This document shows, piece after piece, positions 1 through 64,000 of a stretch of 64,000 nucleotides of DNA. The stretch is from assembly GCA_964035545.1 (NCBI GenBank), contig OZ037773.1, positions 7,159,751 through 7,223,750 of the forward strand, written 5' to 3'. Positions within the stretch are counted from its first letter, which is position 1, and each line of letters begins with the position of its first letter. Source of the DNA: Bugula neritina (lineage: Eukaryota; Animalia; Bryozoa). A model generated the notes under the pieces. The model did not search any database. It worked only from the letters and a program-made list of their open reading frames with translations, and was not told the origin of the DNA. The position numbers and the translations under genes were made by a program.

Positions 1-75
1 ACCATATACCTGTATACTATATACCTGTATACTATATACCTGCCTACTGTATACCTGTATACTATATACCTGTAG

Positions 76-2202
76 CAATGGACGAAGCAGTAGGCAATCT
101 CACTCAGACTCTGAAAGATTCGGGTCTCCTTGACAATACTATCCTCGTCTTTACCACAGATAACGGTGGCCAGACCCTGTCAGGAGGTAACAACTTCCCA
201 CTGCGAGGTCGCAAGGCTACATACTGGGAAGGAGGTATGTATTACGTTCCCTCTCTGTGTTAGCATATCCTCTGGTACTGAGCCTAACTTTGTGGACTGT
301 GTTGCAAACTGCAGCTAACAGTTTCTATAAATGTCCATTGTGGTAGCCTCTGTGCTTTGCTTCTAGGTGTTCGAGGTAACGGGTTTGTGTATAGCCCCCT
401 ACTCAAGAACCCTGGCTCTACTAGTAAGGAACTCATGCACATCACTGACTGGTACCCGACTTTAGTAAAGTTGGCCGGAGGTTCTATGGCCGGCACCAAA
501 CCTGACGGCTACAACGTCTGGGATTCTATCAACTTGGGAGCTCCTAGTCCTAGAAAGGTGACACTTTTACCTGTAATACTAATAGTCCTAAAAAAGTGGT
601 ACTTTTACCTGTAATACTGAAAGTCCTAGAAAGGTGGTACTTTACCTGTAGGACTGATTACTCTATGAATAATAAGCTATTATATTACTAATATAATATG
701 AATAATAAGTTATTATATCACTGCAATGTAACAAGTTTATAATTTGTCAAGTTGTATTTTATTTAATTTTTTATTCATCTTATTTTCTTTTGATTATATT
801 CTCTTGTAGGATATTTTGCACAACATTGATCCAATGTATAAGAAAAAAGGCAAGTCTGTTTCTAAAGTGTTTGACACGTCTGTTCAGGCAGCTTTGAGAC
901 ACGGCGACTGGAAGATTCTAACTGGTGACCCTGGCTTTGATAGTTGGGTACCTGAGCCCACTCTTTATAGTGACTGTGAGTGTAACTCTTTATATTGTGA
1001 CTGTGAGTGTAACTCTTTATATTGTGACTGTGAGTGTAACTGTTTATAGTGACTGTAACTCTTTATAGTGACTGTGAGTGTAACTCTTTATAGTGACTGT
1101 GAGTGTAACTCTTTATAGTAACTGTGAGTGTAACTGTTTATAGTGACTGTGAGTGTAACTCTTTATAGTGACTGTGAGTGTAACTCTTTATAGTGACTGT
1201 GAGTGTAACTCTTTATAGTAACTGTGAGTGTAACTGTTTATAGTGACTGTGAGTGTAACTCTTTATAGTGACTGTGAGTGTAACTCTTTATAGTGACTGT
1301 AAGTGTAACTCTTTATAGTGACTGTGAGTGTAACTGTTTATAGTGACTCTTTATAGTGGCTGTGGGTGTAACTCTTTATATAGTGACTGTGAGTGTAACT
1401 CTTTATAGTGACTGTGAGTGTAACTGTTTATAATGACGGTGAGTGTAACTGTTTATAGTCACTGTGAGTGTAACTCTTTGTAGTGACTGTGATTGCGACT
1501 CTTTATAGTGACTGTGAGTGCAGTCATACTAGTTTAAGTTACATTTGTGTCAGTATACAGTTAGAGTATTGGTAAACTGTAATTTGTTTCCGGTGGAGAT
1601 GTTGTGGTAGCCAGATTTCTAGAGAATCTTGATTAACTGCATTAGGCTCATTAATGCCTTCATTGCTTGTATTTGCAGCATGTTTGTATTATATTTAACA
1701 TTTATCATATAGATGTACATATGTTGTGTGTATAGTAATAGACAATGCAAGGCCAATATAACAAATAGCCATGTACATGTTTTATGCTACAGATTCCAGA
1801 AGGTTTAACGACTCATCCAATACCAGTTCCAGCAGTGATCAGAATGTGTATCTCTTCAACATAGCGGAAGATCCTACTGAGCATTTTGAGGTGAGGTCGG
1901 GGGCGTGTGTGTAGACTGAGTATAATGTAACTACACCAGTACTCCATATTTCTCCAACACTATCTAGTTATTGTCTGTATGAACTACCTCCACAGATATA
2001 TATCGTGCAATATAGTGTCTGCTATAGTAAGTTATGATGTCATTGTTTCCTACAGGTGAGTGCTAAATACCCGAATGTTGTGGACATGTTACTTTCCCGT
2101 TTAGCTGCGTACAACTCCACAGCAGTGCCAGTGTTCTACCCCGACATTGATAAAAGGTGTAATCCTGCCTTGCATGGAGGCTACTGGGGGCCGTGGCTCT
2201 AG
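76..2202 (+). CDS. ARSB: Arylsulfatase B/I/J-like, last 5 coding exons (5' part outside window); exons 76-234, 367-557, 810-975, 1793-1890, 2056-2202
   Basis: Spliced translation has sulfatase motifs [44 protein letters not shown]|[30 protein letters not shown] and the C-terminal WGPWL*; GT-AG introns with consistent phases. Subfamily (B vs I/J) not resolved. Confidence 0.9.
960..1520 (+). repeat. 25-27 bp minisatellite (CTCTTTATAGTGACTGTGAGTGTAA)n, about 20 units, starting inside arylsulfatase exon 810-975
   Basis: Directly visible tandem array; the unit includes the exon end and the GTGAGT donor. Confidence 0.95.
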
Positions 2203-3606
2203 ACCCCTTCAACCAACATTGCTTCTAGTCTCAGCTCTGCTACACCCAATCTGTCTCAACTTTGTGAACTCATTTTTATGATAATTATAAATTTTTACAT
2301 TTTAAGTTGCTTCGGTAAAAAAAGTGACTTATGAACGCAGTTTTCAATTAACCCTCTCATGGATCTTAAATATTAAAAGATTTTTTTCTATTTGCATTTT
2401 AAAATTATTTCATATTATCTCAGAATAGTGCACCATAATAGTAGATCATAGTTTCTTATGATATAAACATGACTTGATACATATTTTTTTTTTATTTAAC
2501 ATTTTCCCACTCATTGCATAGTCAATTTATACACTTTATTCTTGAAACACAATAAACCACGAGTACTTAAATCTAGTCATTTATAGTGTGTTATCGTATG
2601 AACAGCAGTCTTACTCTGTATTATCACTAGTTAACTTACTTGATCACACTGAGTTTGTCTAAATATCAATTTTACATGATGCTAGTTTAATCTAATTACT
2701 TTGTATGTATAGCATTTAAATATTTCAAAGATGTTTTTTACTCTTGTTAAATAAGAAGTTACTAGAACAAATGGAATGTTAGGATACTCTGCTCACCATC
2801 CTCCAATAAGGAGGGTTATTATTCGAATTCTGTGTTTTTATTAGTCGAATAAGCTAAGTTGGAAATGAGCTGATTGTGGTTGAACAACTTCCCAACCTTC
2901 CACAGAGTAGAAGGATTCGTACTGAGACTAAGGTGTAACTACAGTAGGCCTAAATTACTCGTAAGCTGAGTTGATGAGAGTGGTTATACAAGTATAGTTA
3001 GTTAGCAGGAATAAGGGAATAAGATAGGAGTTCATAAATCTAACTATAATTTTTATTTACAAAAGATAAAACATTATATAATATTTATATAAAATATTAT
3101 ATAAATATATTATTTTCTTGACTAGAAGATGATGCTGAAAGGAGGAATCCCGTAAAAATAAATTTATCTAAAGCCACCTGGTGTCTTATTTGTGTATGAG
3201 GCCCAGCTTTGAATATATGTGGACATGGAAAAAAGGTATCATAACTCCAGAAAGGTGGGCTTTCTGACTCATGCATGTAGCTAGCAATGCAAAGAAAAGC
3301 TTTAAAAGCTTTAAGGTTTTAAAGCTACTCTTTGCTTTTTTAGCTAGCTATGAGATGTTAGCTTAGATATTCTCCATTTGCTATACAAAAAAAATAGAGG
3401 TAAGCTCAAGTTTGTAAAATTTACTCTGCAGCTATATGTTAATTTTAAAGTTTTATATTAATTACTAATGTTTTGTGTCATTGCATACATTTAAAGTTAA
3501 TCTTCAAAAATATTTTTATTAGTTCAGTTATTGCTGCATATGCAATAATGAGAACTAAAAACTAACCTATGATAATTTTAGAGTTGAGAATTTTTTAAAT
3601 TTAAAA

Positions 3607-6263
3607 ATGGTTGAAAGAAGTGACAAGCAGCCGAACACAGCTGACATTGTGATGAGCAGCATTTCCAACATGTGAGTGTCTGTTGATGATTATTATTAAA
3701 GTACAGAAAGCAAATCAACTATTCTATAGCTTTTTAATTTTACATTAGATGACACTTACTATAATATAAACAAATTTTTGCATATATTGTAACTTAAAGC
3801 CTAATACAACTCAAAAAAATGTTGCTAATTGCAAACTTTACACTTTTCTGCTCACTAAAAGTATTAAAAATTAAATTTCAGGTTAGAAAGACGAGCTAGC
3901 ACATTTGAAAGCCATTTCATAGACTTTGAGTTCAACAGAGTCCTACAGCCTCAACCCAAACTTGCATTCATGAAGGCAGTTTTCAAAGAGATGACTAAGA
4001 ATGACTTGGAAAGTTTCAAGAACTTTGCTAATGCTATTGAAATGTTGGGTGAGTGAAAATAAGCTTGGAAAATCTGTTAGGCAAGATAAATTATCGCATC
4101 ACCAATGGTACCATACATACAAGGTACCATACATACAAGGTGTCATACATACATGGCGTCATACATACATTGTGTCATACATACATTGTGTCATACATAC
4201 ATTGTGTCATACATACATGGTGTCATAAATACAAGGTCTCACACATCCATTATGTCATATATACATGGTGTCATACATACATGGTGTCATACATACATTG
4301 CGTTATACATTGTGTCATTCTTTGTGTCACCTACTATAGCAACCAGGGAAAGAGGCTTGTGGTCCTACATGTTGAGTTGCAGTACAGAAACTTACAGAAT
4401 GAACAATATGGGCTTTCATCACTTTTTAGCCAGAAATCCTATCACAATACAGTTAAAGGAAACTATAACCTGGGAAAATATTGCTGCTGTAAGTATTACA
4501 CAGCACGTCTACCTTATACTTCAACTTGTTTCACAGAAATGCTTGAGTTTATACAAGTATGTATGTGTCAAGTTCAATACTTGAAGGTTGACAGCTTTGA
4601 GTCTCAATAAAGCATTGTTTGAAAACAGATTTATATTTTTGTGTAAATTGGTACTTGGTCAAAGATAAAAACATTCCCCCCCCCCCCCCCCGGCCATTTC
4701 AGCAGGCATGCCAAATTTTTTGTTTTGTAACTCTTATAATGCTTTTAGTACTAAAGTTTATGTAGTGTTGATTGTGCATTTTTGAATACTACTTGTACAT
4801 TACAGTTTATCAAATTTATAATATCCGATATGATAATATTTGCAAATTCAAATTAGTCATGAATTTGATAAATTCTGTCTTTCATTTATACTAGGTAATA
4901 GTTACAGCTCTGCTTATGACACTTGTTCCTGTATGCCATGTAATAACTGCATGGCACTATACAAGCATGCACTTGGTCCTACATGTCATGTAATAACTGC
5001 ATGACACTAGACAAGTACTTGTTCCTGTATGTCATGTAATAACTGTATTGCATTCAGTCAATAAACCTGCGTAGCTGTGAATAGGTGTGCTAGGCTGTTG
5101 ATTGCATTTGGAACTATTTAGAACATGTTTGGATCTTGATTTGCATGGATACTTTTGCAGTTGCTTGCGCTGATGGGAAGAGCTGCATGTGAATGTCTGT
5201 ACATAGTAGGAAATTCAACCCGAGTAGAAGGGATGATACAATGGTGTGTAGGTTTCTTTGATATTCCATTAAAACAAGGTGTCAGTATCAACGAGTGGAT
5301 CGATTCAGCTGGGGGTTGGGTAAGTTGATAGCCTGCAGGGGAGAAAACCGGAAAGTATGTCAAAAATACTACAGTTATGTTATTATGAAATGATGTTTAG
5401 CTTCTTTTGCCAAGGAGGTAGTTGATCAGCTCCAACAGTGTCAGCAAAGTAACAATAAAATGTGTTGATTCCTTATTGGTTACTCATTCTTCTACTAAAA
5501 TGTATTACAATATATGTTGGTGCAATTTATAAACCAATGTTTTGCTCATTTTTGACTTAAGTTTTATTTGTGTTGTCATACACAAAGCATTGTGGTGCCT
5601 TGGGGTTTTGCATTATTAGAACTTAATATTAAGTTTCATGAGCTACAGAGTCCATAGATTTGATATGTGAAGAAATCTAATATGAAACTAATTTCTCTTG
5701 CCCTTGCCATGTGATCATGTTTTAGGTTTAAAAAAATAAAAGAGAAATAAACTGACTGTTTTGTCACACTTGGTAATAATTTTCTTTGTATTCTCTAGAG
5801 TAAAATATTTCATGAGATGCACAACCTGCAGAGCCAGGCATTTAGGAACAAGACAGATGGTTACGGAAGCACCAGCTCAGAGAGCCACCAGGAACCATCA
5901 CATGGTGACTCATTCCCTCCAGAGTGCATGAAGAGAGACAGTCCTAGAGGCTTTCTGCAGTCTCCATGTGACCGGACCACCATGGTAGCCAGGCTACATG
6001 GCTCTCCTCTCCAGATGTTGGATAAAGCAAGTCAAGATGTGAACAGCTCTAAGAGAAGAGGATTCTATCAGATTCCTCAACCTACAGCTGGAGCAAATGG
6101 CGTTCAGCTGGAAGGAAACTATTCTTTATTTCAGGGTCTCATTTCAGTGGCACAGACAGATCTCTCTGTAAAGCCTGAACCTCCCTTTCAAATATTTCAT
6201 TCAACTTCACAGTCCTATATTTCAGGATTTTACACAGTTCCCCAGTTCCCCTATAGACTTTAG
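3607..6263 (+). CDS. Divergent Bcl-2-family protein, paralog A (about 334 aa); exons 3607-3671, 3882-4048, 4340-4488, 5161-5319, 5799-6263
   Basis: Open spliced frame: MVERSDKQPNTADIVMSSISNMLERR (BH4-like) ... ETITWENIAA|LLALMGRAACECL (BH1-like) ... SINEWIDSAGGW| (BH2) with a phase-0 intron right after GGW. Exon lengths 167/149/159 are identical in paralog B. AATAAA at 6470. Confidence 0.85.
4105..4320 (+). repeat. 16-bp intronic minisatellite (TGTCATACATACATTG-like) in intron 2 of paralog A
   Basis: Visible tandem array; absent from the equivalent intron of paralog B. Confidence 0.85.
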
Positions 6264-8217
6264 CTCTCCTATTTTGTTGTAAGTTTAATATTATGAGCTT
6301 TCTTTATTTGTTGATTTTCTATGTCAGTTATAGAACTTTTAGTTGCAACTTCTTAGTGTTGCATTGTCATATGTCAATTTTATTTGAAACTTGTAAACTA
6401 TGTCGTTGAATGTTTCAGCTTTTGTTTCAAGTACTTAATCTCTGTTAGACTTTTGGCGCATCATTTTTCAATAAATTTTGTATTGAAGTTTCCAACATTT
6501 AAAAGTTTACTCTGTCATACACAGCATTGTCACAAGCAATAAACAAAACACTTGAAGTCTCTTAGTAAGTTTGAGTAAGTTTAAAAATACCTAAAAGAAA
6601 TAAGTATTAACTCATGGGTTTAAAAAAGCTCAACATTTGATACTAGAGACAGTATTTCTACATATACATATTTTATGTGTAGAGTAGTTAATATCTGTTA
6701 TGTATAGATACAGCAAAAGGTGTTTGAGATAAATGACACTAATATAACACAGTTGATATCATATACTAACTGCATACAGTTCTACTACCTGACTAGCAAA
6801 ACTGAGTCTTATTGAGTGACGGGAAATAATCATGAAGTAGTCAAAATTAAGCCTTTTAGGGCATTCAATACACTGTGCACTGGCTAGATTATAATTCCCT
6901 ATGGTAGCAGAACTAAACGCAACAAATTCTCAAACAATTTTGTAATCTAATCTTCATTTCATATAAAACACTTATTTGGAGTGTTTTTTAACAGAGGCTG
7001 CTGCATGCCCAATGCTTCTATTTATAGCACGTAATGCAAATATGTTTTAGATCATTCTATATTTCTGCCTGGTTATTATTTTTTGTGAAGTGTGTCAGAT
7101 ATTTTTTTTAAAATCTCTAAATAAAAATTATAGTACTTGTAGCTTTCAATCGAATGAAAGCAAAAAGCTTTTCGATTGTAAAGCTACTCTTTGCTTATAG
7201 CTAGACCTCAGAGTAATACTAACTTAGACACTTTACGTTCTCTGTTCAGAAAAAATCATATTACACTAAGGTTTGTACAACTTACTTGTAAAATCTTTCA
7301 ATTTACTATTTTAAAAGCTGGGATTTGTATCGATCATCATTTAATGCAAACCATTATATTATATAATCCAATATGATTCTCAATAGCTTAGCAAATAATG
7401 TTTTCTTATCTATTTATTTTATTATGCAATGATTATAATTAAAATATCACTTCAGAAAACTCTATTTACTACCTAGAAAAAAGCCAATCATAAGTTTGTA
7501 AAAAAGTTATGCTGAAATGTGTGTGTGTGTGTGTTTTATTTTCATCATAACATAGTGTTTTACAACTAGGATAATTTACAAGAGCAGAACAAGCAATTAG
7601 AAAAGAAACATAGTAACAAATAACAGTATATCAAAATAAGCTGTCGGAAATGACAGCTTATTTTGATATGTTTTTGTTTACTGATTTAAATGTTATTTTT
7701 ATCTAATATGTTTTTATATTTATAACCAATCTGATACCCATCAGGCCATTCCAAGTCAAGAGAAAGGTTAGGCAACTCCGATGAAGCTAAACTCATGTTT
7801 ATATTTAGGCCTCTTTTAGCACCAGAGTAGAAAATGTGGGACTCTCGATTAGAACTGAATACCTTGTCAGCTGACTCTCCTTTGCCTGTTATATCTTAGT
7901 TCTGCATGTATTTGTTAAGAGAGTAGATCGAGAAAAGTGAAGCAAGTTTTACTTTAAACCAATTTGTCAGCAGCTTCAAAAGTGAAGTCATTTATATGTG
8001 AAAAATGTCAATTTGCTTATGAAATTGTAAATATAGAAGAAAATATCAAGTTGAAAGATGAAAACAGTATATAAACATTAAAATTTTAATATGGTATCAC
8101 AATAGGAAAAACCTTTTTATTAATCTGTTTTGCTTTTTTCCATATAACAATGAAGATATGCATGTTCATTTTAGAATAAATAATTTTAAAAAGATTTAGT
8201 TAGTCAAAAAAGTGGAG

Positions 8218-10295
8218 ATGAGTGAAGAAAAGCCAGATACAGCCGACATTATAATATGCAGCGTCCTGAACACGTAAGTGGCCTACTGATAGATCAATGA
8301 CAATTTATAGAAAGTAAACCATTACAGCTTCATTTCTACTATGTGTCATTTGATGCAGCTCATTTTTCAACTAAAACCTTAAACCACCCTGATTATTGAT
8401 GAAAATCTAAAAAGACAGGTTTGGCCTACAGCATTATTAGTTAGTCAATGTTCTGTTGCTAAACTTAACATGTTGGAAATTAAATTTTAGATTGGAAAGA
8501 CAGAAGATGGTGTTTGAAAACCATTTTATAGACCTACAGTTCAACAGATCCTTGCAGCCCCAACCAAAGCTTGCATTCATGAGGGTGGTTCTCCAAGCGA
8601 TGACCAAGAATGACTTGACGAATTTCAGAAACTTTGCTAATACAATAGAAATGTTGGGTAAGAAAGGTAGATTGATCACATTTGTTTAGATAGATATTTA
8701 TTGCTCCTTCTGCACACGGTACCATTCTAATAACAAGTTCCTAAAATCATTAACGGCAAAAGAGAAACTTGAGATGCTTCATATAATATGTCAATATATA
8801 ACAATGACCCATCTTAATCTAAAGCTAGATAAATAAGTTTTTTTGCTATTTTTCTATAGCAATTTGTTATCATTTTAAAATATAAATTGTGATGTCGTTT
8901 TGTACAACTGCCACTGTATTTTGAATGTCTCACTTGAGTTAGATTCGTGTGGTATGTCATAATAGTCAGGCATTGAATTATTGTATAGTAACACCTAGTA
9001 TAAACAGCCGTTTCTATAGCAACCAGAGAAGGAAGCACATGGTCTGACCTCTTGAGTTGCAGAATAGAGGCTTTCCAAATGACTCATGAGATGTTTCAGG
9101 ACTTCCTGACAAAAAATCCTATCACAGAACAACTGACTGAAAATGTGACTTGGGAAAATATTGCTGGAGTAAGTACCGTGCAGTGAGTCTAGTACATAAG
9201 CTAGCAGCTAACAAAGTTGTCGTTAACCTAATTTTACCAAAGTTTGAACCAAACTTCAACATTTATGGTTTCAAGCTGTGTACCAAGTGACAAAGGTTTT
9301 TTCATCAACCAGTCTGTATTGCAATGAACTATGATATATAAATATGTGTAAACTATGTATATGTAAACTTCAATATTCTTAGTTTGAGACACAAGTAAAT
9401 GTTGTGATATCTTATGATGATACAAACTCTAAGTGGTGAATTATTCACTTTTACTGTGCCATTTTCCAACCCCTATAACTGGTGACACTTGTTCCTGCAT
9501 GTCATGTAATTAATGTATGGCACTAAAGAAGCACGTGCTCTTGAACTCCATGTAATAAATGTTTTATTTGGTTACACTTTCGGTCAATAAACTGGTGTGT
9601 TTTAAGCTGTTATGTACTTCTTAGATTTTTCAAAACCTGTACGTATCTTGATTTGCATGGATACTTTTGCAGTTGCTTGCACTGGTGGGGAGAGCTGCCT
9701 GTGAATGTCTGTACATAGTAGGAAACTCAACCCGAGTAGAAGGGATGATACAATGGTGTGTAGGTTTCTTTGATATTCCATTAAAACAAGGTGTCAGTAT
9801 CAACGAGTGGATCAATTCAGCTGGAGGTTGGGTGAGTTGATAGCCTGCAGGGGAGGCAATCGCAAAGTATGTCAGAAATATTACAGTTATGCTATTATGA
9901 AATAATGCTTAAATCTAATTTTATTTTAAGCTAAAAGCTGTGCAACCATTTAATAAGAAATCAATCCTTTTTTGCTTGTTATGCATATTTATGTAGATAT
10001 CACCTAATGTTTTACATGATGTGTAATATAATGCAGTTATTATAGGCCTATTGCTGTTAATATAGTAAAGTTATTGTATCGTTGTTATTATAATACAGTT
10101 ATTATATTATATCTATTGTATAGTGGTCAATATATTAGTGTGAAAAATGTAAATCTATGTTAAATACTAACAGTTCATGTTATCTTATATTAGTTCTGTT
10201 TTCTCCAGAAGCAAATATTCCATGAGATGCAAAGAGTACAAAGCCAGACTTTAAAGGGAAGAAAAAATAGTTCGATACCAGAAGTAAATAAGTAG
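8218..10295 (+). CDS. Divergent Bcl-2-family protein, paralog B (about 205 aa); exons 8218-8273, 8491-8657, 9020-9168, 9673-9831, 10209-10295
   Basis: MSEEKPDTADIIICSVLNTLERQ ... ENVTWENIAG|LLALVGRAACECL ... SINEWINSAGGW|KQIFHEMQ..EVNK*; same intron positions and phases as paralog A; AATAAA at 10845. Confidence 0.85.
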
Positions 10296-11271
10296 CCAGC
10301 TTTATACCGAGCGGGGCCAACACTTTCAGAGTTTAAAGGAAAGAGCAGCCCTAAAAGTCCTTTATAATCTCCATGTGACCAGACCACCATGGTAGCCAGG
10401 CCACATGGCTCTCTTCTCCAGATGTTGGATAAAGCAAGTCAAGATGTAAACAGCCTTAAGAGAAGAAAGTTCCATCAGATTCCTCAACCTCCAGCTGGAG
10501 CAAATGGCGTTCAACTATTCTCTCTTTCAGAGTCTCATTTCAGTGGCACAGGCAGATCTCTCTGTAAAACCTGAACCTCCCTTTCAAATATTTCACTCAT
10601 AGTCCTATACTTCAGGATTTCTTCTCTCGCTGCATTTTCCTAAAAGTCTTCAGATTAATTGACAATTGAGTTGGTTTCTAATAATTTCTTCGCAAAGTAT
10701 TAGTTAAAAGTTTAAAGTTTTATGTATTGCTATGCTATGCTATATGTCAGCTTCATTTACAACTTTTGAGTCTGGTTAAAGGTTGACATTTCTGGTGCAA
10801 GTTTCTTATGCAATTCTTGATTAAAAGTTTAGTGCAGAATTTTCAATAAATCTAGTCTTGATTTCAAAAACTTGGTTACATCTGTTTTAGGAATAGTCAA
10901 CATTCTTAGACTATATAATGTACCAAACAAACCTTCTGAAATTTTACATACGGCAATAACTTATTTCTAAAATTATGATGGGAAATAATTACTCTAAGAA
11001 AAATTGTGACAAGATTTCAACTTTAGTAAAAGTGCAATTCATACACATTGAACTAGCACTGCATACATAACATAGCATACCTACACCTTGTATATTTAGG
11101 GTTGTGTCCTTTTTATTAACTTTTTTGTATTTATAAAACTAGACTTAAAGCTGTGATCTACCCCTAGTGTACTTGTCATACAATGCTAGCAGATTCTTCC
11201 TTCGAGGAATAATTTACATCTGATTCTAAATATTCTAACTCCAAGACAATTGGTTAATCGTTAGAACACAT

Positions 11272-14200
11272 TTAGTGCAAAGCAGTAATCAGATTGCTAG
11301 CTTCGTCTCTGCTATGAAAGGTAGGAATAGCAGGTTCGGGTAGTCTTATTTTTACCACAGCTGAGGTTTTGTTTACTTCTCCCATGGCTGGTCCAAAAAG
11401 CTGAGCCCTTCTCTGCTCTTCTACCTAAAAAAGAGCCGGAAACACCAGGTGAAATATGTTAACACCTGTTGGTTGTGACAATATCACTAACGAAAATACT
11501 AGCAGCACCTATATAAAAACTACCAGTACCTACACAAAAACTGGCTTAACCTACATTGTTACAAGTATTATATACACATTAACTAGCAGCAAGATAAAAT
11601 GTGTGCCCACCTTTTGCTTATGCTCCAGGGCTATAGCAAACATCTTGTTTGTGTTCAAAGCAGTTAGCAGCAGGTTCTTGCAGGTAAAGAAATATATTGT
11701 GTAGCTGAAAACCTGCATAAAATCACATTTGATGAATTAATGAACATAAGTATACCACTTGCAGTTACGAAAATATATTCAGAAAACAAAATATACGACA
11801 AATTAATATGCCATGGTGAAATATCATATTTAAGGTACTATTTTCTGCTTTAAGCTAATTTGGCTTAAGTTAAAATTAGCATGCTGATCGTATTGTAAAA
11901 GACAACAGATTTGTGCACCATTACAAGTGAGTTATACTGATATAGTTAATAGCGAATTACACTACACTGTACTACACTACACTGTACTACACTATACTAT
12001 ACTACACTATACTATATACTATACTATACTACACTATACTATATACTATACTATACTACACTATACTATACTACACCGCACTGCACTGCACTGCACTGCA
12101 CTGCACTGCACTATACTATACTATACTGTAATATAGTTTATAGTATAGTATTTACCTTGTAGTGTATGATAAGAACGAATCTGAATATGAGGAATGGGAT
12201 GTCATCAAGCAGAAGGACTGCTAGGATGGCCCAGACTCCATTCTCTAAACAAGAGCCACAGACGGTGGAGCCTGAGGGGAGTTAAGCAACATAATACAGT
12301 CATATTAGTATACTAGTATACAGCGAACGGTTTTAGGTAGAAATGGCATGGTGAAATGGCACAGGTAATAATAGCATAAATAGAAAAGTAGGTAAAAATG
12401 GCACATTTTCAATATTTAACAATTCGCTTTGTGGAGGTCGCTCCCTCCTGTCACTAGAAGAATAGCACCTGTGGCTCACCTCTCTTCCGCTCAGTGACTA
12501 CAATAGCTATCTGGATAATGCCACTTGTCCATAGAGAGAGAGTTACTGTTACTAGCATCGGATTGGTACTAACCTGGATGTCAACAGATATGCTGAACAA
12601 AAGTACTGAAACTACAAGTTGTTGTCTTTCAAAAAAAGAACTGTTTTGAAACAAAATTTAAGTTTCTTTCTTTATGTTATTGGTATTATTGGTTTATGCA
12701 TTTTACATTTCCAAGATGACTTAAGAAATGGAGTGGAAACAAATTGTTTGTTCAAACAACTAGTATGCTTTTTATAATTTTATTCCAAATGAACATAAAT
12801 TATGCATTAATAAAGAAATTTGCAATTATATATTTGGTTTTGAAAGAATACGAAGGTGTACAAGCCAGGTACTACTATTTATTATTAAATTTTATTCTGG
12901 TAAGTTTACTCATAGTACCTGGTCTTCTTTCAACAATCTGTACAAATCCAAAATGTCTGATGTAACGGCAAAGTTATGAAAAAGCATGACCGCTTTCTGT
13001 GCCATGGACACTGTGCCAGACCTGGGGCAGAGCCATCTGCCTGCAACATATTGAAATACAGACACAACTTAGCTAGTCATCAAACTAAAAAAATGAACCA
13101 TCAGGTAATTATAGTTTTAATATTTGCATTTAACAAAGTATATATATGCTCATACTTAGCTACAACGAGTAGTACATACACTAATATACTACAACTAGCA
13201 GTATGTACATTAACCTACAGCTAATAGTACATACACTAACATACAACTATCAGTATGTACATTTACCTAAAACTAGTAGAAGTATATACTTACCTACAAA
13301 TAGTAGCACATACACTAACCTACTACTAGTAGGAGTATATACATTTACTTACAACTATGAAGAGTATATACACTTACCTACAACTAGTAGGAGTAGAAGA
13401 AGCTGTACCATTATCTGTATACAGTTTCCACAGCTACAGAACTCGTTCAGCATGTATTCGGACTGTAAGAATAAAAACAAGAGAATACTAAATCTGTGTT
13501 GTTGTTATCATTAAGTGCTACGGAGGGTATGTCAGGTTATGTGGAATGAAACTCAAAACTTTTCCCAGCTCAAGCTATTCACTCAATCTCAAGTATATGG
13601 GAGTACCTAAATTTCGACATGCTTGGTATGAAAAAATATTTGAAACTATAACCTGTGACTACAAGAACCTTATTAATTAAATGTGAAAATGATCTTTATA
13701 GTTTTAAACTTGACCGACAAACAAATAAGAATGTCAGCAGACTAGACTTCAACTCACCCACTCTGTCACATTCTGGAAAGTACTAATGACTCACCCACTC
13801 CGTCACATTCTAGAAGATTCTGATGACTCACCCATTCTGTCACATTCTGAAAAGGCTCTTTCCGAGTCTGTCTGGTTGGGTCGATGGGTTGACACGAATA
13901 TGTTTGGTTTTTCCTCTTCAGCTCCAACCTCTTCTCCACCTCTGTCAGCTCCAGCACCCAGACAGCCGGTACGGCAGCGAGGATGTGGAAAAGAATGCAA
14001 GGAGTCACCCTGAATCATAGCAACATGCTTTACCAAAACTAGAGCTGCACTAGTCTGCTACTCGTATTGACTACCAACTCGTACCACAACAGCTATACAC
14101 TTACAGATCTAGAGAGTTAATAGTGCTCTATTGATATCACAAATGAGTTTCTATATTGAATCACATTGCTACATTTACCAATGATAACAGAGGTTTAGTT

Positions 14201-15309
14201 ATAATTAAAATTGTCTTCTTTTTACTGCTGAGATTTGAAAACAGATCACAACCTTTTCTAAATTTGCGGAGCACTTTAGAGCTGATTAGGTAGATATATT
14301 ATATAAAGCCTCCATTGTATAATAAGCCTCACCACCGCCATTCTCTGCCCCTTCTTTTAGCCAAAGTAATGAATGCTTCAATGATTTGTGGTCCAATAGT
14401 CAGCAATATGAGAAAATTGACCGGTTTGGGTAGATCTGCCATCCCTGTTGTAGAAAACACAGTCAGCATTTAGGTAGAGCCTTATTACCCATCTATTAGC
14501 AAGTTTAGGAAAGAAATTATACTCTTAGACTATAAAAAAAGTGTTGAAGTTTGAGCTCAGACTAATCAGTGAATACGTGGCTGTAACATGATGCAAACTC
14601 ACCACATGTATATAAAATGCAGATAACTATAGTAAATTAGAATACCTAATGCTACTATATAATACAGACTACACATCAGGCCAAACTGAGAACCTCTGTA
14701 ATGAAAGCCTCTATAACTGTATACAGAAATATGATTATGCATAGAAAAGATATTTTGTCTGAAGAAAAGTTAGAATAATTTCAAGACGCATTTCTTTAGC
14801 AGTGTGGAGGGGGGGGGGAACCCTTAAAAAGTACATCAGAAGACTTACACTACAAAAGTAACTTTTCACTCAAAACACCTCAAATTATTGACAAATTGTA
14901 TTATATGACAGAAATATATATTTAATGCATTTGGTTTTGTTTATGGAGCATACTTGATCAAAGCACAAACTTGCTCTGTTCCGGATCAACCTGGGAGAAA
15001 AGAAAGGTGATGAAGTACAAAGAAAATTAAAACTAGCAGGAGCTCTGTAGAAAGACAAACTTATAAAATATGTTTCATGCAACTCTCTCAAAAAGCATGT
15101 AACGAGTTCTCACCAATGACCAGAGCACACCCAACCCCAGAATGACAGAGAAATAGAAATCTAGCCAGAGCACCCTGAATAATATCGGATATTCTCGCAG
15201 CCCTAGCTCCACAGCATCGCTTCTCCTTTGCGGGAATATGAGGGTTTCTAGTAGCAACCTCAACTTTTACTTGTCTGGCAGCTGACAGTTTCTCCTTTGG
15301 AAATTTTAG
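11272..15309 (-). CDS. TMEM26: Transmembrane protein 26-like; exons 15114-15309, 14333-14444, 13832-14009, 13378-13462, 12919-13040, 12480-12573, 12156-12271, 11611-11712, 11272-11424; start-codon exon not located
   Basis: Spliced protein follows the TMEM26 motif order: ALARFLFLCHS, AKRRGREWRWVTPCILFHILAAVPAVWVLEL, QLLLLLLVVGRWLCP, SDILDL, LDDIPFLIFRFVLI, FFTCKNLL; all intron phases are compatible. Confidence 0.85.
11958..12150. repeat. (ACTAT/ACTGC)n pentanucleotide microsatellite in TMEM26 intron
   Basis: Visible array adjacent to the donor at 12155. Confidence 0.9.
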
Positions 15310-17305
15310 CTAAAACATACAAATAGTGTGCACAGTATTGCTTTAGTTAGTCTGCAATATTTTGCTTTACTGCTTATTAAAAGTACTAGCCTAAAATGAA
15401 GGTAATGTTACAATACAACACATCGAAGCTGAAATACTAACCAATTATTGCAAACTTGTAAAACTACATTTTTAAAATGGCAGTTCATGTGATACACGAT
15501 TAGCCTGACAGGAAGTAAAAATCTAACTCATTCCTATTCGTCCAGACACACAAAAATTTTATATGACAAAAAGGAGTCAAACTTTTCTAATGCTTTGGTC
15601 AGTTGAGGTTCTATTAAACAGAGAACAGCATACGCCTACGTTGGTTGGTGTTGCGTGATTGCACCTTCACAATAGAAATATGAATATTATAACAAATATA
15701 AAATTAAAGAGTGTGAATTCAGCATGTGTTCATTGGTCAAATAATGTGTTCATCGCCAAAGACTATTTATTTTTACCATAGATTTGGCTCGCACAGTTTG
15801 AAGGTTAAAGGATTTAGATCTTCTCTTGGAGTGCAGCTTCACAGGCACCTTTTGTTTAGTCTTTGCTTCATCAATTAAGTTACTTCTGACATCCCCACAT
15901 GTAGTGCTTGTAATGGTGTGTTTCAACTGAAAACAGTTGAGAAATGAAAATATTTCTAGATAATAAGCCTTACAATTACCCATTTGCAAGGATGGATGCA
16001 AACTTGAATTTTCAACATGATCAAAGCTGTAGTAGTCATGAGAAAAACTACAACTTTTTAATTAAATAATAAATTTTCAATAATTTTGCCCATTAAAGTA
16101 TTTTAATACTGGAGCTAAATAAAGAAAATCTGTAAACAGAAAGTAAAAAAGAAAACGTAGTGTTTTACTCAAATTTACATTCAGGTTATGCATGTGTGTA
16201 CATTTCATGTTATATACAGTTCAGATATGTAAATGCAGTTCATCTAATATACAGTATAAACATGTATATACAGCATACTACAAACCCCAGCAGTAGGTGG
16301 CAGCTTAACATATGGTCGCCAAATCAGCGGCTTCTCCATTTTGAGAACTGCGCGACTCTGTTGCCAAATCGAAGATGATGAGCGGAGAGAATGTAAATAT
16401 AAATGTCAAATACTCTCAGTAGTATAAAGTGATTTATTGGAGAATAAAATTAATTGAATTAAGTCTGGTTTTATAGATATCTAGAACCGAAGTACAAATA
16501 ATTGCATTGCATTAGACAGAAAAGTAGCATTATGTTACATTAGTACAGTAAGATATTCACTCAAAAATAGCTAGGCTATTTGATTCAGGGCAAAAATAGC
16601 TAAAATATATGAAAACCATCAAATAAAACCTGCATACAAAGACTTCAACATAAAATCAGGGTGCAAATCAAAAAACAGGCATGACTAACCGTCTGTTTAA
16701 AGGAACCAAGACATTGCATGAGAGAAATACAAACATTTAACCTCGAGACATGTCTAATGAAAGCCTCAAATTAGTAGACAAGTAAAATGAATAAAAAGTG
16801 ACACATTGAGTAAAAGTACTATATAAAATCATACACACATAATAGGTTAGATAAGTGCTCTTTACTATACATGCTGCGTTTATCATGAATGAGAAGGAGC
16901 TCATAGATAGCATATTCATACCGAGTAACTAACTTGATGAACACATGTAGCAATGTAGAGCTAGACCAAGCACAGACACATAATCACTGGAGCTAAGAAC
17001 TTGGGTAAATCTATAGGACTAGGGCTACAAAGAGCTAAGAACCTGGGTAAATCTATAGGGCTAGGGCTAAAAAGCAGACAGCACACACAAATATGAAGTT
17101 GTCTGCTCTTTCACAAGGTCATGGGAGGAAATATGTGGAATATTAAGAGACGATTCATACAATAAAAAACTACTAAATAGTAAATTTATGGCAAAGCTAG
17201 CACAGTCAGGATCTGAGACACTCTTATTGTGGTTACATAATATCTGTTTAAACCAGCTGTGAGAGTCACGAAGGAAAGAATGTGGCTGTGCGTTGCGAGT
17301 CCCGA

Positions 17306-20300
17306 CTACTCGATGTCAATCAGCAGATCTCCGGCACTCAGCTTCTGCCCTGAGCCGATGTGAATCTGTTTGACTAATCCGGACTTGGGAGCTGAGACTA
17401 CAAGCTCCATCTTCATGGCAGTGAGCACGACTAGGGGGTCACCTTTCTCAACCTTGTCTGACTCTTTGACGTAGATTGATACAACCTGACCTGTAAGAGT
17501 AAATATTTATACCTGTAAGAGTAAATATATACCTACAGAGTAAATACATACATACAGAGTAAATATATACATACAGAGTAAATATATACCTGTAAGAGTA
17601 AATATATACATACAGAGTAAATATATACATACAGAGTAAATATATACATACAGAGTAAATATATACATACAGAGTAAATATATACATACAGAGTAAATAT
17701 ATACTTACAGAGTAAATATATACATACAGAGTAAATATATACATACAGAGTAAATATATACATACAGAGTAAATATATACATACAGAGTAAATATATACA
17801 TACAGAGTAAATATATACATACAGAGTAAATAAATACATACAGAGTAAATATATACATACAGAGTAAATACATACATACAGAGTAAATATATACCTACAG
17901 AGTAAATACATACATACAGAGTAAATACATACATACAGAGTAAATATATACCTACAGAGTAAATATATACATACAGAGTAAATATAATTCCTACCAGGCA
18001 TGGGAGCTCCAACAGATCCCAAGTCTCCTTTCACAGCCTTTGGGTGAAATGATAACGTCTAAGAATAAAAATGACATAAAACTATACCCTAGCAAAGCAA
18101 CTTCAGTCAATTCTAGCCACACAACATAATTAAAAATAAAATCCAGTTTATTGTTTCAATAATCCAAACTAACATAGTGAAGTGTTACTAAAACATATAA
18201 CATAGTCAGAAGTTACAAGTATATCCTACATAATCGAATATAATCTAATAGAGATACTTACAGCTGTTTCCTTTTTGTCCTCTACATAAATAGTCCTCAT
18301 GAATCCATTAACCTCGAAGAAGACTTCACGTATTCCAGTTTCACTGTCCAAGTTTCCAATAGCCAGCGTTTTCACATTGATGATTTTTCCTCGCTCAATC
18401 TCAATCTACAGTATTGTGAGAAAGATATTCAACTAAATGTATACTGCACAGAATAGAATCAACTTACTCTGGTACAACACAACTCTCTCATGAATACGAA
18501 ATATCAAATGCTGAAAATGGTATGATTTTCGAATAGGCTTCGAAAAAAATTGAAATTTTATATCCTTCATTCAAGTGAAATAATTGTTTCAGCAGACGAG
18601 TCGCAACACTGAAAGGTAAACAAGAAGCTGCTTGACACAGTTCTGTCACATAAAGTTGATGGAATAATACACTACATACTAAGTCCACTCCCGCTAAAAT
18701 ACTGCAAAAAACACTAATAATATAATCTTGAAAAACACGTCAAATATTGTCGGCAATCAGCAAAAAAACTTTTGAGATGAAAAAAAATGGAACAGAAACA
18801 ATCAAATATGAAGCAGCCTGATAATTCCACAATATAAACAGTAAAATAACAGCATATAATATTATTACAAGTCACCAACACACATGCAGTTTCTTGTATA
18901 GATGAAGAAACATCTGCTCTTAGCACATTAGTGTTCATATTGACAGCCTTTATGTGTGAGTAGATGTGTGCAGGACATATGTTACATAACGTGTATTGAT
19001 ACTACTAAATAGATACTAGAACTGCGAGTGAGCTCTGCACACCTACCTCGGTCTCCTCAGCTATCTCGGGGCCGACAAAGAAGATTCTGGTGTTGAGATG
19101 CTTCACCGGACCAAACTTCTGCACGAAACTCATGTAGTCGTCAAACACCTCTGGGTAGAGGGCACCACTCATCACTTCCTCATCTGACAGCACTGTGTTG
19201 TGTTTCTCCTCCAGAGAAGCCTTGAGTGCATCAAAGTCCAGTGGTGGCAGGGACGCTCCAGGCCGGCCCTCAATAATCTTAGCTCCTTTCAATACCTTCA
19301 CAAGGAATCAGAGGCTATGAAGTGAGTCAAAGGCTTGAGTTGCAGGTTAGAATGAATTACTAAACTTTTAATGAAACATATTTTTTCCAAAGTGGGGAAA
19401 TCTCGTATTAAAGCAAACTAAATCACAGTAATCAAAGGAGAGTAATGCTAGGAAAAATTAACAGAAGAATTGAATTTTAAGGCCACAGAATTAAACTCGT
19501 GTCTTTAGTTTTAAATATAGGATTTAGAATAAAATAATCAAAACCAATAAAATAGAGAGCTTGTATGAAAAATAATGTATAGCAAGCAATTAGTGTGAGT
19601 TAAAGCATCACAGCACCAACATATAAATGTGAAGTTAACTTCTCTTCACTACAGAGTCAAACAACTTCAAAAAGAGAAGACAACTTTAAAAAGAGAAAAC
19701 AACTCTAGGAAGAGGAGAGAGAATAGCTGGAATCTACTACTCACATGGTCACGCAAAGGCTGGGGGAAGCCGCCATGTGGAATGCCTATGTAACCTTGGA
19801 AGAACTCCACTACAGAGGAGGGGAAAGACAACTCCGCAGCTTGCTCAACTACTTGCTCCTTAGTTAGGTTGTTGGTCACCATGAACTGTGCCAAATCTCC
19901 AACCATTTTAGATGAAGGAGTCACCTGCAAGACAGAAGCTAAATAGGTAAGCGTACCATGGTAAGGGCTAGTGCAATACGCCTCCAACTAAAACTATATG
20001 ACCTTAGGCTATTGTCAAATCACTGAATGAACTCACATAATAGTGTAGAGTTAGTATTAGGCAGCAAACATGTGTACAGGTCAACTGCAAGAAAACCTTG
20101 CTGTAAAAAGTCTCTTGAAACATTCCAGGAACATTGAATTATCAACTGTCTCAAAATAAAAAATCAGACAACTCAAATCACTATTATTAATAGACGGGTT
20201 TCTATTATTGAGTAAGCGGTCTGAAGAAGGGGAGAGGGTCACTTACCTTCACAATATCCCCAACTACTTCATTAGCTTCAGTATATTTCTGTTTAACTTC

Positions 20301-23300
20301 TTCAAATTGATCTCCCAAGCCAAGATTATATGCCTGGAACTGTAGGTTAGTATACTGTCCACCTAAACATTCCAACCATTTATAATGTGCCAACCATAAT
20401 CAACAACACAAATTGTTGTGTTAAATTGAAAAACTGCATTGCAAATGATGAGAATATAATAGAGCTAGAGGGTAGCCATTTTCTTCTCACATGACGTATT
20501 ATTGGCTAGTCACACGGTCCACAAAATGTGATTGGCCCATGACTAACTCTACCTACTACTCAGTATATAACTGAAATAAATGTACACTAGTATGCAATGT
20601 CTTACTTCAAAGATCTTCTATTTAGTATTATAACCTCTAGCATAAAATGCAAACTCTCTACGGACTAATTTATCCAACAGCAAGCCTACCAGGTATTTCA
20701 TTGATATACACGTCTGAATTGCCACTGCCCATTGTGGTGGTCGTCTCAAAGGGTGCATACAGGTGTCTTGCTTGTCTCCAGTAGGCGGTGTATGTCGATA
20801 TGTCCTTCAACTTCAGACCTAAAGTTATGACAGAGGATTATAAATAGCCATAGAGATGAGAGAAGGGTAACTAATGAAAGTTCACTTTACACACACCTGT
20901 CTCAAGGTCAACACACACCTGTCTCAAGGTCAACACACACCTGTCTCAAGGTCAACACGCACCTGTCTCAAGGTCAACACACACCTGTCTCAAGGTCAAC
21001 ACGCACCTGTCTCAAGGTCAACACACACCTGTCTCAAGGTCAACACATACCTGTCTCAAGGTCAACACACACCTGTCTCAAGGTCAACACGCACCTGTCT
21101 CAAGGTCGGTGTTCTGCACGGAGGCCACTAAGGCACCCATACTGGGCTGAGAAGTAAGCCCCGACATAGAATCGACAGCACAGTCTACAATGTTAGCTCC
21201 GGCCTGAGCCGCAGCCAACATGGCCGCCACGCCAGCTCCAGCAGTATCGTGAGTGTGCACGTGTACAGGAGTGTCAGGGAACTTTGTCTTCAGGGCATCA
21301 ACCAGGATTCTGGCAGCTTCAGGTTTCAGCACACCAGCCATGTCCTGCAGCAGACGTATTTGTGATTCATCAGAATACAAGATACATTTTCATAAGCGCT
21401 TATTTCATGTCATTACACTTTGAGACCCGGATGAGTACTAAGATTTGTGGCTATTTTCTAATCAAGCTACCAACTAAAGTGAAAGTTAGTTGATGAATGC
21501 ATGGATCTATAGCTAAGAGAAGATCAGTTATTGGATGTACACATACATACTCTGTTTCTTTACAATACATCCACAAACTGATATCACAGCCCTAATTTTT
21601 ACTAACAATCAGTACTACTAATAGTAGAGAGAGCTAACAACTGAGTACCTTAATTCCAATAATGTGAGCCCCGGCCCGGACCAGTTCTGAAGCTAAGTCT
21701 ACATAGTACTTCAGGGTGTACTTAGTCTTTGTGGGATCAGCGATATCACCTGTGTACGCGATGGTGGCTTCAACAACTCCCCCTGTGAGTGTAGTGAAGT
21801 AGAAACATGCGTGTTATACTTGGTTACCAGCGTACAGTCTGTATAGTAAATACAGAGTACGTATTAAATACAGTGTAAGTATAGTACATACAGTGTAAGT
21901 ATCGAATACAGTGCAAGTATTAAATGCAGGTAAGTATAGTACATACAGTTTGTACAGTACATACAGTGTAAGTATAGTACATACAGTGTACGTATTACAT
22001 ACAGAGTAAATAGAATATACAGTGTAAGTACAATAAATACAGTGTAAGTATAGTACATACAGTGTAAGTATAGTACATACAGAGTAAATAGAATATACAG
22101 TGTAAGTACAATAAATACAGTGTAAGTATAGTACATACAGTGTAAGTATAGTACATACAGAGTATGTATTAAATACAGTGTAAGTATAGAATATACAGTG
22201 TAAGTATAGTAAATACAGTGTAAGTATAGTACATACAGTGTACGTATTACATACAGAGTAAATAGAATATACAGTGTAAGTATAGTAAATACAGTGTAAG
22301 TATAGTACATATAGTGTAAGTATAGTAAATACAGTGTACGTATTACATACAGAGTAAATAGAATATACAGTGTAAGTATAGTAAATACAGTGTAAGTATA
22401 GTAAATACAGTGTAAGTACAGTACATACAGTGTAAGTATAGTAAATACAGTGTAAGTATAGTACATATAGTGTAAGTATTATATACAGTATATGCAGTAC
22501 ATACAATGTAAGTATAGTACATACAGTGTAAGTATAGTACATACAGTGTAAGTAACAACTCACCAGCCTGACCAACAGCCTCTACTCCTAGTAACATGTT
22601 AGGCATATAGTTGAGACTGTCAAATACTCTGAACACATCCATGCCATTTTCCACGGCTAAATCACAGAACCTGCAAATATACAAGTCAGCAAATGACCTA
22701 AAAGATTGTGTCAGCAAAATTAAGTGTCAGTAGAGTGACCTATTAAATAGCGTGAGTCATTAAAGGTCACCTGAAACTTTTTATTCTTAAAATATTTGGG
22801 TTTTACTGATTATCATCAACATAGTGTTTTGTACAGCTTAAGATTTTACAGGGCAACATTTGACTTTAAATGATGCATTTAGATGACATACTAGTTTTCT
22901 CGTAACATAAAATTGACATTTTTGATGCACATATATTGGTGTGAAGCTGTAATCGTATGTTTTCCAAGAAGTACTCGTATAAAGAATTGAGGTTTAAACA
23001 TGTTATCTATATAAGTATTATTCCACATGATATGAGGTGAGTAGAGAGAATATGCAGAGAGAATATGCAGAGAGAATATGCAGAGAGAATATGCAGAGAG
23101 AATATGCAGAGAGAATATGCAGAGAGAATATGCAGAGAGAATATGCAGAGAGAATATGCAGACAGATGAACCTGTGTATAACATTGTCAGGATAGGCAGC
23201 GTATCCGACAGCGTTGGCACCTCTCAGCAGCATCTGAAATGGTATGTTGGGAATCTGCTCTCTCAGAGTTCGTAACCTTTCCCAAGGACATTCGTACAGA

Positions 23301-26300
23301 AACCTCATGGCAACGTCAAATGTTGCACCTGCAATTATATAATTATATATATTATACTTGATATATAATATATTATATATCTAATTCATTATATGTTATA
23401 TTTAATGCATCATTATATTATATTTAATATATCATAAACTCATAATATCATAATAAAAATAAAAACCATTAGTAAAATAGAAAACGGAGTAAGTAAACTA
23501 TTACAAACTGGTAGAATAGTAGTTCCAAGTTTCTAAACTTTCTGTCAATTATATATACATAATGTATATCAAAAGCAGATTACAAATAATTAGAATTTGA
23601 AGATAACATTAAATATAAATTTCATAAAATAAGCTAGATCAGATATTAAAATACATCATAGCCTAAATTCATATCAGCTAACATAGGCTAGATAGCTCAC
23701 CGCCCCACATTTCCATAGAAAACAAGTCAGTCATATTATGAGCCACAAACGGAGAAATGTTTTTAAGGTCAATAGTTCTGACTCTCGTGGCTAGAAGGGA
23801 CTGATGTGCGTCTCTGAAAGTTGTGTCAGTTAGCAGTAGTCCTTTCCTAGCATTGACAGCTTTGACGAGGCCTTTAGGACCCTCCCTGAGCAGGAGATCT
23901 TTGAGGCCAGGTGGCGGTGGACCTGAGGTTATACAAAGATTTACAATTTAATAAAAACTATGTAGAACTATAAGTCCACAGACCGTATCTTAGTATAGCC
24001 GTGAACTTGTGATAAACTGGCATCTGAAAAACTTGCATTTAGTAACTAAAAATAGAGACAGGGTGGAAAGGTTGAGATTTACTGGGAATACTAAGCAGGG
24101 GTATGGAGAAATAAAACTATCTTATGACTGCATTATGTAAGGTTGGATGATATCTTTTGTTAGGAGTTGTCATCTCCTACATGGTACATATACACATTTA
24201 TGTCAGCAAAGTTTTAAGTTTTCCAGTGTTATAATAGGCGCTGATGGCAGAAACTTCGTAAGCATCATGTTACATGTTTGTCTCCACGAAGCTTTGTCAT
24301 AAAACATGTTTTATTCTGCTTGTACAGTCTATTGTTTAGCAAGTGAAAACTTACCAAGTGGAGTGGCTGGAATGGACGGAGGTACACTGGTTGGTTTGAG
24401 GTCTGTCACAAGAGGGGTGGCCGGGCCATTCACCAACACATTACCTACATTTATGTATAGGAATATAGGCTAACTTTCTATATAAGTGAATACATGAACC
24501 ACATGTGGCCTATTCTATATCACAGGTCTGCAGTAAATATCGAGATGGTATCGTTATTGTCAGGGTACATGGTAAACGTTCCTAATAAATCAATAACTTT
24601 CTACAGGAAGTTGAATGTCAAAGCTCAAGTATAGAACAGAAATATCTCTGCCACAACCGTCACAGACTTTCATGTACTGACAAACTATTAGAATAGAATA
24701 CTAATATGATATTACTACATAACTGTGAAAATATTTCAGATAGTTGGGAGTTGTTTCCACTCTTGATAACAGACCCAAAAACATTCCTTTGCAACTTGAC
24801 ATCTAAAACTACCATATTTTTGAAAAAGAATTAAAAAAATAACAACCATTCAATAGTAATAAAGAGTAGGTAACGCACCCAAATAATGGACGAGTTTCTG
24901 TGCTCTGTTACGAGAGGGAACAAACTGAGTAAGCTCGGGGTTACTATCAATAAAGGAAGTGTCAACATAGCCTTTGGAGAACGCCTGGTTGTTCATGACA
25001 TTTAGTAGAAATGGGATGCTGGTCTAAAAGTAGTGACATTAGTTTTTTATAGTATGATATAGCAATACAATGTATCATATAAAAATATAAAATATGATAT
25101 AATGATATATCAAAGTTGGTATAGTAATATAGTGTATAATATAGTGTGTGAAATAGTAATATGTAGTATATAAGATAGTAATCTAGGAATAATATAGTAA
25201 TATATTGAATGATATAATAATATAACATTCGATTTAGCAACATAGTGTGGTATTCAGTATTATAGTGCAAAACATAGTAATATTGTGCGATACAGTAACA
25301 CATAGCATATAAACACATAGCACATAGTAATACATAGCGTATGACATACCTTCACCCCACGAATACGGAACTCCATCAGGGCTCTAATCATCTTGTTAAT
25401 GGCAGCCGGGTGGGAGTCAGCGTGAGCGATGACCTTAGCTAAGAGTGAGTCATAATAGGGAGAGATCTGGGCTCCAGCGTGTGCATTGGCAGCATCAATC
25501 CTAATACCCATTCCCTCTCCACTTCTGAACACCTGTCAAAGAAATATTAATATGTTCACGTTTGGCAGGTTTACATCACAATGTTGTGAATAAAGCTATA
25601 GAGCTCAATGCATGTCTGCCACAATGCTTGAAAGAACTGAAAAAGAGATCTTTGAAATATATTGCATATATGCTATCCATATGACTGAAGTAAAAATATT
25701 TAGCCTTAAGATCTTCACACATATACTCATTCTAGTTGAGTACTGGTCAACACGGCCCCTACTCTCACCTCAATTCTACCAGTGTCAGGATGGAAGGCGT
25801 TAGCAGGATCCTCAGTAGTAACTCTGCACTGTATTGCCGCACCATTGCAGTGGATATTATCCTGTATTAGCCCTAGATCCTTCAGTGTGTGTCCCTCCGC
25901 AATTCTTATCTGACTCTGTACTAAGTCTACACTGTAACAACAGATAGTCAAGGATTTGAGAGCTAATGAGCTTTGCTGAGAAAAAGATTTGCAGTTAAAA
26001 AAAATCAAAATTTTATCAAATCAAAGTATTGTGTGCATCTGGATTCTAAAGCCTGAAATTAATTTCTCATCGAATATGATTTTTTAAATAGCTTCAGTTG
26101 GAGTTATCAGCCCATAAATCTTGTGTTTCAACTTCATAATTATAATATAACTTATTATATAGAGACACGATATCATTGAAGCGCGAGAGATAATATATAG
26201 GTCAGGGATTATATATATGTCAGAGATCATATATAGGTCAGTGATCATATATAGGTCAGGGATTATATATAGGTCAGAGAGAGGTGGTATATAAGTCAGG

Positions 26301-29300
26301 TTGAAATGAACATGGATTCCATAACCTTATACTACTAGTACAGCGTGCTGCTGCTTCAAATGCTGTCAGCAGAAAGGCCCTTATAGTTTCTATAACCAGT
26401 ACATGAAATAGGAATCCTGTAATAGCTGATGAACATAAGCTATAATAGTGGGAGATGCAGTAACTGGGAGGATAACTCTCAGCACATGTGAAAGATTATA
26501 AACAGCATTCACTAATACTCCACTCTCTAGTTACAGTTTAATGTAAAACTTATTGATTATGTGGAGAGGTTGAGACTTTATTTACTGACAGCTTACAGCA
26601 CTTCCTGTTTGGTCTCCGGCCACAAGTATTGTATTCCAATAACGATCGTTTGGGATTATAATTTACACTATAGTGTTGTGATTATATATATACAGCAACA
26701 TCTGCTACCCTCTCTTACCATGGAATGCAGGAATCAAGTTTTAATAAACATATTTCACCTAACAAGTCTCAATCGCCTTGGCATTAGTACAATTCGTAAC
26801 TCGTGTAGTATTTAAAGGAAAGAATATACCTTACCCAGTGACCTCTTCACTGACTGTGTGTTCAACTTGCAGTCTAGCATTGACCTCTATGAACCATGGC
26901 CTGTTCTCCTGATCCACTAGAAACTCCACTGTACCAGCATTCTACAATAAGTTTATAGCAGACGTTAAACAGCAGACGAAAAAGAAGACAATTCTACCAA
27001 CAGCATACGTACTGTAGAACCTTGGATAGAGGTCACCAACAGATAAACTGTGAAGCGTTTATTATACTAGTGATGCAGAGTGAGAAAACCACAGCTAGGC
27101 CATAAAGATTTACATATCAATAGCAAGATGCAAGCTACTGCTGGTATGTTAGGAACATTAAGGTCAAGGTAGCAGTCTGCAGTATAAAGGTCACGTTTCT
27201 CAACATAAACAAGTAATTGGCTCAGGAAATCTATACCCTGGAACCTTCCAGCACTTTAGAGAAGCTTCAAAAGTTGAATAGAAAGAGATGAATACAAAAC
27301 ATGCAGGCTGATCGCAACACAAAAAGATCAGAAGATAATTTTTCAATTACAAGAATGAGTCAAGTTGAATAGCTGAAGACTGCATGTAGTTTACAACATG
27401 GCTGACTAGTCAGTCTCTACTTCACAGACGGGTCTACTTTAGAGAGAGGGAACAACTCTCAACGGCTGAGAACTACAACAGCTAATAAAGTGTACACGAG
27501 GAGGCTAGTCCTCGGCCAGCGTTAGTTGTGATGCACATAAAGATAGAAGTTTTGCTATTAGGTATGTATGCTCAGTTATCATAATCAATCTGATAATGCA
27601 TTTCAAATCAGCCAATCAACTTTCACGAGGCTTTAACTCAGGTGAATGGGAGTTTACCTGGTATCCTACAAACTTTGTCAGTTTGACAGCGTCATCAATA
27701 ATCTTCTGTCTGACAGCGGGGTCGAGAAATGCTGCCGGGGCAATCTCCACTACCTTCTGGTACCTTCTCTGAACAGAGCAGTCTCTTTCATACAGATGGA
27801 CAATGTCGCCAGTGGCATCACCTGTCACAGTTCAACAGAGATTAAACTGGTGAATATGTATGTACAGTCTGTGTGTAAGAGAAGATAACCCCTAGTAAAA
27901 CTGCGGGTTCTATACAACTACACAGTGTGTCACTATATTCTTCAACCAGTAATAGCATCAACACATCTTCAGTAAGTATAGTGTAAAGGTATATACACCT
28001 ATACCAGTGCTGAGCTAAAGAGCATACCAAATAGTATTGTTGCAAATACAGTTGTTATCACTGCAGTGGTAATAACTAATATGATCATAGAGATAGTTGC
28101 TAGAGCATGGAGTCAAAGGATTGCCATTATTTTACACGCCATAAGATTATTCCTTGCATATAGTTGACTATGTAATAGTTTTTAGGATAAATAAAAATGG
28201 AATAGTTACCATTAGCTATGATTGTTGATTTGTGCAATGACAGCAACTCAATCTATTTCATGTATAAACGTACCGAGAATTTGCACTTCTATATGCCGAG
28301 GTTTGACGAGGTACTTCTCAATAAAGAGAGCTCCGTTACCGAAGGAAGACAATGCCTCGGATGTGGCTCTTTCAAACTGCTCTCGTAAATCCTAGGCAGT
28401 AAATATAGAGATCTTATAATATGTACTATACAGTATACACGGTATATACGTAGTGTATATGTACTATACAGTATATACTATACAGTACACACGGTATATA
28501 TGTAGTGTGTATGTACTATACAGTATATATATATAAAATACAATTAACTGAAAACCAACATTTACTATAGAAAACATGAAAGTAATAATAAAGTTAATTT
28601 TTCCTGAACAAGAATTTGTGTAGAAATATTGAATTGTGATTCATTATTGATTTCATAAATACTGATTATTGCTATACTCAATATCTGGAGTGTGTAATAG
28701 GATGAAGTACTGGTAATCCAGTTGTATTTATAGTACAACTGGTATGTTGATTTCACGGAAAACAACATTGCCAGAAATATTTCATAAAAATTGTAGGAAA
28801 GCAAAAAATGTTGCCATAAACAGATAGCATGTAGCAGGATGCCTAAAGGTGGTGTACTAGGATACAGAGATGTGACACAGATCCTGGTGTGAAGTAGGGA
28901 TGTCTGGTATTGAGTTCACACCAGGACACCACACAAACTTCTACTCAATGCTCCATTTACTCACACATTACTAACTTTCACTTCACGCGGATACACTCTT
29001 TATATAAAGCTTTAGTTTAGTAGGTTGAATATTGGAGCTACTAATGCTACAGTCCAGTTGTTTGTAACATGCCATTAGATGCAGCCATTACTAGACAAAT
29101 AATCAATGCTTCACCTACCACTACACAGCATAAAGTAGAGGAAAATAGAAGAATTAAGATCTACTAATCACCAATTATTATCAATTACCATTATATTTAT
29201 ACATAGGACATTAGTTTGCCCTTTATGACTACAATATATAATCTGTTTTATACTGTTTCTCTAACAACAGCTGCCGCTAATACTAAAACTATTACTACTG

Positions 29301-32300
29301 CTGCCTAAGAACATTACTACTGCTGCCGATACTGTGACCATTGCTGCCGTTACCTCCTTATTATTCACAATTCTCATCCCTCTGCCTCCTCCCCCATACG
29401 CTGCTTTCAGTATAGCAGGATATCCGTACGTCTCACAAAACTGTAACGCCTCTTCCCATTGGGTGATGGGTCCGTCACTTCCCGGGACCACATCAACACC
29501 TAAAGCAGAAAATAGAGTTGTTATACAGTATAACAGAGCGGTAATAGGGTAGAATAGAGGGGTAATACAATATAATGAGGTGGTAAAAAGGTAAAACATA
29601 GTGGAAAACTTGCAATATTTGTCAAACCTGACAAAGCCTGCAGCTAACATGTATTTCTTGACTATTTTCTTAAATAAACTGAGAGCTAGGTTCATCACAA
29701 AGAATATTTTTACCAGTCAACTCAATGTAAATTGCACCAGACAGAAATACAGACACATCAGCATATTATACAGTGAACATGCACTTTACTATTAACCTTC
29801 AGTTGAAGGATATAATTTACTATCCAGGGGTAACCACAGGCATGCCTGAGACAGACAGAGTTGGAGTAATACAGCATATAATACTCTGTATACCTTTCCT
29901 ATAGGTGCTAGAGTTGGTATTACTAAGTAACACAGCATATATCACTCTGTATATCACATCAATAGGTGCTAGAGTTGGTATTACTAAGTAACACAGCATA
30001 TATTACTTTGTATATCACTTCTACAGGTGCTAGAGTTAGTATTACTCAGTTACACAGCATATAATACTCTGTATATCTATTCTATAGGTGCTAGAGTTAG
30101 TATTACTAAGTAACACAGCATATAATGTTCTGTGTATATTTTTTCTATAGGTGCTAGAGTTGCATTGAGTGTTGCACTGTATCTATTAGTAGTAACACTT
30201 ACTGAATACATCCCCTGCACCATGCAATGTACAGACATTAGTGTCACATGAAGCTTATTGTTGTTGTTATTGTGTCTCTATTCAAAACATCTACTTATAA
30301 CTTCAAGTAAATGGAGTATTATCTATTCCTAGTGTTTTGAGGAGATCTATATACATAGTACTCAAATTATATACATAGTACTTAGTAGGGCAGCTGTTCC
30401 ACAGGCTTATTTTCTCACACAGCCCTGTTCGGACACAGTCATTGGTCAACAAAATAACTCTAAACATAGTGAAGTTGCACACCCTTACTAACAGCAGAGG
30501 CTGCCAAATCAACTGAAGAATTAGATGAAATAACATAAAATGTTATATTCCAAGTAACTTTAGACTACTGTAACCATTGCAGAGTTAAGGTAGACTAATT
30601 TAACAGTAGTTAGGATGTCAGTCACCAGCTTAAATGCAGTCAACGTTCATTGACACTAAGTACTGTGTTGAACCTTCACCTGCACGCACTGGCATCGTGT
30701 GTAGTAGCCTACTGACACGTGACCGAGTTGCGACTATGTCTGGTAATTATTTACATTAAGATAAGGCATGCAGGTAGAAGCCACAGACGACCGACCGTAG
30801 GGGTGCAGACGACTGTTGTGGTGCAGACGACAGAGGCAGATGGTATTAGTATAAACACTGTCAACAGTGTATGCCTGGATATTGAGGGGAAAGCATGAAA
30901 TGACTGCACTATGTTCAGATATCTACCAGTGCATGATTTAATATAAGAATTAGAGACTGGTAACACAAGTTTGAAGATAGGAGAGATTTATGGGACTAGA
31001 GGTGTGACTATAACAACTCAGTGATTAATAAACGTCTAATAGAAGAAGGTAAAAATCACTGTGACTGACAGTGAGTCACTGTGACTGGGAGTGAGTCACT
31101 GTGACTGGTAGTGAGTCACTGTGACTAACAGTGAGTCACTGTGACTGGCAGTGATGACTGACAGTGACCAGTGAGTCACAGTGATTAGACTATAACTCAT
31201 TTTATAGCAAGCTAATTCAGCTAGTTCCTAAGTCAGAGCACAAATAACTAACATGTTAGATGAATGAACAAGCATGAACAACACCAACAAACACACTCAC
31301 GTACCGGCAGCAATAGCAGCTTCTCGGGCTAAAACCTTGTCTCCCATCCGCCGGACGGTCTCAGGTTTTGGGCCAATGAATTTTATGCCAGCATCGATGA
31401 CGGCTTGCGAAAACTCAGCATTCTCTGAGAGAAATCCATAGCCAGGGTGGATGGCATCAACATCGTACTCCTAACACGCAGATAACAATGTAGTTCTTAG
31501 GCTAAACTCCGCAACAATCCCAACATAGTTGTAAAATTGTAGATAAAAATCACTAATAGCCGAGAGAAATATGCTAAAGTTAGTTTTGTTTTGGTTAGCA
31601 AAATCTATTGCTGCAAATTGTCATTGTAACCCCCTCCCTCCTTCCCTCCCTCCCGCACACAAATGTGATGGCAATACGACAGCCATGATGGATTATGATG
31701 GAACCTGCATGATTTACTGTATACTGATGTAAGCTGTTAGCAGTATAATAGTGACATAATAAGTATTACATATCTCAGCTTATGCATGTGTGAGATAGTC
31801 TCTTAAAGTGGTCTACTCTACAGGTAAGGTCTGTATTTTGTGAATACAGAGATATGTGCAGACATGTCTGGAATATCACCAACTCCTGACCCATCAAATA
31901 GAGAGAGTTATCTCACTAGTGTTTAAGTATGTAGTGTTTTAATGAATAGAAAATACAACCATAGAACTACGTTAACACTACACATTTATAGTGTGTCAGC
32001 GTACCTTAGCTACATTAACAATTTCAGGAATATTCAGATATGCTGCAACTGGGGCCAATCCTTTTCCTATCAAATAAGATTCATCGGCCTTTAGCCTGTG
32101 AGTTGACTGTTTGTCTTCGTTAGAATAAACAGCAACAGTCCTTATCCCCATCTCCGTGGCACCTCGAAACACACGGATGGCAATTTCACCTGCAGTTGAG
32201 AGAGAGAGAGACTTATCATAAAGGGCGTCCATAAACATTTATATTGCATTGGCAATAAAACATGTGATATATCGCAGAGTCAATCAAAGTGAATAACATT

Positions 32301-32818
32301 TAGTGCAACATATTAAAAGGAATTTGCACTTTGGCATGTTGCTAAACTTTTGCAACTCAATGTTCAAATTTTCGAAATACAAAATGCAAAATAATTTTAA
32401 GCTCCTTTTTATATAAAAATAAGAATTTAAGCAATTTGAGAATACATTTGGATAGGCCTCTCTTGCTTACCTTTGAGTAAAAACTACTCAATAGCAGCAT
32501 TTGACAGCATCATTTAATATAAAACAATATTTGATACTAAAGAGCAAAATGTAATATCCATGTTTATACAGCTACAAATTTATAGAGATATCATATATTA
32601 GAATATATTTTATTTACAACATATTAACATTTTCAAGAAACATTTATTATCATCTAGAAGAAATTACCTCTGTTAGCCACCAGGAGTTTCTTGATAGGCT
32701 CGGCCTCGGAATGTTTTGGTTTGATTTCATGATAAGTACGGGACGTGCCAGTGACAGGCCGTCTGTATAGAGAGTTGATCGAGCTTTTCAGGCTAGTCTT
32801 AAAGCTGACCAGCCGCAT
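17306..32818 (-). CDS. PC: Pyruvate carboxylase, mitochondrial; 23 coding exons
   Basis: Basic/Ser-rich presequence [13 protein letters not shown].., then [76 protein letters not shown]-type/[28 protein letters not shown] and the biotinyl motif AMKME in the last exon (17306-17490); stop TAG at 17306-17308. Confidence 0.97.
17491..17990. repeat. 19-bp minisatellite (ATACAGAGTAAATATATAC)n filling the last PC intron
   Basis: About 26 visible units; source of spurious ORFs 17448-18034. Confidence 0.95.
20890..21107. repeat. 22-bp minisatellite (CACCTGTCTCAAGGTCAACACA)n, about 10 units, overlapping a PC exon end
   Basis: Visible array; the unit contains the exon end and donor (minus strand GAGACAG|GTG). 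Confidence 0.95.
21830..22555. repeat. About 20-bp minisatellite (TACAGTGTAAGTATAGTACA)n filling a PC intron
   Basis: Visible array; source of spurious ORFs 21814-22575. Confidence 0.95.
23043..23163. repeat. 13-bp minisatellite (GCAGAGAGAATAT)n, about 9 units, next to a PC donor
   Basis: Perfect tandem array. Confidence 0.95.
29860..30162. repeat. About 62-bp tandem repeat, about 5 units, in a PC intron
   Basis: Recurring ATAGGTGCTAGAGTT(G/A)GTATTACTAAGTAACACAGCATAT. Confidence 0.85.
31056..31185. repeat. 20-bp minisatellite (GTGAGTCACTGTGACTGRYA-like) in a PC intron
   Basis: Visible array with an internal near-palindrome AGTCACTGTGACT. Confidence 0.85.
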
Positions 32819-35557
32819 CTTTTATCTGTAGAAATGTCAAAGGTGTTGAGTGTCTAGTATTACAGCATGTTGTCACTGCAACTATGTAACACTGTGTGAC
32901 TGTGTTTCAACTGTGACAAAGTAGTGCGACAAATATGCAGTGAATCCTTATAAAAATTTGCAGACCACAAACAAATTGGCAAACATATGACAATTCTTCT
33001 CAGTGTCATTGTTTATCAGAGTGGGAAAGCTTGTTCACAATTTTTAGACATCAACTCATGTATTTTTGCAAAAAAATTGAAATATTGCAAGTCAGAGATC
33101 GTCATTGGTTAGAGAAGTAGGCACCCTAGCAAAAACATGTACTACTGCTACAATATAGAAATAAAAATAACTAATAGCAACATTGTTAGTAGCCCAAATC
33201 CTAAGGTTTTCATGGCCAAATGTTGACATCTACCATCACAGCTTTACATTTTTAAATTGAATACCCTAGTCAATGGTACTGTGTAAAGTTAATAGGTGCA
33301 ACAATATATTTTTGAAACTTTGTAAAAGAAATTTAACATAGACTCAATAAAAGTATCACTATTACTAAAATAAAAATTATATAATATAAACAAATTGAGA
33401 AAATCCACTTTTAAATGATTGAAGTGTTTCTTTCCAGTATACTTGGCTACAACTATAAGTATACTTGAGTTATATTTTCAGTTATAGCAAAAACTAAGCG
33501 TAGTGGTTACTGGGTTGGACAGTCACAGTGGGTGTGACTAGTAGTAATAGTACTAGCATGTCACTATCAAAATCCCAACAGTATACAAATCACGATCAGA
33601 ACACCTGATCAGGGTCATTGCAATTATCACTATGACTATGATAATGACTTCCTTAGGCTAATGCTAAGTCATATTTTACTCATACCCATAGCATTGATAA
33701 AGTTTAATACTGTAACTACGAGTATAACTGTGATTACTGTCATTACAGTTACACATTTCACATTTGATTACAGCCTCAGTCTGAGAGTGAGAATCTGATT
33801 CAGCGAGTAAAATTATTAGATAATAATAATTGTTATACTTAAAATGGTTCGCAATTACTATTAGTATTACCATTAGATGAAGCCTACACTCAGTCTCATA
33901 CTGATAGTGATACTCATACTGATAGTCATAGTGTAGGACTCTAGCCCTAGGAGTAGGAGTGCTAATTTTTAAAACTAAGTACAACAACTAATAACAATAA
34001 CGTAAATAGCATATTGTAATAGTAATACTAATCAAAATATTGCAGTAAAAATAAAAATGAAATAACATAATCATAATGATAATTATGACAGATATTGAGA
34101 TAAGACATAGCCATAACTTAATCATAACGCATAAGCATTAGCTTAGGCTTACTCTAACTCTTAGCCTCCAACTTTAGGCTTAGCTAATGTCATTGCTTAT
34201 AGTTATAACTCAAATAATATTTTGTTTACAGTGAAAAGGTAGTGATTAGTTCAAATCGTGACTGAGTTTACCAAAAACACGATGTTGGGCAGTGTTCCAA
34301 ATTTGTTTGAAAAAGACCTGGACTTTAGACTCTCATTCAAACATTTGGATACTCCAGAGATGTGTGCACACATGCGTGTCAATTAATTTTGATGGTAAGC
34401 TATTTTTATGCTTCGTGACGGTTAGCAGGCCTTCCGACTAATCAAGCAACACAGTATTTAGGCTTTTTATTGCAAACAAAACAATTATTGCCACAACATA
34501 GCTTTTATTGGTCTGTCAATGTTGACAAAACAAGTCGAGCACGTGCGATTACTGCCTGAATCTGCAGTAGTGGACGCTGAAGTTTGCGTGGGGAGGCAAC
34601 TTTTAAGTTACCGGAATCAAAAATTTATAATTCAACAATCGTTAAAAATTATGATTACATTTGATTTTGTAGAAAACTTATTTTCCTTGCAATTTTATTT
34701 ATATTCCTTGGTGCGCTTTTACTCAATTATAAAGTAGCTCACCATAAACCAGCAAGCCTGAGAAAGGGCAACTCCGATTCAGAAAACTGCTGCAGGCACA
34801 TGCAGTAGCATTCTCGGTCTTGCTTGCGGCAGCAACATAACCAGATGTTATACAACACACTGCCATGAGTTGTTGTGACACCCCAAAGGAGCTTGCTGAG
34901 CTCTCCGTTATTCAAATCACCTCAGGACCATTTTTCAGAACCACTAAATATTTTACAAGAATTGCTCCTAATCGACTAACACCTTCTTTTAGTTTCTGAT
35001 GTACTGGCAGTTCATAATAATAATGATAATTAAAAATTAGAATGAAATAAACGCTACATTTCATTTTGTAGTTTAATTACAACTTGCAATATAATGATAT
35101 GTACAAGATTAGGGTGAACATATATTCCTGAGAAAACTATTAGATGGTTCCATTTTTATTCATATTAACAGTTTCGTTTCTTAGCTTGACATGGTGTGAA
35201 AACTGAAATTCTTCAGAGATGCGACTTTCATATAAGAGAACCACCAGGAAAGTAAACTGGTGTCATCAACTGACATAGAACAACAAGTATAAAAAACAAT
35301 AGAGATTTCTGTAAGCTTTGTAAAAACAAAAGTTAACCATAAAGATAGATCACATGTAATCAATTACAGCAAGGAAGTCAACATGGCATTACACATAAGT
35401 TCTGTCTAGTCTAATTCTCTGCAAAAAGGCCATGAGCCAAGATTTTCCATTCCAGCCAACAGCACATAAACACAGTTTCATGGTGGCTGTATGAGTTTTG
35501 AAATTTTAACCGCACCGATTCACAAATAAAAGACCAAGAAGCGTTGCTTCCATAAAA

Positions 35558-35722
35558 CACCGAGGTCACAAATTGTTGCTGTCACATAATGCTGAGGTTA
35601 CAGATTGCTGTTGTCACATAATGCTGAGGTGACAGATTGTTGTTGTCACATAACACCGAGGTCACAGATTGTTGCTGTCACATAATGCTGAGATCACAGA
35701 TTTTTGCTGTCACAGAATGCGA
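35558..35722. repeat. 32-bp tandem repeat, about 5 units, in the JTB 3' UTR
   Basis: Recurring ACATAATGCTGAGGTCACAGATTGTTGCTGTC. Confidence 0.85.
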
Positions 35723-35750
35723 AGGTCTCAAACTCCACATTTAGCTATGG

Positions 35751-37348
35751 TCACACACCAGAAGCAATCTGTTTGTTCACTTTATCCAAAAGCTTCTGGT
35801 CCAAAGCACTTCTCCTCATGTGTACAAATATGAAAGAGATTATACCAGCTAGCAGCCATAGCGCCTCGTGTATCCAGAAACTTCTTTGTCTTATGTGTTT
35901 GGGCGGCTCACAGCTGGAATAGAAGACAACTCCCAGTACAAGTACAGCACTGGAAACCAGGCTAATTAAAAAGCAGAGTAACATTCATAAAGCACCGGCT
36001 ACCAAAAGTAGAGAAAATTGCAATTAGTAAATAGAGGAATTGACAAAACAAGTTCACCCATGTGTGGCAAAGCCTACCTCAACATAATAGTTTTACTGTC
36101 CGAACATCTAACCTCAGTTATGTACCCCGTCTCCGAACATGTGTGATTATTCTGCAATAAAGTCAATACAGAAAGACTAGTTAGTGTACACAACAGTTGG
36201 AATATTTTATGGCAAAATAGAAGACAACTCCTGGCTTGAAAACATTCTCGCATGAAAAGAAACAATGGTTTGTCATTGCTTGCAACTAACAAGTTTTACA
36301 AAAATACTGCCAAAATACTCAAAGCATTATAACGGAATAATTATAACTCAATACTAAAGAAAGCAATAATTTACATAAAATATAATTGAACAGTTTGTGT
36401 ATCAAAGGTGTAGATTAACGTCGTATTTTCAGATGAACAGGAAAAATATTACCTAAATATATGAAATTCGATGACCTAAAACTTTTTAATTTAAAGATGA
36501 GGAAAACGATTTTGTGCTAAACTTGTTGTACATAGTTTCTCCAAAACTTATTGTTAAGTAGCTGCCACTATCCACATGGTACTGCAACTACCTGCCTTAC
36601 TTTGTCACTACCTGCCTGGCACTGACACTACCTGCCTTACTCTGTCACAACTTGTCTGACACTGTCACTACCGTACTCTGTCACTACCTGCCAGACACTG
36701 TCACTACCGTACTCTGTCACTACCTGCCAGACACTGCCACTACCTGCCTGACTTGTCACTACCTGACTGACAGTACTACTGATAACTTACCTTGTGTTGG
36801 TCCCAGACTTTGCAGGCTTTACAAGGACTGTCTTTAGGTGGCCAGGTGGGACACTGACCAGGGCCTTGGTTGCTGGAGGCGGAATGTTCCAGAACACCTG
36901 CATGATGGATCATATACAATACTATTCGGCTGACATTGACAAATATTGTCAACAGTTATATGTGCTATTAAAAGTAGTTGCAATCTAACTTTGAATACAA
37001 AAGTATATATATTAACAAGTATGTAGAAGCCAGAGTGAATGAAAATCTACTGTACATAGCCGGCATTACACACACAGACCTTCTATAGCTTTGGGGTTCC
37101 CGCTTTTTATACTTCGGTTTTTTGGCTCATATTTTGTTTCTATGATAACGCTGATGATAGTGACTCTACAAGTATACAGTATAGAGACATACAGACACAC
37201 ACAGTATAGGGACATACAGACAGATACAATATAGGAACAGGCATACTTGTTACAGACACAATTAAAACTATTGATAAGCAAAGTAAACTTACATTCCCAA
37301 CACAATGATGGTGAAAACCATTCTCCTTACAGTGCAAACTTCAATCAT
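35751..37348 (-). CDS. JTB: Jumping translocation breakpoint protein (about 161 aa); exons 37293-37348, 37080-37165, 36791-36897, 36078-36151, 35751-35913
   Basis: N-terminal hydrophobic segment MIEVCTVRRMVFTIIVLGIVTIISVIIE; six-Cys ectodomain (C..CKAC..CSETGYITEVRC..SC); FWIHE plus TM helix; tail RRSALDQKLLDKVNKQIASGV, resembling human RQLDRKALEKVRKQIESI as recalled. Confidence 0.9.
36560..36780. repeat. Degenerate (TGTCACTACCTGCC)-based minisatellite next to a JTB donor
   Basis: Visible array directly after the donor at 36790. Confidence 0.8.
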
Positions 37349-37799
37349 TATTCAACCAAAAAATGGCGGCCAGATATCCCTGGTGAAGTATGTAAACTTG
37401 CCCTATTAAGGTCTGCAAAAAATATATTGATATAAGCTATCACCTGGCAGTCTTTCTATGGATAATGAAAAAAAAACTTGAGTTAAAAAAGAATGAATAC
37501 AATACTTAAAGACTAAGTAATAAATCACATTCCAATACTTGAAATCTCTTTATTTGAGTTACTTATTCAATTTGATTAGTATTAGTATTAAACTAATAGT
37601 AAGACTAATATCGCAAGTATATCAATACAAAATAAAATAGCAGTTACAAAAACAGTATAACTTTAAGTATAAACTATAAGTATAAAATAATAACTAACGT
37701 ATTCCTATAAGTATAAGTATAACTTTAGTCTCTACAATACTCTATTACTATTAGTATTAGTATTACATTTAGTTTTACAATAAATGGATTACACTAAGT

Positions 37800-38650
37800 C
37801 AAACCACTAATGTTATTTTACTAGTGAATACTTACTTACTTCGATACTTCGACTTTAGCACACGCTAGATCACCATAAGGCGCAAGAGGCGTGCCTCAGC
37901 AGCTTGTTACAATACATTTGACATAGAATTATAACTGTATTTGCATACATTATGCATTTTAAAATGCTCAAACGTTAATACAGTAATATTAATATTATAG
38001 TAATACTTATACTAATATTAAGAGTAGCACATATAGTAATAGACTAATACTAATAGTACTTAGAGTTAGTAGTAGTGAAACTCAAACTGAAACTGAAACT
38101 CGAAGTGAATAGCCGGATGTCAATAATTTAATATCAAATGAGGCTAACAAGTGAATTAAAATATGAAAATAAATTAAAACTTACATTTCAACTAAGCTGA
38201 CTTTAAAGTTTAATGACTAGTTGACAACGTCAATCACTCACTCCAATGTGCATGAGTCACACGCACAAGATTCATTACGATTATTCAATAACTTCGTGTT
38301 GGTTTTGCCAGAGTGGCTATTATTTGGAAAGTGCTGAAGTGGCTTTGCTATAGCAGTTTTAATTATAGCTCCAGTTGTTATAGCAAGAAGTCCGAGCAAT
38401 CGGAAGTTGAATCAAATGTTCCTTACGTCTTATTGCTAGTAGCTTTTAGGTTTTTAACTAACTGAAAAGAGTAACTATTAACCTTGAACTTGATCTCCCT
38501 ATTGCGCAAGCGTTGTTCTTCCTCGTTGCCACAGTGATGTTAGTAAAGTTTTCATCTGATCTAGTTATTCTATATGGTATAATGGTAGTATTTTGTTGGT
38601 AAATATAAAACTAATGTAAGTAAATGTTTATCTGTTTAGTTTAAAAGGTG
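37800..38650. promoter_or_regulatory. Probable bidirectional promoter region between JTB (-) and SPATA6 (+)
   Basis: Head-to-head genes; outward-facing GTAAGT donors (minus strand near 37830 and 38180, plus strand near 38616); ETS-like CGGAAGT at 38401. Start sites not determinable. Confidence 0.4.
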
Positions 38651-39862
38651 AGCAAAATTATTGTGACTGATTTATGCGCATTGCTGATTGTCACAAGTGT
38701 ACTGGACAGTCAATAATCGATGAATATTTTAAAATAACTTCCATCAGTATCACTATCACAGTTGTTAGTTGATATTATTAAATTTAAAGTTAATAAAATA
38801 TCATTATTATTAATCATAATCATAATGTTAAAGTTAAACTCAGAGTTTAAGTAGAGCTGGCGGTAGCTTTAACTTTAAGTAGTTTAGTGTTATTATAAAT
38901 ATTATATTTTATATAATATTAAGAAGTGTTACTGTTAATGTTTGTATCAACTTCAAGTGAACGTAATACTAATAGTAATAGTAAAGTAAAAATCTCAGTA
39001 TGAAAATCAGTATGACTATGACTACCACTGCGAAACTGGTAATTACTATCAGTCTGGTTATGCTATGAACACCAATATTTTTATTTAAAATATAAATATA
39101 TTATCAAACGAGCTATTAGAAAGTCAAAGGACAATAAAATTGAATTTAGCATTTAATAAATATAATATTGCTTTGATATTATCGTTAATCAATGTTATCA
39201 TTATCAAGATCTGTGCTAACATAGGTACTCATATTAAGAGTTGCATTGATATTAGTGAAATCGTTGCTTGCATGACTTTGAGTTCCAATGTGGATATCTA
39301 AACATAAATTGGATGCCATTATTACAACCATATGTGGTGAAATCTATTACTCCATAATCACCACTATGTACTGCAACTGTCAAACAGCTATAGTCAGTAA
39401 TTCTAATAATTTAGTATGATTAGCTTTATTGTTTAACTTGAGTAGGTAAGGTGTTGCACTATAAGTATAATTTAATTTTGTAGGTTTAAACAAAATAAAC
39501 ATTTGAAAAATAAGCACCAGTTTGAATTTGATCAATAGTCAGTAAAAATGATAACCGTGCTTTCAGTCCTCATATTTTTTTGTTATAAGTTTGCTAACTC
39601 TATCTGTAATTCATAAATTAGATAAATAATCAACTAAGCTACTGGGTAGTGTTAGAATTTCTACCATCTAGCTGTAGTTTGGTAATTAAAATATTTTACA
39701 AGATGTACTAGATAGAAAATATATTTTGGGTTCCTAATTTTGTTGTTGGTTGCCTTCTTAGATAAGTAGCAAGAAAATATTACTACATGCTGTTACAAAC
39801 ATGGGAGTTATCATCTCACTGTTTTGTCATATAAGTCTGTGTATTGTCTCAGTAGAAAGAAG

Positions 39863-42800
39863 ATGCCAAGAAAAGCGCAGAAGTTATGTGTTGAGCTGAC
39901 CATTAGTAAGGTAATTTAAACTAAATAATAATTATGCAAAATCAAACTTAAACACATACTTTATAGATTAAGAGCAGTTGTTATTGTTTAAGTTTGCTTT
40001 CATTTTACTACTCTCTCGTCATATCAAGCAATGTTACAACCTAGAGAGAAATATGGTGTTTAGTGAAGTCATTAGTTCACTTAAAACAATGCAAAATTTG
40101 TTAAAAAAAACAGTTAATAATAAAATAACTTTTCTAGACCAAACCTTTTATAGTATACTAAATCGGCTTCTTGTTTTTAAGTTATTCCAAACATTGCTAT
40201 TATCATTTTGTGTAGATCATTGTTGAGTTTGACTGTCACTTGCTGCTATGTACTTTTAAGGTCACTTGCCCAGGGGTGTGGCTAAGAAATAATAATGAAA
40301 TTTACCTCAGTATATGCATGTTTGGCAAGTACCAGCGTACTTCGCTCACGGAGCCCGTTTTCCCTCTTATATTCATGGAGAAGTTCAGGTTTGAAAAGGT
40401 CTTCTACTCTGCTATAGATCCTGCTGAAGTATCAGAGTTTATTGAAGGTGATTGAACTGTACTCCACTGACTTGAGTATCTAAATGTATAAAGTTGAATA
40501 TATTTAGTACTTGACTGTGATATTAATCGAAATTTTAGTCAGATTACCAAAATTTATTTTTGGTTATTCGATTTTTTTGACAAAATAAAATGCTCAAAAT
40601 TAAGTCATAGACAGGAACAATTAAAAACAAATTTGAAATCAAAATTAATTCTGCAAAATTACCAGTCAAATCGTTTCATGTTTTGCAAAGCTCGTTTCTC
40701 TGTTGTCAAACTAAATGCAGTTGAGTGTTGAAATTAATTGATTAGAATGCCACTAGTTCCCCTATTTCAGTGAGCATGTTAATACTAAATAGGTAATTAA
40801 ATTCTTACCATGTAATTCAATTACTATGTATCAATAGCAAATGTAATTTGGAATGTTTATCAAAGTTCTGTTTTAGTCTTAGACATGAATGTGTAGACTT
40901 TAAAGTTATTTCAGTGCAATTTGATATTCTCAGTTTGAAATTGTATTACAACTATAACAGTTGATCAAAAATAAATATACTTGTATGTGCCTTATGAGGA
41001 AAGAAAATTATTTTGGAACAGATTGTATAAAGGGAGTATAAGGGGTGTCTCAATGCTGCTTTCCTATAACCAATTTCATCTCTTTACTATACAGAATAGG
41101 CTTTCACATGCACTTGGCTTTACTTTGGGTATATTAGATAGTTTTTTTTAGAATTTCTGCTGTTTCTAAAGATTTATAATAATTTCCCTGATCATCTTTG
41201 GTTTATTTTTTAATTTTGTAATATAACAATAAGTACACCCACAATACTAGGATTTCTTACATGTATATAAATCACATAAAATTTAATAATACTCGTCTAT
41301 ATATTCACCACAGATGAAGATGTGATATTTGAGTTGGTGCAGTTAGCCCCTGAGTCTACAGCTGGAGCAGTTCTATTGGCTTCTTTTCAACGCAATGTCA
41401 GAGACTTCCTGTATCCGTACCCACAACTCCTGCCTTCGTACGGGGCGTCTGATAGGGAGGTGTTGATGGAGAAGAGTTGGGACTTTCCAGTGAGTAGCAT
41501 ATAACTCAAGTACTACTCAGTATTCTAGTAGTGTGCTCAAGTTCTACTCTGTACTCAAGTACTACTCTGTACTTTACTACTATATATACTCAAGTACTAC
41601 TCTGTACTGCTCTGTACTCTGGTAGTGCTCTATATTTTAGTAATGTCCTCAAGTTCTACTGTGTACTCTAATACTATGTTCAAGCACTACTCAGTAATTT
41701 AGTAATGTGCTCTAGTACTACTTTGTACTCTTTGTACTCAAGTAATACTCTGTACTCTACTGCTATACTCAAATACTATTTTGTGCTCTAGTACTTATTT
41801 ATCTACTTGAAGTTACTGAGCTTCATCATATCAATACAGTTCACTCACATCTTCCAAGTGTTTTAATCCAACTGTGAGTAGGCCAGGCACACTAACCAAA
41901 TCCGCGTTTTTGGCAAAATAAAATTAGAGTTGTCTTCTTTGTTAAGAATGATCTATTGCTGTCTTCTCCTCAACATTTAATATGTGTATCCCTCACTTAG
42001 GGAAGTATTTTGTGTCTGTAATATTTTATTCAATTATTTGTGCCTAGGGAATTGCCCCGAGGTTAGAATTTGGATCTCATGCTAAAGTCAAAGAAGTGAA
42101 GGTGCCAAAGCACATGCGAGATGCTCTCAATAATGAATTTTCAGTGAGTGTGAAGTACTTAGATTCTTGATAAATCTATCAATTATAATGAGTATCAATA
42201 ACCTTTCATTTAGCCGAATATGCTGTGAAATAGTGGTGTTTTTGTAGATGCTAAAAGTATAATTTATAAAGAGGTTTTTTCTACAAAACTCATAGTTTTT
42301 CTGGCATGCAATTAAATTTTTAATTACTATATTATTTGGAAAACAAAAGTAGTTGATTTAAAAAGAGTGAAATACCTTTCTCAGACTGAAAAGTTATTAG
42401 GTTTCTATAAAATCCAGCTTTAATGTAGTTCCATAATAAGTTATTTGCTCTTGCAGCCTCATTATATATTATTTCCGTAAACACTGCACAGGGCGCTCTT
42501 CCCAGCATGCTTTGCAGCTGCAGATACCACTTCCTTCCTGTTTCAGTCTGTAGGATATACAGCCCGAGCTCGTCCAAGAAGTCCTTCTCCCAAGACGTTT
42601 ATATATCCCGATTCGGACGAAGAAGCTAAAGGCTACCAAGAACCAACTGTCTCCTCTATAACTCGGTCAAGGTCACTGTCACCACGGCAACGGGCTAAAT
42701 TGAGATCTTTGGCAGACAGGCCGCAGTTTCTAGTGAGAAAAGTGAGTACTAAGTCGTTGTTAAATGGGATGTTGGTTATGTAGAGGAGTGCAACTTTACA

Positions 42801-44757
42801 GCCTTTGTTTACAATCGCCAGACACATGCTGTTTATGGTACAATGTCTAAATATAATTGGATGATTCATAGGTAATAGCATAGTTCAGTCATTTTAGTCC
42901 AGCAATTAGACGGGTGGTAAACTGACTCCCCATGCCTTTACTAGCAGAGTTTTCCTTCACTAAAGACAGTGGAAATCAGCATCTGATCAGAAAGTGTACA
43001 GAATGTTTTATTGTAGCATTGTTGCTTTACAGGCTTTAAGAGAAAAAGCTACGTAAAGCCTTCAGATAAAAAACTACTGCTTCATGTAGATACTGACTGT
43101 TTTAGGCTCTTTCTTTATGACTCAACCGATTAACGTATTTTATACTAAATAAAGATTACTCACATAACACTGCAGGTACCAATGTTATGTAGACAAACTC
43201 TGAGGTAATAGTTTAGCCTGAGGTTCCAAGTATTTTTTAGACGGATGAGTCATTGATATTAAGGTCACCTGGTTCATCTTCCAGAAAAAAGAAGCACCGA
43301 ACTAAATCAGCGCAAACTAGTGTCTTACGTTCTTGCGACAAGGTCAGATCTTCTACTGCACCCCCTCCTTTTTATTCCGATGAAGGTAAGACAACACCTG
43401 CATGTTATTAACGTTTTATAGCTAAGGTGCGTTCACACAATATTATAAATTATCTTTAGGTGTGTTCACGCAGTCTTACACATTGTAGCAAAGGTATCGA
43501 CTCAGTCATACAGATTACACACACATATATATGGAGGTTATTTTGTAAACCCACTGTCTATCACATAGCAGTCATTGGCTTGTGACTACTTGGTTTAACC
43601 GATGACTGCTGCTTTCTTAATGATTATCTGCCCGCCATTTAATATGTACAATGTTTGCGAGTAGAATCAGACGTGGAGTATACAGGAAGTTACCGCAGGC
43701 GACAAACTCGATCTGTTCCCGAACCAGTTTTACCCGCCAGGAGAAGCCCAAGTCCCTTAACCTACAGAAAGTCTCTTCGGGAACGGTAGGCTATCCCTCA
43801 ACACTTTAGCATAGAATGTAGGAGCGGTAGGCTATTGTCGAGTGTCCAATGGAGAAGTTGCTGAGGGTTTGACTAGCAGTCGAAATACTGGAAAAATGAT
43901 AATGTTACGGTTTAGCTGTAGCATCCGATTCGTTCTGGATTTTTTTTCCTGGTAGTCTTTTTACAAGTAATAGAAAGTGTTTTTGTTGAGAAATTATCAT
44001 TTGTATATATGAAACTTCAATTTTCATTCTTTTAATGCTTGTTGTAATAAAAGGTGTAAGTTTTAAACAAGTTAAACAATCATGTTTGCAGGTACCGGGA
44101 TGTGGAGTCCATAGAAGACGAGTGGAGGAGGAGGAGGGTTGAGAGAGCAGAGAGGGCCTTAGCTGAATCCCTGGCCAGCTCTTACCTCACTGTAAGTCTT
44201 TGTGTCTATGGTTACCATGGTAATTACGGTATTATGGTTACTGTGGTTGCCAGAGTAACCATGGTTGCTAGGGTTACTGTGGTTACCATGGTAATTACGG
44301 TAACCATGGTTACCAATATCTCTAGAAGCTATTGTCAGTAATTATAGAGCTTGTATCTGTTGCCATCTTAGTAACCTAAATAAACCTAGATAAATATGTC
44401 TAATATCAGTTTCTATTGTATACTGATATCTCTGTTATAGACAGTTGTGTAATTCATGTTTGACAATTGTTTGCAATATGTGCATGAATTGTGTTATATA
44501 TCCGTGAACGTCTGTCTTTTTATTACCAGGCATGAAAAGCTAGCAAGTGAAATCATAGTTATTAAACTTTCAATTGCCTCATGGAGTTAGACTTAAATAC
44601 AAAGTCATATTTATGGGCAGTCATGCAAGAAGCAGCCTATTAGCAGTTGTGTAACTCAGGATATTGTGCTATATTGTAGAGATCAATGCTGAGCTACTCT
44701 GATTCATTGGAAGATTTAGCAGATGACTTTGACAGGTCAAGGTTGTTTGGTTACTGA
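39863..44757 (+). CDS. SPATA6: Spermatogenesis-associated protein 6-like; 9 exons (39863-39910, 40261-40447, 41314-41489, 42048-42143, 42553-42741, 43241-43385, ~43664-43786, 44092-44191, 44680-44757)
   Basis: MPRKAQKLCVELTISK|VTCPGVWL..IYLSICMFG..PVFPLIFMEKFRFEKVF..DPAEV..FELVQL..RDFLYPYP..DREVLM..FP|GIAPRLEF..RPQFLVRK is the SPATA6 N-terminal domain; C-terminal exons are less certain. Confidence 0.9.
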
Positions 44758-46797
44758 GCAACTCTCAATGTATTTTAATCAGTGATTTATTACTAGTATG
44801 TAGATTAGACTGATTTGAATTTAGAAACTGCTTTGTAACAATAGCTTGCAGGTAACAATTAGATAACCTATAGAGTTTAATCTGTGTGAATGAATTTTAG
44901 TTTAGAATTTTTTGCTACTGTAAAACTATATTTTTAATATATTTACTTTTTGTCCACTATTGATAGTGTGCTCTAATGAACCGTAGGTGCCATTTTATTC
45001 TGCTTCAAATTATTAGAATATAATTTATTTTTGTGTTGCTTTACGATACACCAAACTGTATTTGTCTTTTTCTTACTGGCTCTATTTTTGTGTGATTTGT
45101 TTGTTCTGTTTTTTTTTCGTTATGAATATTATAACTGTTTAAAGCGTATATTATACAACGTAAACTAGTTATGTTATATTCAGAGTTTCTTGGCAAAAGA
45201 GAATGTAACTCCAAAGTCATGCTACGTGTCGATGAGTTAGAAGCTTTTGGTGGAATTTACTTATTGGGATTGAGTTAAAATTCCCAACTATAACATTTAT
45301 ATTGTATATCTTTACACAATATATTTTATTTCTCAATGCACTTCAAGTTTTCAAGTTCATGCAACAATAAATCAAATACTCAGAAGCACCTGATTCATCC
45401 TGTCACCTTTTATTGTGTGCTGACACCTTGTGTAGAGTGTCAATCTACTTGTGCTGTAATCTCATTGGTCAGTTGAAATGCTTGATATTTAAGTGGCAAC
45501 TAGCTTTGGTAGGGGTGCATTGGCAACTAGAGGTGGTAAGTGGCGGATCGTGGTAGAGATAGCTATGGAGGGGGTGGAGGAGTAACTATAGAAGTCGTAA
45601 GTGGCGTATTGTTTAAGTGTATTACACTACAAGTCTTCTCTACTCCTAGCTATATTTTTCTGTATACTTCTGTGTGTAGGTACTAGTGAATAATTAGGGA
45701 AATTGTCAGCAATGCAATAAAACGCTGACTAAAAGGTGGCAGTAGTAATACACATTCAGCCATTGCTGTGACTCTCATAGGAATGTAAAAGCAGAAAATC
45801 TACCGTGTGACCCACAAGTGTTTATACTGTGAAAGGATTTGACTCTTAGTCATGATCTCTAAAAGGTGAAATTTATCACTATGATGGGCCCACGAGTTAG
45901 TTGCACTAAATATTCCATCAAAGCAAGCTGTAAATGTTCAATTTATGAGATTATTAGAATAATTGCTTATTTTATAGTTTCTTCAAATTACAAAAACATA
46001 ATATTTGGTTACAGAAAAAGAAGGGGGTGAACACACTACTGGGTCGTAAAAGGGATGCATCAGCTTCTGTGTAACATGCAGTTACACAGAAAAAAGTCAG
46101 TATCCTATTGGTTGAACAATAGCAATACTGATAGTACTTAGCAATAAAGAAATAGCAATACTGATAGTACTTAGCAATAAAGAAATAGCAATATTGCTAG
46201 CATTTAGCCACAGTCAAATAGCAAATTTTTGCATAGCTCATAAAATAAATAGTACATAATATACAGTAGATTCGACCTGAATATAACGTCAAGCAGTAGG
46301 AATTACTGTATGATTCTCAATCAAAAGTAGGTATTGCAATAAACTTGGTAAAATCTACAGCTTGCAGTTAAATATAACCGTTGAATATTGCACATGTTAT
46401 CACATGTTCAACTGGAGAAAATTTAATTTTGAAAATATTGTGTAGACGAATTTTTAGTACTGACCTTGAGCATATTTTTAGAAATTTATTTACTCTTGCT
46501 GCTACGAATCTCAATGTTCTTTACAGTTTTTTATGCTTTACTCGGCTACTATGTGGTTCAAGATACAAATGTAAGCGTAGGCAACTTCCCTTAGTGCCGT
46601 TGCTTGTTTAGAATATAGCTGATATTTGTAGAAATAAGTATTCAGCACGTTGTACTATTCCATTTGACCTCTATGTGACTCATAAAGCGTTTTATTATAG
46701 CTACTGTAGGTATAAAAGTCAATTTAAATCAAGCACTTTCATTGGTCTGTTGACCAATAAAATATGGAATATCGACTAATGAAACAATTCAGAGATT

Positions 46798-49700
46798 TCA
46801 TTGGCTGTTAATATCATATTTTAAGAGTCCTTCGTAAGCGCCAGCAACCCACAGCTGGTTTTCTATCACACACATGCTGGTTACCTCATTTAGAATACTT
46901 CCATCCGGCAGTTTAAGGTAGCTCAGTATTTTCTCTTTCAGCTCACCTGTCAAATAATAATATAATGTGTCAGATATATCATTATATTAAACTTTCCTAC
47001 AGTCAGCATATAACCCAGTTAAAGAATGATTGTTCAGAAATCGTAGCACACCAAAACTTTTTACACCAAACAGCCTCAGAGTAAATTCAAAGCCTCATTA
47101 ATCTGTTATTTTGCTTTTTGATTATAAACTTCAAGTGCTGTTAAATACCATACAAGCACAAAATAAAAGTTTAAAAGATTCATCTCCCCATTACCACATG
47201 AAGCTTGAAGTGGAATATTTATCGGAATCATCTCTTATGTCAACTTATCTAAAGAACAGCTTATAAAGGTGCACAATCATGACTAAATAAAATAAGCTGG
47301 TCTCCCTCTAAAAGTGTATACTCTTGCCTGTTTCTGAGTCAAATATGAAGATGCCTTCACTCGAATAGGACTTCACCCACAATTCTTTGTTTGCTTCATG
47401 AAAGCAGACGGCCATTGGTTTTGTGACATGACAGCTCCAGACCAGTTTGTTTTCTTTGCAGTCAATTTTGCTGACCGTGTTTGAAGACTGGCTAGTTACT
47501 ACTATGCTGTCAGGGGGACATAAGCACATAAACTTTGGCTTCTTGAGTACTTGGTGCTTTATCGTCGTCTGTGGAACTCCATAGATTGAATAGACACTGA
47601 GACTATGAAGATCTGGGTTCGTAACATACACATTCTTGTTGCTAACAGCCAGGTGACCCACTGACTTGCTGTCCGAGACCGACCAGCGTGTCATTTCCTG
47701 GTACTCGGAACCGTACACAATCACTTCCCTTTTACCGGGTCCAAATCTGAACAACGCATAAACTCGGTTTGTGTATTTCTGTGCAGAGAGACAAGCACTA
47801 GCAGTTTTGGGTGCTTGTTCCTGTATGTGATCACTGCCGCACAGCGCCCCTTGTCTGTATTTGAGGACGCAGAAGTGTGCCAGTCGGCTTATGAATATTT
47901 CCCGGTCATTCTCAAAAACATCTAAACACAGGCCTTTCAGTACGACGGAGCCATCGCCAAAGCTGTAGCTTGGTCGAGAACTGTCTGTAAAAGTTATAGA
48001 AATTAGATAGTTATCACTACAATAAAGTTCAATAGCTTAAATTCTATAGGAATATTATTCTGTTTTAAGGCCCAGTTTTTGAGAAAGTCAGACTAGGTAT
48101 GTCTGTTTTCAGAAGCACATAATTTCACAACTTTTTGTGAGAACCACACTATAAGCACTTGATGCTGTTTCATAAAGCTATTCATGGAACATTTTACCTT
48201 TATGGGTTTACCAGCCTCACTACTTTGACTTACTTTAAGCAGTCTCAGAAGCTGTTCTCATGGATAACTTTGAACTGCTTACCAATTGAATAAAACTCTG
48301 GTTGCAACCTGTATTAGTACTGTATGCTTTGGGCTCTAACCTACTAACTTACTTTTACTAATTGAATTTTGGAATATTTACCAGCTGGTGTAGAGTTTAG
48401 ACTGTCAGCCTCATCTTCAGATATTTCCTGGCTATCATCTGGCGGATTTAAATGACAACTCCTAAAAGGCAAAACCTCGTCTTCTTTTCCTGACTGCTCT
48501 GTTGGTATATTTCTATGAATAATTGATTGGTGCTTTAGTGACGTGTCTTTTTCTACATTGTTAGCTGAACTGAATTTAAGATCATTCTTCATATTTGGAA
48601 CAGGTAACTGCGTGCTATCTTGGAAAAAGTCAGCTGTTACATTTTCGTATGTTGGTCCTTTATTCTTTGCTGAACTTTTATTTAAGAAGATTGGATTAAA
48701 CGGTATTATTTCTGATGTTATGTATGTGTCCTCATCCTCATTTGAACAGTCATCTCCTCTTGAACTACTATCCTCTTTAGAATTTCGATCGTCTTTTGAA
48801 CTACTATCTTCTTTTGAACTACCATCTTCTTTTGAACTACCATCTTCTTTTGAACTACCATCTTCTTTTGAACTACCATCTTCTTTTGAACTATTGTTCT
48901 CTTCTGAATTAACATCGTCTTTTGGAATACCATCTTCTTTTTCATAGAGAGTACCATCTAAAAGCATAAAATACACCCAGGTCATAATTTAACTTGAATA
49001 TTTCTGCCATAGAAACATTCTTCTGGCTCTCAACTTTAGTTTCAGACTTGAATTTTTGGTTCCATATTTATAAAGTTCAAATTGGTTGCTTTATTTCACA
49101 GATCAGCAAAATTTATAAATATGTTTACAGTTTTACAATCTCAGACACATTGACAGCCATTAATGTTTAGCAACAGCATAGTAAGTATGCATGCATCTAC
49201 TTATCGGATAATCTAGCTGCTTATACAGTCTATAAAGATCAGGCACTAATTAACTGAAATAGTTAGAAGTTGAAAGCAGTCAAACATCAATGGAGTTTAG
49301 GTAAAGATGGCACAGGTAATAATGACAGAAATTGAAAAATAGTAAGTAAAAATGCCATTTTGACTTACTTTTCTATTTGTCCCAATTTTACCTGTGCCAT
49401 TTTACCAGACGCCATATAAATTAGTCAAAAAATCTTCCCCATGCGGTTCATTTTAAGAATCAGACATTTACCTGAAGAAAGTTGACTTATGAGTTTAATA
49501 AAATCTCTATCATCAAGGCTTTTAATGCCACTCTGGTACCGATCTAAAACATCCCGGTTTTCTTCAATCTTTTTAGTAATATCTGCAATATCTTGAGATT
49601 TTACACCTGCTTCTTGAATAGCTTCTCGAATGTTCGCAACAGTTGCTTCTGATATTTCCTTTTTTATACCGGTCAACAATTGGTTTCGCTGTAAAATTCA

Positions 49701-52700
49701 TTAATAATTAGTTTTAAAAATGGTACCAGTGCTTTGATCAATTCTCATATAAAATGTAGATTTAAATCCATGACTTTTTAGTTAGTTAGTTAAACTAGCC
49801 ATTAGTCCATGTTTTAACCACTATACCACACTCTAACCACTATACCACACTCTAACCACTATACCACACTCTAACCACCATACCACACTCTAACCACTAT
49901 ATTACACTCTAACCACTATACCACACTCTAACCACTATACCACACTCTAACCACTATACCACACTCTAACCAGTATACCACACTCTAACCACTATACCAC
50001 ACTCTAACCACTATACCACACTCTAACCACCATACCACACTCTAACCACTATACCACACTCTAACCAGTATACCACACTCTAACCACTATACCACACTCT
50101 AACCACTATACCACACTCTAACCACCATACCACACTCTAACCACTATATCACACTCTAACCACTATACCACACTCTAACAACCATACCACACTCTAACCA
50201 CTATACCACACTCTAACCACCATACCACACTCTAACCACTATACCACACTCTAACCAGTATACCACACTCTAACCACCATACCACACTCTAACCACTATG
50301 CCACACTCTAACCACTATGCCACACTCTAACCACTAAACCACACTCTATCCACTATACCACACTCTAACCACTATACCACACTCTAACCACTATACCACA
50401 CCCCAACCACTAAACCACACTCTAACCACTATACCATACTCTAACCACTATACCACACTCTAACCACTGAACCATACTCTAACCACTACACCACACTCTA
50501 ACCACTAAACCACACTCTAACCACTAAACCAAGCAGGAATTATGACTGAAGAGCTGATACAGCTGATAAAATCGCAGACTGAGATTACAGATAACAGTTG
50601 GTTACATACCAACCTCTACTAGAAAACATATTATATTCTTAAATCAGAATAACGTAGAGAATTTTATTTTAAGCTGTTTTGCTAGCCTTAAGTAATGGTA
50701 AATTGATAAGATGTTCTATGAGGTAGTTACATATCAGCAACCACAGTTTTTAAACAGACTTAATTGGTTGCTGATCATTACTAAACTCGAGAACGACTTG
50801 TAGTAAGTAGTCAATAAGTGTACATAACTTACTTGTCATAGAATGAACAACTATACATACTTACTTCTTGTAAAATGAATAACTGCACATTACTTACTTT
50901 TTGTAGAATGAATAAGTGTACATACTTTACTTGTCATAGGATTAATAGCTATATATAACTTACTTCTTGTATGAGTTCATCTATCTTTGCTTGTCTAACC
51001 TCCTTCCAGCCCTGATACCTGGTCTTGTATGTGTCCTTCAGCTCAGCATTGTAATCTGTGGCTCTGTGGGTTGAGCCTTGGTGACACCCAGGTTTACCGG
51101 AACATCTGAAGCAGACAAGAGCTTACACTCTCTGGCCAGACAGAAAACACTATCGTCTTATTTGAGTTAGGTAGGTGCAGTAATGGAGAAATTGAGAAAA
51201 GCTTGTGTTCTAGATTAGAAATGTTGCAAAAGAAGTTATATTTTCACAAGAATTTCAACCTGTCCCAAACTGAAATTTAAACAAAAAAATTACGAACTTG
51301 GGCTATCTCAATTTCTCCACTACTGCTCCTAAATTAAATTGGTCTATGAGCTATAAGTAGATTTGTTGCACAGCTTATCCACGTATTCGATCCAAATTGA
51401 GTAGTAAAACTTGGAGTTGTCATAACTATTTGAAAATACAATTTTATATTAAATGCACATGAGTAACACTGAGAAATAAACTTCAAATTAACCAGAGTTG
51501 CTAGTACCCACCTATCTATCAAATATTTAAAAGGTAGTGTAAGAGTAATGTAAGACTCAAAGTACGAAGTCATGGGTTCGAGCTTGACAAAGACCATTGG
51601 TAATGCTAGGAAGAGTAACCAGTCATAATTGCCCCATTTGAAGAAGTCCTTGCCCAATTTAGCAAAAAAACCTTTTTCATCAGGGGCTTTCTCACAGAGA
51701 TAGTAACTATAAACTTGAGTGAGTTTTTTTAAGACCGAAAGTAAGACTATTCAACAACTACAGATATTTTTAACCTTGTAACTTAAAGCTACAGTGACTA
51801 CAAAACTAAACTGTATGAACACACAACCTCAAAGCTGTATGTAACAAGTAGAGAAGATGCTTCGGAATATTTAGATAATTGTAACCAAACAGCTCTACTT
51901 TTAGGCTAACCAATCATATTTCTCACCTGTAACAGAGGAACTTCATGCAGTTGGCGCAGTACATGTCTACAAGCCTCTTGCACCATTCTCTTTCACAGAT
52001 CTCTGCCTTATCTACAGTTACAAATATATTACTAATACTCACCCTGAAAACTGGAATATGCTGTATATTTTAGAATTACAAGAGTTATCTCCCTTTTTCA
52101 ATGACATATGGCGTAAAGTTATGCACGTACAGTCAGTATTTCCTTGAGTTTAGGGAGCAAATACAATTTAAAGCAATCACTATATAAAAGTCAAAGTCAT
52201 TATTGAAAATTGTGCCATAGAGCAGATGTTTTTTGGAAAAGCAGTATCCAGTGCATTAAAGCTGCTATAGCCTAGATTTACAAGGAAAAAGCTGCTTTTT
52301 AAGAAATTCTTAAGCTTTAAATAAGTGATTGTAGAAAAAAGGTATGTTGAGAAAAAATAGCCATCTAAATTCCAACTAATAAATGTTATTATTGCTGATA
52401 ATAGTTTAGCATCTTGTAAGTTTCTTGGCAGGTAGCCAGGTATATAATATTGCATGTGGTTTGCATGACAATAATTTTTGCTAATCTTACATGTAACCAG
52501 TAGTCAATGTTAGGGGGTAAACAGAGGTACTCAATGCCCCACAATATCTTTGCTTTTGCCGAAGCACACTCTACTGTCTCCCTTCTAGAAATTTCCCATT
52601 CACTCTCAACTCAAATGCCAATATTAGTCATTATATGCTTTAAGGACACCCTCATTTTGTTCAGACTTTGACTGCTGATGGCAACTTAGTGTGACTAACC

Positions 52701-53339
52701 TGGCAAGTGATGGAATTGCTTCATTTGATTAAGAATGTACAGGTCTTGCTTAGGGTTTATGGCTATTTTACACATAGGATACCCTTTCTCTGTGTCTTGT
52801 AACTCCTTATTGCAGAAGCTGCACTGTTTACTGGGCCCTTTTAGGATTTTGTCTAAAATCAATCAATATAAATATACTAATAAAGTTTCTAATATCTAAA
52901 ATCAATGTATATATAGCTATATTGCTACATATGACATAGATCATTCACAAGCATTCTACTTAAACTGTAACCAAGCATAATCAACTTTGAAACCACAATG
53001 GTTATCAGTGTAAGATGTTCCATTATTGATAGCTGTCATTCAAACATCTAGCCTAAGTTCTTTAATTTTATTATTAAGTTTTGGTTTAGAACGAGGGTTG
53101 AAATTCTTATTCTTGTGCTACAGTCCTAATCTAGAACACAGGCTTTTCTCAATTTCTTCCTACCTAACTCAAATAAGTGAAAAATAACTAAAATTAATCA
53201 ACAAGTAGTAGAGAACTAGCTATTTGCTCATCTTACCAAGACATTCCACACACATGGCATGTTGACAAGGTAGTAGCCTCAATACTCGCGAATTATTGCA
53301 TATTCCACACCGAACATAAGCATCAGCTGATTCCGCCAT
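46798..53339 (-). CDS. TRIM-like protein: RING, B-box-like, coiled coil, acidic linker, NHL-like beta-propeller; 8 exons (~53237-53339, 52700-52853, 51927-52011, 50964-51105, 49471-49689, 48381-48957, 47328-47985, 46798-46947)
   Basis: MAESADAYVRCGIC..LLPCQHAMCVECL|..CSFC (C3HC4 RING); C..C..MYCANCMKFLCYRC..CH..H; helical segment; propeller-like blades (HLAVSNKNVYVT, KPKFMCL..SIVVT, KPMAVC..ELWV). Phases consistent; internal boundaries approximate. Confidence 0.75.
48760..48900 (-). repeat. Coding 18-bp repeat encoding (SSKEDG)n in the TRIM-like linker
   Basis: Visible array TCTTCTTTTGAACTACCA, in frame in ORF 48344-48985. Confidence 0.9.
49300..49407. mobile_element. Short palindromic MITE-like element; related half-copy at ~12337-12410
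   Basis: GGTAAAGATGGCACAGGTAA ... TTACCTGTGCCATTTTACC inverted arms; shared ATGGCACAGGTAATAAT in a TMEM26 intron. Confidence 0.55.
49815..50531. repeat. 19-bp minisatellite (TAACCACTATACCACACTC)n, about 37 units
   Basis: Homogeneous visible array in a TRIM-like gene intron. Confidence 0.95.
51157..51339. mobile_element. MITE-like element with imperfect TIRs; second copy in opposite orientation at ~53047-53178
   Basis: GCAGTAATGGAGAAATTGAGAAAAGC ... GCTATCTCAATTTCTCCACTACTGC; 53126-53178 is the near reverse complement of 51157-51218. Confidence 0.6.
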
Positions 53340-53702
53340 CACTGTGACCTCATGGAATTTGGGTAGCTCAACTTAAATACTCAGACAACCTGTTAAAACC
53401 AAGTAACAACCTTGATTAGAAAAATATATTTATCAACTAGGCCTATGTGTGTTTTAATATCGATAACATGTTTATATAGCTTGCTAACACCTGACAGATC
53501 CTGCCAGCTCCTGTCAGGTGCAGATAAATACGGATAGGTGCAGATAAGCATACTTTCCCTCCACCTGTGTTACTGTACTTTTATTTGTCGATTAGGTTGT
53601 GATGTAGCTATGTAGTCATACAACTTCAAATACTAAAGATTTTTGCTAGAGCTAGTGCATTTCGAAACGCTGCAATTCCACTTTCACCTAATTACTCTAG
53701 AC

Positions 53703-55407
53703 CAGGGCTGTCCAACAGGCGGCCCGCGGGCCGGATCCGGCCCTCCAGCTATATTTGTGTGGCCCCCCAAAGGTATAGCAAGTTACAAATTTTTGTTCAT
53801 CAAATTTGCTAACTAGCCTGAAACAGCAGCACATGGTATAGTTGAAAGCATCCCACTAAGAATTTCTATTAAAATGTAGTTTAAGTTCTTCTACAATATT
53901 GTTCTGTGGGTGGCATGCGTGTTGCCTACTTGTCATTGTTTAGCCTGAGATCAAACTACAACTAATAACAGCAAGCTAGTCATTATAGTCTGTTAGCTAG
54001 CAAGCCTGTGACTTATAGTAATGTAGACCCCTATATTATATGCTCATCTCTACGCGTTCACCGAAGTGTGAAGTGATGCACAGTGTTTACTACTTGAAAA
54101 GAAATATACCATTTCCGTGTATAAATCCACAATTTATATAAAATCTAAAAGTCATTGCTTTTTTATTCAGATATCATGTTTTCCTGCTAAGATATTTTAC
54201 TGGTACTACAAAAATCAACTTTTGAGGCAAAATTAGCCAAAAATGTGCAGTTTTTTTTCTATAACTTTGCAAAAGAATGAAAAAATTCCAAAAAAGCTGC
54301 ACTGAGAAAAAATAAGATTCACACCATAGTTTTTTAATTTTGATTCTAGTAGCCTTCAATTAAATAAGATTGTTTTTACTGGTACTGAATTTTTACACAG
54401 TTACAATGCAAACCTCAGCAAGGCAGTTGCAGCTAAAAAGTTGCCCTTAGCTATCCTGCGCAGACAGGTATTTCAAAGACATTTAATCAGGACAGGCCAT
54501 ATAGAGACAAGACTTTTTTGAAAGTATAACTAAGATCTCATTTTTATTGACTGTATTGTGAAAGATAAGTAGCTGAAGAATCCCTGACACTTCATTTATA
54601 CAGTACTAAAATATTCTTATGTATATGTTAGTTTTCATTTACATACTGTTTTAAGGTTAGATGCCTAAACAATTTTGTTTTATAATGAATTTTGTGCGAG
54701 TATGTACTGAAATGATTTGGGATTTGTGATTGCCTTGACCTTTGACTTTTGACTGCTTGTTAGATGCTGCACTGCACTGCGATGGCTTGAAGGTTTGAAC
54801 TCTGAGCTTTCAATCTTCAGTCAAATGAAATACACAAAATAAATACTACACTTCACTCACTAGTCAGCACTTAGTCCAGCAACTAAGGGTTATATGTTCT
54901 GATACGAAACCAGATATTAACATAATGGTTCAAGGCAAACAGTATTCACTGTGTACTCTCAAGTGTTTCACTGATGGTTGTAAAATATAACTATACTGAT
55001 ATGAGTACAGACTCTTAGCACTGGCACATCTTGTTTAAATTTGCATGTACAATCATGAATATATACTTTGTATGAATATATATGTATAATTTCTTATGCA
55101 CAAACATAAATGCATATATAATTATTGATTATTTAAGTAATAAAAATGAAATGTTTCTTGTTTACCTATTTTAATTAAATGCATATATACACACATACAC
55201 ACATACATAATATATATCTATTCAAATATGTTATGATTTTAATAAACATGCAAAGCCTAGCCCTCGCTTATAATTACAATGCATATGGCCTGCAGATGTT
55301 TAATGAATCTTGAAAATTTGTTTTAAAAACAAAAAAAATGTTGTGGCCCCCAGCTCAAGCTGAAACTTGCAGACTGGCCCTCGGTCTGAAAAGGTTGGAC
55401 ACCCCTG
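53703..55407 (+). mobile_element. Non-autonomous hAT DNA transposon (Charlie/SPIN-like), 1705 bp
   Basis: TIRs CAGGGCTGTCCAAC / GTTGGACACCCCTG (13 of 14 match); exact 8-bp TSD CTCTAGAC at 53695-53702 and 55408-55415; subterminal GGCCCGCGGGCC; frameshifted transposase C-terminal relic at ~54816-54974. Confidence 0.93.
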
Positions 55408-55694
55408 CTCTAGACTCTAGAGTAACTTTCTGAACAGAAATTGGGAAAAGCCAATGTATGAGTCACAATTACTGAGAGTGTGAGTCACACATACAATAAT
55501 CATAGTGTAGTATAAACATAAACATTGTGGCTATAAGGGAAGGTCAAGACTTTAATCAAAGAGGCACACAATAATTGAATATAAGTAAAAAGAAATATTC
55601 TTATGCATTACCTGAATTCCATGGACTCAAGCAGTGAAGGTAGTAAGAGATGATACATGGTGATGAATAAAGGCTGTCAAATAACACAAGAACT

Positions 55695-55811
55695 AAGTTA
55701 CTAGTGAAAGGGCTCAGTTACTAGTGAAAGGGCTCAGTTACTAGTGAAAGGGCTCTGTTACTAGCACAAGGGCTCTGTTACTAGCACAAGGGCTCAATTA
55801 CTAGCACAAGG
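55695..55811. repeat. 20-bp tandem repeat (GTTACTAGTGAAAGGGCTCA / GTTACTAGCACAAGGGCTCT), 6 units
   Basis: Visible array. Confidence 0.9.
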
Positions 55812-57631
55812 AAGTTTGAATGCAGCCTGTTGATTTAGGCTACTGCTAGTGAATAGACTTATGATAACATTGCGCTGCGGCACACTGATAGCCGATTGCA
55901 CAATCTCTCTGCTTTGTAATTCCTCTGTGACCTAATAATATAAGATTATGAGAGGCCAATTACTTTAGTTATACTAAGGAATCAAATTTCATTGAAAGCT
56001 GTTCAGAATTATACTTCTGTGTTGACACAGAAAATGCAGCATTTGAATAGTGAAAGCATTGAGTGGTTGAGTGAACTGCAGTTAAAATAGCACAATACAA
56101 CGTGCCCATGCACAGTGACTAATCATTTGAGCTCTTGTTTGGAAGTAATCTTGTAATATATTGTACAGACTAATTAGCTGGTTTATTCAACCCCTAACCC
56201 CCTCTGCCACCCGCCTGCCATCCCCCCCTGCCACCCCCCCCCTGGTTAAAAACTTACCAATGCAATCAGTGAAAAAATTGCCTACTGCAAAAATTTTTTT
56301 GTAGCAAAATATATATTATTATGAAAGAGCTAAGAGAAGTAACCAATATATGTTGGAACTTGTTTAATTGAAGCATTTAGGACTGCTCTGCCCTAATTTG
56401 TACAGGTAGCTTTGTAGTTCGTAATATATTGTATTAGCTGTATCAGTAAACTGGTATTGCATTGTATACAGTCATGATATGTTGAAAAAGAATGGCCATG
56501 GATTGAAATTGCTTTATTTGGATAATATTTTAATAGTCTTGTTTGTACAATACCCAATATGTTGGAGTTGTTTTTCTTGATGTTACACGCTATATTGGAG
56601 TTATCTTTTCTGGGAGCTCCACACTATATTGGAGTTGTCCTATCTAGATGTTATACCATATGCTGGAGTTGTTTTTTCTAGATGCTACACACTGTTTTGG
56701 AGGTCGCCAATTAATGGCATAAGTACAATCTATAAAATAACAAATTCACAAAAACGTCATCAGCTCTTGGTAAAACGTTGAAGACTTTTCTATCGTGCAC
56801 ATTCTATGTTTGGAAATAGCTACAGAGAAAGTTATTACTGAAACAAGTGAGCAATTTTCAGCCAAGACCTAAAGTATTTCTGCAAACTTAAGATAATATA
56901 TATATGAGATACTTTAATTTAGCTTTACAGTAGTTTTTGACAGATTCTGAGGTAAATTGCTCGTATATAAAACCGAATTATTTTGCAAAACCCGTCTGCT
57001 ATAATTAAGCATTATTGTGCCTACATGACACTCAAACTAAGTGATTCTGCTTAGTCATGTTTTTAGTTTGTAGCTTGCTGCAACTGATAGTAAAACATAT
57101 ACTTTTTGTCGCACGTTTTGCTTAAAATTAAAATAATTTCTGACTAAAATATTGTCTCAATATTATTACTATTATATTGTTATTATATAATAATTATAAT
57201 ATATGTGCGCTATATACTATATTTTATTATTAGAGAATATAGGATCTTTAAAATTTGTAGTACAATATATTATCAGAGTATTGCATTATAACAGCTAATT
57301 TCATAAAATTGTAGAGAAAATTAATATTGTATTAGTTAAAAAAAACAAAGAATAAAAAGTATAAAATATGAAGCAATAGAATACAACACATGGGTTGCTG
57401 GCACTAACTGAGTGATCATAATCTAAGTATGATATAATATAATGATGTATATTATATACATAATCAAGTGAGTTCCACAAGAGAGCAAACTAATGATACT
57501 ATAGCTAGAAGAGATGAGCTCATAACATTGCTTACATTACAAAAGTTGACTTCTAACCAATAGGTTACTCGTTACTATAGTAACTGGCCACTCTGTCCAG
57601 ACCTGAGACCTACTAGTGGCTGATGGCCGTG

Positions 57632-57881
57632 GTCAGCTGTCTATTTAAGTGTCAACTGTCCATTAAAGTGTCAGCTGTTTATTTAAGGTGTGAGCTGTCT
57701 ATTTAAGTGTCAGCTGTCCATTAAAGTGTCAGCTGTTTATTTAAGGTGTGAGCTGTCTATTTAAGTGTCAACTGTCCATTAAAGTGTCAGCTGTTTATTT
57801 AAGGTGTGAGCTGTCTATTAAAGAGTCAGCTGTCCATAAAGTATCAGCTGTTTATTAAAGTGTCAGCTGTCCATTAAAGTG
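57632..57881. repeat. 19-20 bp repeat with ~58-bp higher-order period, overlapping the CCDC91 stop
   Basis: Minus-strand units ACTTTAATGGACAGCTGAC and variants. Confidence 0.9.
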
Positions 57882-60800
57882 GTGATGTGTTTACTTGCTG
57901 CCTCCAAGTACACGCCAACAGCTGCCAAACTCCTTCTCTGCACTTCCTTGTCACGCTATAACAGGTGTCACACAGGTGTCACACACAGGTGATGAAGAAT
58001 ATTAGAGAGGCAAAACAATATCAGGTGAAGGAAAATATTTCCATTGCATACACAGTATCGATAAAACTTCAAACAATTATTACGAGTTGCTGAGATATAA
58101 TCAGGTTGGTTTAACTTTTATTAGCATTTAGTAGAGTGTCTACTAATCAGAAGGGACGTGCTTACCTGCACCCGCTCAGCTAAGTAAGTATCTAGACTTT
58201 CCCTATGTGATGTCATACTGGACTCCAACGTAGCCTGAAATCTCGCTGACATTTCACAGCTCTGTTTCTCCCAGTAATCCTGCAGACACAATGTGAATAT
58301 AGAATTCGTCACGTATTTGTGTGAATAAACTCGGAGACACAAATAGATTAATAATTAATAATAATAATTAGCATGAGTTCAATAGTGCCATGGATACTGA
58401 GTCTAAAGGTAACTCAGTAAGTGAGCCATCACTCCGAAATAATTTCAAACATGTATGCACAAAATGTATTAGAAAAATACAATGCTCAGACATACTACCC
58501 TGAAGATGTATTTAGCTGATGTCCAAGATACATATGAATCATTTAATACAGCATAAAAGTAAAGAATTAAAACAAAGTTGATGTTTAGCCACTTAGAAAG
58601 GTTTATATTCAAGTATAGAGGAGGGGGGGGGGAGCCTCATTACCTTTCCAGCTGTTCTGGGGAGGTTGTAGTCGTACCCTACTGAGTGTAACCCCCCCTG
58701 AGTCTATAGCTGGCATGCACTCACCATGCTGAGAGACCTTTGGTCATCTGCTACCTGAGTGAGCTGAGATTTCACAGAGGAGTGGAGCTGATCAGTGGCT
58801 ACATCTACTAGTGACTGTAACATTACAATGGCACACTTAACAGGGGTGGATTACCAACACATTGACAGGGGAGAAACAGAGCTGAGTGGCGGTGGCCGAG
58901 GGTATAAAAAAGTAGGCAAAGACATTATTAACTTATCTTGACAAAGCTGCAGCTAATAAAAGTTTTCATTAAAGAGGATTGACTTTTAAACTTACTAGTA
59001 TATAGGTATTAGTATAGTATTAGTATGAGTATTAGTACAAATATTAGCATTTAAAGTATTAGCAGAAATATGAGTATAAGTACTAGTGTAAGTATAAATA
59101 TTAGTATTGTATTAGTATTAATGTGGTATCGGTATATCATATACTATTAAAGAAAAATATCCACAAAAATACTTCATAATTAAATTGTCAAAACTGCACT
59201 CTTACAGCAGTTTAGTAATAGTAACAGTGATAGTTGTTGTGATGGTTGTCATAGCAACTATCACAACCAATGGAGGTATAATATCACCACAACAAGCTCA
59301 TTTACGACATGATAGAATCATCCAGCCTACAAACTTCACCAATACTACAGCTACAGAGGATCACATGTTTCTAGTATATAACTGAATAATTTCGAGCAAT
59401 CTTCAAACTAGAGGTTGTAACAAACATCTACTGTAGCATCAAAGTTAAATAAAGAGAGCCAAGTTAAAGGATATATTGATATAAATTTAGCTACAGTTAG
59501 TAATACAGGAGATGTTATCTTTATGGCCAGCATTTACGAGTTTACATATATACTGTGAGAGAACGCAAATACCGGTATACCTTGCAGTTGGACTGCATGT
59601 CAGCCATCTTAGACGATAAACATGACTCAACTTCCTGTAACGCCTCGGACTTCATCTTCGCCAGCTCTTCCTTCGCACTATTCATCTCTGATTCATTTTT
59701 TTCTAACCACTTAGTTTTTTCAGTCTAGCAAAACAAAACTATAATATTTTAATGAAACACTTGAGATATGGGGAATATGCAGCAGCACAACCTTTTCAAT
59801 AATAGCATAAAATCTTCTCATTCAGCTTTGCCATTAACCCTTGAAGGGTAGAGTGTGTAACTGTTACGCAGTGTACTCCAAGTAGAGTACAACTGTGACT
59901 CATTTGACTGCGAAGTCCAGTGTAACTCTAGCTAACATGATTGTGGAGAGAGTTATTGTGGTAGTGAAAAGTGAATTAAAACAAAGATTCATGATATTTA
60001 AATGCAAATAGTTGACTTAAACTGAAGGATATCTTGAGCATGAGTTGACATAATCATAGGTGGATTATATAGAATTAATAGATCCAACTAACCTCAACTC
60101 CCTGTTGGAGTCTAGCTAAGGACTCCTCGTACTTTTTGTTCAACTTTTCTGAGAACTCAGTCTTCCAATTCTCGTATGATTTAGTCTAAAATGATGAAAC
60201 CTTTTATCAGCAGTTACCACAGCATAGCAACTTGTGTGCAGAATTTTGCTTAACTATCAATCTCAGAAATTTTCATGTTCATCTCAAGAGCACAATGCCT
60301 TGACTACCGGCAGCGCTATTGCACTTTAGGCATATGCGTTTCTCTCAGTGAATTCTTGCTCTTTGTTTTAAAATGGACTAGACTAAAGCACACTAAATTA
60401 AACAGTTCATACACTTTGTTTTGAATATATACAATATTCACTTATTCTTGTCCCAGTGCCACCTGTTGGTATAAAATAGTTACCTGTTCACTTAGAATTT
60501 TCTCAAATCTAGAAGCTTCTTTTTCAATCTGTTCGGTAAAGAGTTTAGTAGAAGAGAGTTGCTGCTCAATGATGGATAACCTCATAGACTCCTGTAAGGG
60601 TAAAACAATGTGAAGTAAATAATAACAGAGTATAAGTAACAATGATAGACAACTTCAGGGACACCAAGGAGGGTAGAGTAAGTAGCAGAACCCCAGGGGC
60701 CCCAAGGAGGGTAGAGTAAGTAGCAGAACCCCAGGGGCACCAAGGAGGGTAGAGTAAGTAGCAGAACCCCAGGGGCACCAAGGAGGGTAGAGTAAGTAGC

Positions 60801-63342
60801 AGAACCCCAGGGACGCCAAGGGGGGTAGAGTAAGTAGTAGAACATACCTTGTACTCATCTATAATGAGACTCACAGCCTTCTGGTTTGACTCTTTCAGAC
60901 CTTCCAACTCTGCCTTATGCCTCACCTAAAGTCATACCATGACTCTAATCATTCCTCACAACTTCATACAATAATTATTATAGGGGAAAGATTTTATACA
61001 ATTTTTCAAACCTAATTTGAGTAACTATTTTTATCTAACACTACAGGATGTAAAATTTATTTACGGCAAGGATAAACGTGTTTAAAGAAAATTGAAAGAA
61101 GCCTCTTTAGCATGATAGTAATGATGAATTAATTGATTGACACCAACCATTTAAAATCTAAATGTTCTTATAGAAGGATTCTCTCAGTTATACCACAATG
61201 TTTATATATTATAAGAAGTTACAAAACGAGCAGTATTTTTACCGGTTATTAATAAAAAAAGATAGTCTTTATTATTACAAGGCAATACAAGAAACAAATG
61301 CTTAAACCGAGAGACTAAACTGTGAACATTGCTATTGTTAAGGCAGGGATATAGTAGGACAGCTTGAGAACAGCTTTTTAAGAGCAGTTGGAGCATCGTT
61401 AAACTTTCAACTTCTAAATACAATGAGGTCAATAAAATCAAAACAATGACAGATTGATCAAACTACATTTTGGTGAACCCAGCTTCACTTTAAATCATCT
61501 AGATTCTAGTCTCAGGTACAGGTGGTTATGTAACTGATAGATTACCTGAACCTCCTCATACTTAGTCTTCTGTTCAGCCAAGTCTCGTTGTAATCTCTCT
61601 AAACTTCTAGAAAGTTCTTCATGCTTCAGCCTTAGGTCAGCTGCTTCCTGTAAATATAAACATCATCTTAAATTAAACCAAGTTCCCAACAACACTTTTA
61701 TCTACATGAACATTTACATGCAAGACCGCTACAGTTTTTGTATGAATAATGTTCACGCCTCTCCTTAGATGCTGAGTGACTATAAAGTAGTATACACCTC
61801 TCTGTTGACATAAATATCTCCATGCTACTTTACAATAAGTTATTTATTATCATGTACTGGAAAGATAACTCTTTACAGACAATCTTAATAGGACCTTTAC
61901 TCAAGGTGACTGTACATAACTCAAGTTTGAAGATTTACTAAACAGTAGAATTGTTTATTGCTACTGTAGGGTTAAGATAAGTGCCAGTATATAATTCTCA
62001 AGAATGATTGAATAGAGAGACAGTATAAAGTTATTTAGATATAGTATAGAGTTATTTAGATATATTATAGAGTTATTTAAAGATAGCATAAAGCACTTTA
62101 GAAACAGTATAAAGTTATTTAGTGATGGTATAAAGTTATTTAGGTATAATATAGAGTTGCTTAGATATAGTATAAAGCAATTTAGAGACAGTATAAAGTC
62201 GTTTAGAGACAGTATAAAGTTATTTAGAGACAGTATAGAGTTATTTAGATAAAATATAGAGATATTTAGAGCTATATTGTAACTAATATATAAACTAACA
62301 GATCTGTACTTCTGTTTCTCTTCTAAAGCAGTTTGCAGCTGAGCCTGCAGATCTTTAGCTAGTGCTGTGTCTACAACTGGTGTTGAAGATAGTTTCACAC
62401 TCGCCTTCTACAATATGATAACATCTAAAGAAGATTAGAATATTTAAGCTTCTAAGAACTAAATGAGAGCAAAGAATTTTAAAAAAAAAGAGTGGAGCAA
62501 AAAACCTCTGAACAATTAAAAGAACTTCGTTGGTAATAAGCTAATCAGCTGCTGTCGAGTTGTAATAGCAAAAAATATAATCAATGCATTTTGTCAAGAA
62601 AAGAAAAAATATATTTTTAATTATATTTCAAGACTGCTTTCCTGTGCTGCAAAACCAATACTATGTTTCTGCATTTTTTAAGTCTTCTAGTTATTGATTT
62701 TGTAAAATTTTAAAACCTTGGATGTCACAATGAAATTGTCTGGGCAGTTTTAAACTATAGAGACATCAGCTACATTCATTTGCTGATTTCTGGTTGAAAT
62801 GTAATTACATGATCACTAATCCTCCTTCAGCTATCAAAAATAACAGAAACTAGATGCAGGAAATTGAGACATGGCAACTGAAAGCAAAACAAAGTTTTTC
62901 GCACACATCAATACATACTATACGCAATAAATAATAATTTATACTAGAATATAATCACCTCTGCCTTATCTTCCACATGTTCATCTTTTGACCAGTTTAT
63001 AGAACTCGAAGATGATAAATCGGAAAAGGCACTGGTAAACAGAGATTCTACAATATTTCAAATTTAAAGCTACATCACAAGATCTCCATTAATGAACTGA
63101 ATAAATTGTACGTTAAACAAACAATAAACAACTAGAGTACCTTTCGTGTTGGATACGGTTTCGACAGCAGATGGACTTGGAGAGTCTTTAGCAGAAGCTT
63201 GGAGACTGGCAGCAAGCCAAGGAATTGCTGACACATCTGGTGTAGCACTGGAGGTCACTTCCAATCCATGTTCTACATCAACAGCCGGGTCAAAGTCTGT
63301 TTCAGCAACTTCAAACCCTCCAAAGTCATCATCGTCATCCAT
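57863..63342 (-). CDS. CCDC91: Coiled-coil domain-containing protein 91 (p56 GGA-binding partner)-like; about 11 exons
   Basis: N-terminal MDDDDDFGGFEVAE (GAE-domain-binding DFGGF motif), SAIPW, HKAELEGLKESNQKAVSLIIDEYK, IEKEASRFEKILSEQ; C-terminal QRRSLAAVGVYLEAASKHITTLMDS*. The exact 3' end is less certain. Confidence 0.88.
60655..60842. repeat. 38-bp minisatellite, 5 units, directly after a CCDC91 donor
   Basis: Recurring CCAAGGAGGGTAGAGTAAGTAGCAGAACCCCAGGGGCA. Confidence 0.9.
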
Positions 63343-64000
63343 ATGCCTACCAGTATCTGGTGACTAAAATTAAAGAAACATCAAAACGTGTACCTGTGGC
63401 TGTATTGCAGTCATTCATACTGATACTCATACCGATTAAGATCAACTTCTAAAATAAAAATGAATCTTTATATTGAAAGTTGATTTAGCACTATCAAATT
63501 CATTATCATTAAACATCGTAAGCATCCAGGTTATTTTGATAAAATCAATTACTGTTAATTAAAAGATCATACTTTTTTAGTAGCATTCACAAAATATATA
63601 CAAAAAATCTCAACTCAATATACCAGAAAAAATGAATTAAAATATATGTGTTAATAGCACTGATATTGACGTGACCGTGGCGCATGAAAAATCTGAAAAA
63701 AGAGTTGTCTTCTTTTTTTCTATATTAATATATAGAGCTTGTCGTGAAAATAAAAATTTTTTTAAAAAAATATTGTGACCCTCTGGTAACTTCCTGAATT
63801 TAGAAAATTAGCTCATATATTTCTTTTCATGTGGACAACAGCTCACTTTTTTTTAAATTTATTTTGAAGCTCTTTTCGTAAAAAATAATCAAAAGTAAAA
63901 AATCCAAAATTTTTACAAATTGGTTCGGGGCTTGACGTGAAAGGCATTTGGACGAAGATGTCAAGGTCACCATTAATAAATTTATTTCATCACAATTCAC

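Follow-up and report, generated by a model that had tools for sequence, protein, structure and literature searches.

In canonical Bcl-2 proteins, the glycine and the arginine of the BH1 motif touch the BH3 helix of binding partners, and in mutants of Bcl-2 and Bcl-xL an exchange of glycine for glutamate at the BH1 position abolishes heterodimerisation. Bcl-rambo (BCL2L13) carries a long low-complexity extension after BH2 and keeps BH1-4 as well as a terminal membrane anchor, Bcl-G (BCL2L14) and Bfk (BCL2L15) are anchorless and cytosolic, and poxviral proteins of the N1, A52, B14 and K7 type are soluble signalling inhibitors with a Bcl-2 fold that act via surfaces other than the groove. Bcl-G has been characterised as a non-typical member that possesses BH2 and BH3 and lacks BH1 (PMC10244440), and it has been reported not to be pro-apoptotic (PMC3481120). 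An intron after the TGG (Trp) codon of BH2 is a hallmark of the Bcl-2 family (PMC7527217). Our literature search found no study of bryozoan cell-death genes, and bryozoans are unmentioned in a 2022 review of Bcl-2 evolution (PMC8998228).

Here, we describe two neighbouring genes in a window of 64,000 nucleotides from the genome of the bryozoan Bugula neritina. They share with canonical family members the BH2 motif W-x3-GGW followed by a phase-0 intron after TGG, the BH1 tryptophan, a hydrophobic central helix and a BH4-like N-terminal helix, and profile-profile alignments between the two groups are collinear. Unlike canonical members, they have TWEN instead of NWGR, lack Gly-Asp at the BH3-equivalent position as well as a C-terminal anchor, contain an extra intron inside BH1 and remain, exon by exon, below Pfam detection. 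Compared by their descriptions, Bcl-G and Bfk differ from the pair in retaining a BH3 motif. Its absence argues against membership of the pair in the Bcl-G/Bfk group, and the fact that the nearest relative is a tail-anchored gene of the same genome suggests an origin independent of that group. The extensions of gene 1 (154 aa) and of a paralogue on chromosome 2 (about 1,000 aa) recall Bcl-rambo in a comparison of features, but the pair is anchorless with a degenerate BH1 and in this departs from the Bcl-rambo type. The poxviral proteins have neither BH motifs nor introns, whereas the pair is cellular, intron-bearing and equipped with a clear BH2.

Structure of the two genes and sequence shared between them

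Gene 1 (3607-6263) and gene 2 (8218-10295) both lie on the plus strand. Their models were rebuilt from the sequence and comprise five exons each, with spliced products of 334 and 205 amino acids, respectively (Table 1). All eight introns are of the GT-AG type, intron phases are 2,1,0,0 in both genes and the internal exons are identical in size (167/149/159 nt), such that the tandem five-exon pair with equal internal exon sizes proposed in the earlier note was recovered. The same note had pointed out that the BH2 exons are visible solely as antisense ORFs. This is indeed the case in the ORF track, which has a threshold of 60 aa: only antisense ORFs (5118-5363 and 9630-9815, minus strand) appear over these exons, while the corresponding sense ORFs of 57 aa fall below the threshold. 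No RNA run containing the locus was found. The sole sequencing run with the locus proved DNA-like, covering introns and intergenic regions without any joints, and was uninformative on splicing.

Table 1 Positions of exons and shared sequence blocks in the window
Feature	Position	Strand	Characteristics
Gene 1 exon 1	3607..3671	+	Contains the start codon; BH4-like helix TADIVMSSISN; 3' end in phase 2
Gene 1 exon 2	3882..4048	+	167 nt; helices aligned with the BH3/alpha2-alpha3 region, without Gly-Asp
Gene 1 exon 3	4340..4488	+	149 nt; 3' end is the BH1 equivalent ITWENIAA
Gene 1 exon 4	5161..5319	+	159 nt; central hydrophobic helix through BH2 EWIDSAGGW; donor abuts TGG
Gene 1 exon 5	5799..6263	+	154-aa Ser/Pro/Gln-rich tail, C-terminus ...PYRL, no hydrophobic anchor
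Gene 2 exon 1	8218..8273	+	BH4-like TADIIICSVLN
Gene 2 exon 2	8491..8657	+	167 nt
Gene 2 exon 3	9020..9168	+	149 nt; BH1 equivalent VTWENIAG
Gene 2 exon 4	9673..9831	+	159 nt; carries BH2 EWINSAGGW; homogenised with its gene 1 counterpart
Gene 2 exon 5	10209..10295	+	28 codons and TAG stop
Gene-1-like tail relic 3' of gene 2 stop	10296..10620	+	Frame continues; two in-frame stops, then frameshift (from translation)
Block upstream of gene 1	3276..3425	+	Shared with 7138-7286; 70 % identity over 154 nt
Block upstream of gene 2	7138..7286	+	Copy of the 3276-3425 block

An orthologue of gene 1 (L014) is present on a JGI contig from a sibling lineage and retains every splice site. Its exons are 93-96 % identical to those of gene 1 (95 % for exon 1, where the donor GT is retained), with exons 1-4 free of indels, whereas the introns are only 40-87 % identical and contain many indels. 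Since splice sites are retained and exons are far better kept than introns, the gene structures are beyond chance. dN/dS between gene 1 and its orthologue amounts to 0.021/0.22 across exons 1-4 and to 0.041/0.17 in the tail, and the comparison of gene 1 with gene 2 yielded 0.16/0.57 overall, with dN 0.20 and dS 0.99 for exon 2 and dN 0.30 and dS 1.03 for exon 3. Both genes have intact frames and evolve under purifying selection.

Exon 4 is identical in 152 of 159 nucleotides between the two genes (dS 0.16) and lies in a conversion tract, 4970-5399 versus 9486-9911, with 82.6 % identity. Downstream of the gene 2 stop, the relic of a gene-1-like tail is 86.7 % identical to the tail of gene 1 (10368-10620 versus 5961-6230). 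The block shared upstream of the two genes is followed by GT in both copies and may represent an untranslated first exon or a promoter.

BH motifs and the missing anchor

The BH2 motif W-x3-G-G-W concludes exon 4 in both genes and is invariant in the orthologue and in all five paralogues of the subfamily introduced below. The splice donor follows the TGG codon directly (5319/5320 and 9831/9832, phase 0), and the same site is found in the orthologue and in the three paralogues on chromosome 2. The succession of BH2 WIxSAGGW and a phase-0 intron noticed earlier is confirmed for the pair. A second phase-0 intron, located five residues past the BH1-equivalent tryptophan in gene 1 exon 3, splits BH1 and is common to the pair and the chromosome-2 paralogues. 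Most PF00452 matches in the genome begin at model positions 50-60, which is consistent with the same BH1-splitting intron in other Bcl-2 genes. Both the BH2-splitting and the BH1-splitting intron are shared between the pair and the Pfam-recognisable Bcl-2 genes of the genome.

The BH1 sequence N-W-G-R itself is not conserved. It reads TWEN in the pair and HWRY, SWEL and TWQS in the chromosome-2 paralogues, with tryptophan as the only residue kept. Hhalign places W-E-N, like the equivalents in the chromosome-2 paralogues, beneath the canonical W-G-R, in agreement with the BH1-like segment noticed earlier. The BH4-like N-terminal helix had likewise been noticed and is present in exon 1 of both genes, but hhalign pairs the N-terminal half, i.e., the BH4 and BH3 regions, with canonical Bcl-2 at low confidence only. 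Neither protein contains a match to L-x3-[GAS]-[DE] or to a looser BH3 pattern, while vertebrate Bcl-2 controls do match. After BH2, the 19-residue Kyte-Doolittle maxima are 0.51 for gene 1 and -1.16 for gene 2; the sole strongly hydrophobic stretch, with a value of 1.82, coincides with the predicted central helix, a position that lends indirect support to a Bcl-2 fold. The original claim that both paralogues lack a BH3 motif and a C-terminal anchor is in line with these results for the proteins as modelled. A search for a hidden anchor exon downstream of both BH2 exons returned only hydrophobic open frames in AT-rich intron or intergenic sequence, which were rejected for want of any support.

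Homology to the Bcl-2 family

The Pfam search proposed earlier was conducted on exon pieces, and PF00452 matched none of the eight single-exon pieces at E values up to 10; DEATH_SH3BP4 and TnpV appeared as sub-threshold noise, each with E 0.1. The window is also absent from the 29 places returned by a genome-wide six-frame scan with PF00452, and phmmer with exon 4 against the PDB found nothing. Profiles gave a clear signal. With hhalign, the full-length paralogues reached 86.6 % (P 4.4e-6) against 11 PF00452-annotated proteins, and exons 3 and 4 from six sequences reached 96.7 % (P 4.5e-10) over 82 columns against PF00452-annotated proteins. The controls remained clean, with 0.2 % for the reversed query and at most 5.4 % for sixty column shuffles, which scored 12.4±2.4 as opposed to 60.5 for the real alignment. 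The exon-4 alignment A1 matched alignment A2 with 92.1 % in hhalign. When the A1 profile was run against the PDB, 45 of 49 matches were to Bcl-w, Bcl-2, Bak or Bax at the correct position in the chain, none of the matches being significant individually (E 0.5-4).

A transitive link within the genome leads to the same result. When the BH2 exons that Pfam detects in this genome were compiled into an HMM, exon 4 scored 16.3-16.8 bits, while 1000 shuffles per query peaked at 8.6. In a search of the whole genome, A1 retrieved five members with at least 85 bits, followed by C3:19929510-19929647 at E 3.5e-4. This exon alone scores 32.7 bits against PF00452, which lies above the cut-off of 31.4, and the pair is thereby joined to the family via intermediates. 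On the basis of these comparisons, we regard the genes as Bcl-2 homologues over the segment that runs from the alpha3/alpha4 region via BH1 and the central hairpin to BH2; the assignment of a Bcl-2 fold to the products rests on homology across about half of the domain. The relationship to the Bcl-2 family put forward in the earlier note is supported by profile-profile statistics with clean controls, by the genome-wide link and by the hallmark intron.

A small subfamily within a genome-wide expansion

The subfamily comprises five genes, the pair described here and three on chromosome 2, one of which encodes a tail of about 1,000 aa that also lacks an anchor. The nearest recognisable relative is a Bcl-2-like gene at C3:19.929-19.931 Mb, beside which a second copy lies at 19.927 Mb. 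This relative shares with the pair the BH1-splitting and the BH2-splitting intron as well as EWC-x-x-FF and WI-x3-GGW segments, but it differs in having NWGK in BH1, in passing the PF00452 cut-off and in possessing a hydrophobic membrane-anchor exon (19-residue Kyte-Doolittle maximum 2.36). The six-frame PF00452 scan detected at least 29 Bcl-2-like places in the genome (216 Mb, 9 chromosomes).

An exhaustive phmmer search with exon 4 against 1.84 billion proteins produced a single true match (P0001), a partial ORF from the orthologue running into the intron, and no full-length annotated protein; two other matches were dismissed as repeat artefacts. A metagenome scan with an exon of a chromosome-2 paralogue recovered no relatives, and the gene 1 tail has no Pfam match. 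Look-alikes from the ESM Atlas (0.77 for exon 4, 0.87 for the gene 1 tail) were of low recognition and were discarded as offering no usable lead. The phmmer result supports the restricted distribution implied by the suggestion of a lineage-specific subfamily. That suggestion has to be qualified, however, as the subfamily forms a single small branch of a Bcl-2 expansion that spans the genome, and its nearest relative is an ordinary tail-anchored gene. Likewise, both members of the tandem pair are real, but they are not isolated and belong to a five-gene group. For these reasons, the novelty is smaller than it appeared at first reading.

Alternative explanations

Could the resemblance to Bcl-2 proteins be convergent, with an unrelated helical protein containing an exon that ends in W-I-x3-G-G-W by chance? 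Blank Pfam and single-sequence searches and the survival of tryptophan as the only residue of NWGR would agree with such a scenario. It was nevertheless rejected as very improbable in view of the 82-column profile-profile match (P 4.5e-10) with its clean controls and two intron positions and phases in common with recognised family members, and neither the significant link to an exon above the Pfam cut-off nor a PDB match list consisting almost entirely of Bcl-2 family members would be expected from it. Equally remote is the idea that the pair includes at least one pseudogene, be it a decaying or an unexpressed copy within the expanded family. Intact open frames and canonical splice sites throughout both genes speak against it, and it was dismissed on the basis of dN/dS, which is about 0.1 for gene 1 and its orthologue and 0.2-0.3 for exons 2 and 3 of the paralogues at dS of about 1. 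This outweighs the loss of the gene 2 tail via two stops and a frameshift and the stops in at least one other family locus (C8:9881992).

A more serious question concerns function. The proteins could be ordinary apoptosis regulators whose groove binds co-evolved, lineage-specific BH3 ligands and which are recruited to membranes via partners or the tail. Exons 1-4 are under strong purifying selection, an alignment of low confidence shows a preserved hydrophobic pattern where BH3 would lie, the gene most closely related to the pair is a family member with a tail anchor, and the many divergent Bcl-2 genes of the genome could supply matching partners. Against this stand the loss of the BH1 glycine and arginine in all five paralogues, with differing residues in their place, the lack of an anchor in every tail examined, and the effect of the glycine-to-glutamate exchange on heterodimerisation of Bcl-2 and Bcl-xL. 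Taken together, we consider ordinary function rather unlikely.

Discussion

In our opinion, the pair quite likely represents tandem paralogues of a small, fast-evolving Bcl-2 subfamily that probably acts as non-classical soluble regulators or adaptors. The subfamily would have originated from a tail-anchored Bcl-2-like gene in which the anchor exon was exchanged for a disordered, rapidly changing tail. With 154 aa in gene 1, the tail extends to about 1,000 aa in one of the paralogues on chromosome 2, and gene 2 would have lost all but 28 aa of it. As a consequence of the exchange, the products are predicted to be soluble Bcl-2-fold proteins. With the BH1 glycine and arginine replaced in five of five paralogues and their own BH3 region likewise devoid of Gly-Asp, the classical exchange of BH3 helices in the groove at the mitochondrial membrane is probably not their mode of action. 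A role in the cytosol as regulators or adaptors, with partners bound via other surfaces and the tail, is more likely. The poxviral Bcl-2-fold proteins and mammalian Bcl-G and Bfk are possibly comparable cases for action outside the groove. Solubility and the lack of classical groove binding are deduced from motifs, and partners could have co-evolved.

A further-reaching view would regard the products of the five genes as a novel class of adaptors, soluble and with a Bcl-2 fold, that have abandoned the classical groove and owe partner specificity to a hypervariable disordered tail, forming an arm of an unusually large and diversifying bryozoan Bcl-2 repertoire that possibly serves colony-specific needs instead of mitochondrial permeabilisation. 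This is speculative and in our judgement unlikely; if it held, such needs might include the cyclic degeneration and regeneration of polypides, the control of symbionts or innate immunity. The pair alone is one example of Bcl-2 expansion and not a new kind of system.

The pair demonstrates that the genome harbours Bcl-2 relatives that are missed by Pfam exon by exon and yet are intact and under purifying selection. It provides natural substitutions at the two BH1 positions that are decisive for partner binding in textbook members, in proteins whose anchor appears to have been exchanged for a disordered tail. About 11 Bcl-2 genes each have been reported for Hydra and Acropora (PMC8998228), compared with at least 29 Bcl-2-like places in B. 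neritina. Because of this number and the divergent pair, B. neritina is a useful system for studying the diversification of the Bcl-2 fold and its roles away from the mitochondrial membrane.

Gene models and surrounding features

Rebuilt from the sequence, the two tandem Bcl-2-like genes comprise five exons each (table). The window itself spans C9:7159751-7223750. All eight introns run from GT to AG, the intron phases are 2,1,0,0 in both genes, and the internal exons measure 167, 149 and 159 nt in each, in full agreement with the earlier note, which had described two five-exon genes with equal internal exons. Exon 4 ends in the BH2 sequence EWIDSAGGW in gene 1 and EWINSAGGW in gene 2, and in both the donor directly follows the TGG codon, which confirms the phase-0 intron claimed to lie immediately behind BH2. 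The statement that in the ORF track the BH2 exon is represented by antisense ORFs alone holds at the 60-aa threshold, the sense ORFs being 57 aa and the antisense ORFs 81 and 61 aa long.

Coordinates of the gene pair, its chromosome-2 paralogues (on retrieved loci, prefix L) and other features of the window
Feature	Position	Strand	Remark
Gene 1, exons 1-5	3607-3671, 3882-4048, 4340-4488, 5161-5319, 5799-6263	+	334 aa
Gene 2, exons 1-5	8218-8273, 8491-8657, 9020-9168, 9673-9831, 10209-10295	+	205 aa
Chromosome-2 paralogue	L016:5230-6185	-	subfamily member
Chromosome-2 paralogue	L013:1501-1981	-	subfamily member
Chromosome-2 paralogue C2b	L017:3760-7849	+	subfamily member; tail L017:4736-7849
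Upstream block	3276-3425, 7138-7286		150 nt
Tandem repeat in intron 2 of gene 1	4100-4330		~16-nt unit
Artefactual ORFs	4053-4610, 4105-4584		from the tandem repeat
Conversion tract	4970-5399 (gene 1), 9486-9911 (gene 2)
High-copy element	7530-7729		inverted repeat around 7632-7673
Tail-like sequence after gene 2	10296-10620
Pyruvate-carboxylase-type exons	19005-29698	-
Two ORFs	47308-48985	-

The repeat-derived ORFs swallow exon 3 of gene 1 in the ORF track. The upstream block precedes both genes (70 % identity, GT after each copy) and may serve as a common promoter or as a non-coding first exon. An element between the genes reaches a contig word depth of about 2450, compared with about 80 in the rest. 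An 18-bp perfect inverted repeat lies within this element, which may be MITE-like. Further downstream, a pyruvate-carboxylase-type gene (Pfam domains PYC_OADA, HMGL-like and CPSase_L_D2) carries long Tyr/Leu/Cys-rich repeat ORFs in its introns. One of the two ORFs beyond it faintly suggested a beta-propeller (E 0.001, well short of the cut-off); the other contains SSKEDG-type acidic repeats and has no Pfam match.

Homology to the Bcl-2 family

Direct searches did not detect the pair. PF00452, which the earlier note had proposed as a check, yielded no match at E up to 10 when run against each exon singly, and its six-frame scan of the genome (216,009,554 bases; the published assembly is given as 216.00 Mb in nine chromosomes, PMC11480708) returned 29 places, all outside the window. 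Likewise, phmmer found no match for exon 4 in the PDB.

Profile comparisons argue for homology. Full-length hhalign of the spliced paralogues and an orthologue against 11 PF00452-annotated proteins gave 86.6 % (P 4.4e-6), with BH2 on BH2 and W-E-N, in the BH1-like segment noted previously, under W-G-R. The extended alignment is collinear over the entire protein; at low confidence, it matches the N-terminal helix, described earlier as BH4-like, to BH4 and pairs exon 2 with the BH3 region. When the exon 3+4 cores were compared with the chromosome-2 paralogues added, hhalign reached 96.7 % (P 4.5e-10, 82 columns), while the reversed query gave 0.2 % and 60 column shuffles at most 5.4 % (shuffle score 12.4±2.4 versus 60.5 for the real alignment). 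By hhalign, the subfamily exon-4 alignment A1 matched a second alignment, A2, at 92.1 %. Against the PDB at E up to 10, 45 of the 49 matches of the A1 profile were Bcl-w, Bcl-2, Bak or Bax, at the alpha6-BH2 position, none being individually significant. An HMM built solely from Pfam-detected BH2 exons of this genome scored exon 4 of genes 1 and 2 at 16.3 and 16.8 bits (maximum in 1000 shuffles per query, 8.6). Genome-wide, the A1 profile recovered the five subfamily members at 85 bits or more, followed by an exon at C3:19929510-19929647 (E 3.5e-4), which on its own passes the PF00452 gathering score (32.7 versus 31.4 bits) and in the PDB has Bak and Bax among its matches.

Gene structure points the same way. 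Nearly every animal bcl-2 homologue has an intron directly behind the BH2 Trp codon (PMC7527217), in line with the earlier description of this intron as a hallmark. Another phase-0 intron, positioned five residues behind the Trp of BH1, is common to the pair and the chromosome-2 paralogues, and is apparently also present in the chromosome-3 gene and in most local family members. As judged from the controlled profile comparisons, the link to the Pfam-passing exon and the shared introns, the two genes are Bcl-2-family homologues, as had been claimed; that these resemblances arose by convergence is very improbable.

Paralogues and the Bcl-2 repertoire of the genome

Three further paralogues, reached via a weak genome match, are clustered at 19.834-19.846 Mb of chromosome 2. 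Introns 2-4 have the phases of the window pair in all three, as does intron 1 of C2b. Behind BH2, C2b continues in a Gln/Ser/Pro-rich open frame of 1038 codons with proline-rich repeats, in which neither a Pfam match nor an anchor was found. The tails of C2b and gene 1 are otherwise unrelated; both terminate in aromatic-Arg-Leu (...PYRL in gene 1, ...YFRL in C2b), an ending that could be coincidental or mark a short motif at the C terminus.

The 29 PF00452 places (L001-L010, L018-L036) include arrays on chromosome 8 (9.87-9.94 Mb, 10.79 Mb and 5.1 Mb) and chromosome 3; the locus at C8:9881992 contains stops. Almost every BH2 exon closes with GGW and runs on into GT. Since 16 of the 29 places begin at model positions 50-60, many immediately after CAG, the data point to a widespread BH1-splitting intron. 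The Bcl-2 repertoire of the genome is very large, and the PF00452 scan accords with a large expansion of the family.

Selection and gene conversion

Overall, gene 1 and gene 2 differ with dN/dS of 0.16/0.57. With dS about 1.0, exons 2 and 3 diverged long ago; their dN of 0.20 and 0.30 indicates constraint. Exon 4 is identical at 152 of 159 nt with a dS of only 0.16, a pattern that we attribute to recent homogenisation by gene conversion.

Searched exhaustively against proteins, exon 4 gave a single true match, the ORF fragment P0001, leading to the JGI metagenome contigs L014 and L015. The gene 1 orthologue on L014, the source of which is probably a sibling lineage of the B. neritina species complex, has exons 93-96 % identical to those of gene 1, indel-free in exons 1-4, versus introns of 40-87 % identity and numerous indels. 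All AG and GT sites are retained and the frame stays open as far as the contig end. Because dN/dS is low (0.021/0.22 for exons 1-4, 0.041/0.17 for the tail) and splice sites and frame are kept, gene 1 is under purifying selection on presumed folded part and tail alike. Pseudogene status of the pair is a most unlikely alternative. The sole public run containing the locus covers introns and intergenic DNA and holds no joints.

Atypical features and possible mode of action

The BH1 equivalent of the pair is TWEN, and those of the chromosome-2 paralogues are TWQS, HWRY and SWEL; neither the Gly nor the Arg of NWGR is kept in any of the five members, and the replacing residues differ from one to the next. 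Both proteins lack the L-x3-G-D motif of BH3, as the earlier note had stated, and its observation of a missing C-terminal anchor proved correct as well: no hydrophobic segment follows BH2, the Kyte-Doolittle 19-residue maximum being 0.51 in gene 1 and -1.16 in gene 2, compared with 2.36 in the exon encoding the anchor of the relative on chromosome 3. Gene 1 instead has a Ser/Pro/Gln-rich tail of 154 aa, for which neither Pfam nor the atlas offered a lead. Gene 2 stops 28 codons past BH2. A gene-1-like tail, still 86.7 % identical, persists in the same frame beyond this stop and is interrupted by another stop and, after it, a frameshift; it is either a tail that was truncated recently or a 3' UTR that underwent conversion.

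The pair thus consists of intact, selected, anchorless Bcl-2 homologues without the canonical BH1 and BH3 contact residues. The subfamily probably descends from a Bcl-2-like gene that carried a tail anchor and exchanged its anchor exon for a variable disordered tail. Its products would be soluble and would act via surfaces other than the classical groove; given homology, we consider such non-groove action somewhat better than an even prospect. The main rival, a groove that is still functional and binds co-evolved local ligands, is rather unlikely.

As working analogues, Bcl-G and Bfk, which are atypical soluble members, and viral Bcl-2-fold proteins come closest. The nearest relative is the local tail-anchored Bcl-2 gene on chromosome 3, which has the anchor exon that the pair lacks. 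The pair is a variant inside an established family and exemplifies a more extensive lineage-specific expansion.

Follow-up and report, generated by a model that had tools for sequence, protein, structure and literature searches.

Can a Bcl-2-like protein in which both hallmark residues of the BH1 groove are replaced still engage its partners in the canonical way? In canonical members of the family, a partner's BH3 helix is accommodated in the space left by the BH1 Gly, and its Asp pairs with the following Arg. The question is raised by two tandem genes, here called A and B, in a window of 64,000 nucleotides from the bryozoan Bugula neritina (contig OZ037773.1, positions 7,159,751 to 7,223,750). 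Direct translation of the forward strand gives ITWENIAA at window positions 4465-4488 and VTWENIAG at 9145-9168. The initial annotation had reported these two strings and the shared TWENIA, and both the translation and an exon identity of about 53% agree with it. In both genes, a Trp is found at the homologous place, but Glu stands in for the BH1 Gly and Asn for the Arg, and the canonical N-W-G-R is absent. Each motif forms the C-terminal end of exon 3 of an intact predicted five-exon gene and is directly followed by a GTAAGT donor.

All exons of both genes are predicted on the forward strand. In gene A, exon 1 (3607..3671) begins with ATG, encodes MVERSDKQPNTADIVMSSISN… and ends in phase 2 before GTGAGT; it has 48% amino acid identity to exon 1 of gene B. 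Exon 2 (3882..4048; 67% identity between A and B) contains 55 full codons, LERRASTFESHFIDFEFNRVLQPQPKLAFMKAVFKEMTKNDLESFKNFANAIEML, and has an AG acceptor, a GTGAGT donor and phases that fit exons 1 and 3. Exon 3 (4340..4488) ends in the BH1-equivalent ITWENIAA, with its GTAAGT donor five residues after the Trp. The 53 amino acids of exon 4 (5161..5319) take in the remainder of helix 5 along with helix 6 and BH2 (INEWIDSAGGW), with a phase-0 intron after GGW. Exon 5 (5799..6263, SKIFHEMHNLQSQAFRNK…) is tentative and its extent provisional; conservation with gene B covers the acceptor and the first 17 codons, and the exon encodes a long non-hydrophobic tail without a membrane anchor. This long, odd 3' reading frame of gene A enters a block that is untranslated in gene B.

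Gene B consists of exon 1 (8218..8273, MSEEKPDTADIIICSVLN…), exon 2 (8491..8657), exon 3 (9020..9168, ending in VTWENIAG before GTAAGT), exon 4 (9673..9831, from the BH1 tail to BH2, …INEWINSAGGW, 96% identical to exon 4 of gene A) and a tentative exon 5 (10209..10295, KQIFHEMQRVQSQTLKGRKNSSIPEVNK followed by a stop), which also encodes no membrane anchor. The predicted lengths are about 334 amino acids for gene A and 205 for gene B, and both copies have canonical splice sites, consistent reading phases and open frames. For the predicted 3' ends, the best exons encode tails of polar character, and neither copy showed a conserved hydrophobic exon further downstream; it is possible that an anchor exon was overlooked there. 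A search of sequencing runs found no RNA run covering the locus; the sole match was a DNA contig set, which carries no splice evidence.

Over the 49 codons of exon 3, the two genes have 53% protein and 69% DNA identity, with T-W-E-N-I-A invariant. We estimate that a run of six identical residues is expected somewhere in 49 columns at 53% identity in about four of ten cases. The run is thus not beyond chance, and the invariance of TWENIA alone is no proof of selection on the motif. DNA contigs of another individual contain exons 1–3 of gene A with four synonymous and two replacement changes, none of them in TWENIAA. Genome-wide, exons 2 and 3 were found only as the A and B copies (216 Mb searched). 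A back-translated TWENI pattern had eight matches in the whole genome and eight in a reversed control, and only three known genes are credible among them: A, B and a paralog, L015. A further match (L034) is an isolated ORF with no BH2 exon nearby and was rejected as a family gene.

Membership in the Bcl-2 family is supported by exon 4. Using an HMM built from the BH1-tail/BH2 exons of PF00452-positive paralogs, we found exon 4 of gene B and of gene A at ranks 1 and 2 among 1979 ORFs of the window (E-values 7e-5 and 8.4e-5; next match 0.21). Both copies line up with the paralogs at the conserved columns W, FF and WI…GGW, consistent with homology of helices 5 to 7. Furthermore, both carry the BH2 W-x3-GGW at a phase-0 intron (…INEWIDSAGGW/GTAAGT in A and …INEWINSAGGW/GTGAGT in B, the slash marking the boundary), and an intron boundary after the Trp of BH2 GGW is conserved in the Bcl-2 family (PMC8998228). 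A profile combining exon 4 and paralogs (profile A3) had human BAX as its best match (E 2.6e-9, residues 113-158; Bcl-2 at 2e-6), a match that is carried mainly by ten paralog rows. A tree of the short segment from helix 5 to BH2 is poorly resolved, and a closer affinity to Bax/Bak than to pro-survival proteins is at most suggested by this paralog-dominated profile.

When the eight exons were scanned singly, PF00452 had no match in any exon of A or B up to E 10, and a six-frame PF00452 search of the own genome gave 29 matches, none in the window. The only Pfam matches of the exon-by-exon scan were faint ones to DEATH_SH3BP4 (E 0.12) and TnpV (E 0.11). Exon 4, searched by itself against PDB sequences, had no match. 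Exon 3 had no candidate in a word-index protein search inside its 159-aa open frame (proteins of 87-278 aa were eligible) and no usable match in an ESM Atlas feature search, and a HMMER profile search with exon 2 of A plus B against 1.84 billion representative proteins gave 0 matches at E <=0.001. At the sequence level, exons 1–3 are orphans, without database relatives in the searches run. No BH3 motif (L-x3-G/A-D) was seen by inspection of exons 1–3 of both genes, whereas paralogs with a canonical BH1 do carry BH3 motifs of the VGD, VGK or LGQ type. We also considered a charge swap, in which a BH3-like Lys would pair with the BH1 Glu; no register of exon 2 on the BH3 motif could be supported.

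The initial annotation had aligned TWEN with the BH1 NWGR, and this alignment is borne out by the exon architecture and the following exon rather than by resemblance within exon 3. Position 2 of profile A3 corresponds to F114 of BAX; the start of exon 4 thus falls on L113, which puts W-E-N at W107-G108-R109. Exon junction and profile-to-BAX alignment together place T-W-E-N-I-A-A on N106-W107-G108-R109-V110-V111-A112 of human BAX. Furthermore, at least 12 paralogous genes have, exactly five residues past the BH1 Trp, a phase-0 intron like the one after ITWENIAA; examples that end at this intron are INWGKLVL, LTWGRLAI, MTWERLLV and ISWDRVVM. The canonical string VNWGRIVA was confirmed in database Bcl-2 proteins. 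For exon 3, a blind HMM had no match among the window ORFs, no similarity to the BH3-to-BH1 exons of paralogs was found upstream of the motif, and hhalign gave only a local match of eight residues (TITWENIA to GIQWGRIV, P 0.011, probability 4%) that is not significant. In an AF2 model of the gene A exon 4 fragment (pLDDT 74), helices span residues 2-16, 19-38 and 43-49, so that the exon is helical from its second residue. Sequence and models support the placement of the TWEN Trp at the opening of helix 5, with WEN in the place of WGR; the models are of fragments and of the paralog L015, and their alignments contained canonical relatives, which makes the helix-5 placement partly circular.

L015, which lies on another chromosome than A and B, carries ITWENIV and BH2 within a single exon and lacks the intron at Trp+5. 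MAFFT sets its ITWENIV on (V/I)xWGRIV, and in its AF2 model (pLDDT 85.5) a 20-residue helix begins at the TWEN Trp. By TM-score, this model superposes best on Bcl-xL (TMq 0.75, rmsd 2.3 Å), with a Foldseek E-value above 1. When the L015 exon was searched in the word index, only its own genomic ORF matched. L015 was not grouped with A and B in the poorly resolved helix 5-to-BH2 tree, and its TWEN may have either a common origin with that of A and B or have arisen by convergence.

How unusual is the change within the local gene family? Among 19 paralogs, the BH1 Gly is kept in 8 and replaced in 11 (by E, D, T, Q, S or I). The basic residue that follows is kept in 14/19, and both are lost in 5/19; loss of the basic residue is thus a rarer trait in the family than replacement of Gly. 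The non-Gly paralogs include L018 (MTWERLLV, ISWQRIIM), L019 (SWDR twice), L017 and L021 (WTR, WTK), L006 (WSS) and L026 (WIT). An acidic residue at the Gly position recurs, as Glu in A, B, L015 and L018 and as Asp twice in L019. The genome also has canonical Bax-like, Bak-like and Bcl-2-like genes (L001-L004). Judged from these sequences, the best explanation is that A and B are part of an expansion of Bax-like genes specific to the lineage of this marine invertebrate. Literature searches for bryozoan Bcl-2 expansions and for the matching sequencing run returned nothing relevant.

Comparing A to B, dN/dS is 0.20 in exon 2 and 0.27 in exon 3, and about 0.23 for both exons together at a dS of about 1, which supports purifying selection on both genes overall. 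The earlier proposal that TWEN itself was selected finds no support here: two paralogs provide no statistical power, and the Gly position is free across the local family. This freedom looks more like relaxed or diversifying evolution than like a specific solution that has been kept. Exon 4 appears to have a different history. The block comprising this exon and its intron flanks (4970..5399, forward strand) is 83% identical overall, and 96% in the exon, to 9486-9911 and has only two copies genome-wide; exons 1–3, by contrast, have a dS of about 1. The higher identity of exon 4 and flanks compared to exons 1–3 thus points to local homogenisation and indicates that the block was homogenised between A and B by gene conversion.

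What could these replacements mean for the groove? The claim that substituting G145 of Bcl-2 (G145A/G145E) abolishes Bax binding is confirmed by a published mutant table, in which W144A, G145A, G145E and R146A all lose Bax binding (PMC6825947). From the mutants at BAX G108/R109 and from Bcl-2 G145E, a loss of the canonical BH3-in-groove pairing can reasonably be inferred for A and B. With Glu in place of Gly (BAX G108, Bcl-2 G145) and Asn in place of Arg (BAX R109, Bcl-2 R146), the canonical contact would most likely be impossible. As no recognisable BH3 motif and no anchor are present, a role as pore-forming executioner or as classical sink of BH3 proteins would also be unlikely. More plausibly, A and B would be soluble proteins that have been re-specialised and prefer other ligands. 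The TWEN change predates the duplication (dS about 1) and persists in both copies; it is one example of how freely the Gly position varies across the family. We thus favour, with moderate confidence, the reading that A and B are a divergent, anchor-less pair with a Bcl-2 fold, in which TWEN corresponds to the BH1 NWGR and the canonical BH3-in-groove contact has most likely been lost.

A groove that remains roughly canonical, with hydrophobic pockets and BH2 carrying the binding and Glu and Asn only tuning specificity, is unlikely in our view, albeit the strongest competitor. It would fit the BAX mutants G108V and R109D, whose homodimerisation and function are inhibited, yet which in one assay could still bind and release a BH3 peptide of BAK (PMC9004659); a complete loss of BH3 binding thus cannot be assumed. 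BAX G108E/S184V, cited as oligomerisation-defective, likewise kept substantial permeabilising activity (PMC4891688). In mouse Boo/Diva, which has Ser at the BH1 Gly, BH3 ligands are still bound and selectivity is altered, not lost (PMC8998228), and residues other than Gly are tolerated in 11/19 paralogs here. However, Bcl-2 G145E and R146A each abolish Bax binding (PMC6825947), the combined loss of Gly and basic residue is rare even within the family (5/19), and A and B lack a recognisable BH3 motif and an anchor. Less probable still is that the acidic BH1 residue reads a positively charged or otherwise non-BH3 ligand, as part of a private network in the expanded family. Such a role would agree with the recurrence of Glu and Asp at the Gly position (A, B, L015 and L018; L019 twice) and with the retention of A and B under purifying selection since an old duplication. 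Yet no candidate ligand, no structure and no confidently alignable co-variation speak for it, and Thr, Gln, Ser and Ile at the same position argue against a charge-specific role across the family.

The genes could also be unexpressed or decaying, with the motif change as neutral drift. No RNA run was obtained in the sequencing-run search, no database relatives were found, the A and B proteins are absent from databases, and the odd 3' frame of gene A overlaps a block untranslated in gene B; nevertheless, open frames, consistent phases and canonical splice sites in both copies, a dN/dS of about 0.23 at a dS of about 1 and a polymorphism ratio of 4 synonymous to 2 replacement changes make decay very improbable. 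Finally, exons 1–3 might stem from an unrelated gene fused to a Bcl-2 C-terminal exon, with TWEN resembling BH1 by chance. This would account for exons 1–3 having no detectable similarity to any Bcl-2 protein, for the faint DEATH-like Pfam match of exon 2 in both copies (E 0.12) and for the differing history of exon 4. However, from residue frequencies we estimate a chance probability of about 1e-4 for hydrophobic-Thr-Trp with a hydrophobic residue at +3 and an intron at Trp+5, and this pattern matches at least 12 paralogs. Conversion between A and B accounts for the history of exon 4, as homogenisation extends into the flanking introns and no copies beyond these two exist. We therefore regard a fusion as extremely improbable.

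A and B are predicted natural proteins, maintained under selection, that carry a classic loss-of-binding change (Bcl-2 G145E, BAX G108E) and in which the Arg is lost as well; they offer a ready test of other uses of the groove. For specialists in apoptosis this may be of moderate interest and no surprise, because natural members without the Gly are already on record. The wider point may outweigh the pair: a large Bax-like expansion that escapes Pfam, whose genes have an extra intron in common and a groove residue that is free to vary. The sequences suggest the hypothesis that cell-death regulators were re-used or diversified in this animal lineage. In a bolder version, which we think improbable, about 20 or more soluble Bax-like proteins would have the BH1 groove position deliberately diversified (G, E, D, T, Q, S, I) for private, non-canonical ligands such as pathogen or symbiont factors, and the WEN members, without the Arg-Asp clamp, would read a different, possibly basic, motif.

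Among the systems closest to A and B are their paralogs in the same genome, with a phase-0 intron at Trp+5, an exon of 47-53 aa ending in GGW and a BH1 without Gly; most of these non-Gly paralogs, however, keep Arg or Lys. Human BAX is the best match of the profile, and Glu at the Gly position is the change of the laboratory mutant G108E. Compared to the BAX mutants, the changes in A and B are natural, combined (Glu plus Asn) and present in two genes in which no BH3 motif or anchor is seen; exons 1–3 are unrecognisable relative to BAX, and overall identity is below Pfam detection. The mutants G145E, G145A and R146A of Bcl-2 affect the same two BH1 positions, but they were induced in otherwise canonical anti-apoptotic proteins. 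The C. elegans mutant ced-9(n1950), G169E, reportedly carries the same Gly-to-Glu change. Unlike the Bcl-2 and ced-9 mutants, A and B are naturally diverged Bax-like paralogs, known from their genes alone. BH1-less or anchor-less relatives such as Bfk/Bcl2L15 are described as soluble proteins with a Bcl-2 fold and an incomplete set of BH motifs (PMC8814693), and A and B would resemble them in these features. As in A and B, the BH1 Gly is naturally replaced in mouse Boo/Diva (by Ser) and in Trichoplax Bcl-2L4 (by Arg), whose BH1 reads ISWRR; a BH1 without Gly has there been taken to mean that the function of the groove is lost or changed (PMC8998228). Trichoplax Bcl-2L4 keeps the following Arg, whereas A and B are acidic at the Gly position and have lost the Arg too.

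Genes A and B are two tandem, divergent Bcl-2/Bax-type genes on the + strand. Their models are based on an all-frame comparison of both regions combined with DNA alignment and reading of the junctions. The A/B comparison yielded exon 1 (A 3607-3671, B 8218-8273), exon 2 (A 3882-4048, B 8491-8657), exon 3 (A 4340-4488, B 9020-9168) and exon 4 (A 5161-5319, B 9673-9831), followed by a tentative exon 5 (A 5799-6263, B 10209-10295) that is predicted from A/B conservation only. Both genes have AG/GT at every junction, share the phases 2, 1, 0, 0 and keep open frames. Exon 3 has 49 codons in each gene, with 53% identity at the protein level and 69% at the DNA level. As read in the initial annotation, translation gives ITWENIAA for A (4465-4488) and VTWENIAG for B (9145-9168), and GTAAGT follows directly after each. 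Exon 4, LLALMGRAACECLYIVGNSTRVEGMIQWCVGFFDIPLKQGVSINEWIDSAGGW and then GTAAGT, carries a BH2-type W-x3-GGW that terminates exactly at the intron; an intron after GGW is conserved across the whole Bcl-2 family (PMC8998228). The tails encoded by the predicted last exons are polar and lack a hydrophobic anchor. Exons 2 and 3 have only two copies in the whole 216-Mb animal genome, in which the window spans C9:7159751-7223750.

Other features of the window were noted in passing. A 12-copy 16-bp minisatellite (4112-4310) lies within intron 2 of gene A, and a 25-bp minisatellite of ~22 copies (960-1520) within an intron of the gene upstream. By eye only, exons of an arylsulfatase-like gene (…VFTTDNGGQ…) were seen at 78-2200 (+). 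Open frames resembling pyruvate-carboxylase/biotin-carboxylase exons (…FRVFDSLNY…) occur at 22343-22717 and 29261-29698 (-), among long pyrimidine-rich minisatellite ORFs (17.4-22.6 kb), and an acidic serine-rich open frame of 213 aa with tandem SKEDGS repeats lies at 48344-48985 (-).

Pfam, applied exon by exon, gave no Bcl-2 match for A or B, and a six-frame genome search with PF00452 gave 29 matches, none of them within the window. Membership was seen instead with a blind HMM whose only input was the BH1-tail-to-GGW exons of 12 paralogs that are PF00452-positive and lie elsewhere in the genome: among all 1979 window open frames, exon 4 of B ranked first (E 7e-5) and exon 4 of A second (8.4e-5), with the next frame at 0.21. 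Both exons align on the family-conserved W, FF and WI…GGW columns and share 20-34% identity with most paralogs. A profile of exon 4 and the paralogs, in which the paralog rows carry most of the signal, matches human BAX best (E 2.6e-9), followed by Bcl-2 and Bcl-xL. Outside this genome, a word-index protein search with exon 3 found nothing, a full profile search with exon 2 against 1.84 billion representatives gave 0 matches at E <=0.001, and an Atlas feature search returned nothing usable. Among the RNA runs searched for the locus, none was found to carry it. An identical copy of one canonical Bcl-2 ORF of the same genome was observed in SRR4020082-84 and JGI sample 3300003318.

The initial annotation placed TWEN at the BH1 position, at the start of helix 5. 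Exon 3 was not singled out by a blind HMM of the paralog BH3-to-BH1 exons, and hhalign on exon 3 gave just a local match of TITWENIA to GIQWGRIV (P 0.011). Exon 3 by itself thus gives no proof, and the assignment rests on architecture. In at least 12 paralogous genes, a phase-0 intron lies exactly at Trp+5 of BH1, and the next exon, of 47-53 aa, ends in GGW; A and B have the same layout. The paralog BH1 ends before this intron include INWGKLVL, LTWGRLAI, VEWGRIFK, ITWGKILI, YNWGRLSM and MTWERLLV, and further ISWQRIIM, MSWDRVVT, ISWDRVVM, LSWTRIVM and ITWTKIMM. The downstream exons of the paralogs begin at PF00452 positions 54-56, which an ungapped count on the intron-less locus L001 places directly after W-G-R-I-V-G. 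In the profile-to-BAX alignment, position 2 of exon 4 falls on F114; exon 4 therefore begins at L113, and T-W-E-N-I-A-A corresponds to BAX N106-W107-G108-R109-V110-V111-A112. From residue frequencies, the pattern 'hydrophobic, Thr, Trp, …, hydrophobic at +3, intron at +5' is estimated to arise by chance at ~1e-4.

The unlinked gene L015 (C2) carries ITWENIV and BH2 within one exon, and MAFFT sets its ITWENIV on the (V/I)xWGRIV of canonical proteins. In the AF2 model of this exon (pLDDT 85.5), a 20-residue helix begins exactly at the Trp. By TM-score it superposes best on chains of Bcl-xL (TMq 0.75, rmsd 2.3 Å), at Foldseek E >1 given the shortness of the helical fragment. The model of window exon 4 (pLDDT 74) is helical from residue 2, which fits a helix 5 that starts within WENIAA. 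Neither fragment model thus places WEN away from the beginning of helix 5, and WEN is well supported as the positional equivalent of BH1.

The 29 PF00452 matches reveal a Bcl-2/Bax-like expansion, with many loci in tandem and an extra phase-0 intron at BH1 Trp+5. Its loci include L005 and L007 (C3), L006, L017, L018, L020, L021, L025 and L026 (C8), L019 (C5), L014 (C4) and L015 (C2), besides others. Among the 19 family members of this genome with a readable BH1, Gly is retained in eight and replaced by Glu in four (A, B, L015 and L018), by Asp in two, by Thr in two, and by Gln, Ser and Ile in one each. Gly-to-Glu is thus one of several results of a freedom that the family as a whole shows at this position. 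In 14 of the 19, a basic residue (Arg or Lys) comes next. The exceptions are A, B and L015 with Asn, L006 with Ser and L026 with Thr; of the two changes, this loss is the less common. As judged by eye from a small sample, an upstream BH3-like VGD, VGK or LGQ is usually retained where the BH1 of a paralog is canonical, whereas acidic-BH1 paralogs, A and B are without it. A poorly resolved tree of the short helix 5-BH2 segment puts NWGK and TWGR genes of C3 nearest to A and B and places L015 elsewhere. TWEN may have originated once or twice. An isolated 41-aa open frame, …LCWDILTWENIALALMSLQCG… (L034, G000:C9:3378694-3378709, -), resembles TWEN and the start of helix 5. No BH2 exon was found within 1.5 kb of it; the frame may be what is left of a further copy, or the resemblance may be due to chance.

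The initial annotation further considered the groove to be selected. Between A and B, dN/dS is 0.20 in exon 2 and 0.27 in exon 3, with dS near 1; the duplication is thus old, and constraint has acted on both copies ever since. This demonstrates selection on the genes and falls short of doing so for the motif itself: a six-residue identical run at 53% identity is not unusual, and two given positions stay identical by chance with a probability of ~0.3. A different individual is represented by DNA-run contigs that diverge by 2-3% from the window. They differ in gene A exons 1-3 by four synonymous changes (3885, 3903, 3912, 4359) and two replacements (3636 N>K, 4462 T>A), with no polymorphism within 4465-4488.

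The tandem genes share two blocks at 83-87% identity, with the remainder saturated, and these blocks have only two copies in the genome. One comprises exon 4 with the flanking intron sequence (4970-5399 vs 9486-9911); its dS of 0.16, far more alike than the rest of A and B, together with the copy number is a signature of gene conversion. The other (5955-6235 vs 10362-10620) is coding in the model of gene A and lies downstream of the stop of gene B. Together, the blocks suggest that gene conversion acted locally or that a 3' element is conserved. One contig of the public DNA run X1 links 5343 to 5961, skipping 617 bases, with just 30 letters on the shorter side; this join could reflect structural variation or a shortcut in the assembly graph between the conserved blocks.

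Contacts with a partner involve packing of the BH1 Gly against its BH3 helix and pairing of the next residue, Arg, with the BH3 Asp. The C. elegans allele ced-9(n1950) is the same Gly-to-Glu change. Because A and B have Glu and Asn in BH1 and no visible BH3 motif or anchor, they are most likely unable to make the canonical BH3-in-groove contact, and would be neither executioners nor classical BH3 sinks. A putatively rewired groove, as initially proposed, can soundly be inferred from these residues. The pair matters more as part of a large Bax-like expansion that lies below Pfam detection and has a variable groove residue. The literature confirms the earlier statement that Bcl-2 G145A and G145E abolish Bax binding, which is also lost in W144A and R146A (PMC6825947, compiled from PMID 8183370). 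BAX G108V and R109D inhibit homodimerisation and function, and these groove mutants still bound BH3 peptide (PMC9004659); BAX G108E/S184V is cited as oligomerisation-defective, and this double mutant retained substantial activity (PMC4891688). Naturally Gly-less proteins include mouse Boo, whose BH3 selectivity is kept in altered form; a natural BH1 of this kind has already been recorded in Trichoplax Bcl-2L4 (ISWRR) (PMC8998228). In A and B, the Glu at the Gly position is the same substitution as in Bcl-2 G145E and BAX G108E.
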